In this document: positions 1 to 64,000 of the stretch, one piece after another | Position numbering within the stretch: the stretch's first letter is position 1 | How the letters are laid out: every line of letters starts with the position of its first letter | From: Planctomycetota bacterium | Lineage (GTDB): Bacteria; Planctomycetota; UBA1135; UBA2386 | Reading direction: 5' to 3' | NCBI GenBank assembly: GCA_965228735.1 | Contig: OZ245838.1 | Location: 4,288,001 to 4,352,000 of the forward strand | Length of the DNA: 64,000 bases | Program-made: the position numbers and the translations under genes | The notes under the pieces: generated by a model | The model's database searches: none | What the model was told of the DNA's origin: nothing | The model's input: the letters and a program-made list of their open reading frames with translations, nothing else

Positions 1-1825
1 AGTTCGCGGTGCACGCGACGCCGAAGTGTTCGACCGCGGGCTGCCCGTCACCCATCGAGTACACGTTGCGGTCGTCGACGAGGTACACGCCCCGAAGCCA
101 TGCATTGCCGACCAGCGACATGGGCCGGACCGTCTTCTGCGGCGGGTCAGGCACGGTACGGGCCTGCCAGTTCTGACCGTCAAACTCCCAGATCCGTCCG
201 GAGAACAACGAGAACGACTCCACCATCAGCGTGATGACGTTGCGCGAACCGTCGTACGCCATCGAACCACGCCCGGCCGTCGGGTAGTTCGCGGTCAGGA
301 CCTGGCTCCAGTTCACGCCATCCCACTCCCAGGTATCGAGCAGCCAGTTCCCAGCCGCCCCGCGACCACCGTGCATCACCACCCGCTGGCGACCGAGGTC
401 GTAGGCCATCGCGCAGTCGACCCGCGCCGGGGGCGAGGTCGCCGGGGCGCGCTGTACCCAGTTGCCGGCGCTGAACGACCAGGTGGTGTTCGACACCGGC
501 GACGTCGTCGTGCCACCGAACATCACGAGCTCGCTGTTGGCCCAGTCGAACGTCATCCCCATGCCGTCCGACACCGGCCCCGGCGCGGTCGACAGCTGCG
601 ACCACACCGCCCCGTCGAAGCGCCAGAGGTCGGTGTGCTGCGTGGTCTGCGACGAGCCGCCGTAGACGTAGGCGTACTGCGGCCCGGTCGCAGTCGCGGC
701 GCCCCCCCGTCGTGGCGGCACCGGTCCAGGCACCGCGTTCCAGCCCTGACCGTCGAAGAACCAGGACTCCGGCGCCGACGGGCCGTAGCCGTCGATGAGC
801 ACGATGCCACCACCTGGCCCCGCGGCAACGGCTGCGTTGTAGAGACTCTCGGGATGCGCCGGCCCGGACACGAGCTGCCACCGCGTGCCGTTCCAGGACC
901 AGGTATCGCGAGAGTACTCCCCGGGGTTCGCACCGGCGCCGCCTGCGAGCAGACACTCCAACCGACCGTCATCGAACGTGAATGACGCGCCGGAACGGGC
1001 CGGCGGCGAGGCCGCAGGGTTGGTCGAAATCCAACTCAGACCGTCGTACTCCCACGTATCGACCAAGCCGGTGAAGCCGAACGAGTCACCGCTGAATATC
1101 ACGACGCGCCCACGCAACCGATCGAACGTCATGGCCGCGAACCGGCGTCCCGGCGGTCGCGTCGCGACGTTGATCGGGATCCAGCCCGATCCGTCCCACT
1201 CCCAGGTGTCGTCGAACAGCGTGAAGAACGCGCTGCCGCCGAACAGCACGACCCGCGCTCGCGCCGCGTCGTAGACCATCGTGGCGCCAACCCGGGCGGA
1301 GGGCGCTGTCGCCGTCGTGCGCTGCGACCACGTCATGCCATCGAACGCCCAGGTGTCGGACAGCAAACCCCACGGCGAGCTCGCGTAGCCGCCGAAGAGC
1401 ACGAGTTCGCCCCGCACTTCGTCGAACGTCGTGGCGAACATGATCCGATTCAACGGCCCCGTCGGAGCGGTCAGCGATCGCCACTCGACGCCGTCGAAGG
1501 CGGCGAGGTCGATCGGACCGACGACGTACTCCGACGGCGAGTGGATCATCAGGGTTCGCCCCGTTCGGCCGTCGAAGACCGCGGTGGTCGTGCTCGTCGG
1601 CGTGAGCGGCAGCCTCGGCAGCGCGCGCTGGCGCCACGATGCGCCGTCGAGCTCGAGGGTCTCGCCGTAGGCGCCGATCGCGACGTGCCGTTGCCGAACC
1701 GGATCGAAGACCGCGGCCTTGATCTCGGGCTGATCGACCGTGCGCACCTGCTGGGCAACCGCGGACGCGGCCATTGCCGGACAGAGCACCAGAAACAGGC
1801 GAACAACGGCTTCGGCCCTCGGCAT
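1..1825 (-). CDS. Secreted Kelch/galactose-oxidase-like beta-propeller repeat protein (3' end runs off the window)
   Basis: Absent from the ORF track because there is no stop in the window. Manual translation from ATG 1825 gives MPRAEAVVRLFLVLCPAMAASAVAQQ... with repeated blades such as MVYDAARARVVLFGG..DTWEWDG and MAYDLGRQRVVMHGG..DTWEWDG; the frame is open to base 2 and ends EHFGVACTAN. Confidence 0.85.
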   Translation of the reverse strand, partial: MPRAEAVVRLFLVLCPAMAASAVAQQVRTVDQPEIKAAVFDPVRQRHVAIGAYGETLELDGASWRQRALPRLPLTPTSTTTAVFDGRTGRTLMIHSPSEYVVGPIDLAAFDGVEWRSLTAPTGPLNRIMFATTFDEVRGELVLFGGYASSPWGLLSDTWAFDGMTWSQRTTATAPSARVGATMVYDAARARVVLFGGSAFFTLFDDTWEWDGSGWIPINVATRPPGRRFAAMTFDRLRGRVVIFSGDSFGFTGLVDTWEYDGLSWISTNPAASPPARSGASFTFDDGRLECLLAGGAGANPGEYSRDTWSWNGTRWQLVSGPAHPESLYNAAVAAGPGGGIVLIDGYGPSAPESWFFDGQGWNAVPGPVPPRRGGAATATGPQYAYVYGGSSQTTQHTDLWRFDGAVWSQLSTAPGPVSDGMGMTFDWANSELVMFGGTTTSPVSNTTWSFSAGNWVQRAPATSPPARVDCAMAYDLGRQRVVMHGGRGAAGNWLLDTWEWDGVNWSQVLTANYPTAGRGSMAYDGSRNVITLMVESFSLFSGRIWEFDGQNWQARTVPDPPQKTVRPMSLVGNAWLRGVYLVDDRNVYSMGDGQPAVEHFGVACTAN

Positions 1826-1865
1826 TCCCCCATGCTACCGGCAACCCGAAGCGGCCGCCGGCGCC

Positions 1866-2017
1866 TCGGTCGCGCTGGAACAGGATCCGGTTCTTCTCGT
1901 CCGCCACGACCCGCTGTCGCGCTCGGCCTTGCTGATGAGGACGTCGCGCAGCATCACCCCGTGCTCCTGCGGTTGGTGCCCGCGGCGAAGCCCGCGATGC
2001 CGGCCCCGCCGCGCGCG
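1866..2017. repeat. Degenerate direct-repeat copy of the last ~154 bp of the 5'-nucleotidase gene (3236-3389)
   Basis: Manual alignment to 3236-3389 shows 7 substitutions and 2 single-T deletions; the stop codon is mutated TGA>CGA on the minus strand. Confidence 0.95.
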
Positions 2018-2087
2018 GATCGTCCATCGATCGAACTCGTCGCCGCGGCCGGCACACCGGACTTCGAATCGGCGATATCATCGCGCC

Positions 2088-3185
2088 ATGCGACCAATCG
2101 CGCTCCTGTTCCCGCTCGCAATGACTACGGCCACGATCGCCCAGACATTCATCGTCGACGCGAATAACGGCCTGGGCACGAGCTTCACGTCGCTGGCGGC
2201 GGCGGCCGCCGCGGTGCCCGATGGAGCCATCCTGCTCGTCCGGCCGGGAAACTACGTTGACTTCGTCGTCGACGGCAAGGGGTTGCGCATCCTCGCGGAC
2301 CCCGGCGCGCTGGTCGTGAGCCACCAGGGCTCGAGCATCCGCAACGTGCCGGCCGGCAAGAGCGTTGTCGTGCGCGGTCTCGAGTGGGCGCAGGCAACCC
2401 CTGGCTCGAGCGCGAAGCTACGCTGTTTCGCGTGCGCGGGTCAGATCCTCATCGAGGGTCTGAGCATGCCGGCAGTCGGATTCGTCGCCTTCATTCGCGC
2501 GACCGCCTGCGAGCAGGTCACGATCCGAGACGTCCGCAACCTCGGCGGCAACACCTATCTCGACCTCACGCAGAGTCACGCCGTCGTCGAGAACTGCGGC
2601 TTCGGCGGCTTCTCGGCGCGATCCGCGATCATCCAGAACGGCGGCAGCCTGCAGGTCACGGACAGCGACCTCGCCACCGCGCTGCCGTCCTCGCCACCGA
2701 ACGGTGGTGTCGAGATGCACGGCGGCGAGCTGCGGCTGCTGGGCGCGACCGCAGTGACTGCGTTCGGCGGCGTCGGCGTCGCGGGCACAGCTGGCACGGC
2801 GCGCGTCGATCCGACGGTGACGCTGCCGGCACCCGCATTCGCCCCTGCCATCCAGGGCTCGATCACGACGATGCCGGCGCTGTCGACGTCGTTCGACGGC
2901 ACGACCGCGATCGCGGAGCTCACCGGGGAGGCCGGCGCGTTCGCCGCGATCGCCATCGGGCTGCCCGGCCCTCGCACGGTGCTGCCCGGCATCGCGGATC
3001 CGCTGTGGCTCGATTCCGGCTCGCTCGCGTTCCTCGCTTTCGGCACGCTCGGGCCGACCCCGCTGACTCGCACCCTGCCGTGGTCGGGCGCCATGGTGCC
3101 GGGCTCGCGCACCGTCTGGCAAGGCGCCAGCCTCGGAGCCTCCGGGCTGCAGCTCAGCAACCCGTCGGTCTTGATTCTGCCCTGA
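2088..3185 (+). CDS. Secreted hypothetical protein, pectin-lyase/beta-helix-like N-terminus plus putative conserved C-terminal domain
   Basis: Signal peptide MRPIALLFPLAMTTATIAQ; FIVD..G..FTSL.AA...VPDGAILLVRPGNY resembles a beta-helix cap. Start moved from 1740 to ATG 2088. Confidence 0.75.
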   Translation: MRPIALLFPLAMTTATIAQTFIVDANNGLGTSFTSLAAAAAAVPDGAILLVRPGNYVDFVVDGKGLRILADPGALVVSHQGSSIRNVPAGKSVVVRGLEWAQATPGSSAKLRCFACAGQILIEGLSMPAVGFVAFIRATACEQVTIRDVRNLGGNTYLDLTQSHAVVENCGFGGFSARSAIIQNGGSLQVTDSDLATALPSSPPNGGVEMHGGELRLLGATAVTAFGGVGVAGTAGTARVDPTVTLPAPAFAPAIQGSITTMPALSTSFDGTTAIAELTGEAGAFAAIAIGLPGPRTVLPGIADPLWLDSGSLAFLAFGTLGPTPLTRTLPWSGAMVPGSRTVWQGASLGASGLQLSNPSVLILP

Positions 3186-3235
3186 GCGCGGCTCGCCCCT
3201 GGATTCGCCGGATCACGGCGCGCGTGCGCGGGCAG

Positions 3236-4873
3236 TCAGTCGCGCTCGAACAGGATCCGGTTCTTCTCGTCGGCCACGACCCGCTTGTCGCGCTCGGCCT
3301 TGCTGATGAGGACGTCGCGCAGCATCACCCCGTGCTCCTTGCGGTTGGTGCCGGCCGCGAAGCCCTCGATGCCGTCCCCGCCGCGCGCGAGGAACGAGCT
3401 CGTCACGACGCGATACGTCTTCTTCTCGTCGAGCGGCCGCCCCGCGATCTCGACCTTCACGAGCTCACGATCACGACCCTTGGCCCGATACGTGTAGGTC
3501 GCGCCACCGATCTCGAGCAGCCGGCGGCGGCCCTGCAGCGAGCCTTCGATGAGGTCCCACAACTGCGCGCCCGTCAGGTCCATCGAGACCAGCTCGTTCT
3601 CGAACGGCAGCAGCTCGTAGATCATCCGCGGCGTCAGCGGACCGGCCTGCAATCGCGTGCGGATGCCGCCCTTGTTGGTGAACGCGACGTCACCGCCGGT
3701 CGCCTCGAGGAACGCATCGCAGATCAGGTTGCCGGCGGCCGTCGAGCGCGCGCCGCGGCTGTCGTTGAGCGGCGTGACGAGTTCGCCGATCACGCGATCC
3801 CACTTCGCGGTGATCGCCTTGGTCTCTGTCGCGATCCACTTCTCGGTCGCCGGGTCCGGCGGGTACTCGTCGAGTTCGAGCGCCACGAGCTCGCCCTTCT
3901 CGATGACGAGCTCCTTCGCCTCGGCGTCCACCCGCGCCTCGAGCCGGTAGACCTCGCTCGCCTTGCCGTGGGTCTGGACGATCCACGTGTCACCCTCGCG
4001 CAGCGGTTCGCGCAGGCCGGTGTGGGAGTGGCCGCCCAGGATCAGCGGAATCTCGGGGAACCGCTTCGCGAGTCTTCGATCCACGGACACCCCGGAGTGC
4101 GTCAGCAGGACGACGACGTCGCTCGCCTTCTTCGCCGCCGGCAGCACTCGCGCGATCGCCGCGGCCTCGTTCTCGAACTCGGCGTCGCCCCACGGCCCCG
4201 TCGACACCCCCTTGGTCTGTTCGGTGATGAGCCCGAGGATCGCGATCTTCAGGCCGTGCACGGTCACGACGTGGAACGGCGTGACGTAGTCCATGTAGGT
4301 CGCGGGCTCCTTGCCTGCCACGAGGATGTTGGCGCCGAGCACGGGGAAGTCCGCGGCCGCGACGAGCGCTTCGACGTTCTCGGGTCCGTAGTCGTACTCG
4401 TGGTTGCCGAGCACGGCAGCCGTGACACCGAGACGCTCGAAGAACTCGACCGACAGCCTGCCGCGCGTCTCGTTGCCCTCGATCGTGCCCTGATACCAGT
4501 CGCCGCCGTCGGTCGCGATCACGGGCGCACCGCGCTTCTTCGCCGCCGCGCGTTCGCGCTTGACGAACGTCGCCATCGACGCCGCGCCGCCGACGTGCGG
4601 CAGCTCGCGCTGATCCCCGCCGGCCCGTGCCTTCCAGAACGCGAGCTGGGGCCGGAACTGCCCGTGGAAGTCGTTCCAGTGCAGGAACACCACGGGACCG
4701 TCGCGGAGCTTCGACTGACAGGCGGCCGGCCGCCCGAGCAGCGCAACGAACGCGAGCACGAGGAACGCAGCGGTCCAGCTGCGGCGCGCGCAGCGGGCGG
4801 GTGAGATCGGGCGATCGGACGTCGGCACGGCGCCCTGGGTACCCGATCGGGACCACGGCCGCCAGTCGCCCAC
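3236..4873 (-). CDS. Bifunctional metallophosphatase/5'-nucleotidase (UshA-like), secreted
   Basis: Motifs NDFHG, DGGD, GNHEYD, LTHSG, GGHSH and C-terminal NKGGIR/LLPFEN. Exact start uncertain. Confidence 0.92.
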   Translation of the reverse strand: MGDWRPWSRSGTQGAVPTSDRPISPARCARRSWTAAFLVLAFVALLGRPAACQSKLRDGPVVFLHWNDFHGQFRPQLAFWKARAGGDQRELPHVGGAASMATFVKRERAAAKKRGAPVIATDGGDWYQGTIEGNETRGRLSVEFFERLGVTAAVLGNHEYDYGPENVEALVAAADFPVLGANILVAGKEPATYMDYVTPFHVVTVHGLKIAILGLITEQTKGVSTGPWGDAEFENEAAAIARVLPAAKKASDVVVLLTHSGVSVDRRLAKRFPEIPLILGGHSHTGLREPLREGDTWIVQTHGKASEVYRLEARVDAEAKELVIEKGELVALELDEYPPDPATEKWIATETKAITAKWDRVIGELVTPLNDSRGARSTAAGNLICDAFLEATGGDVAFTNKGGIRTRLQAGPLTPRMIYELLPFENELVSMDLTGAQLWDLIEGSLQGRRRLLEIGGATYTYRAKGRDRELVKVEIAGRPLDEKKTYRVVTSSFLARGGDGIEGFAAGTNRKEHGVMLRDVLISKAERDKRVVADEKNRILFERD

Positions 4874-4951
4874 CCCGGCAGCGCCCGCGATTGGCGTTCA
4901 GCCCGACCCAGCCCCTTCCCCCGCCGCCCGGGCGGCCTATCCTGACGCCCG

Positions 4952-6085
4952 ATGGCGGTTCCTCTGATCGATCTCACCCGTGACAAGCAGCTGCTCGCCG
5001 GCGTCGAAGCCGCGGTCGTCGACGTCGTGCGCAGCGGGCAGTACGTGCTCGGCACCACGGTCGAACACTTCGAGCAGGAGCTCGCCGAATACCTCGGCTG
5101 TCGCCACGTCGTCGCGATGTCGTCCGGCACGGACGCGCTGCTGGCGCCGCTCATGGCGCTCGACATCGCGCCCGGCGACGAGGTCGTGCTGCCGACCTAT
5201 TCGTTCTTCGCGACCGCCGGGGTCGTGGCGCGGCTCGGCGCCAGGCCGGTGTTCATCGACATCGAGCCGACCCACTGGAATCTCGACCCGGAGCGCCTCG
5301 ACGAAGCGCTGCAGCAGTGCACGCGGCCGAAAGCCGTCATCGGCGTTCACCTGTTCGGCACCGCGTTCGACGTCGACGCCGTGCTCGACGTCTGCCGCCG
5401 GCACTCGGTGCCGCTCATCGAGGACGCGGCGCAGGCCATCGGCACGAAGCATCAGGGCAAGATGCTGGGCAGCCGCGGGCTGTGCGGCGCCTGGTCGACG
5501 TTCCCGACGAAGAACCTCGGCGGCATCGGCGACGGCGGGTTCTTCACGAGCGACGACGACGAGTTCGCCGCCAAGGTGCGTCTGCTGCGCAACCACGGCA
5601 TGGCCGAGCACTACGAACACCACGTCATCGGCGGCAACTTCCGCATGGACGCGATCCAGGCCGCTGCGCTGCGGGTGAAGCTGCGCGCGATCGAGGACAT
5701 CACGGAGACGCGGCGGCTGAACGCCGAGCGCTACCGGCGCCTCTTCGCCGAGGCCGACCTCGGCGACTGGGCCGAGCTGCCGACCGACACCGACCGGCAT
5801 GCCTACCACCAGTTCGTCGTGCGCATCCCGCCGGAGCACCGCGACGGCGCGATCCAGCACCTGCGGCAGCAGGGCATCGGGTGCGGGGTCTACTACCCGA
5901 TCCCGTTCCACCGGCAGCCGTGCTTCGCCTACCTCGGCGCGGATCCCGCCGACTTCCCGGTCGCGGAACAGGCGAGCAAGACCGCGCTCGCCCTGCCGAT
6001 CTTCCAGGGGCTGACGGAAGCCGAGCAGATCGACGTCGTCGGCGCGCTCAAGCGCTACCCGCGACCGGTCGGCGCGGGTCAGTAG
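4952..6085 (+). CDS. DegT/DnrJ/EryC1/StrS family PLP-dependent aminotransferase
   Basis: SSGTDAL, VHLFG, IEDAAQAIG, STFPTKNLGGIGDGG (PLP lysine), NFRMDAIQAA. Confidence 0.95.
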   Translation: MAVPLIDLTRDKQLLAGVEAAVVDVVRSGQYVLGTTVEHFEQELAEYLGCRHVVAMSSGTDALLAPLMALDIAPGDEVVLPTYSFFATAGVVARLGARPVFIDIEPTHWNLDPERLDEALQQCTRPKAVIGVHLFGTAFDVDAVLDVCRRHSVPLIEDAAQAIGTKHQGKMLGSRGLCGAWSTFPTKNLGGIGDGGFFTSDDDEFAAKVRLLRNHGMAEHYEHHVIGGNFRMDAIQAAALRVKLRAIEDITETRRLNAERYRRLFAEADLGDWAELPTDTDRHAYHQFVVRIPPEHRDGAIQHLRQQGIGCGVYYPIPFHRQPCFAYLGADPADFPVAEQASKTALALPIFQGLTEAEQIDVVGALKRYPRPVGAGQ

Positions 6086-6127
6086 GCGAGCAGCCAGACC
6101 GCGCCGGTCTGCGGCCGCCCGGCGGGG

Positions 6128-7228
6128 CTACTGGGTCCCGAGCCGCACCGCGACACCGAACGCCTCGACGTCGGTCGCGATCGTCGCGTCGGCGTCGGCG
6201 CCGTTGCTGACCATCCACGTGCCGCGGCCCGCGGCCGTGAGCGAGCCGAGCGTGACCGTCTGGGCGTTGCTGAAGGCCGCACCCAGGGCGTTGGCGTTCG
6301 GGGCGAACACCGCGAGCTGCTGGTGCAGCACGATGCCCGAGAACGCCGGCACGGCGGCCGGCACGAACGGGAAGTCCGCGAGCTCGCCGCTCGCGTCCGC
6401 GACGGTGAACACGGTCGCGTCCTGGCTCACGAGCACGTCGCAGTTCGTGCCGTTGAGCGTCAGCGGCAGCGCACCGAGCAGGCTCTGCGTGTTGCTGAGA
6501 CCGAAGATGACGAGCGCGGGCGCGTTCGCACCGAGGTTCTGACCGCCGAGGAACTGCGCCGAGCCCGGCGCGACGATGCCGCCGCTCGAGATCGCCACGG
6601 GCGGCGTGGAGCCGTCGATGCTGCAGCCCTGACCGAACGGCGTGACCGTGCCATCGACGGGACCACCCGTCGTCGCGACGCCGTCGAGGATCGTGTGCGC
6701 GAAGCCGAACTGCGAGAAGTTGTTGCCTTCCATCTGCAGGTCGATGACGAGCCAGCCGCCGGCCGGGATCGTGACCGCGACCGGCACCGCAAAGGCGAAG
6801 GTCAGGCTGCCGTTGGGATCGCCCCAGCCGTGCGGCGCGGCGACACCCGGATCCGGGCGGTAGTTCACGCTCGAGTCGAACGCCGTCGTGAGCGGGCTCG
6901 TGAGGTTGTCGGCAAACCGCGCGCCGGGGATCCCGACCGTCGTCGTGCCGACGCGGATCTGCATTCGCTGGATGTTGAACGGGCCGGGCGCGCCGACCTG
7001 CGGCAGCGGACCGTCCCAGCGGAACGACAGCTCGTTGGCCGTGAACGACGACGACCCGACCTCGGTCGCATCGAAGAACAGCTGCACGCGCGCATCGGTC
7101 TGCGCGAACGGCGGCAGCGCGAAGTTGGGGAGTTCCTGCGCCGGGTTCGCGGTCGCGGGGAGTTCGAGGAAACCCTGCGCCAGCAGCGGCGAGCTGCTGA
7201 GCAGGACGGCGACAGTCAAGTTCTTCAT
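6128..7228 (-). CDS. Secreted hypothetical protein with putative conserved C-terminal domain
   Basis: Signal peptide MKNLTVAVLLSSSPLLAQ; FGQGC...C.V.V..D...ADASG...G.VL.QQ...ANALG..FSN. Confidence 0.75.
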   Translation of the reverse strand: MKNLTVAVLLSSSPLLAQGFLELPATANPAQELPNFALPPFAQTDARVQLFFDATEVGSSSFTANELSFRWDGPLPQVGAPGPFNIQRMQIRVGTTTVGIPGARFADNLTSPLTTAFDSSVNYRPDPGVAAPHGWGDPNGSLTFAFAVPVAVTIPAGGWLVIDLQMEGNNFSQFGFAHTILDGVATTGGPVDGTVTPFGQGCSIDGSTPPVAISSGGIVAPGSAQFLGGQNLGANAPALVIFGLSNTQSLLGALPLTLNGTNCDVLVSQDATVFTVADASGELADFPFVPAAVPAFSGIVLHQQLAVFAPNANALGAAFSNAQTVTLGSLTAAGRGTWMVSNGADADATIATDVEAFGVAVRLGTQ

Positions 7229-7313
7229 GGCGTCGTTGGAATACGAAATCGTTCGGGGCACCTGTGCGATTGGAACGCTAGATCGACGTCGACGGCGCTG
7301 TGTCACCGCCCGG

Positions 7314-8060
7314 TCATTCCGCGACCGAAACCGACAGGCCATCGCTCGCCGCGCGTTCGGGCCGCGACGCGTCACACTTCACGGGCCTTCGTGAACACAG
7401 CGCGTGACCCGACCAGATCAGCACGAGCCCGACGAACTCTCCGACGTAGAGCGCTTCGACGATCCCGGCCTTCGCCATCCCGCCGCCGACCCCGGGCAGG
7501 ATGCCGCCGATCGCGATCGCCGCGGTGCCGAGCGCCCGCCGCCCATCGGCAACCTGGCCCGGTAGTGGCCGCACGAACCGGAACGTCGACCACAGCGCGC
7601 CGCCGACCAGGAACAACGCCGCGTAGCCGTTGATGAACGGCGTACCGAGCCGCAGCTGACTCCAGCCGATCGCGTCACCCGTCGGCCGATGCGGTTCGAG
7701 CGCCGCGTGATCGATCGGCGACAGCACCACGGCGACCGCGAGCCCGATGACCACCGTGCCCGAGATCCAGGTGAGCCGATTCGCCACGGAACGGCTGCAG
7801 AGCAGGTACACGCTGCCCGTGCCGAGCGGATAGCCCCCGAGCAACGCCCCGGCGACGTACCACCATCGCGTGAGCTCCGCGCTGTTGCCGAACAGGGTGA
7901 TCGCCGACTCGAGCGCCGTGCCGGCGCCATACGTCACGATGCCGATCGCCCACCACAGCAGGTGCGGGGGCAGGCCCACGATCGAACGCCGGCGCAGCAA
8001 CGCGATCAGGAACGCGACCGACAGCAGCGTCGTCGCGATCGGCAGGTAGTGAACGAGCAT
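7314..8060 (-). CDS. Multi-pass membrane protein of unknown function
   Basis: About 7 hydrophobic segments; start at ATG 8060 or 8093. Confidence 0.7.
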   Translation of the reverse strand: MLVHYLPIATTLLSVAFLIALLRRRSIVGLPPHLLWWAIGIVTYGAGTALESAITLFGNSAELTRWWYVAGALLGGYPLGTGSVYLLCSRSVANRLTWISGTVVIGLAVAVVLSPIDHAALEPHRPTGDAIGWSQLRLGTPFINGYAALFLVGGALWSTFRFVRPLPGQVADGRRALGTAAIAIGGILPGVGGGMAKAGIVEALYVGEFVGLVLIWSGHALCSRRPVKCDASRPERAASDGLSVSVAE

Positions 8061-8156
8061 CGGCCCGGTCGCGGAGTCCTCTTGTGCCAGCATCGTGACA
8101 CCATCCCCCGCTCCGGCCTCGCGTGTGTCACGAGCCCGTCACTCCCACGCAGGCCA

Positions 8157-11100
8157 CTACTGCGCGAGAGTGCCGTGAAACGCCTGGGTCCAGTTGCCCG
8201 TGCCGACGTTGCTGAGCTGCACGGTGAGGACCTGGAGACCGAGCGGCAACCCGAGGAACGTCTGGTCGTTGGGGAAGTCGACGTGGAACGGCGTGCCGTT
8301 GAACGCCCACGTCACGCTGAAGAACGGAAACCCCGGCTGCTGGATGTTGGCGTTGCCATACGGCGGCAGGAACTGCCCGACACCGAGGAACGGGCCGCCG
8401 AAGAACAGGATGCCGGCCCCCGGCGGGTTGCCCTGGAACGGCTGCCCGTCGACCACGATCGCGACCGACGACCCGAGCCGCGGCACCCCGGCGATCGTGG
8501 CGTCGTAGACCGCATACTCGTAGGCCCCGATGTCCGGCAACGCGAACCCGAACAGATTGTGGTCGAGCACGCGGCTGCGGCCGTCGTGATCTTCATAGGT
8601 GAACGCATCGTTGGGTGCGCCCGCATTGCCGACGCAGGGCGAGAACAGCGACAGACTCAGGTCCCCGTTGTTCGGGTCCGTGAACAGCGGGTCGGCGACG
8701 AAGTTGTTCTGCGTGCCGGCGTGCGCGGGCGACCCGTTCGACGAGAAGATCCGCGCCGGCAGCCCGAGGCCATCCACGAAGCCCACGAAGTTGTCGTTCG
8801 GGTTCACCCCGTTGAACCAGGAGATCGAGGCCGATGCCGCGCCGCTGTGCGTGCCCTCGGAAACGACCCCGCGACCCTGGTTCGCCGCGACCGTCGCGTG
8901 GATCAGGCTCACCGCCGTCGCCGAGAGCACGATCCCGTCCCCGCTGTTGCCGAAGGCCACGAGGTTGCGGCAGCCGCCGCCGTTCTGCGCGATGTTGATG
9001 CCATCCGATGCGGACAGCTCGACGCGCACGGCGTCGATCGACACGTTGGCCGTATCGAGCGTGACCGTCGCGGCACCGATGCCGCCAAAACGCGCGAGCA
9101 CGTGGTTCATCTGCGCCGGCGCGGTCGAGAAGCCGTACTCGACCCGACCCCAGCTGCCGGGGCCCGGCGCCGACGCGTTGCCATCACCGTTCGTATCGCC
9201 GCCATGGTCGTCATCGAGGAACGACGTGAGCACGATCGGCGCGTAGCCGCGACCGTCGAAGAACAGGCTCGTGCCCGGCCCACCCGCGGTGAACCCGGAA
9301 CTCGACGCGCTCGCGGCGGTGAACTTCACGATCAGACCCGCACCGAGCTGCAGGCTCGTGTTGGAGTTCATGACCGTGCGCACGTCGGCGACGATCACCC
9401 CGTCGCCGTTCAACGTGTTCCACACGTCCACGCGAGTGCTCGTTCCCGATGCGCCGGTGGCGCCGTTGACGAGCCGGGTGTAATCACCGAGCACGTTGCC
9501 GGTCGCCGTGCAATCGGAGAAGCGCGTCATCTGCGTCCACGCGAAGCCGTCGACCGCGCGACCGAGGTTGCCGTCGAACCGGCACCGTCGAACGATCGGC
9601 CGACTGCTCGTCAGGCGCAGACCCAGGGTCGCCGAGCGCTCGATGGCCGTGTCCACGAGCAGGATGTCCGCGCCGTTGAGGAGTTCGACCGCGCCTGCGA
9701 GGTTGTTGCCGCCGAACCGGACGCTCGTGAAACGCAGCTCGCTGGCGTCCGCGGTGCCGCCGAACGACAGTCCGGGCCAGTCACCGGGCGTGCCGACCGT
9801 CGGTCCGTCGCGACCCGTATCGCCGCCGATCGCATCGTCGGCGAGCGAGGTGAACACGACCGGCGCGTTGGCCGTGCCGTTGCAGACCAGCGCGCCGGTG
9901 ACGCTCACGCGCCTCGTTGCCGTCGCCCACTTGAAGATCACGCCAGGGCCGACCGTGAACGTTCGGCCGACGTTGATCTGCAGCACCGGATCCATCACGA
10001 GCGTGTCCTCGATCAGGTTGTTCGTCGTGACCGTCAGGTTCGCGCTGACGATGCCGTTCGTGACGCGGATCGCGTCGCCGAGCAGGTTGCCGGTCCCCGT
10101 GTTGGCGACGAAGTTCGGCAGGCCCAGCATCGACACGCGATCGATCGAGCGGCCGAGATTGTCGTCGAACCGACAGTTCTGGACGGTCGGCATGGTGCCT
10201 TGCACATCCAGTCCATCGCTCGCCGACCGCTCCACGTGGACCGCGGCCAAGGTGATGTTCGATTGCAGCAGCGAGATCGCCCCCGGCGTGCCGTTGCCGG
10301 CGAATCGAACCCGCGTCGAGCGCAGCACGCTGGCGTCGGAACTGGCACCGAACGTGAGCCCGTCCCAGTCGCCCGGCGCACCGACCGACGGACCGTCCTT
10401 GCCGGTGTCCCCTCCGATCGCGTCGTCCGCCAGGGACGTGAAGACCACGGGGGCCTGACTCGTGCCGTCGCACAACAGCGTGCCGTTGACGATGAACCGA
10501 TCGTCCGTCTCGTACTTCACGACCACCCCCGCGGCGATCGTCAACTGCCGGCCCGTCGGCACGGTCACGTTGTTGGCGATGACGATCGTCGAGTCGACGA
10601 GGTTCGTCGGCCCGATGAACTGGGTCCCGAGAATCGTGCCCGACGTGACCCGAATCACGTCAAGGGCGTTCCCGCTCGCGACATTGTTGCCGAGCATCGG
10701 CAGCCCCTGCAGAGTCGCGCGCTCGAACGCGCGCCCGGCGCAGTTCTGAACCCGGCAACCGATGATCGTCGGCATCGCCCCCAGGAGGTTGATGCCCGCG
10801 CTCGCCGAATCGGTCACGACAACGCCGTCGAGCAGCACGTTCGACTGCAGGGTCTGCACGGCTCCGTCGCCGTTGCTACCACTGAACCGCACCTCGAGCC
10901 CGCGCACCTGACTGGTGTTCGACGAGATGAACTGCAGCCGCCCCCAGTCGCCCGGCGCCGGCGCGAGCGGGTCGATCGCGAGCCCGACGGTGCCATCTCT
11001 GGTCGACGTGAAGAACACGGGCATCGTCGCCGAGCCGTTGACGTCGAGCGTACCGGCGATCTGGAAGCTCGTGCCGGCGGCGAACTTGACGACCACCCCG

Positions 11101-11288
11101 GGCTGTACCGTAAGCGTGCGCGTGCTCGACACGGACACGGACTGGTTCGCGACGTAGGTGTTGCCCGTCAGCAGCGGCCCGAACGTCGAGTCGTCGACGT
11201 TGGGGGGCAACGGAATCGGGCTCTGCGCTTGGACGGCGAGAGCGAACGCCACGGCGACGACCGTCGGAGGGAATGCATCGAATCTCAT
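8157..11288 (-). CDS. Large secreted right-handed parallel beta-helix repeat protein (~1043 aa)
   Basis: Signal peptide MRFDAFPPTVVAVAFALAVQAQ; four units LT(V/I).PGV.VKF...G.L...G....PV.FTS..DD..GGD; ADPLF..P..GDLSL...SPC and PDIGAYE motifs near the C-terminus. Confidence 0.85.
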   Translation of the reverse strand: MRFDAFPPTVVAVAFALAVQAQSPIPLPPNVDDSTFGPLLTGNTYVANQSVSVSSTRTLTVQPGVVVKFAAGTSFQIAGTLDVNGSATMPVFFTSTRDGTVGLAIDPLAPAPGDWGRLQFISSNTSQVRGLEVRFSGSNGDGAVQTLQSNVLLDGVVVTDSASAGINLLGAMPTIIGCRVQNCAGRAFERATLQGLPMLGNNVASGNALDVIRVTSGTILGTQFIGPTNLVDSTIVIANNVTVPTGRQLTIAAGVVVKYETDDRFIVNGTLLCDGTSQAPVVFTSLADDAIGGDTGKDGPSVGAPGDWDGLTFGASSDASVLRSTRVRFAGNGTPGAISLLQSNITLAAVHVERSASDGLDVQGTMPTVQNCRFDDNLGRSIDRVSMLGLPNFVANTGTGNLLGDAIRVTNGIVSANLTVTTNNLIEDTLVMDPVLQINVGRTFTVGPGVIFKWATATRRVSVTGALVCNGTANAPVVFTSLADDAIGGDTGRDGPTVGTPGDWPGLSFGGTADASELRFTSVRFGGNNLAGAVELLNGADILLVDTAIERSATLGLRLTSSRPIVRRCRFDGNLGRAVDGFAWTQMTRFSDCTATGNVLGDYTRLVNGATGASGTSTRVDVWNTLNGDGVIVADVRTVMNSNTSLQLGAGLIVKFTAASASSSGFTAGGPGTSLFFDGRGYAPIVLTSFLDDDHGGDTNGDGNASAPGPGSWGRVEYGFSTAPAQMNHVLARFGGIGAATVTLDTANVSIDAVRVELSASDGINIAQNGGGCRNLVAFGNSGDGIVLSATAVSLIHATVAANQGRGVVSEGTHSGAASASISWFNGVNPNDNFVGFVDGLGLPARIFSSNGSPAHAGTQNNFVADPLFTDPNNGDLSLSLFSPCVGNAGAPNDAFTYEDHDGRSRVLDHNLFGFALPDIGAYEYAVYDATIAGVPRLGSSVAIVVDGQPFQGNPPGAGILFFGGPFLGVGQFLPPYGNANIQQPGFPFFSVTWAFNGTPFHVDFPNDQTFLGLPLGLQVLTVQLSNVGTGNWTQAFHGTLAQ

Positions 11289-11340
11289 GCCCGATCGGGG
11301 AGCAGGCGAAGCGGTCCGTGACGGACAATCTGCAGAACCG

Positions 11341-14022
11341 CTACCGCTGCAGCTCCCGCGACGGCCGCACCCCGAGGCCCGGATAGGTGAAATCGAGCAC
11401 GAAACGCGCCCGCCGAGCCGAGCGCTGCGCCGACGCCGGCTCGGAGAAGCACCCGGACCGCACGGCCATGTAGCGGCTGTTCGTGCGCGGCCGGTAACCA
11501 TCGCCCGCACGCACCGGCGTCTCGTAGCTGCCATGCCAGTCCCGGCACCACTCCATCACGTTCCCGGCGGTGTCGTGCAGCCCGAACCGATTGGCCTCGA
11601 ACGAACCGACGGGTGCGTGGTGCGTGAAGCCATCGTCCCAGTCCTCGAGCGTCCACGTCACCCGCGCGTTCTTCGAGATGCGCGGGTTCTGGTCCGCGAC
11701 GTTTGCCGCCCCGATCAGGCTGCGCTTGTCGTCACCGGTCCACCAGATCGTCGATGTTCCGGCCCGCGCCGCGTACTCCCACTGGGCCTCGGTCGGCAAC
11801 TCGCACTCGAGGCGCAGCAGCCATTGGCGCGCGTCAAAGTAGGAGATCATCTCGACGGGATGCGCGAGCGAGATCGTATGCGTGCGCAGCTTCGTGCCGG
11901 CGGTATGCCCGCTCGGGTTGTCGCCCGTGACGCGCAACCATTGACCCTGCGTCATCTCGAACTTCGACAGGAAGAACGCATCGAGTTCGATCTCCGCGGT
12001 CGGTTCCTCGATCCGCGTGAGACCAGGGTCGACGTTCGGCTGCCCGACGCCATGCTCGCCATCGGGCCGGATCGCGCCGATCGTGAACCGACCCGGCGGC
12101 ACGAGAACGAACACGAGACCGCTCGACTCGTCGATGTCGAGGCGGCCGTCGCCGCCGCGCCGCGGGACGCGGCCGGTCTGCGGGTGCCCGAACTCGAACA
12201 GGCCGCTCACCGGGTCGCGTCCGAGCGGCACGAGCCCGGTCTGCGGCGTGAGCTGCAACCCGTCGTAGCGCGGATCCGCGGCGACGGCGGCGATCGTGTC
12301 GCGCCAGTCGGCTCGACGACTCGCGACCGTCAGGTCGTCGACCTCGAGGGCGAAGCCGCGCCGCGCCTCGATGCGTGCCACGCGATCCGCCAGGAGCGGG
12401 ATGCCCTCGACCAGCTCCGTGAGCTCGAAGTACTCCCGAACGAGATCCGGGTCGTCGAACGGCGAAGCCTGCCGGAGGCGGTCGCGTTCGTAATTGCTGA
12501 TCAGCGCCTCGTCGAACAGGCTCATGTGGCGATCGAACGGTCCATCACCGCGACTCTGGATCTTGCTGCGCCGTTTCGCGATCGCGGCTCGGAGACTCAC
12601 GAGCTCCGCGGCCGTGGTCGGGTCGCGCTGCCGCGCCCGGCCGTCGAGGGTCGCGAGCCGCGCTTCATAGTCCGGCAGCGCCGCCTGCAGCGCGTGCGCC
12701 CGCTCGAGCCAGTGGTCCATTCCGCGCGGGCCGGTGACGCGCTCCTCGGTCGCCGGCCACAGGAACTGCTCCTCCCGCGGCAGGTCGCGCAGCGTCAGCA
12801 CCGCCATCGTCGTGGCCTTGGCCTCCTGCTCGGCCCGCAACCCGCCCAGCAGATCGAGCGAAACGAAGAGCGCCGTGGCCAGCACGGCCACCGTGAGCAC
12901 GAGGCTCGCGAGCGCGAGGGCGGCAGCCGGCTTGCGCCGCGCCCACTTCCAACTCCGTCGCACGAACCCCGGCGGCGCCGCCGCGATCGGTCGACGCTCG
13001 AGAACGGCCAGGAGGTCGTCGGCGAACGCTTCCGCGCTCGGGTAGCGGTCCTCGGGATTCTTCTCGATCGCCTTCTGCACGACCACCGCCAGGTCGCGCG
13101 AAACGGCCCGATTGAGCCGTCGTGCCGCCGGCGGATCCGTCGTGAGGATCTGCCGAAACACCTGCTCGCGAGTCTCACCGCGGAACGGCAGCTCGTTCGT
13201 CAAGCAGCAATGCAGCGTGACACCGAGCGAGAAGACGTCCGATCGCGGCCCGATGTCACTGCGGGCGTCGACCTGCTCCGGCGAAGCGAAGTTCGGCGAA
13301 CCCTGGAACGTGCCGCTGACCGTCAGCGTCTCGGCATCTGCATCGCGCGCGAGGCCGAAGTCGAGCAGAACGGCGCGATCAGCGGCCGCGATCCGGATGT
13401 TGGACGGTTTGACGTCGCGGTGGACGATCCCGGCCGCGTGCGCGGCGGCGAGACCGCGCGCGATGTCGTGGATCCAGCGGCACACCTGTTCCGCCGACAG
13501 CAGTCGGTCCTCGGCGCGCGCTTCGGCCACGACCTCGTCGAGCGGCTGACCGGCGAGGAGCTCCATCGCGAGGAACGCGACGCCGTCGTGATCACCGGCA
13601 TCGTAGACGGTGACGATGTTGGGATGCTGGAGCCGCGCGACCGCGAGCGCCTCGCGGCGAAAGCGCTCCTGCGCCGACGTGCCGGCGTGCAGTGCCTTGA
13701 TCGTCTTGAGCGCGACGAGACGCCTGGTCGGATCGTGCCTCGCCAGATAGACGACGCCCATGCTGCCCTCGCCGAGTCGGCGCAAGAGCCGATACTGCCC
13801 GATCCGCTCGATCATCGGCATCGCGGCCGACTCCCCGCCAACGAGGCCGAACCCAACGAGCGAGCCGAGCAGCTTGCGCAACTCGTCGGCGACATCGGGG
13901 TGGGCTGCGAGAATCTTCTCGACAGCCGGCACTCCGCTCTTTTCCCCGGCTTCGATACACTCGTACAGCAGCTGTTCGAGCGCCGCCTCCTCGTCCGGAA
14001 CTGTCGGGAACGGATCCGTCAT
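11341..14022 (-). CDS. Ser/Thr protein kinase fused to C-terminal FGE-sulfatase (SUMF1-like) domain
   Basis: LGEGSMG.V, ALK, HRDVKPSN, DFGLA, SPEQ, DVFSLG; TM helix; FFLSKFEMTQGQW, LPTEAQWEYAARAG, NRFGLHDTAGNVMEWC. Confidence 0.93.
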   Translation of the reverse strand: MTDPFPTVPDEEAALEQLLYECIEAGEKSGVPAVEKILAAHPDVADELRKLLGSLVGFGLVGGESAAMPMIERIGQYRLLRRLGEGSMGVVYLARHDPTRRLVALKTIKALHAGTSAQERFRREALAVARLQHPNIVTVYDAGDHDGVAFLAMELLAGQPLDEVVAEARAEDRLLSAEQVCRWIHDIARGLAAAHAAGIVHRDVKPSNIRIAAADRAVLLDFGLARDADAETLTVSGTFQGSPNFASPEQVDARSDIGPRSDVFSLGVTLHCCLTNELPFRGETREQVFRQILTTDPPAARRLNRAVSRDLAVVVQKAIEKNPEDRYPSAEAFADDLLAVLERRPIAAAPPGFVRRSWKWARRKPAAALALASLVLTVAVLATALFVSLDLLGGLRAEQEAKATTMAVLTLRDLPREEQFLWPATEERVTGPRGMDHWLERAHALQAALPDYEARLATLDGRARQRDPTTAAELVSLRAAIAKRRSKIQSRGDGPFDRHMSLFDEALISNYERDRLRQASPFDDPDLVREYFELTELVEGIPLLADRVARIEARRGFALEVDDLTVASRRADWRDTIAAVAADPRYDGLQLTPQTGLVPLGRDPVSGLFEFGHPQTGRVPRRGGDGRLDIDESSGLVFVLVPPGRFTIGAIRPDGEHGVGQPNVDPGLTRIEEPTAEIELDAFFLSKFEMTQGQWLRVTGDNPSGHTAGTKLRTHTISLAHPVEMISYFDARQWLLRLECELPTEAQWEYAARAGTSTIWWTGDDKRSLIGAANVADQNPRISKNARVTWTLEDWDDGFTHHAPVGSFEANRFGLHDTAGNVMEWCRDWHGSYETPVRAGDGYRPRTNSRYMAVRSGCFSEPASAQRSARRARFVLDFTYPGLGVRPSRELQR

Positions 14023-14093
14023 GATCGTCGGGCGTGAGCGATACCCGCGAGTCGATAGCGTAGCTTCCTCCGGCCCGGTGCCGGGGACCACTG

Positions 14094-14672
14094 ATGACCG
14101 AATTCGAAGGCCTCCTGGAACGCGCCCGCGCGGGGAACCGTGACGCCGTCGAGCGCCTGCTCGAACGTCACCTCCACGGACTCCGGGCCTACGTTCGCCT
14201 GCACAGCGGCCGCGACCTGCGCGCGCTCGAATCGCACTCGGACCTCGTGCAGTCCGTCTGCCGCGAGGCTCTGAACAGCCTGCAGGACGCCAGAGCCGAC
14301 GACGAACCGACGTTCCGTCAGTGGCTCTACTCGATCGCGCGCCACAAGATCATCGGGAAGGTCGACTTCCATCGCGCCCAGAAGCGTGACGTGCGCCGAC
14401 TCATGCCCGACGGCGAAGCCGCGTTGCTCAGGGCCTACGGCTCGTTCTGCTCGCCGAGCCAGGAGGCCAGTCAGCGCGAGCAGGTCAGCGCCATCGAAGC
14501 CGCGTTCGATCAGCTGTCGGAGGATCATCGTCGGGTCATTCTCGAAGCATGCCTGCTGGGTCGACCGCACGCGGAGCTGGCAGCCGAAATGGGCCGCAGC
14601 GAGGAGGCGTTGCGGCAGCTGCTGTCCCGGGCGCGTGCCCGTCTCGCGATGCTGCTGCGGGGCTCGGCGTGA
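14094..14672 (+). CDS. ECF RNA polymerase sigma-70 factor (kinase-associated, planctomycete-type)
   Basis: SDLVQS..., FRQWLYSIARHK, region 4 LSEDHRRVI..ELAAEMGRSEEALRQLLSRAR; divergent from the kinase. Confidence 0.88.
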   Translation: MTEFEGLLERARAGNRDAVERLLERHLHGLRAYVRLHSGRDLRALESHSDLVQSVCREALNSLQDARADDEPTFRQWLYSIARHKIIGKVDFHRAQKRDVRRLMPDGEAALLRAYGSFCSPSQEASQREQVSAIEAAFDQLSEDHRRVILEACLLGRPHAELAAEMGRSEEALRQLLSRARARLAMLLRGSA

Positions 14673-14688
14673 CGGCCGCGCGGTCGAG

Positions 14689-16116
14689 TTACTGATCGGG
14701 GCCGATCACGCCGATGCAGGCGTTGGTAACCGCGACGCCGTCGTTACCGCTGAAGATGATTCCCTGCGCGAACAGCGGCACACCGGCGAACGTCGTGTCG
14801 TTCGGCAACGTCCCCGTGAACACCGCGGAACCGTCGGGCGCGGTCGTCGCGAGCGGCAGCGTTGCGCCGACCTTCACGTAGATCACGTCGTCGAGGCCGA
14901 ACGGCGACAGCAACGTCGGTGGGTCGTGCAGTTCGAGCCCCACGATCATCGCCATCAGCGCGTTCGGGGTGGCGCCGTACACCTGCACCCCGTAGCCGAA
15001 CCCGACCAGCGGCGGCGCGAACATCGTCGTGAACCCGACGCTGCCGTCGCTGCCGGGCGTGCCGGCCCCGATGATCGTCACGGGCGCTGGGTCCTGGAGC
15101 CGAACGGTGTCGCTGCCGCTCGCCGTGAAAAGCGTGAGCTCGACCAGGTTCTGCCTGAAACTCGCGAGCTGCGCAGGCGACAACGGGATGGGTTGGAAGC
15201 CGAAGACCCCGCCGCCGAGGTTGACCCCGATCGCCATCAGAGCGTTCGTGCCGACCTCGCGCAGGTCGACTGCCGTCACGGTCTCGGGATAGTCCGCCGT
15301 CAGGACCGTGCCCGCGAGCCCGTCACCCGGCAGCAACTGGAACGTCGCGATCGCATTGTCGGTCGCGCCGTCGGTCGAGCTCGTGAGCGACTCTCGGAGC
15401 CGGCGCTCGAATCGCGAGTCCCCGGTGCCGAGCACGTTTCCGCCGCCGTCCTTCACGCGGGCGAACGTGCCGTTCTTGATCACGTCGATCTCGGATTTCG
15501 TGAGCAGCTGCAGACCGTTGAACGACGGTCCGGTGCCGAGCGGGATCGTCGTCGACCCGGGGTTCTGCGGGGTGCCTTCGACGAGCTCGAACTCGTTCGC
15601 CTGCGTCGTGCCCGTGCCGAGCTGCACGACCATCTGGCCCGTCTGCTCGAAGACGGTGAAGTAGCCGCCACCCGGCGACGGTCCGTTCACCGTGAAGACC
15701 CCCTCGAGCGGCCGCGCCCGCCGCAGCACATCCGTGAGCGTGGCGCCGTTGCCCGGGATGCTCACGGTTGCGAGCCCCTGGCCGATGATGTTCACCAGAG
15801 CGACGTCCGAGACCACGAGGGAGAAGACCGCCTTGGCGTTCGGCGGCGAGCCGATGACGCCATTCGACGTGAACGCGAAGGTGCCGACCGGGGACAGCAC
15901 GGTCGGGTTCGCGCTCCCGTGACTCACCGGAACGATCAGTTCGAGGAGGACGAGCGGCCCCTGGATGTAGCCGGTCACCTCGGCCGGCCCCTCGCCCGCG
16001 TTGACGCCGGGCCGCGCGCCGACCGGCACCGGCGTTCCGGCAGCCTGCGCGCCCGCAATGCCGGGGGTGAGAATGGTGAGGCCGAGGACGAGAGAACGGA
16101 GACCGTTGGAGTTCAT
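14689..16116 (-). CDS. Secreted hypothetical protein with putative conserved C-terminal domain
   Basis: Signal peptide MNSNGLRSLVLGLTILTPGIAGAQ; C-terminus DGSAVF..TLPND..FAG.PLFAQG...G.A.TN. Confidence 0.75.
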   Translation of the reverse strand: MNSNGLRSLVLGLTILTPGIAGAQAAGTPVPVGARPGVNAGEGPAEVTGYIQGPLVLLELIVPVSHGSANPTVLSPVGTFAFTSNGVIGSPPNAKAVFSLVVSDVALVNIIGQGLATVSIPGNGATLTDVLRRARPLEGVFTVNGPSPGGGYFTVFEQTGQMVVQLGTGTTQANEFELVEGTPQNPGSTTIPLGTGPSFNGLQLLTKSEIDVIKNGTFARVKDGGGNVLGTGDSRFERRLRESLTSSTDGATDNAIATFQLLPGDGLAGTVLTADYPETVTAVDLREVGTNALMAIGVNLGGGVFGFQPIPLSPAQLASFRQNLVELTLFTASGSDTVRLQDPAPVTIIGAGTPGSDGSVGFTTMFAPPLVGFGYGVQVYGATPNALMAMIVGLELHDPPTLLSPFGLDDVIYVKVGATLPLATTAPDGSAVFTGTLPNDTTFAGVPLFAQGIIFSGNDGVAVTNACIGVIGPDQ

Positions 16117-16206
16117 GCCAGTTCGGGGAGCCGGCGGCCGCTCACGTGACGCCCGATTCGGACTTTCTTGGCGCCGGGCGCCCGGCCTCGCTCGGGCGGC
16201 CGGGCG

Positions 16207-16722
16207 TCAGCCGACAGCACCCCGCGACAGCGGCAGGCCGACGCCCTCGTGCTCGAGCAGGCGACGCTTGCGCTCCAGGCCGCCGGCGTAGCCCGTGAGC
16301 GACCCGTCGCGGCCGATGATGCGGTGGCATGGCACGACGATCGCGATCGGGTTCTTGCCGTTCGCCGCGCCGACCGCGCGGACGGCCGTCGGGCGACCGA
16401 TCGTCTCGGCGATCTCCGAGTAGCTCGTCGTCGCGCCGAACGGGACGTCGCAGAGTGCGCGCCAGACCGACTGCTGGAACGGGGTTCCCCGCGGCGCGAG
16501 GTCGAGCTCGAACTCACGCCGGCGGCCCTGGAAGTACTCCTCGAGCTGGCGTCGCGCCGGCGAACGGCGGCCATCGGTCCAGGCGATCTCCTCGTCGGGC
16601 TCGGTCAGGTCCTCCGCGAACGCTCGATCACGGCCGAACGTCACGACGAGCAGCGCGTCGTCGCGCTCGGCGAGCATCACCTGGTCGAACGGTCCACGCA
16701 CCACACAGCACTTCACGGTCAT
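16207..16722 (-). CDS. ogt: Methylated-DNA--protein-cysteine S-methyltransferase
   Basis: GTPFQQSVW, RAVGAANGKNPIAIVVPCHRIIG..GSLTGYAGGL. Confidence 0.95.
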   Translation of the reverse strand: MTVKCCVVRGPFDQVMLAERDDALLVVTFGRDRAFAEDLTEPDEEIAWTDGRRSPARRQLEEYFQGRRREFELDLAPRGTPFQQSVWRALCDVPFGATTSYSEIAETIGRPTAVRAVGAANGKNPIAIVVPCHRIIGRDGSLTGYAGGLERKRRLLEHEGVGLPLSRGAVG

Positions 16723-16726
16723 CGAA

Positions 16727-18199
16727 TCACCTCTTCGTGGTCGTCTTCTTCTTCGGGTCTGCTCGTGGCTTGTCGAGCGAGCGCCACAGATGCCAGCACG
16801 CCAGACTCCGGAACGGCGCGAACGGCTCGAGCAGGCGCACGGTCTCCTCGGCGTCGGGGCGCACATCGAGCTCGAGCCAGGCCTGCAATCCGCTCGTGAT
16901 CCCCGTGTCGCCGATCGGCGCGCAATCGCCGAAGCCGTAGCCGCGCATCATCACGTAGTTGCTCGACCACGGGCCGACGCCGCGCTGGCGCAGCAACGTG
17001 CGTTCGGCGTGCACCGCGGAGCCCGCACCGAGCTCGTCGAGCGACAGTTCGCCGCCGTCGATCGCGCTGGCCGTGTCGCGCAGGTATTCGATCTTGCGCC
17101 CGGAGAACTGCCGCTTGCGCAGCGCTGCCGGCGAAGTCGCGGCGACGGCGGCCGGTGTCGGGTGGACGAGCAGGTCGCCGATCCGCGGCGCGTCCGCAAC
17201 CTCGAACAGCGCGGCGCGACAGCGGAACGCGAGCGCGAGGTTGATCTGCTGTCCGATGACCGACCAGCAGAACGCCTCGAACGGCGAGCCGTTCTGCAGG
17301 ACGCGCATGCCGGGCCGCGGACTCACGAGCCGGCGCTGGTCGGGGTCGCGGCGCACGCGGCGCTCGAACGGCCCGGGGTCGTCGTGCAGACCGAGCAGGC
17401 CGAGGGCGATCGAGTGCGCCGCTGCCATCGCTGCCGGGCTCGGCCTGCGCGCCGTGGTCACGGTGCAGCGCACCCGCGCCTTCTGGATCGCGAGTTCGAG
17501 CACGGCAGGCGTGTCGCCGAGCCAGACGCCCTTGCTGCAGACCCGCCCCTTCACCTGCTGGTCCGGCGCGTCCGTGTCGCGTGCGAGCTGGCGCAGGGTG
17601 TCGTCGTGGCGGAAATCCGCGGGCAGCTGCAGCGTGAACGGCTCGCCGGACTGCAGCGCGCGATAGGCCCGCGGCGTCATGCGCTGGACCAGCGCAAACG
17701 CGTCGTGGAACGCGGACTGGCTCAGAAACCCCGCGTCGAGCGCGATGTCGAGGATGCGGCGATCGGTCGCGAGCAGCTGCCTCGCGGCGAACGCGACGCG
17801 GGCGCGCTGCAGCGCGAGCGCCGGCGTCGTGTGGCCATGGCGGCGGAACAGGTCGTTGAGTCCCGTGCTCGCGAGCCCGGCCAGCCGCCCGACGTCCGCG
17901 ACGCGTTCGAATTCGCCGGGCACGGACCGCAGGCGCGCGTTCACGCCGTCCCAGAGGGCGAGCTCCGGGTCGCCCGCCGCGAGGAAGCGATCCGGCTTGC
18001 AGCGCCGGCACGGCCGCAGGCCCGCGGCGCGCGCCGCCGACTCGGTGCGAAAGCAGCGCACGTTCTCGGGCTTGGGGCGGCGCGCGGGACACGACGCCAG
18101 GCAATAGATCCCGGTCGTCGTCACCCCCGTGACGAAGCGGCCGTCCCACGCGCGGTCCCGCGCGAAGAAGCGTTGCAGCAGATCGTGGTCGTCGTTCAC
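16727..18199 (-). CDS. alkA: Ada Zn-binding/AraC HTH/AlkA DNA-3-methyladenine glycosylase fusion
   Basis: TTGIYC..SCPAR.P...GLRPCRRC Ada zinc site; AraC HTH; IGQQI and HhH GVGPWS..Y..MRG..D..P.GD. GTG start. Confidence 0.92.
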   Translation of the reverse strand: MNDDHDLLQRFFARDRAWDGRFVTGVTTTGIYCLASCPARRPKPENVRCFRTESAARAAGLRPCRRCKPDRFLAAGDPELALWDGVNARLRSVPGEFERVADVGRLAGLASTGLNDLFRRHGHTTPALALQRARVAFAARQLLATDRRILDIALDAGFLSQSAFHDAFALVQRMTPRAYRALQSGEPFTLQLPADFRHDDTLRQLARDTDAPDQQVKGRVCSKGVWLGDTPAVLELAIQKARVRCTVTTARRPSPAAMAAAHSIALGLLGLHDDPGPFERRVRRDPDQRRLVSPRPGMRVLQNGSPFEAFCWSVIGQQINLALAFRCRAALFEVADAPRIGDLLVHPTPAAVAATSPAALRKRQFSGRKIEYLRDTASAIDGGELSLDELGAGSAVHAERTLLRQRGVGPWSSNYVMMRGYGFGDCAPIGDTGITSGLQAWLELDVRPDAEETVRLLEPFAPFRSLACWHLWRSLDKPRADPKKKTTTKR

Positions 18200-18283
18200 G
18201 CGCCCCAATGGAGCACGTCGGCCGCATCGCGTCGTCCGGATTCCACCGGGCAAACTCGGAGTCGCTTCGTTCCGTCACGGCGC

Positions 18284-18313
18284 TTGACATCAGCGGCCGC
18301 GAGGGCGCACACT
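18284..18313 (+). promoter_or_regulatory. Putative sigma70 promoter for the lysine riboswitch/dap operon
   Basis: Perfect TTGACA (18284-18289), 18-bp spacer, CACACT (18308-18313), just upstream of the riboswitch. Confidence 0.55.
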
Positions 18314-18319
18314 GCGTGC

Positions 18320-18520
18320 TACCGCTGGAGGAGCGGTCGCGATCAGTACTCGCAACGAGGGCGACGGCCCGTCGAGTTGCGACGAAAGGCGACGACCGCC
18401 GAAGCGGACGACCCGACGTGCGGGCCGTTCGCTGGGCGTCGAGGCCAATACCTCGGCGGCTGTCGCGCCGACTGCCACCGCTCGTTGCGGGGGTGACCGG
18501 GGCGGAGAGCCAGTGCGGTG
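18320..18520 (+). ncRNA. Lysine riboswitch (L-box)
   Basis: Ordered conserved elements GGAGGAGC, AGUA, GAAAGG, CGCCGAA, CUGGG, AAUA, CUGUC, GGAGAGC; P1 CGCUGG/CCAGUG; directly upstream of lysC/dap genes. Confidence 0.88.
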
Positions 18521-18584
18521 GCCGAGTGCTCGGCCGGCGCGGTGGGTCCTTCGACGGTTTCGAACTCGAACCGAGCGTGACCCC

Positions 18585-19667
18585 GTGACCCAACCGCAGC
18601 CCGCACCATCGTCCAGCCCTGCAGACTCATCCGTCCGATCGAGCGCCTCCTGGCTCCTCGACCGCACCGAGGTGCTGTGCCGCGCCGACACGACGACCGG
18701 CCGCGAGGACCACGGCCTGCCCGCGCTGCGCGGACTGCTCCGCGAACTCGCGGGGACGATCGAGCTGCAGCAGGTGGCGCCGGGCCGTCACAACGTGCTC
18801 GCGACCTGGGGTCGGCCGCAGCTGCTCTTCTCGACGCATCTCGACACGGTTCCGCCGTTCCTGCCGCCGACGCGTCAGGGCGACGTGCTCCGCGGGCGCG
18901 GCACGTGTGACGCGAAGGGTCAGATCACCGCGCAGCTCGCGGCGATCCGCGCCCTGCTCGATCGCGGGCACGACGGCTTCGCGTGGCTCGGCGTCGTCGG
19001 CGAGGAGACGGACAGCATCGGCGCAGCCGCGGCCGCGGCGGAGTTCGCGTCGCGCCTCACGGATTGCCGCGGCCTGATCAACGGCGAGCCGACCGAGAAC
19101 GTGCTCGCGAGCGGGCAACGCGGTTCGATGCAGATCAAGATCGCGACGACCGGCCTCGCCGCGCACAGCGGCACGCCGGAGCTCGGACGCTCGGCGATCT
19201 GGCCGCTGCTCGACTGGGTGCAGAAGCTGCGCGAGCTGCCGATCCGGGACGATCCCGAGTTCGGCCCCGAGGTGTGGAATCTCGGCGTGCTGCGCGGCGG
19301 CCAGGCGCCGAACGTGATCCCGGACGCCGCGCACGCGACGCTGTTCGCGCGCACGCTGCCGGACTCCGAGTTCCTGGCGCGCGTGCGCGAACTCGCGCCG
19401 CGTGAGGGCGAAGTCGGTGAGATCGCGGAGACGCCACCCGAGCGCTTCGCGGACCTGCCGGGCTTTCCGCGGCGGCCGGTTACGTTCGGCAGCGACGCAC
19501 CGCGACTGCGCAAGCTCGTGCCGAACGGTCTCGTGACGATGTGCGGCCCGGGCAGCATCCGCGTCGCGCATACGCTCGAGGAGCACATCACGGGCGACGA
19601 CCTCGTGCGCGGCGTGGACCTGCTCGTCGCGATGGCGGAGACGATGCTCGAGGGCGATCGGCGATGA
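18585..19667 (+). CDS. M20 family (ArgE/DapE-like) deacylase, probably succinyl-diaminopimelate desuccinylase
   Basis: THLDTVPP, GRGTCDAKG, GEE, GEPT, AHSG.PE.G.SAI, GSDA, GPG...AHT.EE; first gene of the dap operon. Confidence 0.8.
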   Translation: MTQPQPAPSSSPADSSVRSSASWLLDRTEVLCRADTTTGREDHGLPALRGLLRELAGTIELQQVAPGRHNVLATWGRPQLLFSTHLDTVPPFLPPTRQGDVLRGRGTCDAKGQITAQLAAIRALLDRGHDGFAWLGVVGEETDSIGAAAAAAEFASRLTDCRGLINGEPTENVLASGQRGSMQIKIATTGLAAHSGTPELGRSAIWPLLDWVQKLRELPIRDDPEFGPEVWNLGVLRGGQAPNVIPDAAHATLFARTLPDSEFLARVRELAPREGEVGEIAETPPERFADLPGFPRRPVTFGSDAPRLRKLVPNGLVTMCGPGSIRVAHTLEEHITGDDLVRGVDLLVAMAETMLEGDRR

Positions 19668-21139
19668 TCGGCGGCGCCAACCGCGAACCGGGCGAGCGCC
19701 GCGAACTCGTCGTGATGAAGTTCGGCGGCTCGTCGCTGCAGGACGCCGACCGATTGCGCGCGGCCGTCGATCGCGTGGTGGCCGCCCGCGATCAGCAGCC
19801 GTGCGTCGTGCTGTCCGCGATGGGCCGCACGACCGACACGCTCCTCTGCGCCGCGCGCGCGGCCGAGGCCGGCGGTGACGACGCCGGCACCGAGGCGCTC
19901 GCCATCGCCGACGGCGTGTTCGCCGATGCGGCGAAAGTTGCGGACGAGGCCCTGACCGGCGTGGCCGCGATGGACGAGGCGGCCGCGGTCGCGAACGTTC
20001 TCGCCGAACTCCGCGCCGAGGTCCTCGTGCTGCTGCGTGGCACTCACCTCCTGCGCGAACTGTCGTCCCGCACCCGGGACGCGATCGTCGCGCACGGCGA
20101 ACGCGCGGCCACGGCGCTGTTCTCGGCGATGCTCCGCCAGCGCGGCATCGAGACCGTGGAGGTCGACGCGCGGACCGTCATCCGCACGGACGATCGCTTC
20201 GGCAACGCGCGTCCTGATCCGACCGCGATCCGTGACCTCGCCAGGGCCCGGATCGCACCCGTGCTCGAACGCGGCGCCGTCGTCGTCACGCAGGGCTTCA
20301 TCGGCGCGACCGCCCAAGGCTTCACGACGACGCTCGGCCGCGGCGGCAGCGACTGGTCCGCAGCGTTGCTCGGCGCGGCCCTCGGCGCGACCGAGGTGCA
20401 GATCTGGACCGACGTCGAGGGGGTCCTCTCGGCCGACCCACGGACGGTTCCGAACGCCCGCCCCGTGCCGGTCCTGAGTCCGCCCGAAGCCGCCGAGCTC
20501 GCGGCGTTCGGCGCCCGCGTGCTGCACCCCGCGACGATCCAGCCCGCGATCGACGCCGCGATCCCGGTCACCGTGCGTCACACGATGCGCCCCGACGGCG
20601 CGTTCACCACGATCGACCCGCGGCGAACCCACACGGCCCGCGGCGTCGCCGCGCTGGCGCACCGCGGCCCCGTCACCGTCCTGACGATGACGAGTCGTCG
20701 CATGCTCGCAGCCGCGGGCTACCTCGCGCGGTTGTTCCAGGCGTTCGGCGACCTCGACATCTGCGTCGACCTCGTCGTCACGGCGGAGGTGTCGGTCGCG
20801 TGCACGGTCGAACCCGACGCCCCGCTGGACCGGCTGGTCGCGGCGCTCGACGGGCTCGCGCACGTCGAGATCGCGCGCGATCGCGCGATCGTCGCGGCGG
20901 TCGGCGAGGGCCTGCGGCGCTCACCCGGAACGATCGAGCGCGCCGCCAAGGCCCTCCGCCCCATCGTGCCCGAGCTCGTCAGCATGGGCGGCAACGACCG
21001 CAACCTGTCCGTCGTCGTCGCCATGCACGAAGTCGACGACGCGATGCGACGGCTGCACGACGCGTTCTTCCCGCGGTCCCGGCGCGCGCCGGGCGGCGGT
21101 ACGACGACCATCAACAAGACCGAAGAGAGCCCGGCCTGA
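19664..21139 (+). CDS. lysC: Aspartate kinase (lysine-sensitive AKIII-like, two ACT domains)
   Basis: VMKFGGSS, VLSAMG.TTD, QGFIG...TTLGRGGSD.SA, IWTDVEG, FGARVLHP; ATGA overlap with the upstream gene. Confidence 0.93.
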   Translation: MIGGANREPGERRELVVMKFGGSSLQDADRLRAAVDRVVAARDQQPCVVLSAMGRTTDTLLCAARAAEAGGDDAGTEALAIADGVFADAAKVADEALTGVAAMDEAAAVANVLAELRAEVLVLLRGTHLLRELSSRTRDAIVAHGERAATALFSAMLRQRGIETVEVDARTVIRTDDRFGNARPDPTAIRDLARARIAPVLERGAVVVTQGFIGATAQGFTTTLGRGGSDWSAALLGAALGATEVQIWTDVEGVLSADPRTVPNARPVPVLSPPEAAELAAFGARVLHPATIQPAIDAAIPVTVRHTMRPDGAFTTIDPRRTHTARGVAALAHRGPVTVLTMTSRRMLAAAGYLARLFQAFGDLDICVDLVVTAEVSVACTVEPDAPLDRLVAALDGLAHVEIARDRAIVAAVGEGLRRSPGTIERAAKALRPIVPELVSMGGNDRNLSVVVAMHEVDDAMRRLHDAFFPRSRRAPGGGTTTINKTEESPA

Positions 21140-21143
21140 CACC

Positions 21144-21884
21144 ATGACCAATCCCGACACCCGAGACCTCCGCCTCGGCATCTTCGGCAAGGGCCGGCTC
21201 GGCAACGCCATCGCCGAACACCCCGGCGCGACGGTGGCGTGGCAGGTGACCCGCGAGAACCCGCCCGAGGGCGTCGACGTCGCGATCGAAGCGTCGAGCG
21301 GCAACGCCGTCGATGCCCGCATCGACTGGGCTCTCGCCACCGGCACGCCGCTCGTCATCGGCAGCACGGGCTGGGAACTGCCCGACCTGCAGGACCGCAT
21401 CGGAGACCGCATCGGCGTCGTGACCGCGCCGAACTTCTCCCTGGGCGTCGCGTTGCTGCGGCGGTTCTCGACCGTGCTCGCGCGCTTCTGCGCCGACGCA
21501 CCCGAACGCGACCCGTACGTCGTCGAGCACCACCACGCGAGGAAGCACGACGCGCCGTCCGGCACGGCCAGGCTGCTCGCCGAGACCGTCCTCGCGGCAT
21601 GCCCGCGCAAGACGCGGTGGGCGCTCGGCGGCCCGCTCACGGAGGAGACGCTCAGCGTCGCGGCGATCCGCGCGGGCAGCACCTACAGCGATCACATCGT
21701 CGGAGTCGACGCGCCCGCCGAGGTGATCGAACTCCGGCATCACGCGCGCAGCGCCGCGACGTTCGCGGCCGGCGCGGTGTCGGCCGCACGTTGGATCCGC
21801 GGCCGCACCGGCGTGCATTCGATGGACGACGTCGCGCGCACGGTGCTCGACCCGCTGTTCTCCGGCCTGGGAGGTGAGTCATGA
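21144..21884 (+). CDS. dapB: 4-hydroxy-tetrahydrodipicolinate reductase
   Basis: G.GRLG, VIGSTGW, APNFSLGV, EHHHARKHDAPSGTA, FAAGA. Confidence 0.92.
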   Translation: MTNPDTRDLRLGIFGKGRLGNAIAEHPGATVAWQVTRENPPEGVDVAIEASSGNAVDARIDWALATGTPLVIGSTGWELPDLQDRIGDRIGVVTAPNFSLGVALLRRFSTVLARFCADAPERDPYVVEHHHARKHDAPSGTARLLAETVLAACPRKTRWALGGPLTEETLSVAAIRAGSTYSDHIVGVDAPAEVIELRHHARSAATFAAGAVSAARWIRGRTGVHSMDDVARTVLDPLFSGLGGES

Positions 21885-22771
21885 ACGTTCCGTTCCGCGG
21901 CCTCGGGGTCGCCCTCGCGACGCCGTTCCACAACGACGGCATGCTCGACACCGACGCGTTGCAGCGGCTCACCGAGCACGTGACCCGACGCGGCGCGGAC
22001 TTCGTCGTGGCGCTCGGCTCGACCGGCGAAGCCGCGATGCTGACCGAGGCCGAACGCGACGAGGTCGTGCAACTCGTGCGCCGGACGACGACGCTGCCCG
22101 TGCTCGTCGGGACGGGCGCCCCCGCGACCGCACCGGCGGTGCAGTGGACGATCCGCGCCCGCGAGCTCGGCGCGGCCGGCGCACTCGCCGTCGTGCCGCC
22201 CTACACCAAGCCCACGCAAGCCGGCCTCGTCGCGCACTTCGCGGCGATCGCCGCGGCCGCGCCCGAGCTGCCGATCATGCTCTACAACGTGCCGGGCCGC
22301 ACCGGCACGACGTTGGAGCCGGGCACACTCGCCGAGCTGTGGAGCCACCCGAACGTCGTCGCGATCAAGGAGTCGTCCGGTGACCTGCAACGGATCGGTC
22401 GGATCGCGAGCGAGCTGCCCGCGGGCAAGTTGCTGTTCGCGGGCGACGACGCCCTCGCGCTGCCGACGATCGCGGTCGGCGGCCACGGCCTCGTGTCGGT
22501 CGCGGGCAACGTCGTCCCGGACCGCATGAAGCGACTGGTGACGACCGCGATCGAAGGCGACGGCGAGACTGCGCGCGAGCTGCACGCAGAGCTACTGCCG
22601 CTGTTCGACGCGCTCTCACTCGAACCGAACCCGATTCCGATCAAGGCCGCGCTCGAGCTCATCGGGCTCGCCGGCTCGACCCCACGGCTGCCGCTGCTCA
22701 CCGCCAGCACCCTGACAAGAGAACGACTGCAGACGGCGCTCGCTCGCCAGCGCGAGGTGATTCATGGCTGA
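21881..22771 (+). CDS. dapA: 4-hydroxy-tetrahydrodipicolinate synthase
   Basis: ALATPF, GSTGE, PPYTKP, LYNVPGRTG, IKES, GDD, PNPIPIKAAL. Confidence 0.95.
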   Translation: MNVPFRGLGVALATPFHNDGMLDTDALQRLTEHVTRRGADFVVALGSTGEAAMLTEAERDEVVQLVRRTTTLPVLVGTGAPATAPAVQWTIRARELGAAGALAVVPPYTKPTQAGLVAHFAAIAAAAPELPIMLYNVPGRTGTTLEPGTLAELWSHPNVVAIKESSGDLQRIGRIASELPAGKLLFAGDDALALPTIAVGGHGLVSVAGNVVPDRMKRLVTTAIEGDGETARELHAELLPLFDALSLEPNPIPIKAALELIGLAGSTPRLPLLTASTLTRERLQTALARQREVIHG

Positions 22772-23588
22772 CTTCGAGATCTCCGAACTCCAGGACTTCT
22801 TCGCCCGCGACGACGCGGAACTGCTCGCGGACGAGCGCTGGCCCGAGGCCCATCTCGCGCTCCTGCGGTGCCTCGAGTCGGGCGCGATCCGCGCGGCCCG
22901 CCGCGACGACGACGGCCGATGGCACGCCAACGCGTGGGTCAAGCGCGGCATCCTCGTCGGCTTCCGCCGCGGCGAGCTCGCGCGGATCCCGGCCGAACCC
23001 GCACCGTTCTTCGACAAGTCGACCTACCCGCTGCGCACGTTCGAGCTCGCCGAGAAGGTGCGCCTCGTGCCGGGCGGCTCCGCCGTGCGTCGCGGCGCCT
23101 ACGTAGCACCCGGTGTCGTCATGATGCCGCCGGCCTACGTCAACGTCGGGGCGTGGGTCGGCAGCGGCACGATGGTCGACAGTCACGCCCTCGTCGGTTC
23201 GTGCGCGCAGGTCGGCGAGAACGTGCACGTCTCCGCCGCGGCGCAGATCGGCGGCGTGCTCGAGCCCGCGCACCAGAGCCCCGTCGTCGTCGAGGACGGC
23301 GCGTTCCTCGGCGGACTGACCGGTGTGTTCGAGGGCGTGGTCATCCGCGAGAACGTCGTGCTCGCCGCCGGCGTCGTCCTCACGGCAGCGACCGTCGTCC
23401 ACGATCTCGTGCACGACTGCCCGCGCCGTGGCGAGATCCCGGCCGGCGCCGTCGTCATCCCCGGCACGCGCCCGGCGCGCGGCGACTACGCGGAGCAGAA
23501 CGGGCTGCAGATCGCGGCTCCGCTGATCGTGAAGTATCGCGACGCGAGCACGGACGCGGCCACCGCGCTCGAGACCGCCCTGCGGTAA
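22764..23588 (+). CDS. dapD: Tetrahydrodipicolinate N-succinyltransferase
   Basis: WVKRGIL..FR, R.VP...VRRGAY, YVNVGA.V..GTMVD...VGSCAQVG..VH.S...IGGVLEP. Confidence 0.95.
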   Translation: MADFEISELQDFFARDDAELLADERWPEAHLALLRCLESGAIRAARRDDDGRWHANAWVKRGILVGFRRGELARIPAEPAPFFDKSTYPLRTFELAEKVRLVPGGSAVRRGAYVAPGVVMMPPAYVNVGAWVGSGTMVDSHALVGSCAQVGENVHVSAAAQIGGVLEPAHQSPVVVEDGAFLGGLTGVFEGVVIRENVVLAAGVVLTAATVVHDLVHDCPRRGEIPAGAVVIPGTRPARGDYAEQNGLQIAAPLIVKYRDASTDAATALETALR

Positions 23589-23603
23589 CCCGGCAGTCGG
23601 CGC

Positions 23604-25718
23604 CTACTTGACGTAGGTGTAGACGCCGCCCGACTCACTGGCGAGGCGGCGCAGGAGCTCGGTGTCGACACCGAAGCCGATCGTGTGCACCACGATCTGC
23701 CGCAGCCGGTTCCAGCGCCGCACCTCGTCCGCGATCTCTTCCGAGTTGGTGATCTCACCGCCGCTCGGCTCGCCGTCCGTCAGCAGGTAGATGGTGTCGA
23801 CCTTGGGATCCAGGAAGGCCTGCTCGAGCGCGCCGTAGATGTTGGTGCCACCGCCGGCGCGCAGCTTATTGGTGCGATCGATGATCGACTTGCGGTTCTC
23901 GTCCTCGGCCTGGCGCAGCTCGTCCCAGAGCGGCGTCACGCCCGTGCTGAACGTCACGAGGTTGACCCACTGCTTGCTCGGCATCGCGTTGAGCGCCTTG
24001 ATGAGCTCGCGCTTCGCCGCGTCGAGGCGGCGCATCTTCTTGTTCGTGCCGAACGCCTGGATCGGTCCGTTCATCGACCCGCTCGTGTCGATGATGAAGG
24101 TCACGTGTCGGCTGACGAGCGGGATGCCGAAGTAGGCCGAGGTCTGCCCCGCGAGGCCGCCGAGGCCGGCCTTGACCGTGTTCGGATGCGGCAGGGTGAA
24201 CCCCGACCTGGCCTGCCGCCACCAGTCGCGCCACTCGTTCTTGCTGAAGCGCCGGGTACCGGTGTGGACGAACAGCGCATTGCCGAGCTCGGCCAGCAGC
24301 CGATCCTCTTCCTTGTCGAAGCGCCCGATGAGCAGCGGGATCGACGACACGTCACGGAACTTGGTGAGGTACCGGATCGCGGCGGCTCGCAGCTGCCAGT
24401 CGCGCTCGTTGAGGCTCTTCTGCGCGATCTCGATCGCGTCGTCCGCGTCGAGCTCGGCGAGCAGGGTGAGGCCGACCGTCCGCACGTCGTCGTCCTGTGA
24501 CGCGGCGAGGCGGAGCACGTCCTTCTTCCACTCGGGATCACGGCGCAGAACGTCGTGCAGCCCGACCACGAGATCGAGCGTGGCACGCTTCGGCCGGCGC
24601 AGCTTGCGGCGAACCCGCTCGACCATCGGAGCGACGATCTCGGGCGGCGCCTGACGCAGCAGCAGCAGCGCCGCATCGCGCGTGTTGCGATCATCGTTCT
24701 CCAGGCCGTGCCGCGCCATGAACCGCATGAGGTCATGGTCCTTCGCGGCCTTCGGCGCGGCCGCGCGCAGCGCCTTCTTCACGCCCGCGTCACCGCTGCG
24801 ACCGTAGCGCAGCAGCAGCGGATAGAGCTCCGGGTCGCGCACGAGCACGATGCCGCCGATCATCTCGACCGCGACTTCCGCGGTCGGGCCTTCCGGCATG
24901 CGCTCGAGCAGGTCGATCGCATAGTCCGCCGCGCGCGGGTGCGCCTCGACCGCGAGCTGCCGCCACGCGATCGCGCCGCCGAGCAGCGAACCGCGCCGCA
25001 CGAGCTTGATGCGCGCGTTGCTGATCTCGTTGACGCCCTTCACGGGATCGATGATGCGCAGCAGCTTGATCTTGTCCTTCGACGTGCCCTGATCGAAGAT
25101 CGACGCGATCTGCCGCAGCGCGGGCTCGCAGTTGGCGCGACAGATCGCCTGCAACGCCGTCGTGCGCACGGCCTCCTCGGCGCCGTCCGAACCCTTCCGC
25201 AGCATGCGGCAGACGCGGTCGATCTCGTTCTGCCCCATCGCGAGCAGCGCGAGCGTCGCGTTGTGCCGCACGGCCCACGGCGCCTTCTTGTGATGCAGCA
25301 CGCGCCACACGTCGCTCTCCAGCTCGGGCCGCGGCGCCTTGGAGATCGCCTCGAGGATCGGCGCCGCCGTCGGTTCGGGGCCGAGCTCCTCGAGCTGGTT
25401 CCGCAGGTACTCGGTGACCAACTCGTGGTCGACTTCACCGAGCCACAGCAGCTGCTTCCGGGCCTTGCGCGCGAGCTTCTTGTTGCCCTTGACGTTCTCG
25501 TAGTCCGCGATCGCCTTCCTGGCCTTCGCCGCCAGCTTGTCGACCGTGGCCGCCGCGGGTTCCTGGGCCCGGGCCGCCGGCACACCCAGCACCTGGGTAA
25601 CGAGAACCGGCACGGCCAGCACCGAGCTCGTCGCGGGCAAGGTCAACGCGCACAGCGCGGTCATGACCGGACGCAGGAGGCGGCTGCGGGCACGGATTCT
25701 GGGTTGTGGACGCTCCAT
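23604..25718 (-). CDS. Secreted HEAT-repeat protein with C-terminal VWA domain
   Basis: Helical HEAT-like repeats (DWQLRAAAIRYL); W..WW linker; YFGIP..S..V.FIIDTSGSM MIDAS, GGTN, LLTDG. Start 25718 or 25664. Confidence 0.85.
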   Translation of the reverse strand: MERPQPRIRARSRLLRPVMTALCALTLPATSSVLAVPVLVTQVLGVPAARAQEPAAATVDKLAAKARKAIADYENVKGNKKLARKARKQLLWLGEVDHELVTEYLRNQLEELGPEPTAAPILEAISKAPRPELESDVWRVLHHKKAPWAVRHNATLALLAMGQNEIDRVCRMLRKGSDGAEEAVRTTALQAICRANCEPALRQIASIFDQGTSKDKIKLLRIIDPVKGVNEISNARIKLVRRGSLLGGAIAWRQLAVEAHPRAADYAIDLLERMPEGPTAEVAVEMIGGIVLVRDPELYPLLLRYGRSGDAGVKKALRAAAPKAAKDHDLMRFMARHGLENDDRNTRDAALLLLRQAPPEIVAPMVERVRRKLRRPKRATLDLVVGLHDVLRRDPEWKKDVLRLAASQDDDVRTVGLTLLAELDADDAIEIAQKSLNERDWQLRAAAIRYLTKFRDVSSIPLLIGRFDKEEDRLLAELGNALFVHTGTRRFSKNEWRDWWRQARSGFTLPHPNTVKAGLGGLAGQTSAYFGIPLVSRHVTFIIDTSGSMNGPIQAFGTNKKMRRLDAAKRELIKALNAMPSKQWVNLVTFSTGVTPLWDELRQAEDENRKSIIDRTNKLRAGGGTNIYGALEQAFLDPKVDTIYLLTDGEPSGGEITNSEEIADEVRRWNRLRQIVVHTIGFGVDTELLRRLASESGGVYTYVK

Positions 25719-25860
25719 TCGACGTGCGAGGGGGCGGGGCAGCCGCACGTTGTACTCGATGCGTCGGGCAGGGTCATCCCCTGCGCGAGCGGGCGGGGCA
25801 TTCTGGGCCACCGCATGGCCGCCAGTCGGGCCCGGTCGTTCCCGCTGGCGGATCCGGGCC

Positions 25861-26196
25861 TCAGCCCGCGAGGAAGCCGTTGTCGAGGATCGCGCGCGCC
25901 GCGTTCGCGATCGCGTCCGGCGTCGCGAGCGTGCCGGCCTCGAGGCGCGCCTTCGCCGCCGCGACGATCTCGTGACGTTCGCTGCCCTGGTTGCGGGCGC
26001 GCTCGGCGAGGCCTTCGACCGCAGCGAGCGTGTCCCGCCCGCCGTCGCTGATCTCGGCGTGGTCGTCGCCCTTCACCTGCGGCGGGTGCGGCTGCAGGAC
26101 GACGGTCTTCAGCGCCTTCGGCGCCGGCTGACCGTTCGCCCGGTCGACGGTCGCGCGCTCCGCGTTGGCCGTGTCGGCGGTGGTTCGGATGTTCAT
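25861..26196 (-). CDS. flgM: FlgM-like anti-sigma28 factor
   Basis: 111 aa; DHAEIS and C-terminal R.E.V...K.RLEAG...D....A.AIL pattern; sigma28 promoter upstream; adjacent to flagellar operon. Confidence 0.7.
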   Translation of the reverse strand: MNIRTTADTANAERATVDRANGQPAPKALKTVVLQPHPPQVKGDDHAEISDGGRDTLAAVEGLAERARNQGSERHEIVAAAKARLEAGTLATPDAIANAARAILDNGFLAG

Positions 26197-26213
26197 GGAT
26201 TTCCTCGGGTAGA

Positions 26214-26240
26214 TCATCGGCCGCGGCGGGGCCCGCTTGA
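26214..26240 (-). promoter_or_regulatory. sigma28 (FliA) promoter of flgM
   Basis: Minus strand TCAA-N15-GCCGATGA versus consensus TAAA-N15-GCCGATAA, followed by GAGG RBS and ATG. Confidence 0.75.
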
Positions 26241-26502
26241 GAGCCAGTCGCGAAAAAACCGGCCATGCCACGGGCCGGTAGTGACGCTCGGAGACGCAGG
26301 CCCCATGGCGCGGACCGCGCGGACTGGCGGCGGCATCGCGCGGCGACGCCGATGGCCGTCGGCAAGTCCTGCCACCCTCGGCAACTCCTTCCGATCCGGG
26401 CGGCGGCACGAACTGCCGCCGCGGCTCGCCAGCGCCCGACCAACCTCAGGGGAAACCCGGAGGTCGGACACCGGAACGGCCCCGAACCGTCCCGAGCACG
26501 GC

Positions 26503-26519
26503 TTGGCACGCCGGGTGCT
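26503..26519 (+). promoter_or_regulatory. sigma54 (RpoN) -24/-12 promoter of the fliK-flg operon
   Basis: TTGGCACGCCGGGTGCT = GG-N10-GC, about 30 bp upstream of the fliK start and GGAG RBS. Confidence 0.75.
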
Positions 26520-26548
26520 TTCTGGTCGGCGGAGGAGAGGCGACATCG

Positions 26549-27613
26549 ATGACGATGCTCGACACATTGCGAGGAACATTCGGGGCGGACCCGTTGCGCG
26601 TGCCGAAGCCGGCGAGGATGTCGGAATCGGACGGCGCGTTCAGAGCGGCGCTCGAGTCTGCCGACGATGCCCGCGTCGACGCCGAGCCGACGCCTCCCGA
26701 GACGACCGAACCGGTCGCGGACATCGACGAGGAACTCAGTGAGGCCCACGACGAAGCGTTCGCCGAACGTGAGCCGACACCGGACGCCGACGCGCAGGAC
26801 AACGCGCACGACCGCCACACGGCCAACGGTCCACTGCCCGCCCAGGCGAATGCGGACCAGGTGACGACAGCGACCATCAGCGGGCGAGAGTCGGGCAGGC
26901 GCACCGACGCAGGCAAAGGAACCGACTCTCCCCGCACCTCCTCCCGACCGCTGGAAGGCAACGACCTGCTGGACGAGCTGGCCGCGCACGGTGCGCGCAG
27001 AAGCTCGGTGGACAGCGCCACGTTCGCCAGCGGTGTGCACAACGGACCGATCGCGGCCATCGATTCCGGCGCGCAGCGATCCGGCGGCGACCCGATGCTG
27101 CGTGCGGTCGACGGCGGCAACGGCCGCGCCACGACGGGCGCGACGGCGACCGCGGTCAAGCCCGCGTTCCGCACGAACGGTGCCGCAACCGCGCAGATGC
27201 TCGAGCAGGCGCGCGAGTCGATCTTCAAGCAGATCCTGCTCAAGCTCGCGGACGGCGGCGGCGAGATGCGGATGCGGCTCGACCCGCCCGAGTTCGGCGA
27301 GCTCGACCTGCGCATGGTCGTCGAGCACGGCAACCGCATGACGCTCGCCGTCCAGGCCGAACGGCCAGAGCTCGCGGACCTGATGCAGCGCCACCTCGGC
27401 GAGCTGACGCAGGCGCTCGCCGATGCGGGCATCCAGCTCGACCAGGCCGACATCGCGGCCCGCGACACGGACAGCGAGCTCGACGACGACCTCGCGGCCT
27501 TCGGCGACAACGCCGGCAGCAGCAGCGACGGCGAAGCCGAGGGCGAGCGCGACGAATCCACCGGTCCGCGGGGCGGCTACATCCGCGCCGACGGCCTCGA
27601 CTACTGGGTCTAG
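26549..27613 (+). CDS. fliK: Flagellar hook-length control protein
   Basis: Low-complexity N-terminus; C-terminal MRLDPPEFGELDL...LTQALADAGI; upstream of flgD. Confidence 0.88.
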   Translation: MTMLDTLRGTFGADPLRVPKPARMSESDGAFRAALESADDARVDAEPTPPETTEPVADIDEELSEAHDEAFAEREPTPDADAQDNAHDRHTANGPLPAQANADQVTTATISGRESGRRTDAGKGTDSPRTSSRPLEGNDLLDELAAHGARRSSVDSATFASGVHNGPIAAIDSGAQRSGGDPMLRAVDGGNGRATTGATATAVKPAFRTNGAATAQMLEQARESIFKQILLKLADGGGEMRMRLDPPEFGELDLRMVVEHGNRMTLAVQAERPELADLMQRHLGELTQALADAGIQLDQADIAARDTDSELDDDLAAFGDNAGSSSDGEAEGERDESTGPRGGYIRADGLDYWV

Positions 27614-27622
27614 GAGAAACCA

Positions 27623-28072
27623 ATGCCAACCATCAATTCGAGCATCCAATCCCTGAACAGCGTCGGCGGCACGTCGGTGCTGTCGACACGGCAGGCCGAC
27701 TACGGCGACAACCCGTTCCTGCGCCTGCTCACCGAGCAGCTGCGCAACCAGACGCCGCTGGATCCGGTCGACAACGAGAGCTTCATGAACCAGATGGCGA
27801 GCTACTCCAACATGGAGGAGCAGCGCCAGCTCAACGACAACATGCTCAAGCTGCTCGACTACCAGGGTCTCCTGGCGCGCGTGCAGGGGCTCGGCGAAGG
27901 GAGCGCGCTGCTCGGCAAGGAAGTGACGTTCACGCAGGACGGCGTCGAGACCTCGGACACCGTCGACTCGCTCTACGTCGCGGAGACCGGCGACATCCGA
28001 CTCCGGCTCGCCGGCGGCAGCGAGATCGACATGCGCTCCGTCATCGGCATCGCCCAACCGAGCAACGGCTGA
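27623..28072 (+). CDS. flgD: Flagellar hook capping protein
   Basis: FLRLLTEQLRNQTPLDPVDNESFMNQMASYS.MEE, LLGKEV. Confidence 0.92.
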   Translation: MPTINSSIQSLNSVGGTSVLSTRQADYGDNPFLRLLTEQLRNQTPLDPVDNESFMNQMASYSNMEEQRQLNDNMLKLLDYQGLLARVQGLGEGSALLGKEVTFTQDGVETSDTVDSLYVAETGDIRLRLAGGSEIDMRSVIGIAQPSNG

Positions 28073-28120
28073 GTAGCAGCCTCCCACTCGTTCCAACACA
28101 ACTGAGAGCCCAATCGCACC

Positions 28121-30091
28121 ATGGTCAGCACCGCACTGTTCACCGGCCTCTCCGGTCTACGCGTTCACCAGACGTACATCGACGTCATCGGCAACAACCT
28201 CGCGAATGTCAGCACGCCCGGCTTCCGCGGCTCCCGCGCGACGTTCAGTGACGTCCTGAGCTTCACCGTCCGCGCCGGCTCCGGCCCGAACGGCAACTTC
28301 GGCGGCGTCAACCCGATGCAGATCGGCTACGGCTCGGTGATGTCGACGGTCGACACGGACCTCAACCAGGGGACGTTCCAGGACACCGGTCGCGCGACCG
28401 ACGTCGCGTTGCAGGGCCGCGGATTCTTCACGATGACCGACGGCGTGCAGACGTTCTACTCGCGCGTCGGGTCGTTCACGATCGACAGCAACCGCGACCT
28501 CGTGGACGCGCGGTCGGGCATGCGGGTGCTCAACTCGAACGGCAACTCCATCCAGGTGCCGTTCTCGGACACGCTGCCGGCGCAGGCGTCGACCGAGGTC
28601 ACGTTCCAGGGCAACCTGCCGGCCGAGGTCGGCGGGCCGCTCGAGGAGATCCTCGAGACGTCCACCTCGCTGCAGGCGGGTGTTGCCGCGACGAAGGGCT
28701 CCACCGGCACCGCCGGCCCGGGCGGCAACCAGTTCGATCTGAGCGCGTTCGCCGGCAACAACGTCTCGATGCTCGTGTCGGTCAACGGCGGCGCCCAGAG
28801 CAGCGTCTCGTTCGCCGTTCCGGCGTCGGGCTTCGTTTCGCCGTCGACGATCGAGGCGGCGTTCACCAGCGCGAGCATCGCCGGCCTCGACATCACCGCG
28901 AACGACACGACGGGTCAGCTCACGTTCGACACGATCCGGCTCGGCGACACCGCGACGCTCAAGTTCGACGACGGCGCGGGTTCGACGGGCATGCTCACGG
29001 CGCTCGGCCTCGACGCCAACCTCGCGACCGGCTCGCAGACCGTCGCAACGGCAGCAACGGACCTCAACGCCCTCACCTCGCGCACCATCCCGTACGTCGC
29101 CGGCGTCGACGGCATCTCGATCAGCGGCACGAACCCCGACGGCACGCTGTTCTCGGACACGTTCGTCTACGGCACGACGGGCACGACGCTCGGCGAGCTG
29201 CGCGACTTCATCAATGCCCGCACCAACGGCGCGACCGCGTCGATCACGGCCGGCGGCAACCTGCGACTCGCGGCCGATGCCCCGGGCGAGGCCACGCTGA
29301 GCCTGCGCGTCGCGGATGCAACCGGCAGCGTCGGTGAGTCGCTGTGGCCCGACTTCCAGGTCGAGCAGGAGGGCACGGGACCGGATACCGCCGTCACATC
29401 GATCGACGTCGTCGACTCACAGGGCCGCACGCACCCGGTGACGATGACGTTCACCCGCAGCGCCATCGACCCGACGAGCTGGGACCTCACCGCGAGCATC
29501 GACCCGTCCGAGGGCACGATCAACCAGGCCTCGATCGGGCAGATCCGCTTCAACAACAACGGTTCGTTCAGCGTGATCGCCGGCGGCAGCAACCAGCTGC
29601 AGTTCACCTGGAACGGCATCGGCGCCGCGCAGAACGTCGCGGTCAACCTCGGCACGTCGGGACAGTTCGACGGCGTCGCGATGCTCGGCAACAGCACGAC
29701 GGTCGCGGCGATCGATCAGGACGGCTTCACGTCGGGCACGCTGCTGTCGCCGGGCTTCAACAACGAAGGTCAGCTCGTCGGCTACTACAGCAACGGCCAG
29801 ACGCGGGTTCTCGACCAGCTGCGCGTCACGATGTTCAGCAACGAGGGCGGCCTGCTCAAGGTCGGTGACACGATGTGGGTCGAGTCGCCCAACTCCGGCG
29901 ATGCGATCGCGACGACCGCGGGCGCTGCCGGCGCCGGCTCGGTCCGCGCGGGTCAGCTCGAGAACAGCAACGTCGACATCGCCCGCGAGTTCGTCAAGCT
30001 CATCGAGGCGCAGCGCGGCTTCCAGGCGAACTCCCGCGTCATCACGACGACGGACGAGATCCTCGCCGAACTCATGAACATCGTGAGGTAG
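28121..30091 (+). CDS. flgE: Flagellar hook protein
   Basis: GLSGL...IDVIGNNLANVST.GF; D.ALQG.GFF; LENSNVDIAREFV.LI.AQRGFQANSRVITT.DE. Confidence 0.95.
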   Translation: MVSTALFTGLSGLRVHQTYIDVIGNNLANVSTPGFRGSRATFSDVLSFTVRAGSGPNGNFGGVNPMQIGYGSVMSTVDTDLNQGTFQDTGRATDVALQGRGFFTMTDGVQTFYSRVGSFTIDSNRDLVDARSGMRVLNSNGNSIQVPFSDTLPAQASTEVTFQGNLPAEVGGPLEEILETSTSLQAGVAATKGSTGTAGPGGNQFDLSAFAGNNVSMLVSVNGGAQSSVSFAVPASGFVSPSTIEAAFTSASIAGLDITANDTTGQLTFDTIRLGDTATLKFDDGAGSTGMLTALGLDANLATGSQTVATAATDLNALTSRTIPYVAGVDGISISGTNPDGTLFSDTFVYGTTGTTLGELRDFINARTNGATASITAGGNLRLAADAPGEATLSLRVADATGSVGESLWPDFQVEQEGTGPDTAVTSIDVVDSQGRTHPVTMTFTRSAIDPTSWDLTASIDPSEGTINQASIGQIRFNNNGSFSVIAGGSNQLQFTWNGIGAAQNVAVNLGTSGQFDGVAMLGNSTTVAAIDQDGFTSGTLLSPGFNNEGQLVGYYSNGQTRVLDQLRVTMFSNEGGLLKVGDTMWVESPNSGDAIATTAGAAGAGSVRAGQLENSNVDIAREFVKLIEAQRGFQANSRVITTTDEILAELMNIVR

Positions 30092-30093
30092 TC

Positions 30094-30834
30094 GTGTCGA
30101 GCTACAGCGAAACCACCCTGGTCCGCGGCCTGCGGTTCCTCGCGGAGAAGCAGGCCTCGATCGCGAACAACCTCGCGAACGTCGACACGGCGAGCTTCAA
30201 GCGCCGCGTGGCGATCGCGAGTCCGAACCGGATGAACTTCGAGTCGATGTTGCGCGAACAACTGCCATCGGTGAACTACGAAGAACGCTCCGACCTGGCT
30301 CGAGGAGTGCTCCGGGAGACCAGCAACCGCCTCGACGTCGCCGTCGACGGCAAGGCCTGGCTCCAGGTTCGAGACTCCGCCGGCTCGACCTACTACACCC
30401 GCAACGGCCAGCTCGAGATCAACCCCGAGGGCAACCTCGTGACGCGAGAGGGGCTCGAGCTCCTCGACACGGCGGGCAACGCGATCAACGTCGCCCCGGG
30501 GAACGTGCCGCCATCCGAGCTCTCGATCTCGAGCAACGGGCTCGTGCAGGATCCGCGGAACGGACAGGAGTTCGGCACCATCAAGATCGCCGAACTCGAG
30601 AACCCCGGCGCCCTCCGCCCGCTCGGCCGTGGCCTGTTCTCGGACCCGCTCGAGCAACAGGCGACGCGGAGTGGAGATCCGCTGCGTCAGGGATTCATCG
30701 AAGGCAGCAACGTCGATCCGCTGCAGGAGCTCGTCGCGATGATGACCGTCGAACGCAGCTTCGCCGCCACGCAGAAGGCCCTCACGGCATCGAGCCGTCT
30801 GCAAGAGAACATCATCGCCAACATTCTGAGGTAG
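30094..30834 (+). CDS. flgF: Flagellar basal-body rod protein FlgF
   Basis: IANNLANVDT.SFK, LDVAVDG, YYTRNG, QGFIEGSNVD; GTG start right after flgE. Confidence 0.85.
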   Translation: MSSYSETTLVRGLRFLAEKQASIANNLANVDTASFKRRVAIASPNRMNFESMLREQLPSVNYEERSDLARGVLRETSNRLDVAVDGKAWLQVRDSAGSTYYTRNGQLEINPEGNLVTREGLELLDTAGNAINVAPGNVPPSELSISSNGLVQDPRNGQEFGTIKIAELENPGALRPLGRGLFSDPLEQQATRSGDPLRQGFIEGSNVDPLQELVAMMTVERSFAATQKALTASSRLQENIIANILR

Positions 30835-30836
30835 TC

Positions 30837-31631
30837 ATGCTCAAGAGTCTCTACACCACCGCGACGGGCATGAAAGCCCAGCAAACCATGGTCGACATGA
30901 TCGCGAACAACATCGCGAACGTGAACACCGCGGGCTTCAAGAAGTCGCAGGCCTCGTTCGAGGACCTGTTCTACGTCACGCTGCAGTCGCCGGGTCTGGC
31001 GCGCGGCACGAACGACTCCCCCGCTCCGATCGGCACGCAGGTCGGCTCCGGCACGCGCCTCAACGGCACGACCAAGGTGTTCACGACGGGCACGCTGGAG
31101 ATCACCGAACGCGCGCTCGACGTCGCGATCGACGGTGACGGGTTCTTCGCGGTGACGCTGCCGGACGGCTCGGTGGGCTACACCCGCGATGGCGGCTTCC
31201 ACGTCAACTCCGAGGGTCGCCTCGTGTCCGGCTCGGGCAACATCCTGCAGCCGGAGATCACGGTCCCGCAGGACATCCTCGAGATCTCGATCGACCCCAC
31301 CGGGCTCGTCAGCGGCCGCACGGCCGGTGCGCCCGACGTCGCGACGCAGTTCGGGCTCGTCACGCTGCACCGCTTCATCAACCCGTCGGGCATGCTCGCG
31401 GTCGGCGCCAACGTGATGCGGCCGACCGAGGCCTCGGGCGCGCCGATCACCGGCACCCCGGGCCTCACGGGCCTCGGCACGCTCAAGCAGGGCTTCGTCG
31501 AGCGCTCGAACGTCCAGATCGTCAACGAGCTGGTCAACCTCATCGTCGCGCAGCGCGCCTACGAGGTGAACAGCCGCGCCATCCAGGCCAGCGATCAGAT
31601 GCTGTCGACGGCCACGAACATCGTCCGCTGA
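30837..31631 (+). CDS. flgG: Flagellar basal-body rod protein FlgG
   Basis: SLYTTATGM.AQQ..VD.IANNIANVNT.GFKK...FEDLFY; ERSNV..VNELV.LI.AQRAYE.NS. Confidence 0.95.
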   Translation: MLKSLYTTATGMKAQQTMVDMIANNIANVNTAGFKKSQASFEDLFYVTLQSPGLARGTNDSPAPIGTQVGSGTRLNGTTKVFTTGTLEITERALDVAIDGDGFFAVTLPDGSVGYTRDGGFHVNSEGRLVSGSGNILQPEITVPQDILEISIDPTGLVSGRTAGAPDVATQFGLVTLHRFINPSGMLAVGANVMRPTEASGAPITGTPGLTGLGTLKQGFVERSNVQIVNELVNLIVAQRAYEVNSRAIQASDQMLSTATNIVR

Positions 31632-31649
31632 TCGAAGGAGGAAGAACCG

Positions 31650-32648
31650 ATGACCACACTCACGACCATCCTGCTCTGCGCCCTGACCGCGTTCGCCGGC
31701 AACGGCGGCGACAACGGCAACGGCGACAAGGACAAGAAGACGAAGAAGGCGCTCGACGTGCGCGTGCGCGTCGGCGCGACCGCCCGCGGGGCCGACGTCA
31801 AGGTCGCCGACCTCTGCGAGATCACTCCGATCAACGACGCGTCGCTCGCGCTCGGCAACGTCGTCTTCGGCCCTTCGCCGATGGGGGGCGCCGCGCGCAC
31901 GGTCACCCGCACGGAGATCGTGCAGGTGATCGCTGCCAACGGCCACGACGTGAGCCGCTACTCCTTCTCGGGGCCGACGGAGATCGTCGTGCAGCCGATC
32001 ATCGCCGAGGTCCCGACCGACGAACTGCTCGACACTGCGAGCGCGGCGTTGCGTGCGCTGATCGCGCACGAGGGCGGCGACGTCGAGATCGAGGCCCCGG
32101 CCCGCGTCCGCCGCGTGCACACGCCGCCCGGTCGCATGTCGCGCGAACTGCGTGCGCGCGTGCGCGGCGGCAAGACCGGCCTCGGCACCGCCGTCGTCGA
32201 CGTCGAAGTGCTCGTCGATGGCAAGCCGTTCAAGCGCGTGCCGCTGCAGTACCGCCTGCAGCGCTTCCGCATGCTGCTCAAGACCACCGGTGTGATCCGC
32301 AAGGGCGAGCGCTTCGGCGCCCACAACGTCCAGCTGTCGCGTCAGCCGCAGATCCAGGCGACGGGGCTCTACCTCGACCGGCTCGATCTCGTCGACGGGA
32401 TGATCGCGAGCCGCAACCTGCAGGCCGACTCGCGCCTGACACTCACCGACGCCGCGCCGCCTGCTGCGGTTCGCAAGGGCGAAGTCGTCACCGCGGTGCT
32501 CACGAACGGCCGCGTGAAGATCACGACCAAAGCGGTGGCCAACGGCGACGCCCCGCTCGGCGGCCGCCTGGCCATGACCAACCTGCGCACGCGCCGCGTG
32601 CTCACCGGGATCGTCGTCGCACCCGGCGTCGTCGTGATCCCCAACTGA
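31650..32648 (+). CDS. flgA: Flagellar P-ring formation chaperone
   Basis: Signal peptide; SAF-like C-terminus VRKGEVV...V.IT..A..DAPLG.R..M.N....VL.G.V; position between flgG and flgH. Confidence 0.85.
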   Translation: MTTLTTILLCALTAFAGNGGDNGNGDKDKKTKKALDVRVRVGATARGADVKVADLCEITPINDASLALGNVVFGPSPMGGAARTVTRTEIVQVIAANGHDVSRYSFSGPTEIVVQPIIAEVPTDELLDTASAALRALIAHEGGDVEIEAPARVRRVHTPPGRMSRELRARVRGGKTGLGTAVVDVEVLVDGKPFKRVPLQYRLQRFRMLLKTTGVIRKGERFGAHNVQLSRQPQIQATGLYLDRLDLVDGMIASRNLQADSRLTLTDAAPPAAVRKGEVVTAVLTNGRVKITTKAVANGDAPLGGRLAMTNLRTRRVLTGIVVAPGVVVIPN

Positions 32649-32679
32649 GAACCGCGCCCCGAGACCACCCGGACAACCC

Positions 32680-33297
32680 ATGAAAAACCTCACCCTGACA
32701 GCAGCCGTGGCCCTCATCGCGACGCTCCCCAGCCTCGTCGCGCAGAACCCCTACGTCCGCGCCGGCGCCGCGATCTCGGTCGCGACCGACCCGCGCGCCC
32801 GGGCGATCGGCGACGTGCTGACCGTCACGATCCAGGAGCAGACCCAGGTGCGCAACGAGGAGCGCGTCGAACGGCGTCAGGACACCTCCCTCGCCGCCCG
32901 CCTCGAGGCGTTCTCGCTCAGCGACAAGACGTTCAAGGGCAGCACGCTGCCACGCCTCGACGTGCGCAAGGAGTCGGACTTCAACGGCGAGGCGCTGCAG
33001 AACTCGGGCTCCGACGTCCGCGCGAACATCGCGGTCATCGTCGTCGACGTGCAACCGAACGGCAATCTGGTGATCGCGGGCGCCCGCGAGGTCACCGTCA
33101 ACGACGAGACCCGAACGCTGAAGATCAGCGGCATCGTGCGCGCGCTCGACGTCACCCCGGACAACACCGTCGGCAGCCAACTGGTCGCCGAAGCGCGGAT
33201 CGCGATCTGTGGCTCGGGTCCGAACACGCAGCAGGTCACCCGCGGCCCCGTCGGCCAGATGTTCGACACGCTCATGTGGGCCGTCTGGCCCTTCTAG
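32680..33297 (+). CDS. flgH: Flagellar L-ring protein
   Basis: RARAIGDVLTVTIQE, VVDVQPNGNLVIAG.REV.VN.E...L.ISGIVR..D...DNTV.S..VAEARI. Confidence 0.92.
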   Translation: MKNLTLTAAVALIATLPSLVAQNPYVRAGAAISVATDPRARAIGDVLTVTIQEQTQVRNEERVERRQDTSLAARLEAFSLSDKTFKGSTLPRLDVRKESDFNGEALQNSGSDVRANIAVIVVDVQPNGNLVIAGAREVTVNDETRTLKISGIVRALDVTPDNTVGSQLVAEARIAICGSGPNTQQVTRGPVGQMFDTLMWAVWPF

Positions 33298-33330
33298 GCC
33301 CCGCTCGCCCCCAGAACCCGAGATCCACCG

Positions 33331-34584
33331 ATGCAACTCAGAACCGCCATGATCGCCCCGGCACTGACGGCCGTCCTGTCGTCGGCGCTCGTCGCCCAGG
33401 ACCCGCAGCCGCAGCCGCCGGGCAGCGAGCCGGCCCCGGCGACGACGGGCACGCCGTCGATCACGTCGCTCACTCCGCGCAACGCGCAGGGTGGCGGCAC
33501 GCAACCGATCGTGCTGAACGGCCTCGGCGAGACCGTGCTGTCGCCGCGCATCCGGACGATCACCGAACTGCACAACTCGATGCCGCACAAGCTGGTCGGC
33601 CTAGGGCTCGTGACCGGCCTCCCGAACACGGGCTCGAGTGACCGCGGCTCCCGCCAGGCGATCCTCAACCTGGTCCGCAAGAACGGCTACAACGTGACGA
33701 TCGCGGACGTCGTCGGCGGCACGACGACGCTCGTGACCCTGACGTGCGAGCTGCCGCCGTTCGCCAAGGAGGGTGAGCGCCTCGACATCAAGTGCGCGGT
33801 CATGACGGACGCGACCTCGCTGCGCGGCGGCGTGCTGCTGCGCGCCGAGCTCTTCGGCGTCGACGGCAAGTCCTACGTGGTCGCCGACGGCTCGATCCTG
33901 ACGCCGGGCTACGTGGCGCAGGGCCAGAACGCGCAGATCAAGAAGAACCCCGCGGCCACGGGCTGGATCCAGAGCGGCGGCCTCGTCATCCGGGAGGAGG
34001 GCTCGTCGTTCTACAGCGAATCCGGCGCGCTCGAGCTGCGCCTGCGCAACCCGAGCCCGTTCAACGCCGCGTCCGTCGCGCAGGGCATCGCCACGGCCCT
34101 CGACGGCACCGCCGCGGTCGTGTCGCCGGTCGACTCGGCGCTGGTCCGCATCGAGCTGCCTGACGAGCAGCGCACGAACGCCAACGCCATCCGCGTTCTC
34201 AACCTGATCGGCGACGTTCGCGTTCCGGTGCAGAACCCCGCGAAGGTCACGGTCGATCAGACGAGCGGCACCGTGCTCGCCGGCGAGGGCGTGCTCATCA
34301 GCCCGTGCGTCGTCGGCCTCAGCGAGCTCACCATCTCGATCGTGGAGGACGAGAACGTGGCTCAGCCCCTGCCGTTCTCGCAGGGCGAGACCGCGCGCAT
34401 CGGCGCGACGCGGGTCGAAGCCAGCGAGAACAACAAGGCACTCAAGAAGGTCGGCGGCGGCGCCACCGTCGCAGACCTGCTGCAGAACCTCGAGCGCATC
34501 GGCCTCACGCCGGCGCAGCTCGTCATCGTGTTCCAGGCGCTCGATCAGGGCGGCTTCTTGCACGCCGAGCTGGAGGTGCGCTGA
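33331..34584 (+). CDS. flgI: Flagellar P-ring protein
   Basis: LVGLGLVTGL.NTG, LPPFAKEG..LD, DATSLRGG.L, AKV.VD..SGTV, C-terminal L...G.LHAEL. Confidence 0.93.
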   Translation: MQLRTAMIAPALTAVLSSALVAQDPQPQPPGSEPAPATTGTPSITSLTPRNAQGGGTQPIVLNGLGETVLSPRIRTITELHNSMPHKLVGLGLVTGLPNTGSSDRGSRQAILNLVRKNGYNVTIADVVGGTTTLVTLTCELPPFAKEGERLDIKCAVMTDATSLRGGVLLRAELFGVDGKSYVVADGSILTPGYVAQGQNAQIKKNPAATGWIQSGGLVIREEGSSFYSESGALELRLRNPSPFNAASVAQGIATALDGTAAVVSPVDSALVRIELPDEQRTNANAIRVLNLIGDVRVPVQNPAKVTVDQTSGTVLAGEGVLISPCVVGLSELTISIVEDENVAQPLPFSQGETARIGATRVEASENNKALKKVGGGATVADLLQNLERIGLTPAQLVIVFQALDQGGFLHAELEVR

Positions 34585-35018
34585 TGCAGGCCACGCCAGC
34601 GATGACCTCCAGGGTCGGGCGCGAGGCCCTTGACGGCGGCAACGCCCGCGTCGGCACGCGTGAACACGCCGAACAGACCGCGAAGCAGTTCGAGGCGATG
34701 TTCATCCAGCAGCTCGTCAGCAGCCTGCGGGCCAGCTCTTCGATCAGCGAGGACGGCGGCCTGTTCGGCAACGGCACGGGCAGCGACACGTATGCAGGCT
34801 GGTTCGACCAGCACGTCACCGAGCACCTCGGTGCGCACCAATCGATCGGTGTGCAGGAGGTCGTCATCCAGGACATGGTCCGCCACGGCCAACTGGCCGA
34901 GGCGCCGAAGGCCGCTGCCGACCGCAAGCAACAGCTGGTCACCGCGCAGCGCGCCATGGACCGCAGTTCGTTCGCCGCCCTCTCGGCCATCAGGAGCTCT
35001 ATCGATGTCGCGCTCTGA
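34584..35018 (+). CDS. flgJ: Rod-binding protein FlgJ (short form, no muramidase domain)
   Basis: AKQFEAMFIQQLV..LR, GLFG...GSD.Y..WFDQ; TGATG overlap with flgI. Confidence 0.82.
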   Translation: MQATPAMTSRVGREALDGGNARVGTREHAEQTAKQFEAMFIQQLVSSLRASSSISEDGGLFGNGTGSDTYAGWFDQHVTEHLGAHQSIGVQEVVIQDMVRHGQLAEAPKAAADRKQQLVTAQRAMDRSSFAALSAIRSSIDVAL

Positions 35019-35553
35019 CGCCTCACTGACCGAACTGGCGGCGACGCTCGAACGGTCGTTCCGCACCACCCACGGCCTCCTCGAGGAGCTCGTGGCCGGG
35101 CTGCGCGACCGCCGCTCGGCGTGGGTCTCGGCGCGGCCGGATACGATCGCCCCGTCCGCCGACCTCGAAGGCCTGGCGCAGCGCCTCGCGGCTGAAGACG
35201 AAGCACGCCGCGTGCTCGTCGAGGAGCTCGCGAGGTCGTTGCCGGGCCACCCTGGCGTCGCGGCAACGGCGACGCGCGTCAACGTCTCACGAATCGTGGC
35301 CGCACTGCCGGCCGCGGTCGGGGCGCGATTGCGGCAGGTTGCCGACGCAGCCACCAAACTCGCGTGCGAGGTTCGCACCGAGCTCGCGCTCGGGCGACGC
35401 CTGCTCGAGTTCTCGCAGCGCACGCACGACGGCCTGGTCACCGAACTCTCGGCCCAACCGCACTCGGGCGCGCCGCGCGGCTACGACCGCACGGCGACGG
35501 CCCGACCCGCTGCGGGGCCCGCGAGCGCGACCATCATCGACGGCAGGATGTAG
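35005..35553 (+). CDS. flgN: Flagellar export chaperone FlgN-like
   Basis: Helical protein between flgJ and flgK, ending GYDR...IIDGRM. Confidence 0.65.
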   Translation: MSRSDASLTELAATLERSFRTTHGLLEELVAGLRDRRSAWVSARPDTIAPSADLEGLAQRLAAEDEARRVLVEELARSLPGHPGVAATATRVNVSRIVAALPAAVGARLRQVADAATKLACEVRTELALGRRLLEFSQRTHDGLVTELSAQPHSGAPRGYDRTATARPAAGPASATIIDGRM

Positions 35554-35570
35554 GGACAGGAGGAAGGACC

Positions 35571-37928
35571 ATGGGACTCGGCTTCGGTTTCGGCTCGGGC
35601 TTGCGTGCGCTCAGCGCAGCGCGCCTCGGCATGCAGGTCGCGGGCAACAACATCGCCAACGCCAACACGGTGGGCTACTCGCGTCAACGCGTCGAGCTCA
35701 GCGCCGCGTTGCCGTACCAGACCGGCCGCGGCTTCCAGATCGGCAGCGGCGTGGATGTCAGCGGCATCTTCGGCGTCGTCGACCAGGGTCTCGAACGGCG
35801 CATCCAGCTGCAGACCGGACTCGTCGGCGCCGCGCGCGTCGACCAGCTCCGCATGGCGGAGCTCGAGGGCATCCTCGGCGAGCCCGAAGGCCTGTCCGAG
35901 ACGCTGCAGGGCTTCTTCGGTTCGATCGGCGCGCTGCAGACCGACCCGGCCGATCGCGCGCTGCGCGGCGGCGTCATCCAGTCCGGGGCGCTCCTCAGCC
36001 AGGGCTTCCGGCTGATCTCCGATCGCGTCGGTGAGCTTCGGGGCAGCTCGTTCGACGAAGTCCGCGGTCACGTGCGCGAGGTCAACGAACACGCGGCTGC
36101 GATCGCCGAACTCAACAGTCAGATCATCGGCGTCGAGGCGAACGGCTCGGCCGCGAACGACCTGCGGGACGCGCGCCGTGAGCACGTGCGACAGATCAGC
36201 GTGCTGCTGGACACCCGCGCCATCGAACGCAGTTCGGGCTCCGTCGACGTGCTCGTCGGCGGCCACCTGCTCGTCGCCGGATCGCAGTCCACCCAGCTCG
36301 GCGTGGGCCGCGGCGCCGACGGACTGACGCGCGTCACCGCCGGCGAGAACGCCGCCACCGTGAACGTTCGCGAAGGGCGCATCGCCGCGCTGCTGCGCCA
36401 GGAGGCCACGGACCTGCCGGGCACGCTGAGCCGCATCGACGATCTCGCGCGCAGCACGATCCTCGAGTTCAACCGGCTGCACTCCACCGGCATGCCGCGC
36501 TCCGGCCCGTTCCAGTCGCTGCGTTCGGCCTACGGCGTGCTGGACGGCAACAACAACAACGTGTTCGGCGACGAGCTGTTGTCGCAGGCGGGCCTCGAGT
36601 TCGCGGTCCAGAACGGTGAGCTCTACGTCAACGTCAGCAACCTCGAGAGCGGCGGCATGGAGCGCACGCGAATCGCGATCGACCCGGCCTCGATGACGCT
36701 GCGGGACGTCGCGGACGAGCTGACTGCCATCGACCACATCAGCGCGAGCATCGACCCGACGGGCCGGCTCCGCATCAGCGCCGACAACGGCTACGGCTTC
36801 GATTTCTCGCCCCGCCTCGATCCCGACCCGGACGGGAACGGTACGTTCGGCGGCACGAACCCGTCGATCGGCGCGACCGGCGCGGGACCGTACGACATCT
36901 CGGGGCAGACGTTCCCCGTGACCTTCACCGTGACGACGGGCAGCGCCACGGCGCCGGTGAACACGACGGTCACGCTGCAGGCGACGGACTTCGCGAACTC
37001 GTCGACGGCGACCACCGCCGAGCTCATCGCCGCGATCAACGACGACCTCGGGACCGCGGGCACCGCGCAGGAGGTCGCCGGTCGGCTCGTGATCCAGGGT
37101 TCGCAGGGCGGCGACAGCTCGATCCTGCAGTTGACGAACGGCAGCGGCACCGTGCTCGGCGATCTCGGCCTGTCGACCGCCCAGACGACGGGTCGCGACC
37201 ACACGCTGCCGATCACGGTCGAGGGCACCTACACCGGCGCGGACAACGACCGCTTCACGTTCGTCCCCGCGGGCGACGGTCAGATCGGCCGCACCGCGGG
37301 CCTCAAGATCAACGTGTTCAACAGCGCCGGCGACCTCGTCACGGAGCTCGACGTCGGGCAGACCTACCAGCCCGGCGAAATGATCGAGGTCGCGGACGGC
37401 GTCCAGGTCTCGTTCGGCCCCGGCACGATCTCCGGCACCGCCGGCCAGGTCTTCGGGCTCGACGTGCTCAACGACAGCGATACGGCCGACCTGCTCGTCG
37501 GCATCGGGATGAACTCGTTCTTCCTCGGGTCTTCGGCGAACGACATCGAGGTCGATCCCGCGATCCTGTCGAACCCGGACCGGCTCGCGGCCGCACTCGG
37601 CACGGCCGACGGCGACGCGAGCAATCTCGAACGCTTCACCGCGATGCGCGACCGCGCGATCGGCTCGCTCGACGCGAACACGATCGAGGACTTCTACGCC
37701 GATCTGGTCGGTGACGTCGGATTCGAGACCGCCGGCGCGACGACCGCGCTGATCGCGGAGGAGGACCTGCTCGGCTACCTGCAGGCCGAACGCGAAGGCG
37801 TATCCGGCGTCAACATCGACGAGGAGATGGTCTCAATGGTGCAGTACCAGCAGTCCTACGAGGCGGCGGCGCGCTTCATTTCGGTGGCGCAGCAGATGCT
37901 CGACACCCTGATCAACCTCGGGAGGTGA
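35571..37928 (+). CDS. flgK: Flagellar hook-associated protein 1
   Basis: V.GNNIANANTVGYSRQRV; NDLRDAR; REGVSGVNIDEEM..M..YQQSYEAAAR.I. Confidence 0.95.
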   Translation: MGLGFGFGSGLRALSAARLGMQVAGNNIANANTVGYSRQRVELSAALPYQTGRGFQIGSGVDVSGIFGVVDQGLERRIQLQTGLVGAARVDQLRMAELEGILGEPEGLSETLQGFFGSIGALQTDPADRALRGGVIQSGALLSQGFRLISDRVGELRGSSFDEVRGHVREVNEHAAAIAELNSQIIGVEANGSAANDLRDARREHVRQISVLLDTRAIERSSGSVDVLVGGHLLVAGSQSTQLGVGRGADGLTRVTAGENAATVNVREGRIAALLRQEATDLPGTLSRIDDLARSTILEFNRLHSTGMPRSGPFQSLRSAYGVLDGNNNNVFGDELLSQAGLEFAVQNGELYVNVSNLESGGMERTRIAIDPASMTLRDVADELTAIDHISASIDPTGRLRISADNGYGFDFSPRLDPDPDGNGTFGGTNPSIGATGAGPYDISGQTFPVTFTVTTGSATAPVNTTVTLQATDFANSSTATTAELIAAINDDLGTAGTAQEVAGRLVIQGSQGGDSSILQLTNGSGTVLGDLGLSTAQTTGRDHTLPITVEGTYTGADNDRFTFVPAGDGQIGRTAGLKINVFNSAGDLVTELDVGQTYQPGEMIEVADGVQVSFGPGTISGTAGQVFGLDVLNDSDTADLLVGIGMNSFFLGSSANDIEVDPAILSNPDRLAAALGTADGDASNLERFTAMRDRAIGSLDANTIEDFYADLVGDVGFETAGATTALIAEEDLLGYLQAEREGVSGVNIDEEMVSMVQYQQSYEAAARFISVAQQMLDTLINLGR

Positions 37929-37932
37929 CGCG

Positions 37933-39357
37933 ATGACGATCCGCATCACGCAAGGCATGCTCTACTCGCGCGCGTTGGCCGACGTCCAACGCGGCCTGCG
38001 GCGCTACTCGCAACTGCAACAACAGGTGGCGACCGGGCGACGCATCAACCGCCCGTCGGACGACCCGGCCGCCGCGCTGCGGATCCTGCCGCTGCGCAAC
38101 GAACTCCGCGAGCTCGACCAGCTCAAGGACAACGTCAACCTCGCACGCGAAACGCTCGACACGGGCGCCGCCGCGATGGAGGACGCGTCCGGGCTCATGC
38201 AACGACTGCGCGAACTCACGACGCAGGCGAGCAACGGCACTCTGAGCGTCGAAGACCGCGAGAGCATCGCGGCCGAGGTCGACCAGATGCTCGGTCAGCT
38301 CGTGAGCATCGGCAACAGCCGGCGTGGGGACCGCTACCTCTTCGGCGGCACTGCGAGCAGCTCGGCGCCGTTCGAGCTTCAGAACACTGCAAGCGGCTCG
38401 CGAGTCGTCTACCACGGCAACCACGACACTCTCGACATCGAGGTCGCGCCCGGCGTGACGACGAGCCTCAACCTGCCGGGCGACGGGGTCTTCCTCAGCC
38501 GCAATCGTGGCAGCACGGTGTTCTCGGCCCTGCCCGGCCAATTCCCGACCGGCGCGGCCTCGGCCGGCGGCGGCGACACCGGCGTGGGCTACGGCGAACT
38601 GCAGGTCACCTACACCGGCCTGCACACGAACGCGCCATCGACGGTCAGCGCCGGCAACGGCACGACGAACGCCATCGGTGACCTGTCGTTCGCATTCACG
38701 TCGGCGCCCGACACGCTGAGCGTCGGCGGCGGCCCCGCCCTCAACCTCCCGATCACGGACGGCGATTTCACGACGGGCGACGGGCGCCGCATCTCGCTGA
38801 CCGTCACCGGCGTGCCCGCGACGACGAGCGGCACCTTCACGGCGAAGGCCGGCCTGTCGACGGATGGCGGTCAGACCGTCCAGGAGGTCACGTCGTTCGC
38901 CGACGTCGCGACCGTGCGGCACTCGGAGACCGGCGAAGTGCTCAACGTGGACGTAACGGCCCTCGCCCGGACGGGCGCGGATCAGGTCAAGTACGAGGGC
39001 ACGTTCGACGCGTTCACGACGCTGATCTCGCTGCGCGATCTGTTGCGCAACGACGACGGGCTCGATCCGGAGCTCGCGCGCAGCCGCATCGCGGAGATGC
39101 TCGCGGAGGTCGACGGGTCGCACAACAGCGTGCTCGACGGCCTGCGCGAGCTCGGCTTCCGCTCGTCGAGCATGGACAACCTGAGCAACCGCGTCGAAGG
39201 CCTGTCGATCTCCCGCCAGGAGTCGCTGTCGCGCGTGCAGGACACCGACATCGCCGAGGCGATCGTCGAACTGCAGGCCCAGGACCTCGCGTACCAGGCC
39301 GCGCTGCAGGTCACCTCCCGCGTGATCCAGACCAGCCTGTCGGGGTTGCTCCGATGA
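37933..39357 (+). CDS. flgL: Flagellar hook-associated protein 3
   Basis: IRITQGM, TGRRINRPSDDP.AA, RYLFGG, D.DIAEAI.EL.....YQAALQ...R..Q.SL. Confidence 0.95.
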   Translation: MTIRITQGMLYSRALADVQRGLRRYSQLQQQVATGRRINRPSDDPAAALRILPLRNELRELDQLKDNVNLARETLDTGAAAMEDASGLMQRLRELTTQASNGTLSVEDRESIAAEVDQMLGQLVSIGNSRRGDRYLFGGTASSSAPFELQNTASGSRVVYHGNHDTLDIEVAPGVTTSLNLPGDGVFLSRNRGSTVFSALPGQFPTGAASAGGGDTGVGYGELQVTYTGLHTNAPSTVSAGNGTTNAIGDLSFAFTSAPDTLSVGGGPALNLPITDGDFTTGDGRRISLTVTGVPATTSGTFTAKAGLSTDGGQTVQEVTSFADVATVRHSETGEVLNVDVTALARTGADQVKYEGTFDAFTTLISLRDLLRNDDGLDPELARSRIAEMLAEVDGSHNSVLDGLRELGFRSSSMDNLSNRVEGLSISRQESLSRVQDTDIAEAIVELQAQDLAYQAALQVTSRVIQTSLSGLLR

Positions 39358-39632
39358 GCATCGATCCGAATCAGACAAGCGCGCCGCGGATCGGCGCGAC
39401 CGGCGACCTCAACGCGCAGGCGGCCAATCCGGCCAACGCGACCGACTTCGCCGCGTTCCGCCGCCTGCTGGAGTCGTTCGAGCAGATCGCCGCGGCCCAT
39501 CGCGAATCCCCACCGGCAATCGTTGGCCCCGACGAGGTCAGCGACGCCCTCGCGCGCGCGGACGAGGAGTTCTCCCTCGCCATGGACCTGCGGCGGCGAC
39601 TCGAGGACGCGTTCCAGAAGCGGATGCCATGA
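39354..39632 (+). CDS. Small helical protein, weakly FliE-like
   Basis: ATGA-coupled to flgL; C-terminus DEVSDALARADEEFSLAMDLRRRLEDAFQ resembles the FliE C-terminal helices. Confidence 0.5.
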   Translation: MSIDPNQTSAPRIGATGDLNAQAANPANATDFAAFRRLLESFEQIAAAHRESPPAIVGPDEVSDALARADEEFSLAMDLRRRLEDAFQKRMP

Positions 39633-40531
39633 CGGCGGCGGCGACGCTCGGACCGGTGACGTGCCTCGGCCGCAGCGCGGTCCAGCGCTGGCTGCGGCAG
39701 CTCGACGAGTGGTTGCTCGAGGGCGCGCCGTACAGCGTGCACCACACCTGGCCCGCGCTGTATCGCAGCGACGGTCACGGCAAGTTCTTCACGTTGTTCG
39801 ACGGCGACGAACTCGTGAGTCACTGCGCAACCCGCGACGTCACGGTCCGGACCTCGACGGGCGAGGTCCGTATCACCCTGCTCGGCAGCGTCGCGACCGC
39901 GCCTGCGCATCGGGGCCGGGGGCTCGCTGGCCGCGTCCTCGAGAGCGCCCTCGCCGAGTCGCGCCAGACCGCCGGACACGTGGTGCTGTGGGCCGAGCGC
40001 CCCGAGCTGTACGCCCGCCACGGTTTCGTTCCCGGTCCCGAAGAGCACTGCCTCGTGCTCGCACGCCGACCGCATCAGCAGAACGCCGAGACCGCATTGC
40101 GGGTCCGGCCGGCCACCATCGCGGACCACCCGAGGATCCACGCGCTCCACGAGCAGAAGCCCGTCGGCGTCGTCCGTTCGCCGCACGAGACCTCGGGGCT
40201 CCTCACGACCCCCGGGATGACGACGATGGTCGGAGAACGGGCCGGCACGGTGACGAGCTACGCGTGCTGCGGCAAGGGCGCCGATCTCGAGAACCACTGG
40301 CACGAGGTCGGCGGCCCGGACGGGGACATCGCCGAGCTGCTGCACGGCGCCATGCACGCGTGCGACCAGATCGACACGGTGCTGCTGCTGCCGCCGTACC
40401 GCCCCGGTCTGCGCACCGCACTGGGCCCCACGATCGTGGGCGAATTCGGAATTTCAGGGCCGATGTCGTGCAGCCACGATCCCGGCGCCGAGCTGCCGGA
40501 CTGCTGGATCGACGGCCTCGATTCCGTCTAG
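39629..40531 (+). CDS. GNAT family N-acetyltransferase (Eis-like, two GNAT-like halves)
   Basis: LGSVATAPAHRGRGLA acetyl-CoA motif, LYARHGF. Confidence 0.85.
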   Translation: MTAAATLGPVTCLGRSAVQRWLRQLDEWLLEGAPYSVHHTWPALYRSDGHGKFFTLFDGDELVSHCATRDVTVRTSTGEVRITLLGSVATAPAHRGRGLAGRVLESALAESRQTAGHVVLWAERPELYARHGFVPGPEEHCLVLARRPHQQNAETALRVRPATIADHPRIHALHEQKPVGVVRSPHETSGLLTTPGMTTMVGERAGTVTSYACCGKGADLENHWHEVGGPDGDIAELLHGAMHACDQIDTVLLLPPYRPGLRTALGPTIVGEFGISGPMSCSHDPGAELPDCWIDGLDSV

Positions 40532-40663
40532 GGCCAGAGCTATAGTCCTCGCCCCTCGAACGCGACGGCCACGGCCGGTATCGCGTTCCGAACCCGCGCC
40601 GATCGCCCACCGCACTCCCGCGGTGAGCCCCCGGCGCTCGCACTGCCACGCCCCCAATACGCC

Positions 40664-41416
40664 ATGGACATCGTAGTCTGCATCAAGCGGGTCCCTGCCT
40701 CGGACACGGCGATCAAGGTCGCCGCCGACGGTAAGTCGATCGACACTTCCGGAGTCAAGTACGAGCTCAACCCGTACGACGAGTTCGCCATCGAGCAGGG
40801 GCTCCGGATCAAGGAGCAGCTCGGCACCGGCACCGTGACCGTGGTCACGATCGGCAGCAAGGACGCGCAGAAGGAGCTGCGGGACGCGCTCGCGCGCGGC
40901 GCCGACAAGGCGGTGCTGCTGACGACGGATCAGTGGATGTTCGACGGCGCGAGCACCGCCGCCGCGCTCGCCGCGTGGATCAAGACGCAGTCGTGCGACC
41001 TCGTGCTCTGCGGTCGCCAGGCGATCGACTCGGACAACAACCAGCTCGCCCCCAACCTGGCGACCCGGCTCGGCTTCGCGTGCGTGACCGAGGTGAACAA
41101 GCTCGAGCTCGCCGACGGCGCGTTCACCGCCGAGCGCGACATCGAAGGCGCGCGCGAGGTCGTGACCTGCAAGACACCCGCGGTGCTCAGCTGCCAGAAG
41201 GGCCTCAACGAGCCGCGCTACCCCAACCTCAAGGGCATCATGGCGGCGAAGAAGAAGCCGCTCGAGGAAGCCGCGGCGGAGCTGCCGGATGCGGCACTCG
41301 AGGTCACCGCGATCGCGCTGCCGCCGGCGCGCAGCGGCGGCAAGATCGTCGGCGAGGGCGCGGATGCCGTGCCGGCGCTGATCGATGCACTGCAGAACGA
41401 GGCCAAGGTCCTCTAG
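40664..41416 (+). CDS. etfB: Electron transfer flavoprotein beta subunit
   Basis: VCIKRVP, NPYDEFAIE, ALARGAD, GRQAIDSD, NEPRYPNLKGIMAAKKK. Confidence 0.96.
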   Translation: MDIVVCIKRVPASDTAIKVAADGKSIDTSGVKYELNPYDEFAIEQGLRIKEQLGTGTVTVVTIGSKDAQKELRDALARGADKAVLLTTDQWMFDGASTAAALAAWIKTQSCDLVLCGRQAIDSDNNQLAPNLATRLGFACVTEVNKLELADGAFTAERDIEGAREVVTCKTPAVLSCQKGLNEPRYPNLKGIMAAKKKPLEEAAAELPDAALEVTAIALPPARSGGKIVGEGADAVPALIDALQNEAKVL

Positions 41417-41434
41417 AGCGCAGGAACTACGAAC

Positions 41435-42418
41435 ATGAGCAACATTCTGGTCATTGCGGAGGTGCGCGACGGCGCGCTGAAGCGTTCTTCGCTCGAAGCC
41501 GTCACCGCCGCGATCGAGCTCGCGGGTCAGACCGGGGGCAAGGCGATCGCGATCGCCTGCGGTTCGAACCTCGACGCGGCAGTCTCGGAACTGCAGAACT
41601 CGGGCGTCGCCCAGGTCGTCGCGATCGACGGCAGCAGTTTCGCGCAGTACTCGGGTGACGCCTACGCCAAGGCGATCGCCGAACAGGCCCAGGGGCTGTC
41701 CGCGACGGGCGTGCTGATGACGCACACGGCGATGGGCAAGGACCTGCTGCCCCGCGTCGCGGCCGCACTCGACGCGACCGTCGCCACGGATGCGATCAAG
41801 GTCACGTTCGAAGGCTCGGCGTTCTCGGTGCAGCGGCCCGTCTTCGCCGGCAAGGCGACGATGAGCGCAAAGGCCAAGAAGCCGACGTTCTGCGCGACGA
41901 TCCGACCCAACAACTACGCTGCCGCGGGCGGCGGCAGCGGCGCGGAAGTCACCAAGGTCGATGCACCGGCCGGCGATCTGCTGAGTGTCGTGAAGGAGGT
42001 CGTGGCGTCGAGCTCCGACCGCACCCCGCTGCAGGAAGCGAAGGTCATCATCTCGGGCGGCCGCGGCCTCAAGGAAGCCGAGCACTTCAAGCTCGTCGAA
42101 GACCTCGCGGCCGCGTTCGGCCCAGGGGTCGCGGCGGTCGGCGCCTCGCGCGCCGTCGTCGACGCGGGCTGGCGCCCGCACCGCGAACAGGTCGGCCAGA
42201 CCGGCAAGGTCGTGAGCCCGCCGCTCTACATCGCGATCGGCATCAGCGGCGCGATCCAGCACCTCGCGGGCATGCGCACCGCGGGCACGATCGTCGCAAT
42301 CAACAAGGACCCGGACGCGCCGATCTTCAAGGTCGCCGACTACGGCATCGTCGGCGATGCGTTCGAGATCGTGCCGGCGCTGACCTCGGCGATCGCCGAG
42401 GTCGTGGCGAGCAAGTAG
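41435..42418 (+). CDS. etfA: Electron transfer flavoprotein alpha subunit
   Basis: [62 protein letters not shown]. Confidence 0.96.
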
Positions 42419-42422
42419 CGAT

Positions 42423-42443
42423 CCGGCGGCGGAGCGCCGCCGG
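42423..42443. terminator. GC hairpin between convergent genes (possible terminator)
   Basis: CCGGCGGCG-GAG-CGCCGCCGG, perfect 9-bp stem; no U-tract. Confidence 0.35.
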
Positions 42444-42468
42444 CTGCCTCCCGGCCGGCAGAGCGCCG

Positions 42469-43269
42469 CTACTCCTCGTCTTCTTCGTTCGCCGAAGCGA
42501 GGACCGTGCCGGTTGCGGCCTTCATCGGCACGCTGCGCTCGACCGGCGTCCCCGGCGTCGGCTGGGCGGGCGCTCCCTGGCGCGCGACGAGCAGCGCTTC
42601 CTGCGCCGCTTCGTAGGTGCGGAGGCGGCGGCGGTAGTCGTCGCTGTTGCCGCCGGCCGCGATAGCCCGCTTCTGCAGGTCGACCGCGCGGTCGACCTGA
42701 CCGTTGAGGAAGCGCGCGAGCGCGATCGTGTCGATGTAGTGGTGCCGCAGCTTGCGCGACTTCTCCATCTGGTCGGCGAGCGCCAGCGCGACGCGATCGA
42801 ACTTGCCGACCGTGTCCTTGTCCGTCATCAGATCCCACGCGAGGGAGTTGAGACGACCGACGTCCTTGCCGGCGGCCGCGACGATCGTGTTGAGCGACTT
42901 CTCGGCGCGCTTCTCGTGGCCATTGTGATCGAGCCACTGATAGTGCGACATCAGCGCGCGGTTGCGCGACGGCGCGCAGCTCCGGTGCTGCTGCTTGGCG
43001 AACTGCGCATCCATCGTGTCCAGGATCTCACCGAGCTGCCGGCGCATGTCGGCGAGCTCGCGCTTGGCCTCGGCGAGCTCGCGCCGGACCTTCTTGAGCT
43101 CCTTCTGCTGGTGCCGCGTCAGCGACTGGTCCGGCTGCGGCTCCTGCACGTGGCCCGCGAGCTGGACCTCGGTGACGACGCCAGCCGCACGTTCCGGGGT
43201 CGACTCGGTGAGCAGGCACAGCGGGGTCGAGACGAGGACGGCACCGAGACAAAAGCCTTTGATCAGCAT
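42469..43269 (-). CDS. Exported hypothetical protein with coiled coil and TPR-like helices
   Basis: Hydrophobic N-terminus; coiled coil ELKKVRRELAEAKRELADMRRQL; LNSLAW and IDTIALARF..G..DRAV.LQKRAI TPR-like motif. Confidence 0.7.
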   Translation of the reverse strand: MLIKGFCLGAVLVSTPLCLLTESTPERAAGVVTEVQLAGHVQEPQPDQSLTRHQQKELKKVRRELAEAKRELADMRRQLGEILDTMDAQFAKQQHRSCAPSRNRALMSHYQWLDHNGHEKRAEKSLNTIVAAAGKDVGRLNSLAWDLMTDKDTVGKFDRVALALADQMEKSRKLRHHYIDTIALARFLNGQVDRAVDLQKRAIAAGGNSDDYRRRLRTYEAAQEALLVARQGAPAQPTPGTPVERSVPMKAATGTVLASANEEDEE

Positions 43270-43544
43270 GAGAACTCTCCGGGGAGCGGGGTCAGACAGG
43301 GAAACAGGCGCCGCGCACCGGCCCGGGCGCGCAGCATGGCCGATACGCATTCTCCCCCGCTCCGGAGAGATTTGCAGAACGACGGCGCACGGTTCGGGTC
43401 GGGCGATTTGCCCCAGTCGTGCGGAAGCACCAGCACTCGTGCCTTCCACTCACTGAGAGGCCCACCCGTGGTCCCGTCGCGACTCGCGGCGGCCCTGGAC
43501 CGGCGCAGAAAAACCGACGCTCGCGAGGAACGGTTCGTTTGCGG

Positions 43545-44855
43545 CTAGCCGAATTCCTCGCGCGCGCCCGCCTGGCTCCCGGCGGCGAGCTCGGCAGCGG
43601 TCCTCTCCTGCTGCTGCCACTGCCCGTAGAGCGCGCCGGCGCTCGACATCTGCACGAGCCGCCGGCGCACGTTCGGCGTCAACGCCCCGGCGGCCGCCCG
43701 TCGGAACGGCGTCCCCGGCAGCGGCATGAACGTGTGCCCGTGCACCTTCGCGCCGAGCCGAACGAGCCGGTCCATGAGCCCGAACGTCGCCTCGACGTCC
43801 GTCGACTCCTCGCCCGGCAGCCCGAACAGGAAGTCGACGTGCGGCACGAAGCCGTGCTCGACGCAGAGCGCCGTCGCCCGCTCGATCGTCGCGACGTCGT
43901 GACCGCGCCGGCTCTTCTGCAACACGCGGTCGCTGCCCGACTGCCCGCCGAGGATCAGGGTGCGATTGCTCGCGTAACGCCGGATGAGCCGCAGCGCTGC
44001 CGCGGTGACGTGCTCGGGCCGGACCTCGCTCGGGAACGTGCCGAACCACAGCTTGCGCCCGGGCCCGATGTCCTCGCGAACGCCGGCGAGCAACGCCTCG
44101 ACGGCCGCGAGGTCCGGCTCGGGCCCGGTCGCGCCGTAGCTCAACGAGGTCGGCGTGAGGAAGCGCAGATCCCGGAAACCGCGCGGCACGAGATAGCGCA
44201 CCCACTCGCGCACGTTCGCGACGGAGCGATGCCGGAACATCGCGCCCGCAAAGAACGGCGTCTGGCAGAAGCGGCACGCGTAGACGCACCCGCGCGTGAT
44301 CTCGATGGGGCCATAGCGCCGGTGCTCGGGGCCGAACGGCGGGAACGCGTCGAGCTCGATGCGGTCCGCGCGACCCTGCCGCTGCAGCTCGCCCGATTCG
44401 TCGAGCCAGCCGATCCCGCGGATGTGCCGCAGGTCATCGCCGTGAACGAACGCGACCACGAGCTCGCGAATCAGCGCCTCCCCTTCCCCGGCTGCCACGA
44501 GGTCGAAGCCCGCCTGCAGCGTCGCCACCGGTTCGGCCGTCGCGTGCACGCCGCCCGCGACGTGCGTGACCCGGCGCGCGAATCCGGTCGTTCGCGCCTT
44601 CACCGCCGCGAGTTCGGAACTGAGCTGCGCGAAGTCCGGCGAGTAGAACGACCAGCCGACGAGCACGCGGCGCCCGCTGCCCACGACCTCTTCGATCGCC
44701 GCGACGACCGCGTCGACGCCGTTGCCGAACCGGATCTCGACGTCGCGGGTCCGCGGATCGGACTCGAGCGCGCCGGTCAGGACATGGAACGCGAACTTGC
44801 CGGTCCGGCGATACGCCCAGACGACGGCCGCCGGCAGGGAGTCCGGCCGCCCCAC
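43545..44855 (-). CDS. B12-binding domain/radical SAM protein (resembles TIGR04013/MJ1487 family)
   Basis: AGGVHAT...GEGE cobalamin-binding domain; IEITRGCVYACRFCQTP; FPSEVRPE; GGQSGSD; HGHTFMPLPGTP. Confidence 0.88.
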   Translation of the reverse strand: MGRPDSLPAAVVWAYRRTGKFAFHVLTGALESDPRTRDVEIRFGNGVDAVVAAIEEVVGSGRRVLVGWSFYSPDFAQLSSELAAVKARTTGFARRVTHVAGGVHATAEPVATLQAGFDLVAAGEGEALIRELVVAFVHGDDLRHIRGIGWLDESGELQRQGRADRIELDAFPPFGPEHRRYGPIEITRGCVYACRFCQTPFFAGAMFRHRSVANVREWVRYLVPRGFRDLRFLTPTSLSYGATGPEPDLAAVEALLAGVREDIGPGRKLWFGTFPSEVRPEHVTAAALRLIRRYASNRTLILGGQSGSDRVLQKSRRGHDVATIERATALCVEHGFVPHVDFLFGLPGEESTDVEATFGLMDRLVRLGAKVHGHTFMPLPGTPFRRAAAGALTPNVRRRLVQMSSAGALYGQWQQQERTAAELAAGSQAGAREEFG

Positions 44856-44856
44856 G

Positions 44857-45600
44857 TCACGCTCCGCGCGACTCGACGCGCACCCGCACGGTCGCCGCGC
44901 GATCGACCCAGGGACCGCCGGGCGCGACGTCGCCTTCGCGCGACGGACAGATCTCGAACAGCGGGCAGTTCTCGCAGTCCGGCTCGCGGGCGAGGCACAG
45001 GTAGCGGCCGAACAGCAGCAGGCGGTGGCCGCCGTCGATCCACTGGTCCTGCTCGAGCAGCGCGCACAGATCCTTCTCGACCTTGTCGGGCTTGGTCTCG
45101 GTAGTGAGTCCGAGCCGTTGCGCCACGCGCATCACGTGCGTGTCGACGACGATGCCCGACGCGATGCCGAACGCGACGCCGAGCACCACGTTCGCCGTCT
45201 TGCGCGCGACGCCCGGCAGCTGCAGCAGCGCCGTCATGTCGCGCGGCACCTCGCCACCGTACTCCTCGTGGAGCGCGAGGCTCGCGCCCTGGATCGCCTT
45301 CGCCTTGTTGCGGTAGAAGCCCGTCCGATGCACGACGGCTTCGACGTCCTCGCGCGGCGCCGCCGCCAGCGCTTCGGGCGTCGGAAACTTGTCGAACAGC
45401 ACCGGCGTCACCGTGTTGACCGTCCGATCCGTGCTCTGCGCGCTGAGGATCGTCGCGATCAGCAGCGTCCACGCGTCCGTGTGGTCGAGCTCGCACTGCG
45501 GCTTCGGGATCGCCGCCGACAGGCGACGCATCAACTCACCGATCTCGGCGGGTTCGCCGGTCGGCAACTTGGGAGCTGGTTTCTTCCGGCGGGCGGCCAC
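44857..45600 (-). CDS. nth: Endonuclease III
   Basis: LLIATILSAQSTD..VN, GFYRNKAK, LPGVARKTANVVL, VDTHV.R, C.AR.P.C..CPL..IC Fe-S motif. Confidence 0.95.
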   Translation of the reverse strand: MAARRKKPAPKLPTGEPAEIGELMRRLSAAIPKPQCELDHTDAWTLLIATILSAQSTDRTVNTVTPVLFDKFPTPEALAAAPREDVEAVVHRTGFYRNKAKAIQGASLALHEEYGGEVPRDMTALLQLPGVARKTANVVLGVAFGIASGIVVDTHVMRVAQRLGLTTETKPDKVEKDLCALLEQDQWIDGGHRLLLFGRYLCLAREPDCENCPLFEICPSREGDVAPGGPWVDRAATVRVRVESRGA

Positions 45601-45635
45601 GGGTCGGCAAGAAGCTACAGCCTGCGCTCCAGGCC

Positions 45636-46352
45636 TCAACCGCGCGCCCCGAACACCGCGGTGCCGACCCGCACGAGCGTCGAGCCGGCCGCGATCGCGG
45701 CCTCGAGGTCACCCGACATGCCGAGGCTGAGCACGGGAAGTGCCGCGCCGGAGCGGGACCGCAGCTCGTCCCGCAGCCGCGCCACCCGCTCGAACACCGG
45801 GGCGGGGTCGCCGTCGAGCGGCCCCATCGCCATGAGGCCGGTCACGGCGATGCGCGGACAGTCGCGGTGGACGTGCTCGAGAAGAGCCGCCGCGTCCTCG
45901 GGTCGACAGCCGTGCTTCTGCGCCTCGCCGGTCGCGTTGATCTGCAGCAACGCGTCGAGGCTCGGCAAGGCCCCCGGATCGGCTGCGGCACGCCGGTCGA
46001 GCTCCTTGTGCAGCGCATCGGCGAGCCCCGCCCGGTCGAGGCTGTGCAGCAGGGCGAGCCCGGGAACGGCGAGCAACTGCCGCACCTTGTTGGTCTGCAC
46101 CGAACCGATCATGTGCCACCGCAACCCGGCCGCAGCCGCGAGGTCCGGCGCCTTGCCCATGAGTTCCTGCACGCGGTTCTCGCCGAAGTCACGCTGGCCG
46201 GCCGCGAGCGCGTCGCGAATCCGCGCGACGGGGTGCCGCTTGCTCACCGCGACGAGTTCGACCGAGTCGGGCGCACGGCCCGCGCGTTCACACGCCGCCG
46301 CGATCCGCCGCCGCACGGCAGCCAGCCCTTCCGCGACCTCGGACCCGCTCAT
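45636..46352 (-). CDS. yggS: PLP homeostasis protein, YggS family
   Basis: LVAVSK, FGENRVQE, WHMIG.VQTNK, GLMAM, LSLGMSGD.E.AI..GST.VRVGT.VFG. Confidence 0.95.
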   Translation of the reverse strand: MSGSEVAEGLAAVRRRIAAACERAGRAPDSVELVAVSKRHPVARIRDALAAGQRDFGENRVQELMGKAPDLAAAAGLRWHMIGSVQTNKVRQLLAVPGLALLHSLDRAGLADALHKELDRRAAADPGALPSLDALLQINATGEAQKHGCRPEDAAALLEHVHRDCPRIAVTGLMAMGPLDGDPAPVFERVARLRDELRSRSGAALPVLSLGMSGDLEAAIAAGSTLVRVGTAVFGARG

Positions 46353-46356
46353 CGCC

Positions 46357-46737
46357 TCAGTACCCGTAGCCGTCGACCGAGTCCCAGTGCGCCGTCAGCG
46401 TGCCCGGGAACAGGACCTTGCCGCGCCGCAGGAGCGCTTCGCGGTCATCGACGACGAAGCCGCTGAGCAACGCGTCCCAGGCCTCGTAGTGATCCGTGAA
46501 CCCGACCCACTCCTGCAGCGCGTGACCGACGCGCGCGTCGCCGCTGTGCCGATCGCCGAGGTGGCGCGCGAGTCGCCGCATGAACGTCGCCGTCTCGTTC
46601 TGGAACGTCCCGGGGGTGACCTCGTCGTCGCGAAAGCCGAACTCTTCGATCAGCTCGTCGCGATACTCCGCCGCGATCTGCCGCATCGACGCCCCGAGCA
46701 GGACGTCGGCGGCCGCATTCTCGACGTTCTTGGCCAT
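46357..46737 (-). CDS. Hypothetical protein
   Basis: 126-aa ORF filling the gap between purH and yggS on the same strand. Confidence 0.65.
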   Translation of the reverse strand: MAKNVENAAADVLLGASMRQIAAEYRDELIEEFGFRDDEVTPGTFQNETATFMRRLARHLGDRHSGDARVGHALQEWVGFTDHYEAWDALLSGFVVDDREALLRRGKVLFPGTLTAHWDSVDGYGY

Positions 46738-46742
46738 CGATC

Positions 46743-48323
46743 TCAGTGCCGGAAGTGCCGGCGCCCGGTCATCGCCATGGCCATCCCGTGTTCGTCGGCG
46801 ACGGCGATCACCTCGTGATCGCGCTTGCTGCCGCCGGGCTGGATCGCCGCCGTCACGCCGGCCTGGGCGCACACCTCGAGACCATCGGGGAACGGGAAGA
46901 ACGCGTCACTCGCGACGACGGTTCCGCGAGCGTGCTCGCCGGCCTTGCTGACCGCGATCCGAGCCGCGTCGACGCGACTCATCTGGCCCGCACCGATGCC
47001 GAGCGTGGCACACGCACCGTCGGGCTCGACCTTGGCGAGCACGATCGCGTTGCTCTTGACGTGCTTGCACACTTTCCAGGCGAACAGCATCGCCGTGCGC
47101 TCGTCGTCCGTGGGCTCGCGACCGGCGGCGGACTTCAGTTCGGGATCGCCATCGACGACGTCCGGCGTCTGCAGCAGCGCGCCGCCGGACACGGGGCGCC
47201 ACGTCGGCGCGCGCCGCGCCTCCGGTCCGGGCATGCCGCCGAGCCCGAGCAGGCGAACGTTGGCACCCCACTTCGCGTTCTTCAGCTCGACGACGGCACT
47301 CGTCTCGATCTCCGGCGCGACGACGACCTCGAGGAACGTCCCGCTCGCGACGACGGCCTTGGCCAGCTCACGCGTGAACGGCCGGTTGACCGCGAGGATC
47401 CCGCCGAACGCCGAGACCGGATCGCACGCCCGCGCGAGCTCGAACGCGCGCTCCGTCGTCTCCGCGGTCGCGACGCCGCACGGATTGTTGTGCTTCACGA
47501 GGACGCACGCCGGCCGCTCGAAGTCGAGAACGGCGGCGAGCGCCGCGTCGGCGTCGAGGATGTTGTTGTAGCTCAGCTCCTTGCCGCCCAACTGCCGCGC
47601 GTTCGCGAGCGTCGGACCGGCGTCGCCGCCGACGTAGAACGCCGCGCGCTGATGCGGATTCTCGCCGTAGCGCAGGTCCTGGCGCTTCTGGTAGGCGACG
47701 GACGTGTTGGCGGCGAAGAACGGCTCGTCGGGCTCCGCTCGCCGCTCGCCGTCGAACCACTCGGCGATCGCCGCGTCGTAGGCCGCGGTGTGCGCGAACG
47801 CCTTCGCGGCGAGCCGGCGACGCAGCCCGGCTACCGCGCCCGGATCGGAGGACTCGAGCGCCTCGAGCACGGCGCCGTAGTCGCTCGGATCCACTACGAC
47901 GTAGACGCTGGCGTGGTTCTTCGCCGCGCTGCGCAGCATCGCGGGGCCGCCGATGTCGATGTTCTCGACGATGTCGTCGCGCGTCGCATCCGGCCGCGCG
48001 ACCGTCTCGCGAAAGCGATAGAGGTTGACGCCGAGCAGATCGATCGACTCGATGCCGTGCTCCGCCATCGAGGCGGCGTCGCTCTCGACGTCACGCCGCG
48101 CGAGCAGGCCACCGTGCACGCGCGGATGCAGCGTCTTGATGCGCCCCGCCATCATCTCGGGGAAGCCGGTGTAGTCCGCGACCTCACGCGCCTCGACGCC
48201 CGCGGCCTGCAGCGCACGACGCGTGCCGCCGGTCGAGAGGATGCCGTAGCCGAGCCGCGTCAGCCCCTTCGCGAAGTCGACGATCCCGTTCTTGTCGGTG
48301 ACGGACAGCAGTGCCCACTTCAT
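46743..48323 (-). CDS. purH: Bifunctional AICAR formyltransferase/IMP cyclohydrolase
   Basis: ALLSVTDK, STGGT, GRIKTLHP, IDIGGP, LRYGENPHQ, KHNNPCG, KSNAIV, GAGQMSRVD, SDAFFPF, TG.RHFRH. Confidence 0.97.
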   Translation of the reverse strand: MKWALLSVTDKNGIVDFAKGLTRLGYGILSTGGTRRALQAAGVEAREVADYTGFPEMMAGRIKTLHPRVHGGLLARRDVESDAASMAEHGIESIDLLGVNLYRFRETVARPDATRDDIVENIDIGGPAMLRSAAKNHASVYVVVDPSDYGAVLEALESSDPGAVAGLRRRLAAKAFAHTAAYDAAIAEWFDGERRAEPDEPFFAANTSVAYQKRQDLRYGENPHQRAAFYVGGDAGPTLANARQLGGKELSYNNILDADAALAAVLDFERPACVLVKHNNPCGVATAETTERAFELARACDPVSAFGGILAVNRPFTRELAKAVVASGTFLEVVVAPEIETSAVVELKNAKWGANVRLLGLGGMPGPEARRAPTWRPVSGGALLQTPDVVDGDPELKSAAGREPTDDERTAMLFAWKVCKHVKSNAIVLAKVEPDGACATLGIGAGQMSRVDAARIAVSKAGEHARGTVVASDAFFPFPDGLEVCAQAGVTAAIQPGGSKRDHEVIAVADEHGMAMAMTGRRHFRH

Positions 48324-48331
48324 AGGTCGCC

Positions 48332-49430
48332 TCAGTTTTGCCGCTTCTTCAGGTAAGCCTCGATGAACGGGTCCAGATCGCCGTCCAACACGCCCTGCAC
48401 GTTCGACGTCTCGATCTCCGTCCGCAGGTCCTTGCACATCTGGTAGGGCTGCAGCACGTAGCTGCGGATCTGGTTGCCCCAGCTGATCGAGCCGCGATCG
48501 CCGTAGAACTTGGCGAGCTCCTCCTCGCGCTTGGCGAGCTCCAGCTGATAGAGCTTGGACCGCAGCGTGCGCATCGCGCTGTCGCGGTTCTTGTGCTGGC
48601 TGCGCTCGTTCTGGCAGCTCACGACGATACCCGTCGGCAGGTGGGTGATGCGGATCGCGGACTCCGTCTTGTTGACGTGCTGCCCGCCGGCGCCCGACGC
48701 GCGGAACGTGTCGACGCGCAGGTCGTCCTTCTTGATTTCCACGGACACGTCGTCGTCCATCTCGGGCACGACCTCGACGGACGCGAACGATGTCTGCCGC
48801 CGGGCGTTGCCGTCGAACGGCGAGATCCGCACGAGCCGATGCACGCCCTGCTCGGCCTTGAGCCGGCCGTAGGCGTGCGGCCCCTTGACGTGCACCGTCG
48901 CCGTCTTGATGCCGGCCTCCTCGGCCATCTGCATGTCGTACTCTTCGACGTCGTAGTCGTGCCGCGCCGACCACTTCACGTACATCCGCAGCATCATCTC
49001 GGCCCAGTCCGAGGCATCGACCCCACCCGCGCCCGGCACGATCGTCACGAACGCGTTCTTCACGTCGTGCTCGCCGCCGAGCATGAGCTGGAACTCGAGG
49101 TCGTGCAGCTTGGCGTCGATCTGCTCCCGCACCGCGGCGAGGTCGTCCGCGACGGCGGCCGGGTCCTCCTCACCGAGCTCGAGCAGCACGCGACCATCGT
49201 CGATCAGACGGGTGACGACGTCGATCGGCTCGACGACCTGGAAGCAGAGCTTCTTCTGCAGCACAAGCGGCTGCGCGCGCTCGGGCTCGTCCCAGAAGCC
49301 CGGCTGGGTCATCTGGTGCTCGATGTCCGCTAGCTCACGATGGCGCCGGACGTAGTCAAAGACTCTCCTTGAGCGTGGCCAAACGCTGGTCGGCACGATC
49401 GAGGAGGGAGCGATAGTCGGACACTGCCAT
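48332..49430 (-). CDS. prfB: Peptide chain release factor 2 (programmed +1 frameshift)
   Basis: ATG 49430 gives MAVSDYRSLLDRADQRLATLKESL, then CTT-TGA-C; the +1 frame continues DYVRR... with SPF and GGQ motifs. Confidence 0.96.
49355..49370 (-). promoter_or_regulatory. RF2 autoregulatory frameshift site
   Basis: Minus strand AAGGAG-AGT-CTT-TGA-C: internal SD plus slippery CUU-UGA. Confidence 0.93.
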
Positions 49431-49517
49431 CAGACGCGCGATTGAAGCGCGGCCAGGGTGGAATTCCAAACCTGTCGCACGGCAGGCCCGTGGTCCCGCC
49501 GGGAGCGGCAGGAAAAG

Positions 49518-49583
49518 GAAACTCGCGGCGGGCACTGCAGGCAAAGGATCGAAGTCGGCGAATCAAGGCCCGCCGCGAGTTTC
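49518..49583. repeat. Perfect 16-bp inverted repeat with 34-nt loop (possible terminator/leader structure)
   Basis: GAAACTCGCGGCGGGC (49518-49533) / GCCCGCCGCGAGTTTC (49568-49583); on the minus strand the stem ends UUUC and is followed by CUUUUCC. Confidence 0.6.
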
Positions 49584-49816
49584 ATGTGCGGTCGTCTCGT
49601 TGGGACGAAGTCGGCCACGGGGATGATCGGCCCCGTCCGCGACCGCATGAGCGCGGGCCAGCCGCCGACACCGAGGAACGGTGGGGGCAGCGGGCGGGCC
49701 CGGCGCTCGCATCGGCGACTCGTGCGCCGGGGGTCAGGCAAAGTTTTTTGGCGCTTCGGCGCCGCTCGGCGGCCGGCGGCCCGCCCGGACCGCCATTCTG
49801 GATCACGCAGCAGCGC

Positions 49817-49880
49817 GCCGGATCAGCTGCCGGCCGAACCAGATGCCAGCCGAATCAGATGATCGCCGAATCAGATGATC
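49817..49880. repeat. Four tandem 16-bp units overlapping the stop codon of the Fis-like gene
   Basis: GCCGGATCAGCTGCCG, GCCGAACCAGATGCCA, GCCGAATCAGATGATC, GCCGAATCAGATGATC. Confidence 0.85.
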
Positions 49881-50284
49881 GTCTGCGACGCCGACTTCGC
49901 GAGGCGGCGGCGCGCGACGGCTTCGGCGGACTGGTAGCTCTTGAGCTTGTTGTAGAGCGTCTTCGTGTCGATGCCGAGGATGCGCGCCGCGCGCGTCTTG
50001 TTGCCGCCCGTCGAGGCGAGCACGCGGTGGATGTGGCGCTTCTCGATCTCGGCGAGCGGCAGCTGCAGCACGTCTTCGGGATCGGTCTCGGCGACGAGCT
50101 GACGCAGCGCGGTCGACGGTTCGGCGAGCACCATGTCGTACTCGGCGCCCTGCAGGCGGCCGCGCAGTTCATCGATCGAGGAGCAGCTGCTCGTGAGGCA
50201 GCCCCACTCGGCCGTCGCACGGGTCATCGAGGTCGCGGAAGGGTCGTTCGCGGAGAAGAGAAGCAGTCGTTTTCCGAGTGTCAT
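49871..50284 (-). CDS. Small Fis-type HTH regulator with truncated receiver-like N-terminus
   Basis: LAEIEKRHIHRVL..TGGNKTRAARILGID.KTLYNKLK (HTH_8 as in NtrC-type C-termini); no AAA+ domain. Confidence 0.82.
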   Translation of the reverse strand: MTLGKRLLLFSANDPSATSMTRATAEWGCLTSSCSSIDELRGRLQGAEYDMVLAEPSTALRQLVAETDPEDVLQLPLAEIEKRHIHRVLASTGGNKTRAARILGIDTKTLYNKLKSYQSAEAVARRRLAKSASQTII

Positions 50285-50640
50285 GGTGCTGGGGATGGCA
50301 GTGCTGAGTCGTCATCTGCGGGCGTCGAAACGGCGATCGCAGCGGTCCGTGCGCAAGAGGGGTCTCAGTGAGGAGCTAGGCAAAACAAGCTCGGGGGCGT
50401 TGGGCTTGCTACGTCATGTCGCCTGGGCCGTGAGGCGCCTTACGACTTTTTTCTGTTTCTGCTTCAGCCGCCCGGTACTCGCGCATTCCGAACTATTCGC
50501 AGAATTCGCATTCTTCTTCCCGACCCACGAATCACACCAGGGCGGGATCGCACGGCGAACTCGGGGTTCTCCCCGACGACCGCGCCGTATCGCACGCAGC
50601 GTGAGGATTCGAACAGCGGCGTCGCGCCGCGCGCAGCGCG

Positions 50641-51558
50641 CTACTCGAACGCCTTCGAACCGAGCGACAGGTGACCCTTGCCCGTGCGCAGCATGATGCG
50701 CGTCGTCGCGTCACCGCGCGCACCGATCATCACCGCGCTGTACTTCGCCGGGTTCTCGACCGGGAACCCGAACGCGCTGTGGCACTTGCCGATCTGCGCT
50801 CTGGCGTCGAGCCGGAAGCTCGCGGTCGGCGGCACGTAGCACTGGATCGTGCCGACGCCGGTCTCGAGCCGGACCTCCTGGTCCGGCTCGCGCACGAAGA
50901 CCTGCATGTCACCGACGTCGGCCCGCAGCACGAGGTCACCGCGGTGCTCGTACGCGATCGTGTTGCCGCGGCCCGTCGCCGCCTCGATCCGACCGACGCA
51001 CGTCTCGAAGTGCAGGTCGCCGCGGCCCGTGCGCACGGTGAGCGGACCCCGCCGGTCCTTCGCCGTGACATGACCGTTCTGCGCGATTTCGATCGTGACG
51101 GGCAGCTCCGCCGGCAACCGGAACCCGACGCGCAGGGCCAGCAGGCCGGGCTGGCCGGCCGAAAGCTGGGGCGACCGCACGACGAGCGTCGACGGATCCT
51201 CGGGGTCCGGCACCGCCGCTACGGCGAGCTCGATCGCCTCGATGGCCTGCAGCTGCTCGGGCGTATTTGCGGCCCGCCGCGCACCGCCGCCCACGAGGAT
51301 CGCGGGCTCATCGGTCACGTGCAGTTCGACCGTGCCGTTGTCGACCTCGAAGCGAACCCGCTCGATGCCAGCGGGCAGCTCGACCCGGTCCTCGAACTCG
51401 GCCACCGACCGGTGCGACAAATCGCCCGAACACCCGGTCAGAAGTGGGATTACGGAAATTAGGAGTACGCTCCCGAGCACCGACCCGCGACCGACCCGGC
51501 GGCCGTGGGACCCGGACGCGGGCTGGAGCGGGACGTTCGCGCAAGAGGAATCGGACAT
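50641..51558 (-). CDS. Putative lipoprotein with DUF4097-like beta-strand repeats
   Basis: Lipobox-like LLTGC; repeats of the type (V/L).T..G.(I/L/V) (TGRGDL, TGRGNT, TGVGTI, TGKGHL). Confidence 0.72.
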   Translation of the reverse strand: MSDSSCANVPLQPASGSHGRRVGRGSVLGSVLLISVIPLLTGCSGDLSHRSVAEFEDRVELPAGIERVRFEVDNGTVELHVTDEPAILVGGGARRAANTPEQLQAIEAIELAVAAVPDPEDPSTLVVRSPQLSAGQPGLLALRVGFRLPAELPVTIEIAQNGHVTAKDRRGPLTVRTGRGDLHFETCVGRIEAATGRGNTIAYEHRGDLVLRADVGDMQVFVREPDQEVRLETGVGTIQCYVPPTASFRLDARAQIGKCHSAFGFPVENPAKYSAVMIGARGDATTRIMLRTGKGHLSLGSKAFE

Positions 51559-51665
51559 CGCAATGGCAACGCGGGCAGGGCTCGCTTTTTCGTCGCTCAG
51601 GAGTTTCCTGTCCAGTGCCGCGTTGAGTCGCGGCCCCGCAGATCCGATCCAAACCCATGCCTGCC

Positions 51666-52394
51666 ATGCGATTCCTTCCGATTCTGGCCGCGGCCACGGC
51701 GCTCTCGACGATCCCGGCCCAGGACGCCGCCAGCGCGTTCTCCCCGGCGCAGCGGCAGGAACTGCGCGCGATGATCCGCGCCGAGATCCGCGCCGCGCTG
51801 CAGGACCTGCGGGCGGAGACCACGGCGGTCGCGAAGCCGCGGGCGCTCCAGGCCGTCGAGGTCCTGCCCGTGCGAGCCGTGAAGGCGGTCGATCCCGTGA
51901 CGGCGGTCCGGCCAGTCGAGCGGGTCCGCCCCGTGAAGGCGGTCGCGGTCGAACCGGTGAAGGCCCGGCGCGTGCGAACCCTGCCGGTGAAGTCGCTGCC
52001 CGTCGGACTCCATGCGGTGGAAGCCGAGCCGGTCGAGGCGGTTCAGGCCGAGGCGGTGAAGACGGAACCGGTCAAGGCGCGCCGTCCGATGAAGATCCTC
52101 AGCGGCACGACCGAGGCAGCACCCATCGATCCGGCAATCCTCGAACGACTGCGTTCGGGCGCCAACAAGGAGCTGCTCGACAAGCTGAAGCGCCGCGCGC
52201 GCGTCGTGCCGAGTGAGGACGGTCTGGCCGTCGCGATCACGTTCGACGCCGAGCCCGAGGCCCCTGCGGTCGACGCCGAGAAGGCGACGACGACGTCAGC
52301 CCGCATCGAGACCCGGCTGGCCAAGCTGGCCGAACTCGAGGACCGCCTCGCCCGACTCGCGAAGCGGCTACAACAGCTGCGGCGCCGCCGCTGA
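51666..52394 (+). CDS. Secreted hypothetical protein with V/P/K-rich repeats and C-terminal coiled coil
   Basis: Signal peptide MRFLPILAAATALSTIPAQ; AVEPVK-like repeats. Confidence 0.65.
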   Translation: MRFLPILAAATALSTIPAQDAASAFSPAQRQELRAMIRAEIRAALQDLRAETTAVAKPRALQAVEVLPVRAVKAVDPVTAVRPVERVRPVKAVAVEPVKARRVRTLPVKSLPVGLHAVEAEPVEAVQAEAVKTEPVKARRPMKILSGTTEAAPIDPAILERLRSGANKELLDKLKRRARVVPSEDGLAVAITFDAEPEAPAVDAEKATTTSARIETRLAKLAELEDRLARLAKRLQQLRRRR

Positions 52395-52424
52395 TCCCCG
52401 CTGCCCTTCGACGAGACGATTCCG

Positions 52425-52985
52425 ATGACGACCAACGCCGCGACCCAGGAGCCGGATCCGGTCACCATGGTGGCCTACCACCGCGCGCTGGCGGACCACT
52501 CGGACGGACTCAAGACCTACGCGACGCGTCTGCTCGGCGACTCGATCGCCGCGGAGGACGTCGCCCAGGACTCGTTCCTCGCGCTCTACCGCCACCTCAA
52601 CCAGGTGCCGACCGCGGCGTTCCGACCCTGGCTGTTCCGCGTCGCGCGCAACCTGTGTCTCGACCAGCTGCGCCGCCGCAAGTTCAAGCTCAGCCTCTTC
52701 CGCGACCTGCAGAAGGACGAGGACAACCCGTTCACACCCGCGGACGGCGATCACGCGGCCCCCGATCAGGTCGCCGAGACCAAGGAAGCCAACGCCGCGA
52801 TCGAGAAGGCGATCGAGGAGTTGCCGCTGAAGTTCCGGGAGGCATTCCTGCTCTGCGAAGTCGAAGGACTGAGCTACGAGGACGCGGCGGCCGTGATGGG
52901 CTGCCCCGTCAAGACCGTGTCGACGCGCCTGTTCCGGGCGCGCCAACGCTTCAAGTCACTGGTCAGTCGACTGATCAAGGTCTGA
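52425..52985 (+). CDS. ECF RNA polymerase sigma factor
   Basis: AEDVAQDSFL, FRPWLFRVARN.CLD.LRR, LP.KFREAF.L..VEGLSYE..A..MG.PVKTV.TRLFRAR. Confidence 0.93.
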   Translation: MTTNAATQEPDPVTMVAYHRALADHSDGLKTYATRLLGDSIAAEDVAQDSFLALYRHLNQVPTAAFRPWLFRVARNLCLDQLRRRKFKLSLFRDLQKDEDNPFTPADGDHAAPDQVAETKEANAAIEKAIEELPLKFREAFLLCEVEGLSYEDAAAVMGCPVKTVSTRLFRARQRFKSLVSRLIKV

Positions 52986-53010
52986 TCCGAACGCTGACCA
53001 CCGCACTGCA

Positions 53011-54255
53011 ATGAACTGCAACACCTGCCGCTACGAACTGTCACAGTGCCTCGACGGGCGCCTGCCGTCGGGCCGCCGCACCGTCGTGATGCAACACGTC
53101 TCCGAATGCGAGGCGTGTGCGAGCTTCTGGAACGAGATGCAGGCTGCGCAACGACTGACGCTGCGCCTGCCGCGTGAGGAGGTCGGGGCCGACTTCCGCG
53201 AACGCCTCTTCGAACGCATCGGTGCCGGCGAAGGCTCGCCCGAGGCCATGTTCCGCGACCCCGTGCCGGTGATGGCCAAGGTGCGCTACGCGTTCACGGG
53301 CGCCGCCGCCGCCGCCGCGATGCTGTTCGTCGGCCTGTGGCTGCAGGACGGCGATCGGAACCTGCAGCCGAACGACATGGCGCCGACCGCCGCGCGGGGT
53401 GTGAGCGATGAGGATGTGAGCGATCGGGGTTCGAACGAGACCGGCTCGAACGACGGCACGGTCAGCACGACGGCAATGGCGCAGGTGGCCTCGGCCGGCG
53501 GCACCACCTCAGCTGGTGGCATCAACGGCCTCGGCATCTCCGAGCGCCGCCCCGGCAACGGCGGCTACTACTACGCGGGCCGCAACGTCGACGTCGACGC
53601 GTTTGCCTACGAAGCGGGCACCCGTCCGTTCGGCGGCGTCGCGCTGATCCAGGCCGCGCAGCCGATGGGCACGATGGTGACCGCGCAGGAGACCGCGCGG
53701 CAGCTCGAAGCCCGCTACCGCTCGGTCAACTACCAGCTGGGCCTGCTGCGCCGGCAGCCGCAGCAGATCGACGTGCAGATCGTCGTTCGCCGCATGGTCG
53801 ACGACGCGAGCGAGCTGCGCCTCTTCGCCGACCTCCTGCTCGAGATGCAGCGCCACCAGCGCGTGCGGTTCGACGATCCGGAGATCGGCTCGGAGCTTGA
53901 GCTCGCGGCCGACTCGTTCCGCGACGTGCGGGTCGACCACAGCCTCGACGCGGTGCGCACCGTCGTCGCGACGACCGTGGAGCGCAGCCCGCGCCTCGGC
54001 ACGATCTCGCGCAAGATCGCGGTCAGGCCGGGCGATCGGGCCGAGGACGCGCAGATCCTGATGTGGCTCAACCGCACGCGGCCGGAGGTCTTCCGCATGC
54101 TGTTCATCCCGCTCGGCCCGGGCGACGTGTTCAGCCCCGAGTTCGGGATCATGCGGCAGAGTCACGTGCTCTACTTCTCCGACCCGTGCGGCAACAACCT
54201 CGTCGCGCCGCGCAGCGAGGTCGAGATGCTGAACGGCGCGCCGCAGGTGCGCTGA
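53011..54255 (+). CDS. Zinc-finger (zf-HC2) transmembrane anti-sigma factor
   Basis: MNC..C...LS..LDG.L, HVSECEAC (HxxxCxxC); TM helix; directly follows the ECF gene. Confidence 0.85.
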   Translation: MNCNTCRYELSQCLDGRLPSGRRTVVMQHVSECEACASFWNEMQAAQRLTLRLPREEVGADFRERLFERIGAGEGSPEAMFRDPVPVMAKVRYAFTGAAAAAAMLFVGLWLQDGDRNLQPNDMAPTAARGVSDEDVSDRGSNETGSNDGTVSTTAMAQVASAGGTTSAGGINGLGISERRPGNGGYYYAGRNVDVDAFAYEAGTRPFGGVALIQAAQPMGTMVTAQETARQLEARYRSVNYQLGLLRRQPQQIDVQIVVRRMVDDASELRLFADLLLEMQRHQRVRFDDPEIGSELELAADSFRDVRVDHSLDAVRTVVATTVERSPRLGTISRKIAVRPGDRAEDAQILMWLNRTRPEVFRMLFIPLGPGDVFSPEFGIMRQSHVLYFSDPCGNNLVAPRSEVEMLNGAPQVR

Positions 54256-54416
54256 GAGGCTCCGAGACGGCGCCGGGGCCGCGAGAACGGCCCCGCCCGA
54301 GCCCGCTGGCCGCGGGCGACGCGAGCGCCGGCACGGAGATCCGGGAGAAGGCGCAACCGCGGCGGCGATCCTCGCTACAGTAGGTCGCCCCTCCCGCCTG
54401 CCCGCCTCCCGACCCA

Positions 54417-56294
54417 ATGCTCGCATCCCTCCTGAGCGCGGCGTTCGCCGCGGCGCCATCGCCGCTTCCCTCGTCCGAGCCCAACCCGCCCACGCCGGTG
54501 ACCGCTGCGGCCGCCGCGCCCGCGACGATCCGCGCCGAGAAGGCGCTCAAGGCGCTCTCCACGTGGCTCAAGGCCTACCGGAGCGGCAAGGTCAATCTGC
54601 TGTCGGACAAGTTCATCAACCGGGCCCCGGTGCTCGTGGACTGGAAGGACGCGGAGATCGAGCCCAAGCAGTCGTTCGCCGTGCGCGCCGGCCTCGTCGA
54701 GAAGGACGGGCTGGATGTCTGGACCGCCCGCGAGGACTTCGTGGTCATCATGGATGCCGCGGGCAAGCTCGAGACGGCCGAGGCCGCCGCGCTGCTCGTC
54801 GAGGTCGCGGCACTCGGCTTCGCCCAGGAGGAGTACAAGCGCGCCCAGGAGGTCCACTTCGTCCGTGACTTGGGCATGAAGAAGGTCGAGGCGCTCGCGA
54901 GCACCGCGGCCCGGAAGGAAGTGGCGCGCATCGCGGCCGGCGAGGCTCGGCTGAACAAGAAGCGCGAGATCGCGATGCGCGGCGTGGCCCTGCGCGCGCT
55001 CGCGGCGTACGGCCAGGACCATGTGGCGACGCTGACGGCGCAGATCCTGCACGAGGATCCGCTGCTGCGCTTCCACGCCGCCGAAGCGCTCGCCCGGGTG
55101 GGCGGCGAGCCGGCAGCCGAGGCGCTCATCATCGCGTTGGGGAAGGAGTCGACCGAGGTCGCGATGCCCGCGATGGTCGAGGCGCTGCGCACGATCTATG
55201 CGAGCTATCGCACGCAAGACACCGGCGGCGACGCGGGCGGCGACGACAAGGACAAGGACGACAAGGACAAGACCGGCGACGACGGAGCCGAGGGCGGGGA
55301 CACCCCGGCGGCGGCACCCGCGGTCAAGCTGCCCCCGTCCGCGCGCCAGGCCGTCAAGGTCGCGATCGGTGCGATCGGCCGCACGAGCTGGCGCGGCGAC
55401 ATGGCGCTGCTGCGTCTGCTCGACGACCTGCGCAGCAAGGACGCCGTGCCGGCGCTCATCAAGATCCTCGCGCGCTACCAGCAGAATCCGGACCTCGTGA
55501 AGAGCGGCCAGCTCTCGGGCCTCGTGCTGCACCGCGCCCACGAACTGCTGATGACGATGACGGGCGCCGTCTATCCGGTCGATCAGGTCGCGCAGTGGCA
55601 GGAGTTCTGGCAGAAGGAGAAGGACAAGGTCGACATCCAGAAGCGCCACGCAGCCGAGGGCGCCCAGCGCACCGCGGGATTCTGCGGCATCCCGGTCGAA
55701 GGGTCGCGCGTCGTGTTCATCCTCGACCTGTCGCGCAGCATGACGTTCGCGATGCAGCGCGACGGCGACGGCGGCGCGACGCGGATGGACTTCGCTCGGC
55801 GTGAGCTCGAGCGCGCGATGAACGAGATCTCCGACCAGTCGGCGTTCAACCTCATCACGTTCAACGGCGACGACGAGGCCGAGGTCTGGAGCCGCAAGCT
55901 GCTGCCGGCGACGCCGAAGAACCGCGAGAAGTTCATCAAGTACCTCGGCAAGCTCGAGCCCGACGGCGGCACCAACCTGTGGAGCGCGATCGAAGAGGCG
56001 CTCACGGTCAGCCGCCTCACCTACGCCGAGAACTACGAGAAGGTCATCGACGAGATCTTCATCCTCTCCGACGGCGCGCCGTCGGTCGGCGAGGTCGTCG
56101 ACCCGGTCGAGATCCTGCGCCTCGTGAAGGAAGCCAACCGCTTCGCCAAGGTCCGGATCAACACGGTGTTCATCAACAGCAAGGACCCCGAGGAGTTCCG
56201 GCGCCAGCGCACGCCGTGGATGGGCGACATCAAGCCCCAGGAACTCATGCGCCGCCTCGCCGAAGAGAACGGCGGCCGCTGCGTGATCCTGTAG
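54417..56294 (+). CDS. Secreted HEAT-repeat protein with C-terminal VWA domain
   Basis: HEAT-like LRFHAAEALARVG; W..FW linker; FCGIPV..SRVVFILDLSRSM, GGTN, ILSDG. Confidence 0.85.
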   Translation: MLASLLSAAFAAAPSPLPSSEPNPPTPVTAAAAAPATIRAEKALKALSTWLKAYRSGKVNLLSDKFINRAPVLVDWKDAEIEPKQSFAVRAGLVEKDGLDVWTAREDFVVIMDAAGKLETAEAAALLVEVAALGFAQEEYKRAQEVHFVRDLGMKKVEALASTAARKEVARIAAGEARLNKKREIAMRGVALRALAAYGQDHVATLTAQILHEDPLLRFHAAEALARVGGEPAAEALIIALGKESTEVAMPAMVEALRTIYASYRTQDTGGDAGGDDKDKDDKDKTGDDGAEGGDTPAAAPAVKLPPSARQAVKVAIGAIGRTSWRGDMALLRLLDDLRSKDAVPALIKILARYQQNPDLVKSGQLSGLVLHRAHELLMTMTGAVYPVDQVAQWQEFWQKEKDKVDIQKRHAAEGAQRTAGFCGIPVEGSRVVFILDLSRSMTFAMQRDGDGGATRMDFARRELERAMNEISDQSAFNLITFNGDDEAEVWSRKLLPATPKNREKFIKYLGKLEPDGGTNLWSAIEEALTVSRLTYAENYEKVIDEIFILSDGAPSVGEVVDPVEILRLVKEANRFAKVRINTVFINSKDPEEFRRQRTPWMGDIKPQELMRRLAEENGGRCVIL

Positions 56295-56297
56295 TCG

Positions 56298-56894
56298 TTA
56301 CTCCGGCGGCTCCCGGGTAACCGCCGCGTACCGCCACGCCCCGAGGGCGGTGATCGAGATCCCGCCCAGCTCGAGGAGCCAGTTCCAGCGCAGCCCGAGC
56401 ACCCGTTCGCCGAGGAACGCATCGACACGGTGGAAGGACGCCGCGCGCACGAGCACGAACGTCACGACGAGCGCCGTGCCGAGCAGCGCCACCCACATCC
56501 GCCGCAGGGCCGTCCGCGACCACCAGACCACGAGGCCGACGACCGTCGCTCCCACCGCGAGGACGGCCGCGATGAACGCGAGCTGCACGGTGCGACGGTG
56601 TTCGTACCAGCCGTCACGCCGCGCCAGGACCCGGCCGGTCTCGGTGAGCGCCGACTGCAGGTCCAGCTGCTTGTTGATGCCGAGCAGCACGAAGCCGATC
56701 GCCAGGAGCAACCACGTCGAACGCGGGCCAGTCGCCTCGCCCTCGATCGCCCGGCTCCGGCGCGCCGCGCGCAACGCGAGGCCGGCGGCGAACAGGTAGG
56801 CCAGGACCGTGAGCCAGCCGAACACGGTCGGATCGCCGATCTGCGGCGACCACTTGCCGATCCAACCCTGGACCTCCTGCGCGACCGCGCTCAT
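56298..56894 (-). CDS. Membrane protein of unknown function
   Basis: About 5 TM segments; WSP.IGDPT, LGINKQLDLQ, GWY..RR.VQ, RAASFH, LELGG motifs. Confidence 0.75.
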   Translation of the reverse strand: MSAVAQEVQGWIGKWSPQIGDPTVFGWLTVLAYLFAAGLALRAARRSRAIEGEATGPRSTWLLLAIGFVLLGINKQLDLQSALTETGRVLARRDGWYEHRRTVQLAFIAAVLAVGATVVGLVVWWSRTALRRMWVALLGTALVVTFVLVRAASFHRVDAFLGERVLGLRWNWLLELGGISITALGAWRYAAVTREPPE

Positions 56895-57256
56895 CGCTTG
56901 CTCGCACCCTTCGCCGGCGGCTTCGCCGGCATCTTGGCTGGCCCGGTCCCGCGCTGCCGCACCCGCCACAACGGCACCGTGACTGCGAGCAGGCCGCCGA
57001 GCGCGATGAGCACCCACGCGACGCGGTCCGACTCCTTCAACGATTCGGCCGGCACTTCCCGCATCGCGAGCGCCAGGCGGGTCTCGCCGCCCTGCAGGTA
57101 GAACGTCGCCTCGCCGATGGCGCGCCAGAGGACGAACGTGTTCTCGACCTCGGCGCGCGCGTGCCGGGCGAGCGCGACCTGACCATGCAGCGTGAGCCCG
57201 CAGCCGATCAGCACGCCGCCGAGCAGGATCAGGAACCAGCGGACGCAGCGCACCAT
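56891..57256 (-). CDS. Small membrane protein (2 TM)
   Basis: Two hydrophobic segments; overlaps the start of the next gene by 4 bp. Confidence 0.55.
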   Translation of the reverse strand: MVRCVRWFLILLGGVLIGCGLTLHGQVALARHARAEVENTFVLWRAIGEATFYLQGGETRLALAMREVPAESLKESDRVAWVLIALGGLLAVTVPLWRVRQRGTGPAKMPAKPPAKGASKR

Positions 57257-57289
57257 TGCCGCCAACGCTACGCCCGCGCGACCCGAGGT

Positions 57290-59911
57290 CTATTCCTTGC
57301 CGGTCTTGGCGGCGGCCCGTTTCGCGCCCGGCTTCCCCGCGTCCTTCGCGCTCGAGCCTGCCGACCTCTGATCGCCATCCTGCTTCTCGCCCTGCTTCTC
57401 CTTGGGCTGATCCTTCGGCTTGACGTGCACGATGCGCTTGCCGTCGCGGAACACGACGCGGTCACCGAGCGCCAGGACGGCGCTCAGCCTGGGGTTGCTC
57501 TTCAGCAGCTCGAAGTAGCTCTTCGAGAACGCCTCGACGACGACGGCCTGGCTGGCCCAGTCGGCCGGCAGCCCCTGTTCGACGAGGTCGGCGCCGACCG
57601 GCACGAAGACCCGGCCAGCGGCGCGGCGCAGCAGTCGCTTGCCGCTGCCGGAGTCTCGGAGTTCGTCGAGCTCGACGTTCTCCGCCGGGTCGGCCTCGGC
57701 GCGCAGAACGTCACTCTTCCGCGCCGCCCCGAGGTAGAAGTCGTCGGACGCGGTCACGAGGCTCTCACGCACGGCCTCGGCGCCGGTGCGCTTCTTGCCG
57801 AGGCGCCGCAGGCGCTCGAGCGCCGGCTGGTTCTTGGCTTCGCTCGCGGAACCGTCGCCGCGCGCTCCCCACCGCGCGACCGGGCTCGCGGCTCCCCGCG
57901 GGCCGGGAGTCGACGGCCCGCTCGGCCCTGCCGAAGCCGGGCCGCCCGGCCCACCCGTGGCCGGGCCGCCGGCGGCCGGTCCACCTGCTACCGGTCCACC
58001 TGGGGCCGCCCGATCGGCGCCGCCGCCGAGTCCCACCGCGGTATTCCAAGCGCCGCTGGCCCCCGGCCGGCCGACGCGACCGCCCCGCCGCGACTCACGC
58101 TGGCGCAGCGGCTGGTTGGCGAGGCGCATGCCCTCTTCGACGATCAGCTGCGACGTGTAGGGCGTGACGATGCCGTAGCGCGTCGCGAGCTGCTTCACCT
58201 CGCTGACGAGCTCGGGTTTGGCGCCGTTCCGCCGGATCGCGTCGAGCAGGCTCGCGACGTGCTGCCGCGCCCAGATCGTCTGCACGAAGGTGTGCTCCTC
58301 CGCGAGCTTCGGGAAGTCGACCTCGAACACGAACTCGCGCTTCTTGCCGCCCTGCGTGCCGCACAGGCGCACGACCTTGCTGCCGTGGTCACGATAGCGC
58401 CCGACGACCTGCAGCATCTCGCCGCAGAACATGTCACGCGTGCGCGCCGGGTGCACGTCGAACGAGTCGAGCCCGTCGCACCGGATCTCGACGTCGGTCA
58501 GGGCCGGCTGCGAGATCTTCTGGCACAGCGCGTCGACCTTGAGCTCGATCTTCTCCTTGTTCCGCACGAAGTCGCGCGCGCCGCGGTGCTGCTGCACGAG
58601 GTCGTCGATGAGCCGAACGTCGATGTCGTTGCCGACGCCGAGCGCGAAGACGCGCGTCTTGTGCTCGTCCGACTGCTTCGCGAGCTGCAGGATCTCCTTC
58701 GGCTCCGTGATGCCGACCGTCGGCTCGCCGTCGGTGACGAACACGATCTGGCCGAGCCACGGGCCGTCGCCGTCCGCCTTCGGCGTATCGACCGCGAGCG
58801 CCGCCCGCAGCGCCTCGGCGATGTTCGTGCCGCCCTTGGCCTCGAGCCGTTCGATGCGTTCGAGCGCCGCGGTGATGTGCTCCTTGGTCGCGAGGCGCGG
58901 CGCGTCGAAGAACGTCTGCACCGAGGAACTGAACGTCACGATCTGGAACAGGTCCTCGCTTTGCAGGCTGCGCAGGAACATCCGCAGCGATTCCTTCGCC
59001 TGGCGAATCTTGTCGCCCTTCATCGAACCCGAGGTGTCGACGACGAACTGCACGCAGCGGCGCGGCGTCGTTTCGAGCGCGCGCGGCGGCGACAGCAGCA
59101 TGACGAAGTAGCCCGGATCGGCGAGCTGACGCCACGTCAGCAGGTGCAGGCCGAACTCCTGCTCGCTGAGCCCGTAGAGCACGCTGAGGTCTTCGCTCGG
59201 CACGCCCTTGCACTCGAACGTGACGCGCGCCTCGCGGTCCCCCTGCTGCACGACCTCGGCGCTCTGCTGCGGCGAGACGACGGTCGCGAGCCGCGTCTGC
59301 GACGTGATCTTCACGTCCATCGTGAGCTGGCCCTGCCCCGTGTCACCGTACTTCGTCGCGCGCAGCGGCCACTGCCATTCGAACACGTTGCCGCGCGGCT
59401 CGAGGATCTGCCGCAGCCGCACGGTCACGACGACGTCCTGCTGGGCCGGGATCGGGTAGACCCGCGCGCGCAGCATGCCTTCGCCCGCGTATTCGAGCAG
59501 GCCCGGGTCGCGCTTCCGCCGCACGATCGCCTCGTAGACCGAGCGTGCCTGATCGGCGCCGAGGACCTCGCCCTCGAGCTCGACGCCGCCGACGGCCATC
59601 GTGAAGCCGTCCGCGACCGCACCGCGCGGCAGCGGCATGAACCACGTGCCCTCGGCCTCGCGCCGTCCGTGATTGTGGAACGTCTGCTCGATCGTCGTGG
59701 TCGCGACGCCGTCGACGATCTGCGCGCGGATGGCCGTCTTCTGCAGCTCGACGCTCGGGCCGCGGCGGATCGTCGGGCGCGGCGGCCGCGGCGTGCCGTG
59801 ACGCGGCTGGTCGCGATCCGGCCGGTCCGGGCGGTCGGGGTCGGGGGTCAGCAGCAGGCCTTGGGCGGCGAGCGGAACGGAGAGCAGCAGCGGAATCAGG
59901 AATCTGGCCAT
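57290..59911 (-). CDS. Secreted VIT + VWA domain protein (inter-alpha-trypsin inhibitor-like)
   Basis: Signal peptide MARFLIPLLLSVPLAAQ; VIT A.T.IEQTF.N...EAEG...PLP..A...Y..IVRR.RDPGLLEY; VWA VDTSGSM, GGTNI, VTDG; YGIVTPYTS. Confidence 0.9.
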   Translation of the reverse strand: MARFLIPLLLSVPLAAQGLLLTPDPDRPDRPDRDQPRHGTPRPPRPTIRRGPSVELQKTAIRAQIVDGVATTTIEQTFHNHGRREAEGTWFMPLPRGAVADGFTMAVGGVELEGEVLGADQARSVYEAIVRRKRDPGLLEYAGEGMLRARVYPIPAQQDVVVTVRLRQILEPRGNVFEWQWPLRATKYGDTGQGQLTMDVKITSQTRLATVVSPQQSAEVVQQGDREARVTFECKGVPSEDLSVLYGLSEQEFGLHLLTWRQLADPGYFVMLLSPPRALETTPRRCVQFVVDTSGSMKGDKIRQAKESLRMFLRSLQSEDLFQIVTFSSSVQTFFDAPRLATKEHITAALERIERLEAKGGTNIAEALRAALAVDTPKADGDGPWLGQIVFVTDGEPTVGITEPKEILQLAKQSDEHKTRVFALGVGNDIDVRLIDDLVQQHRGARDFVRNKEKIELKVDALCQKISQPALTDVEIRCDGLDSFDVHPARTRDMFCGEMLQVVGRYRDHGSKVVRLCGTQGGKKREFVFEVDFPKLAEEHTFVQTIWARQHVASLLDAIRRNGAKPELVSEVKQLATRYGIVTPYTSQLIVEEGMRLANQPLRQRESRRGGRVGRPGASGAWNTAVGLGGGADRAAPGGPVAGGPAAGGPATGGPGGPASAGPSGPSTPGPRGAASPVARWGARGDGSASEAKNQPALERLRRLGKKRTGAEAVRESLVTASDDFYLGAARKSDVLRAEADPAENVELDELRDSGSGKRLLRRAAGRVFVPVGADLVEQGLPADWASQAVVVEAFSKSYFELLKSNPRLSAVLALGDRVVFRDGKRIVHVKPKDQPKEKQGEKQDGDQRSAGSSAKDAGKPGAKRAAAKTGKE

Positions 59912-60086
59912 GTGTCGCACCTTGCGGGGACCGCGCCCATGCACGCGGCGTGCCGCAGAGAAGCGACGAACGCGACCCGTTCCCGGCAGTTCCCGAAAGC
60001 CGGCCGAAGGCTCCGATCGGGGCGAGAACGGCCGCCCCGCGGCCGGCGGTGTCACGCCGGCGAAACGACAAGGCCGACCGGCGGCG

Positions 60087-60839
60087 TCAGCGGCCGGCCG
60101 GTGCGAGCGGCAGGTCGAGGCCGCGGGCGTCGAAGATGACCTCGAACCGGGGCGCGAGCCGGCGCACGAGGTCGGCCGGCGTCTTGATGTCCTGCGCCGC
60201 GATTCGAGCCGTGACCTGCCGGTCCCCCGTCTTCTTCAGCGTCTTGGTCCAGAGGTAGACCTTGCCCGGCACGTCGATCCGAAGCTTCAGATCGAGGCCC
60301 TCGAGTTGCTGCTGCCGCTTCACGAAGAAGCCGGCGATCACCGGGTCGACGGTCTCCGCGAGCGCTGCGGCCTTCTTGCGAGCCTCGAGCCAGGCCGTCC
60401 GACCCTGCGGGTAGAACGTCAGCTTGGCCGTGCCGGCCTTGGGGCCCGCCTGCAGCGTCCACTCGGCCTGGGTGCCGTTGAGCGGGCACTTCTGCAGCGT
60501 CTGGAAGTCCGCGAAGGTCGCCGCCAGCTCGACCGTTCGACGCCCGCCGTCGCGCTTCGTCTCGTAGCCGGTGAGCTCGAGGCCGGCCGCGACGAGATCC
60601 GCCTGCGTCTTCTCGCGGTCGAAAACGGCTGCCGGATCCGTCGCCCCGCCGAACCGGGCCGCGGCCGCGGCGGTCTTGACCTCGGCGATCGTGCTCTCGC
60701 GCATCGTCATCGCGAACACGAACTCGCCGCTGCCGTCGGCCCGCAACGTCACCTTCTGGTCGAGCTCGAGACAGCCCGCGAGCGGCAGCGGCAGAACGAG
60801 CGCCAACGCAGCCAGAGTCCGGGTCCTGATTCGTCGCAT
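60087..60839 (-). CDS. Putative lipoprotein
   Basis: MRRIRTRTLAALALVLPLPLAGC lipobox, then V.L..DGSG. Confidence 0.72.
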   Translation of the reverse strand: MRRIRTRTLAALALVLPLPLAGCLELDQKVTLRADGSGEFVFAMTMRESTIAEVKTAAAAARFGGATDPAAVFDREKTQADLVAAGLELTGYETKRDGGRRTVELAATFADFQTLQKCPLNGTQAEWTLQAGPKAGTAKLTFYPQGRTAWLEARKKAAALAETVDPVIAGFFVKRQQQLEGLDLKLRIDVPGKVYLWTKTLKKTGDRQVTARIAAQDIKTPADLVRRLAPRFEVIFDARGLDLPLAPAGR

Positions 60840-60934
60840 ACGAACTTGATCGGCCCTTGGCATCGGCGAACTGGAGCTTTCAGGCCGGCGACCGCTCGAT
60901 CGGTCGCGGCCCCGGCGTAGGCTGGGCCGAACCG

Positions 60935-61921
60935 ATGCTGGCACAAGAATCCGAGGTGGCCCAGTGGATCACCGACCTGCCCTACCTGGCCGTGGTCGTG
61001 GGCCTCGCCGGACTCGTGATCGGCGCCGAGCTGCTCGTGCGCGGGGCGGTCTGGGTCGCCCTCGTGCTCGGGATGAGCCGCATGGCGGTCGGCCTCACGC
61101 TCGTGGCGATCGGCACGTCGCTGCCGGAGCTGCTCGTGAGCCTCAACGCAGCGCGCAAGGGTGAAGCCGGCATGGCACTCGCGAACGTGCTCGGCAGCAA
61201 CGTGTCCAACACGCTGCTCATCGTCGGCGCGACCGCGGCGATCTGCGCGATCCGGCTGCAGGTGCGCTGGCTCGAGCTCAACTACATGCTGATCGCGACG
61301 GCGATCCTCGGCGTGCCGTTCGTGTTCGGCCTCGGCATCGAACCGATCGTGTCGTGGCTGATGCTCGCGATGCTCATCGTGTTCATCTCGCAGCTCATGA
61401 TGCGCGAACGCAAGAACCGCAAGGCCAACGCGAGTGCGGAGGAGCGCCCGGCCGGCACGGCGATCGGCTGGGTCCTCCACGTCGGCCTGTTCATCGGCGG
61501 CTTCTACGGGCTGCAATACGGCGCCAACTGGCTCGTCGATGGTGCCGTCGTGATCGCGGTGGACTACGGCATGTCGACCGAGCTCGCCGGTCTCACGATC
61601 GTCGCGGTCGGCACGAGCCTGCCCGAGCTCGCGACCTCCGCGCTCGCCGCGATCCGCAGCCAGCCCGAGATCTGCATCGGCAACATCCTCGGCAGCAACA
61701 TCTTCAACGTCGGCGCGGTGCTCGGTGTCGCGGGGCTGCTGCAGCCGTTCGCAGTCGAGCCGGAGCTGTGGCGCTCGATGGCCTGGGCCGCGGGCTCGGC
61801 CATTCTGCTCGTTCTCGTGCTGCGCGGCAGCAAGGGCGTGCCGCGGCTCGTTGGCATCGGCTTCGTGATCGCATTCGCGGCATTTCTCACCATCGAAGTG
61901 CTGCTCCAACCGCCGAGTTGA
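60935..61921 (+). CDS. Calcium/sodium antiporter (YrbG/CaCA family)
   Basis: Two alpha repeats GTSLPEL...GSN; about 10 TM segments. Confidence 0.93.
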   Translation: MLAQESEVAQWITDLPYLAVVVGLAGLVIGAELLVRGAVWVALVLGMSRMAVGLTLVAIGTSLPELLVSLNAARKGEAGMALANVLGSNVSNTLLIVGATAAICAIRLQVRWLELNYMLIATAILGVPFVFGLGIEPIVSWLMLAMLIVFISQLMMRERKNRKANASAEERPAGTAIGWVLHVGLFIGGFYGLQYGANWLVDGAVVIAVDYGMSTELAGLTIVAVGTSLPELATSALAAIRSQPEICIGNILGSNIFNVGAVLGVAGLLQPFAVEPELWRSMAWAAGSAILLVLVLRGSKGVPRLVGIGFVIAFAAFLTIEVLLQPPS

Positions 61922-61969
61922 GCCGGCGGGCTGCCGGCCACCGGCGAGTCGCGGTATCCTTCGGAGGCC

Positions 61970-62779
61970 ATGCTGCCCGCCCTCATCACCGTCAGTCTGC
62001 TGGTCTGTCAGGATCCGGGTTCCGAAAAGCCCCCGGCCGGCAAACCCGCCGTCGAGAAGGCCGCCGACGCGAAGAAAGCTGCCGAAGCCGCCGCAAAGAA
62101 GAAGACCGCCAAGAAGGTCGTCTTCATCGAGGATTGGGACGACAAGCGCGCCAAGGCCGCGGCCAAGGAGCTCGGCAAGGTCGTCAGATCGAAGAAGTCA
62201 TCGATGCGCGACCGCAACAAGGCGCTCGAGGTCATCGCGACGGCGCGCAACGACGCGTTCGTCAAGCCGCTCGTGCGCTGCATCGAGCGCGATGAGTCCG
62301 TCGTGATCCGGCGCCGCGCCGCGCAGCTGCTCGGCAACCAGCCGCCGAAGAAGGCCGGCCGCGCGATCCTCAAGCTCGTGAACAACGGCCGCGTCTCGTC
62401 CCACCCGACGCTGCAGGCCGAGATGATCAAGGCGCTATCGCGCTGCGGCTACGAGGCCAGGCACTGGCAGGAACTCGACGACCTGTTCGAACGCTACTAC
62501 GAGCTCGATCGCGTGCCGCTGCAGGAGGCGATCCTCGAGCTCGTGGCGCAACACAAGGAGAAGCAGGCGATCCCGATCCTGCTGCGCAACCTCGACGAAC
62601 CGATTCCGACCAACGTGCACGGTGGCGACAACCCGCCGGCCTCGTACTGGGAGGCGCGCTGGAAGTCGTGGAAGCGCTGGCGCCCGAAGGTGAAAGAGGC
62701 GCTGTTCGCGATCACGGGTCAGCGCTTCAGCACTGCCGAAGAAGCCAAGGTTTGGCTCGAGAAGAACAAGCTGAAGTAG
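61970..62779 (+). CDS. Secreted HEAT-repeat protein
   Basis: Hydrophobic N-terminus; VIRRRAAQLLG, AIPILL..L; C-terminal AL..ITG..F.....W. Confidence 0.7.
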   Translation: MLPALITVSLLVCQDPGSEKPPAGKPAVEKAADAKKAAEAAAKKKTAKKVVFIEDWDDKRAKAAAKELGKVVRSKKSSMRDRNKALEVIATARNDAFVKPLVRCIERDESVVIRRRAAQLLGNQPPKKAGRAILKLVNNGRVSSHPTLQAEMIKALSRCGYEARHWQELDDLFERYYELDRVPLQEAILELVAQHKEKQAIPILLRNLDEPIPTNVHGGDNPPASYWEARWKSWKRWRPKVKEALFAITGQRFSTAEEAKVWLEKNKLK

Positions 62780-64000
62780 GCCCCGCAGGCCGCGCTGCGG
62801 CTGCCGAAGCCGCTGCTGCCGCCGATCCCGTCGGCTTCGTGCGGCAGCACGCGCCGTGGCTCCTGGCAGAAGAACTCGGAGCCTGCGTCGTCGGTTCGAC
62901 GGCCCTGCGGATGCGCTGCGAGCGGGACGGCGTTGCCGGTCCGCGGTCGGCCGACCTCGACCTGGCGTGGGCGCTCGATCCGACGGCTGGGTGCACGTTG
63001 CTCGAGCAGCACGGCGCGTTCCTCAAGGCGACGGAGGGCAACCTCGGGCGCGGCACGGTCGCGGCGAGCATCGGTGGAGTGCGGCTCGAGATCACGACGT
63101 TCCGCGGCGCAGCGACGGAGAACGCGCCTCTCGCGGAACGAATTCGGGCCGACCTCGCCGAACGCGACATGACGATCGGCGGCGTCGCGGTCGAGCTTCG
63201 GACGGGCACGATCCACGATCCACACGACGGCTTTCGGCACTGGCACGAACGTCGCATCGCGCCGATCGGCGATCCCGCGGAACGCGTTCGTGAGCACCCC
63301 GTGCGCTGGCTGCGCTACTTCCGCAAGGCGCACGAGTTCGGCTTCGCCGTCGACCCCAAGGTGCGCGCGCTCGCGCTCGATCCCGCGCTGCTGCACGACC
63401 TGCCGCCCGAGGCGGTCGCGGGCGAACTCCGCGCGATCCTGCTCAAGTGCGGCTCGCCCGGCCGCTGCCTGCTCGAGCTGCACGAGGCCAATTTGCTCGA
63501 GACGATCGCGCCGGAGCTCGCGCGCCAGTTCGACGGCCGGCCGGCCGGGCCGCAGCGCTGGCACCCCGAGGTCTCCCAGGCGCTGCACCTGATCCTCGCG
63601 CTCGAGTGGATCGTCGAGCACTCCCGCCACCTCGACGAACGCGACCGACTCACCGTGCTGCTCGCCGTGCTCACCCACGACCTCGGCAAGGGCTACACCG
63701 AAGCCGAGCGACTGCCGAGCCACCCCGGCCACGAGCACGACGGCGTCCCGCACGTCGAACGCTTCCTCGACCGCTGGCCCGGCCTCGCCGACGCCCGCGC
63801 GCGCAACCTCGCGCGCCACGTCTGCGCGCAGCACCTCACCGTTCGCAACTTCGAACGCCTCCGCCCGGGCACGCTCGCGAAGCTCTACGACGACTGGTTC
63901 CGCCAGCAGGACTACCCGATCGAGCTCTTCGCCCTCGCCGTCGCCGCGGACAGCGCCGGCCGCCTCGGCCTCGAGAACACGGGCCACGAGGTGCAGGCCG
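62752..64000 (+). CDS. Class II tRNA nucleotidyltransferase (CCA/PAP family) with HD domain, 3' end beyond the window
   Basis: Manual translation (no stop in window): VVGSTALR..DLDL, EITTFR, DLAERDMTI, DPHDG, EHPVRWLR, WHPE, LTHDLGK, HPGHE. TTG start at 62752 is inferred. Confidence 0.85.
   Translation, partial: MAREEQAEVGPAGRAAAAEAAAAADPVGFVRQHAPWLLAEELGACVVGSTALRMRCERDGVAGPRSADLDLAWALDPTAGCTLLEQHGAFLKATEGNLGRGTVAASIGGVRLEITTFRGAATENAPLAERIRADLAERDMTIGGVAVELRTGTIHDPHDGFRHWHERRIAPIGDPAERVREHPVRWLRYFRKAHEFGFAVDPKVRALALDPALLHDLPPEAVAGELRAILLKCGSPGRCLLELHEANLLETIAPELARQFDGRPAGPQRWHPEVSQALHLILALEWIVEHSRHLDERDRLTVLLAVLTHDLGKGYTEAERLPSHPGHEHDGVPHVERFLDRWPGLADARARNLARHVCAQHLTVRNFERLRPGTLAKLYDDWFRQQDYPIELFALAVAADSAGRLGLENTGHEVQA

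Follow-up and report, generated by a model that had tools for sequence, protein, structure and literature searches.

Five carriers of one domain in the window

The window, i.e. the whole stretch of 64,000 nucleotides of a Planctomycetota genome that was analysed, contains five unrelated proteins that were tested for a common tail; one shared domain is present on all five, and its sharing is genuine and confirmed. The E values given for the five copies are those of a test profile that was made without the window proteins, scaled to the 5432 genes of this genome, while signal peptides, lipoboxes and gene starts were assigned by our own heuristics instead of a trained predictor.

The ORF at 1-1825 (reverse strand) encodes a Kelch beta-propeller protein of 718 residues in full, with an AQ-type signal peptide and matches to Kelch families; it overruns the window edge by 331 bases. 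Its domain copy, which was used for structure prediction, starts at approximately position 40 and continues for 328 bases beyond that edge, up to the stop codon (E 1.2e-22). The sequence-only reading had proposed that this protein reaches the tail at the edge, and the full protein does end in the domain. The forward-strand ORF 2088-3185 encodes a 365-residue protein that matches no Pfam family; it has an AQ-type signal peptide and a divergent tail at approximately 2859-3182 (E 0.0067), for which 10 of 14 single-sequence matches are family members. Two further reverse-strand ORFs also start with an AQ-type signal peptide: 8157-11288, a 1043-residue beta-helix protein (Beta_helix) with a divergent tail at approximately 8160-8495 (E 0.0015), 35 of whose 94 homologues have the domain, with E values of 1e-10 to 1e-12 for some; and 14689-16116, a 475-residue protein that belongs to no Pfam family, with its tail at approximately 14692-15060 (E 3.4e-14).

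The fifth protein, 6128-7228 (reverse strand, 366 residues), had been read as ending in the tail, whereas 36 residues come after the domain. Its signal peptide (7178-7228) is followed by a lectin-like jelly-roll (approximately 6635-7177), the domain (approximately 6239-6634; E 9.4e-9) and the last 36 residues (6131-6238), which are predicted to complete the jelly-roll. This C-terminal extension is retained in 65 of 67 homologues; in the model of the protein, each of four solved single domains aligns across residues 1 to 327-333, with the tail (residues 186-313) aligning separately; and uninterrupted copies of the N-domain run straight into the same end motif (16.7, 14.2 and 10.4 bits, the best of 1994 control windows reaching 10.0 bits). 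On the predicted structure, the domain sits inside another domain, the jelly-roll.

Pairwise likeness among the five tails is weak (best BLAST E value 0.007, best phmmer E value 5e-6), and the similarity, described beforehand as low-identity and judged by eye, therefore needed a profile. Whichever of the five tails seeds the iterated search, the result is a single family (264-294 ORFs, any two of the searches having 243-275 ORFs in common), with 0 matches to reversed ORFs. The window-free profile recovers all five tails, at E values from 1e-22 to 0.007; for the weak pair, 2088-3185 and 8157-11288, hhalign profile-profile comparison gives 98.0 and 94.6, respectively, versus 0.2 and 0.4 for the reversed controls. 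An unconstrained domain profile, which had drifted into low-complexity sequence, was replaced; the domain profile matches 298 ORFs in this genome and 0 reversed sequences, and with divergent copies approximately 360 of the 5432 genes (approximately 7%) carry the domain. The coordinates of all five ORFs and the quoted motifs were verified, the profile joins the four secreted proteins for which a similar tail had been proposed, and the genome search with an HMM that had been suggested as a check gives significant cross-matches; the tail length, put at approximately 100 residues, is corrected to a domain of approximately 120.

The domain family, its fold and its place in the chain

The family is uncatalogued and nameless in four collections: none of 44 members matches any Pfam family at E 0.1, NCBIfam yields only six single, weak and unrelated matches, PDB sequences give no match at E 1, and in the ESM Atlas the best 30 clusters are all (30/30) without a common Pfam 38.1 family, their commonest taxon being Planctomycetota. 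The question that had been raised beforehand, whether the tail belongs to an already characterised domain, is thus answered in the negative for these collections. A literature search that covered titles and abstract openings, with few subscription journals and no supplements, returned no description of the domain. The family comprises 28,853 clusters at 50% identity, is found in 40 of 201 genomes of the phylum (37 of these carriers have several copies), and its restriction to a lineage is supported.

At a mean column identity of 24%, the alignment keeps a near-invariant Gln, Pro and Gly, and two Cys residues that are gained or lost together (odds ratio 19.6); the composition is apolar, with Lys nearly absent (0.2%). 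None of 262 copies has a membrane-like stretch, and only 2 of 262 have a basic end. The predicted fold is an Ig-like beta-sandwich, the fold that had been named beforehand as one that would support a common domain: the best structural match (Z 8.6) is to unrelated Ig domains, the matches are generically Ig-, FnIII- or CBM-like, and Foldseek finds no match at E 0.001. The lipid-binding NPC2/GM2-activator fold, which appeared in weak Foldseek rows (TM approximately 0.4), is absent from the best 50 of the wide search and was rejected. The homodimer prediction scores 0.00 and weighs neither way. Such a generic fold, next to hydrolase and lectin-like passengers, would suit an accessory module that binds or stabilises, e.g. 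an Ig domain for a carbohydrate or a substrate, and that plays no part in localisation. We find this the least credible of the explanations: the domain is never in tandem (0/298), it occurs on approximately 90 passenger families (including multihaem cytochromes, CotH kinase, propellers, hydrolases and lectin-like domains) and it is nearly exclusive with lipid anchors.

The strict C-terminal position that was to be checked does not hold, since N-terminal, stand-alone, internal and inserted copies exist. The 298 strict members divide into 262 (88%) with the domain C-terminal on a passenger, 12 N-terminal, one internal, 10 with 32-44 more residues after the domain, where strands of another domain come next, and 13 short or stand-alone; no protein has two copies (0/298). 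Eleven of the 12 N-terminal copies begin right behind the AQ cleavage motif, and 10 of 21 short carriers, judged by eye, are complete proteins of signal peptide plus domain; one stand-alone copy lies at 6807602-6808108 of this genome. The gene context of stand-alone or N-terminal copies shows nothing in common. A single, position-free, apolar and nearly Lys-free copy, together with the stand-alone forms and the very large family, could fit a self-assembling S-layer-like lattice or sheath, which would display hundreds of passengers and use stand-alone copies as fillers; we regard this as improbable, given that a column identity of 24% is low for co-assembling subunits and that none of the approximately ten divergent stand-alone genes is conspicuous as a major subunit.

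Composition of the carriers and candidate export machinery

The passengers (n=258) have a median of 0.4% Lys and 8.3% Lys+Glu+Arg, versus 2.4% and 17.3% in other AQ-signal proteins (n=679); a make-up of cheap amino acids is a mark of extracellular proteins, as described in PMC2932507. The low Lys/Glu/Arg content may be partly due to beta-rich folds instead of location, and in paralogue pairs the tail-less non-lipoprotein is higher in only 41 of 62, with a median difference of 1.5 points. Among proteins with a low Lys/Glu/Arg content, the domain is present in 287 of 336 with an AQ signal and in 1 of 14 lipoproteins (Fisher p 7e-10, which is overstated, as paralogues are not independent). Some of the 49 AQ-signal proteins that have no detectable copy resemble more divergent copies, barrels or lipoproteins, while several large ones do not. 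Lipoprotein paralogues that have no tail align with domain-bearing proteins at 56% over 600 residues and 35% over 885 residues, and a lipobox and the domain occur together in at least one lipoprotein (three by eye).

The sequence-only reading had implied a dedicated export or attachment system; our searches of this genome (one contig, 93% complete) found neither a dedicated translocon nor a dedicated sortase. PorV has 0 matches here, with a positive control in Bacteroides thetaiotaomicron, SprA and PorP have no match (their control being equally silent), and all 13 matches to GldK are far below the cut-off. The single exosortase is paired with two true PEP-CTERM-like proteins, and the single C25-family peptidase is itself tail-less. 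In the comparison carrier G177, a small genome of another family (86% complete), the exosortase, the C25 peptidase and most small barrel candidates have no match. The 138 low-copy envelope candidates common to both genomes, judged by eye, are only the usual envelope parts. A giant GspK-like pseudopilin, considered as a partner, was rejected: it is present in 39 of 40 carriers, yet also in 96 of 161 domain-free genomes.

A tag resembling the T9SS CTD, cleaved from the C-terminus and served by a translocon and a sortase of its own, would be in keeping with the predicted Ig-like fold, the mostly C-terminal position and the tail-less C25-family peptidase, and is nonetheless very improbable: copies also occur N-terminally, internally and inserted, PorV gives no match, GldK and G177 behave as described above, and the domain has 0.2% Lys, whereas P. 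gingivalis T9SS CTDs keep Lys in their last strand, according to PMC11285876.

Type II secretion is a candidate route: 267 of the 298 members have a signal peptide (heuristic), and this genome contains seven secretins, two T2SS-like operons and a pseudopilin operon, with a GspD-E-F operon common to this genome and G177. The domain could be a folded export signal, bound in the periplasm by the T2SS or by an unrecognised outer-membrane translocon, the carrier then being released or held otherwise; we consider this possible, at less than even odds. It would explain why nearly every soluble protein whose composition is of the extracellular type has the domain, in single copy and at the C-terminus in 88%, and why it stands in place of the T9SS CTD on homologous passengers; a signal is compatible with the C-terminal extensions taken by themselves, since the T9SS CTD tolerates such an extension (PMC11285876, section 2.2). 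Against it, approximately 10 passenger-free copies would export only themselves, 13 of 14 lipoproteins of the same make-up do without the domain, though they would need an exit if surface-exposed, and the one unusual T2SS part that was profiled, the giant GspK-like pseudopilin, is widespread in domain-free genomes.

Proposed surface docking and comparison with known systems

The reading that we prefer, with a probability of about 0.5, is that the domain is a retained surface-docking module whose carriers are exported probably via the type II system. Carriers would leave through Sec and then type II secretion, since no other candidate protein exporter was found both in this genome and in the small carrier G177; the domain would fold in the periplasm with a disulfide, stay on the exported protein, likely uncut, and hold it on the outer cell surface via one common surface partner. 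The carriers probably end outside the outer membrane, since they are poor in Lys/Glu/Arg, rich in Ser/Thr/Asn/Gly and equipped with adhesin, propeller and hydrolase domains. Recognition as a folded surface would make the place in the chain immaterial. The domain would do for its carriers what a lipid anchor does for lipoproteins, as most lipid-anchored proteins of like composition are without it.

What counts against docking is that the partner hunt identified no binding partner. The strictly C-terminal 88%, needless for an anchor, might reflect the need of a late-folding export signal, and the co-occurrence with a lipobox and the 49 proteins with no copy also run counter to it. Of two conjectural models, surface attachment and a cleaved export signal, we prefer the former; the folded export-signal and anchoring models can both be true together. 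We put forward only tentatively that a single folded domain, whatever its position, is at once the ticket for export and the non-covalent anchor, as an alternative to lipidation and through a receptor with no relation to T9SS, sortases, SLH or cohesin; if true, a whole Planctomycetota branch displays its extracellular proteome (approximately 7% of genes here) by an undescribed surface system. The domain labels the likely extracellular proteome of this little-studied, mostly uncultured branch, with its profile, surface proteins can be predicted in all these genomes in one step, and it offers a direct handle on surface display, as it can be deleted, moved, fused to a reporter or used as bait for the partner.

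The analogy to the T9SS CTD or PEP-CTERM that was drawn at the outset stands in part: a shared, unnamed, lineage-restricted, Ig-like modular domain on exported proteins is upheld, while strict C-terminality and membership of either type are not. MYXO-CTERM is a related short C-terminal sorting signal. PEP-CTERM/exosortase and GlyGly-CTERM are likewise many-to-one tags on exported proteins of one lineage; the domain differs from PEP-CTERM in being folded, with no transmembrane helix (0/262) and a basic tail in only 2/262. SLH, CWB2 and dockerin, which are non-covalent surface anchors, are likewise retained, flexible in position and tie diverse exported proteins to the envelope; they are triple helical repeats or paired EF-hands, whereas the domain is all-beta, single-copy (0/298 doubled) and matches no such Pfam family in 44 members. 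Dockerin-like ends were seen by eye on homologous passengers in other bacteria, and no cohesin-like scaffold was identified.

The closest likeness is to the T9SS type A CTD (Por_Secre_tail PF18962, Bacteroidota) and to FlgD-Ig tails, which likewise place one Ig-like sandwich on each of many unrelated exported proteins, mostly at the C-terminus; beta-helix relatives of 8157-11288 in other bacteria end, at the same place, in a T9SS CTD (5 of 20 scanned) or FlgD-Ig. The domain has no sequence match to the T9SS CTD (PF18962, TIGR04183, TIGR04131), the same Pfam copy detecting PF18962 elsewhere, and its match to the PorU chain is only generic (Z 7.1, rmsd 3.7, 97 aligned, rank 35; no CTD structure prominent). 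The CTD model spans 75 positions, versus 120 residues in the domain, which includes a Cys pair and a strand that bears the Gln; unlike the T9SS CTD, the domain also occurs N-terminally, alone or inserted, in a genome where PorV was not found, and has almost no Lys. A tag that works at either chain end or in a loop would differ from known C-terminal sorting systems.

Identity, predicted fold and range of the tail family

The tails of the five window proteins, i.e. the Kelch propeller (1-1825), 2088-3185, 6128-7228, the beta-helix protein (8157-11288) and 14689-16116, are weakly similar in direct pairwise comparison. The window sequence confirms the five ORFs and the tail motifs quoted in the sequence-only reading; the propeller gene, proposed to carry a tail across the window edge, continues 331 bases past it, the shared tail forming its end. 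Started from each of the five tails in turn, iterated searches of the 61,526 stop-to-stop ORFs of the genome (a single contig of 7.19 Mb, 69% GC) have yielded a single family, with no match in reversed ORFs. A length-constrained profile detects 298 genome ORFs at E < 0.001, 297 of which coincide with genes called by a codon model, and finds nothing among the reversed ORFs at E 1; the low-identity similarity first judged by eye is borne out by a profile built without the window proteins, which detects all five tails. With 34 weak profile matches and 28 profile-profile matches added (none of 60 control proteins scored above 2.6), about 360 of the 5432 genes carry the tail. The domain is real and unnamed: Pfam, NCBIfam, PDB sequences and the ESM Atlas give it no name, the literature searched has returned no description of it, and named homologues are mostly labelled "Planctomycetota bacterium".

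The tail, about 120 residues long, runs in the order FG.GC, P.LG, a hydrophobic strand ending in G, P(G)C, and then iP..P.l.G...y.Q....DP....G...SN; Gln is conserved in 282, Pro in 273 and Gly in 237 of 292 alignment rows, while Lys makes up 0.2% of residues. Because the two Cys occur together (both in 169 copies, neither in 72, one in 50; odds ratio 19.6), a disulfide is suggested. The AlphaFold2 model of the propeller tail is all-beta (pLDDT 94.5), with generic Ig-like domains as its best structural matches (Z 8.6, rmsd 2.7-3.1, 89-101 residues aligned), and the tail of 6128-7228 finds the same set; the two modelled copies thus agree with the anticipated common Ig-like sandwich, as a prediction.

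The tail matches 28,853 public clusters at 50% identity, and among the best 150 of these it is C-terminal in 148 and N-terminal in two. It occurs in 40 of 201 sampled genomes of the phylum (37 with four or more matches, three with one), nearly all-or-none by family; G177, a carrier genome from another family (2.4 Mb, 86% complete), has 30 strict copies. In passages of PMC12159837, OM190 is equated with the proposed "Saltatorellus". A longer, four-Cys variant (e.g. public proteins P0235, P0257, P0259, P0260, P0265 and P0267; genomes G004, G071, G096 and G174) aligns to the tail (hhalign 89.6), is found in 12 of the 201 genomes, all of them already tail carriers, dominates a single family and is without a match in the window's own genome; such lineage-specific variants could reflect co-variation with a partner.

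Position in the chain and a predicted loop insertion

The tail had been proposed as a C-terminal signal, with a strictly C-terminal position to be checked; the 298 strict copies do not keep to one. In 262 the domain comes last, behind a passenger; another 12 lie at the N-terminus, 11 of them starting directly behind the AQ motif that ends the signal peptide. One copy is internal, 10 have 32-44 residues after them and 13 are short. Two copies never occur in the same protein. By reading, 10 complete stand-alone genes, encoding only a signal peptide and the domain, occur among 21 short carriers. A self-assembling lattice is an improbable reading of the tail.

Protein 6128-7228 belongs to the extended class, and its extension is kept in 65 of 67 homologues. 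Such an extension alone is not decisive, since the T9SS CTD tolerates added residues, according to passages of PMC11285876. The model of 6128-7228 (pLDDT 91.9, pTM 0.87) covers all but the last 16 residues and has been read by structural alignment rather than by strand pairing. Four solved single domains can be aligned with it from residue 1 up to 327-333, across the tail (Z 6.5-7.0); a PHR domain and the lectin-like domain of Cwp84 are two of them. Uninterrupted relatives of the N-domain have the same end motif directly behind it in three of 16 targets (10.4-16.7 bits; best of 1994 control windows 10.0 bits), the other 13 not standing out. Because single domains span the tail and the end motif follows the uninterrupted N-domain, we infer insertion of the tail into a passenger loop, as predicted from the model; it would therefore not be removable as a C-terminal unit without part of the passenger fold. 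A cleaved, T9SS-like signal is, in our estimate, slightly less probable still than a lattice.

Carriers, composition and lipid anchors

Signal peptides are called heuristically in 267 of the 298 carriers versus 772 of 4372 other genes, 236 of the 267 having the AQ motif; the 31 carriers without a call mostly have apparent wrong starts or atypical peptides. Genome-wide, signal peptides mostly end in A-Q, tail or no tail (in the window at 1825, 2088, 7228, 11288 and 16116), so that mature proteins would begin with Gln, as under the "Q-rule" of Bacteroidota.

The passengers form 90 families, the biggest with 99 members. In 35 chosen from the 150 best public matches they include Kelch, FG-GAP and RCC1 propellers, M64 peptidase, CotH, glucose dehydrogenase and multihaem cytochrome, and seven have no family. 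An accessory module is the least credible reading of the tail. Tail genes are scattered along the chromosome, with 78 adjacent pairs versus 23 by chance. The window cluster is not a conserved operon: the closest related locus has the 6128-7228 orthologue between the same flanking genes, with the other four carriers absent from those positions, and in four other loci the orthologue lies upstream of a two-component pair. Between two tail genes, 11341-14672 holds a divergent gene pair, for an ECF-type sigma factor (by reading) and a Ser/Thr kinase-FGE-sulfatase fusion; 16207-18253 and 25861-40531 are labelled, by reading, as Ada/AlkA-type and methylated-DNA repair genes and a flagellar gene cluster.

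Median Lys is 0.4% and K+E+R 8.3% in tail passengers (n=258); other AQ-signal proteins have 2.4% and 17.3% (n=679). Lys is at 0-1.4% in the five window proteins and at 5.1% in the tail-less 5'-nucleotidase next to them. Passages of PMC2932507 report cheap residues as enriched in extracellular proteins and do not state Lys depletion. The tail and lipid anchors nearly exclude each other: among low-K/E/R exported proteins, the tail is present in 287 of the 336 that have an AQ signal versus one of 14 lipoproteins (heuristic calls), lipoproteins without the tail occur as paralogues of carriers (56% over 600 residues; 35% over 885), and lipobox and tail co-occur in one carrier by heuristic, three by eye. 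Five low-K/E/R exported proteins without a detectable tail (genome positions 5689978, 5970101, 7038004, 891893 and 2954019) share a MAM-like "GDLAIDD" motif at the end; these exceptions to the rule possibly carry a second anchoring module.

Among 94 relatives of 8157-11288, 35 have the tail; among a further 20, selected by the look of their tails, five have a T9SS CTD at the end and one or two FlgD-Ig. Further relatives have a short "YLPLVLR"-type end (P0256, P0273, P0287, P0289, P0295, P0297, P0299) or an FN3-like tail (P0261, P0263, P0279), which may be additional lineage-specific C-terminal tags on the same beta-helix passenger.

Export machinery, proposed role and known systems

A dedicated export or attachment system had been proposed, but no dedicated barrel or sortase has been found among the envelope candidates common to the genome and G177. 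PorV has no match in the genome, with a working positive control; SprA, PorP and PF18962 have none, their positive controls giving none either; all GldK matches lie below the cut-off. The only exosortase is paired with two PEP-CTERM-like proteins and the one C25 peptidase has no tail; neither enzyme has a match in G177. Seven secretins, two T2SS-like operons and one further pseudopilin operon are present; G177 also has the GspD-E-F operon and this pseudopilin operon.

The pseudopilin operon encodes a giant, 1735-residue GspK-like pseudopilin (L181:3220-8427, genome positions 1400802-1406009; counterpart L055:10855-16008) together with small pseudopilins and PilM-like, FHA and TPR proteins. The giant protein is 28% identical across its length between two families, its T2SSK match being weak, and occurs in 135 of 201 phylum genomes, with best matches in frames of about 1300-2300 residues; being phylum-wide and not tied to the tail, it has been set aside as a tail-specific partner, and it may be a planctomycete-wide tip, as yet undescribed, of a pilus or secretion system. 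Another operon (locus L173, 6775394-6784599, and L045) encodes a secretin lipoprotein, two TPR proteins, an ExbB-like and two ExbD-like proteins, its secretin and ExbB being common to G177. Beside a prepilin peptidase and pilT/B/C, a run of four large proteins of 593-1314 residues (L169, 2689303-2703361, and L177), three lipoprotein-like and two matching Big_5 Ig, has a similar gene order in G177 (L126-L127) and a C-terminal region common to two tail-bearing proteins.

We read the tail as a retained surface-docking module, with a probability of about one half: carriers would exit by a type II route and lie outside the outer membrane, where the tail would stay on the exported protein and anchor it at the surface. 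A folded export signal is the second, less probable reading of the tail, and such a signal can coexist with a surface-docking module. The distribution of the tail resembles that of the T9SS CTD, but it does not belong with that domain; in being position-free it is like the SLH and dockerin anchors, but is a member of neither.
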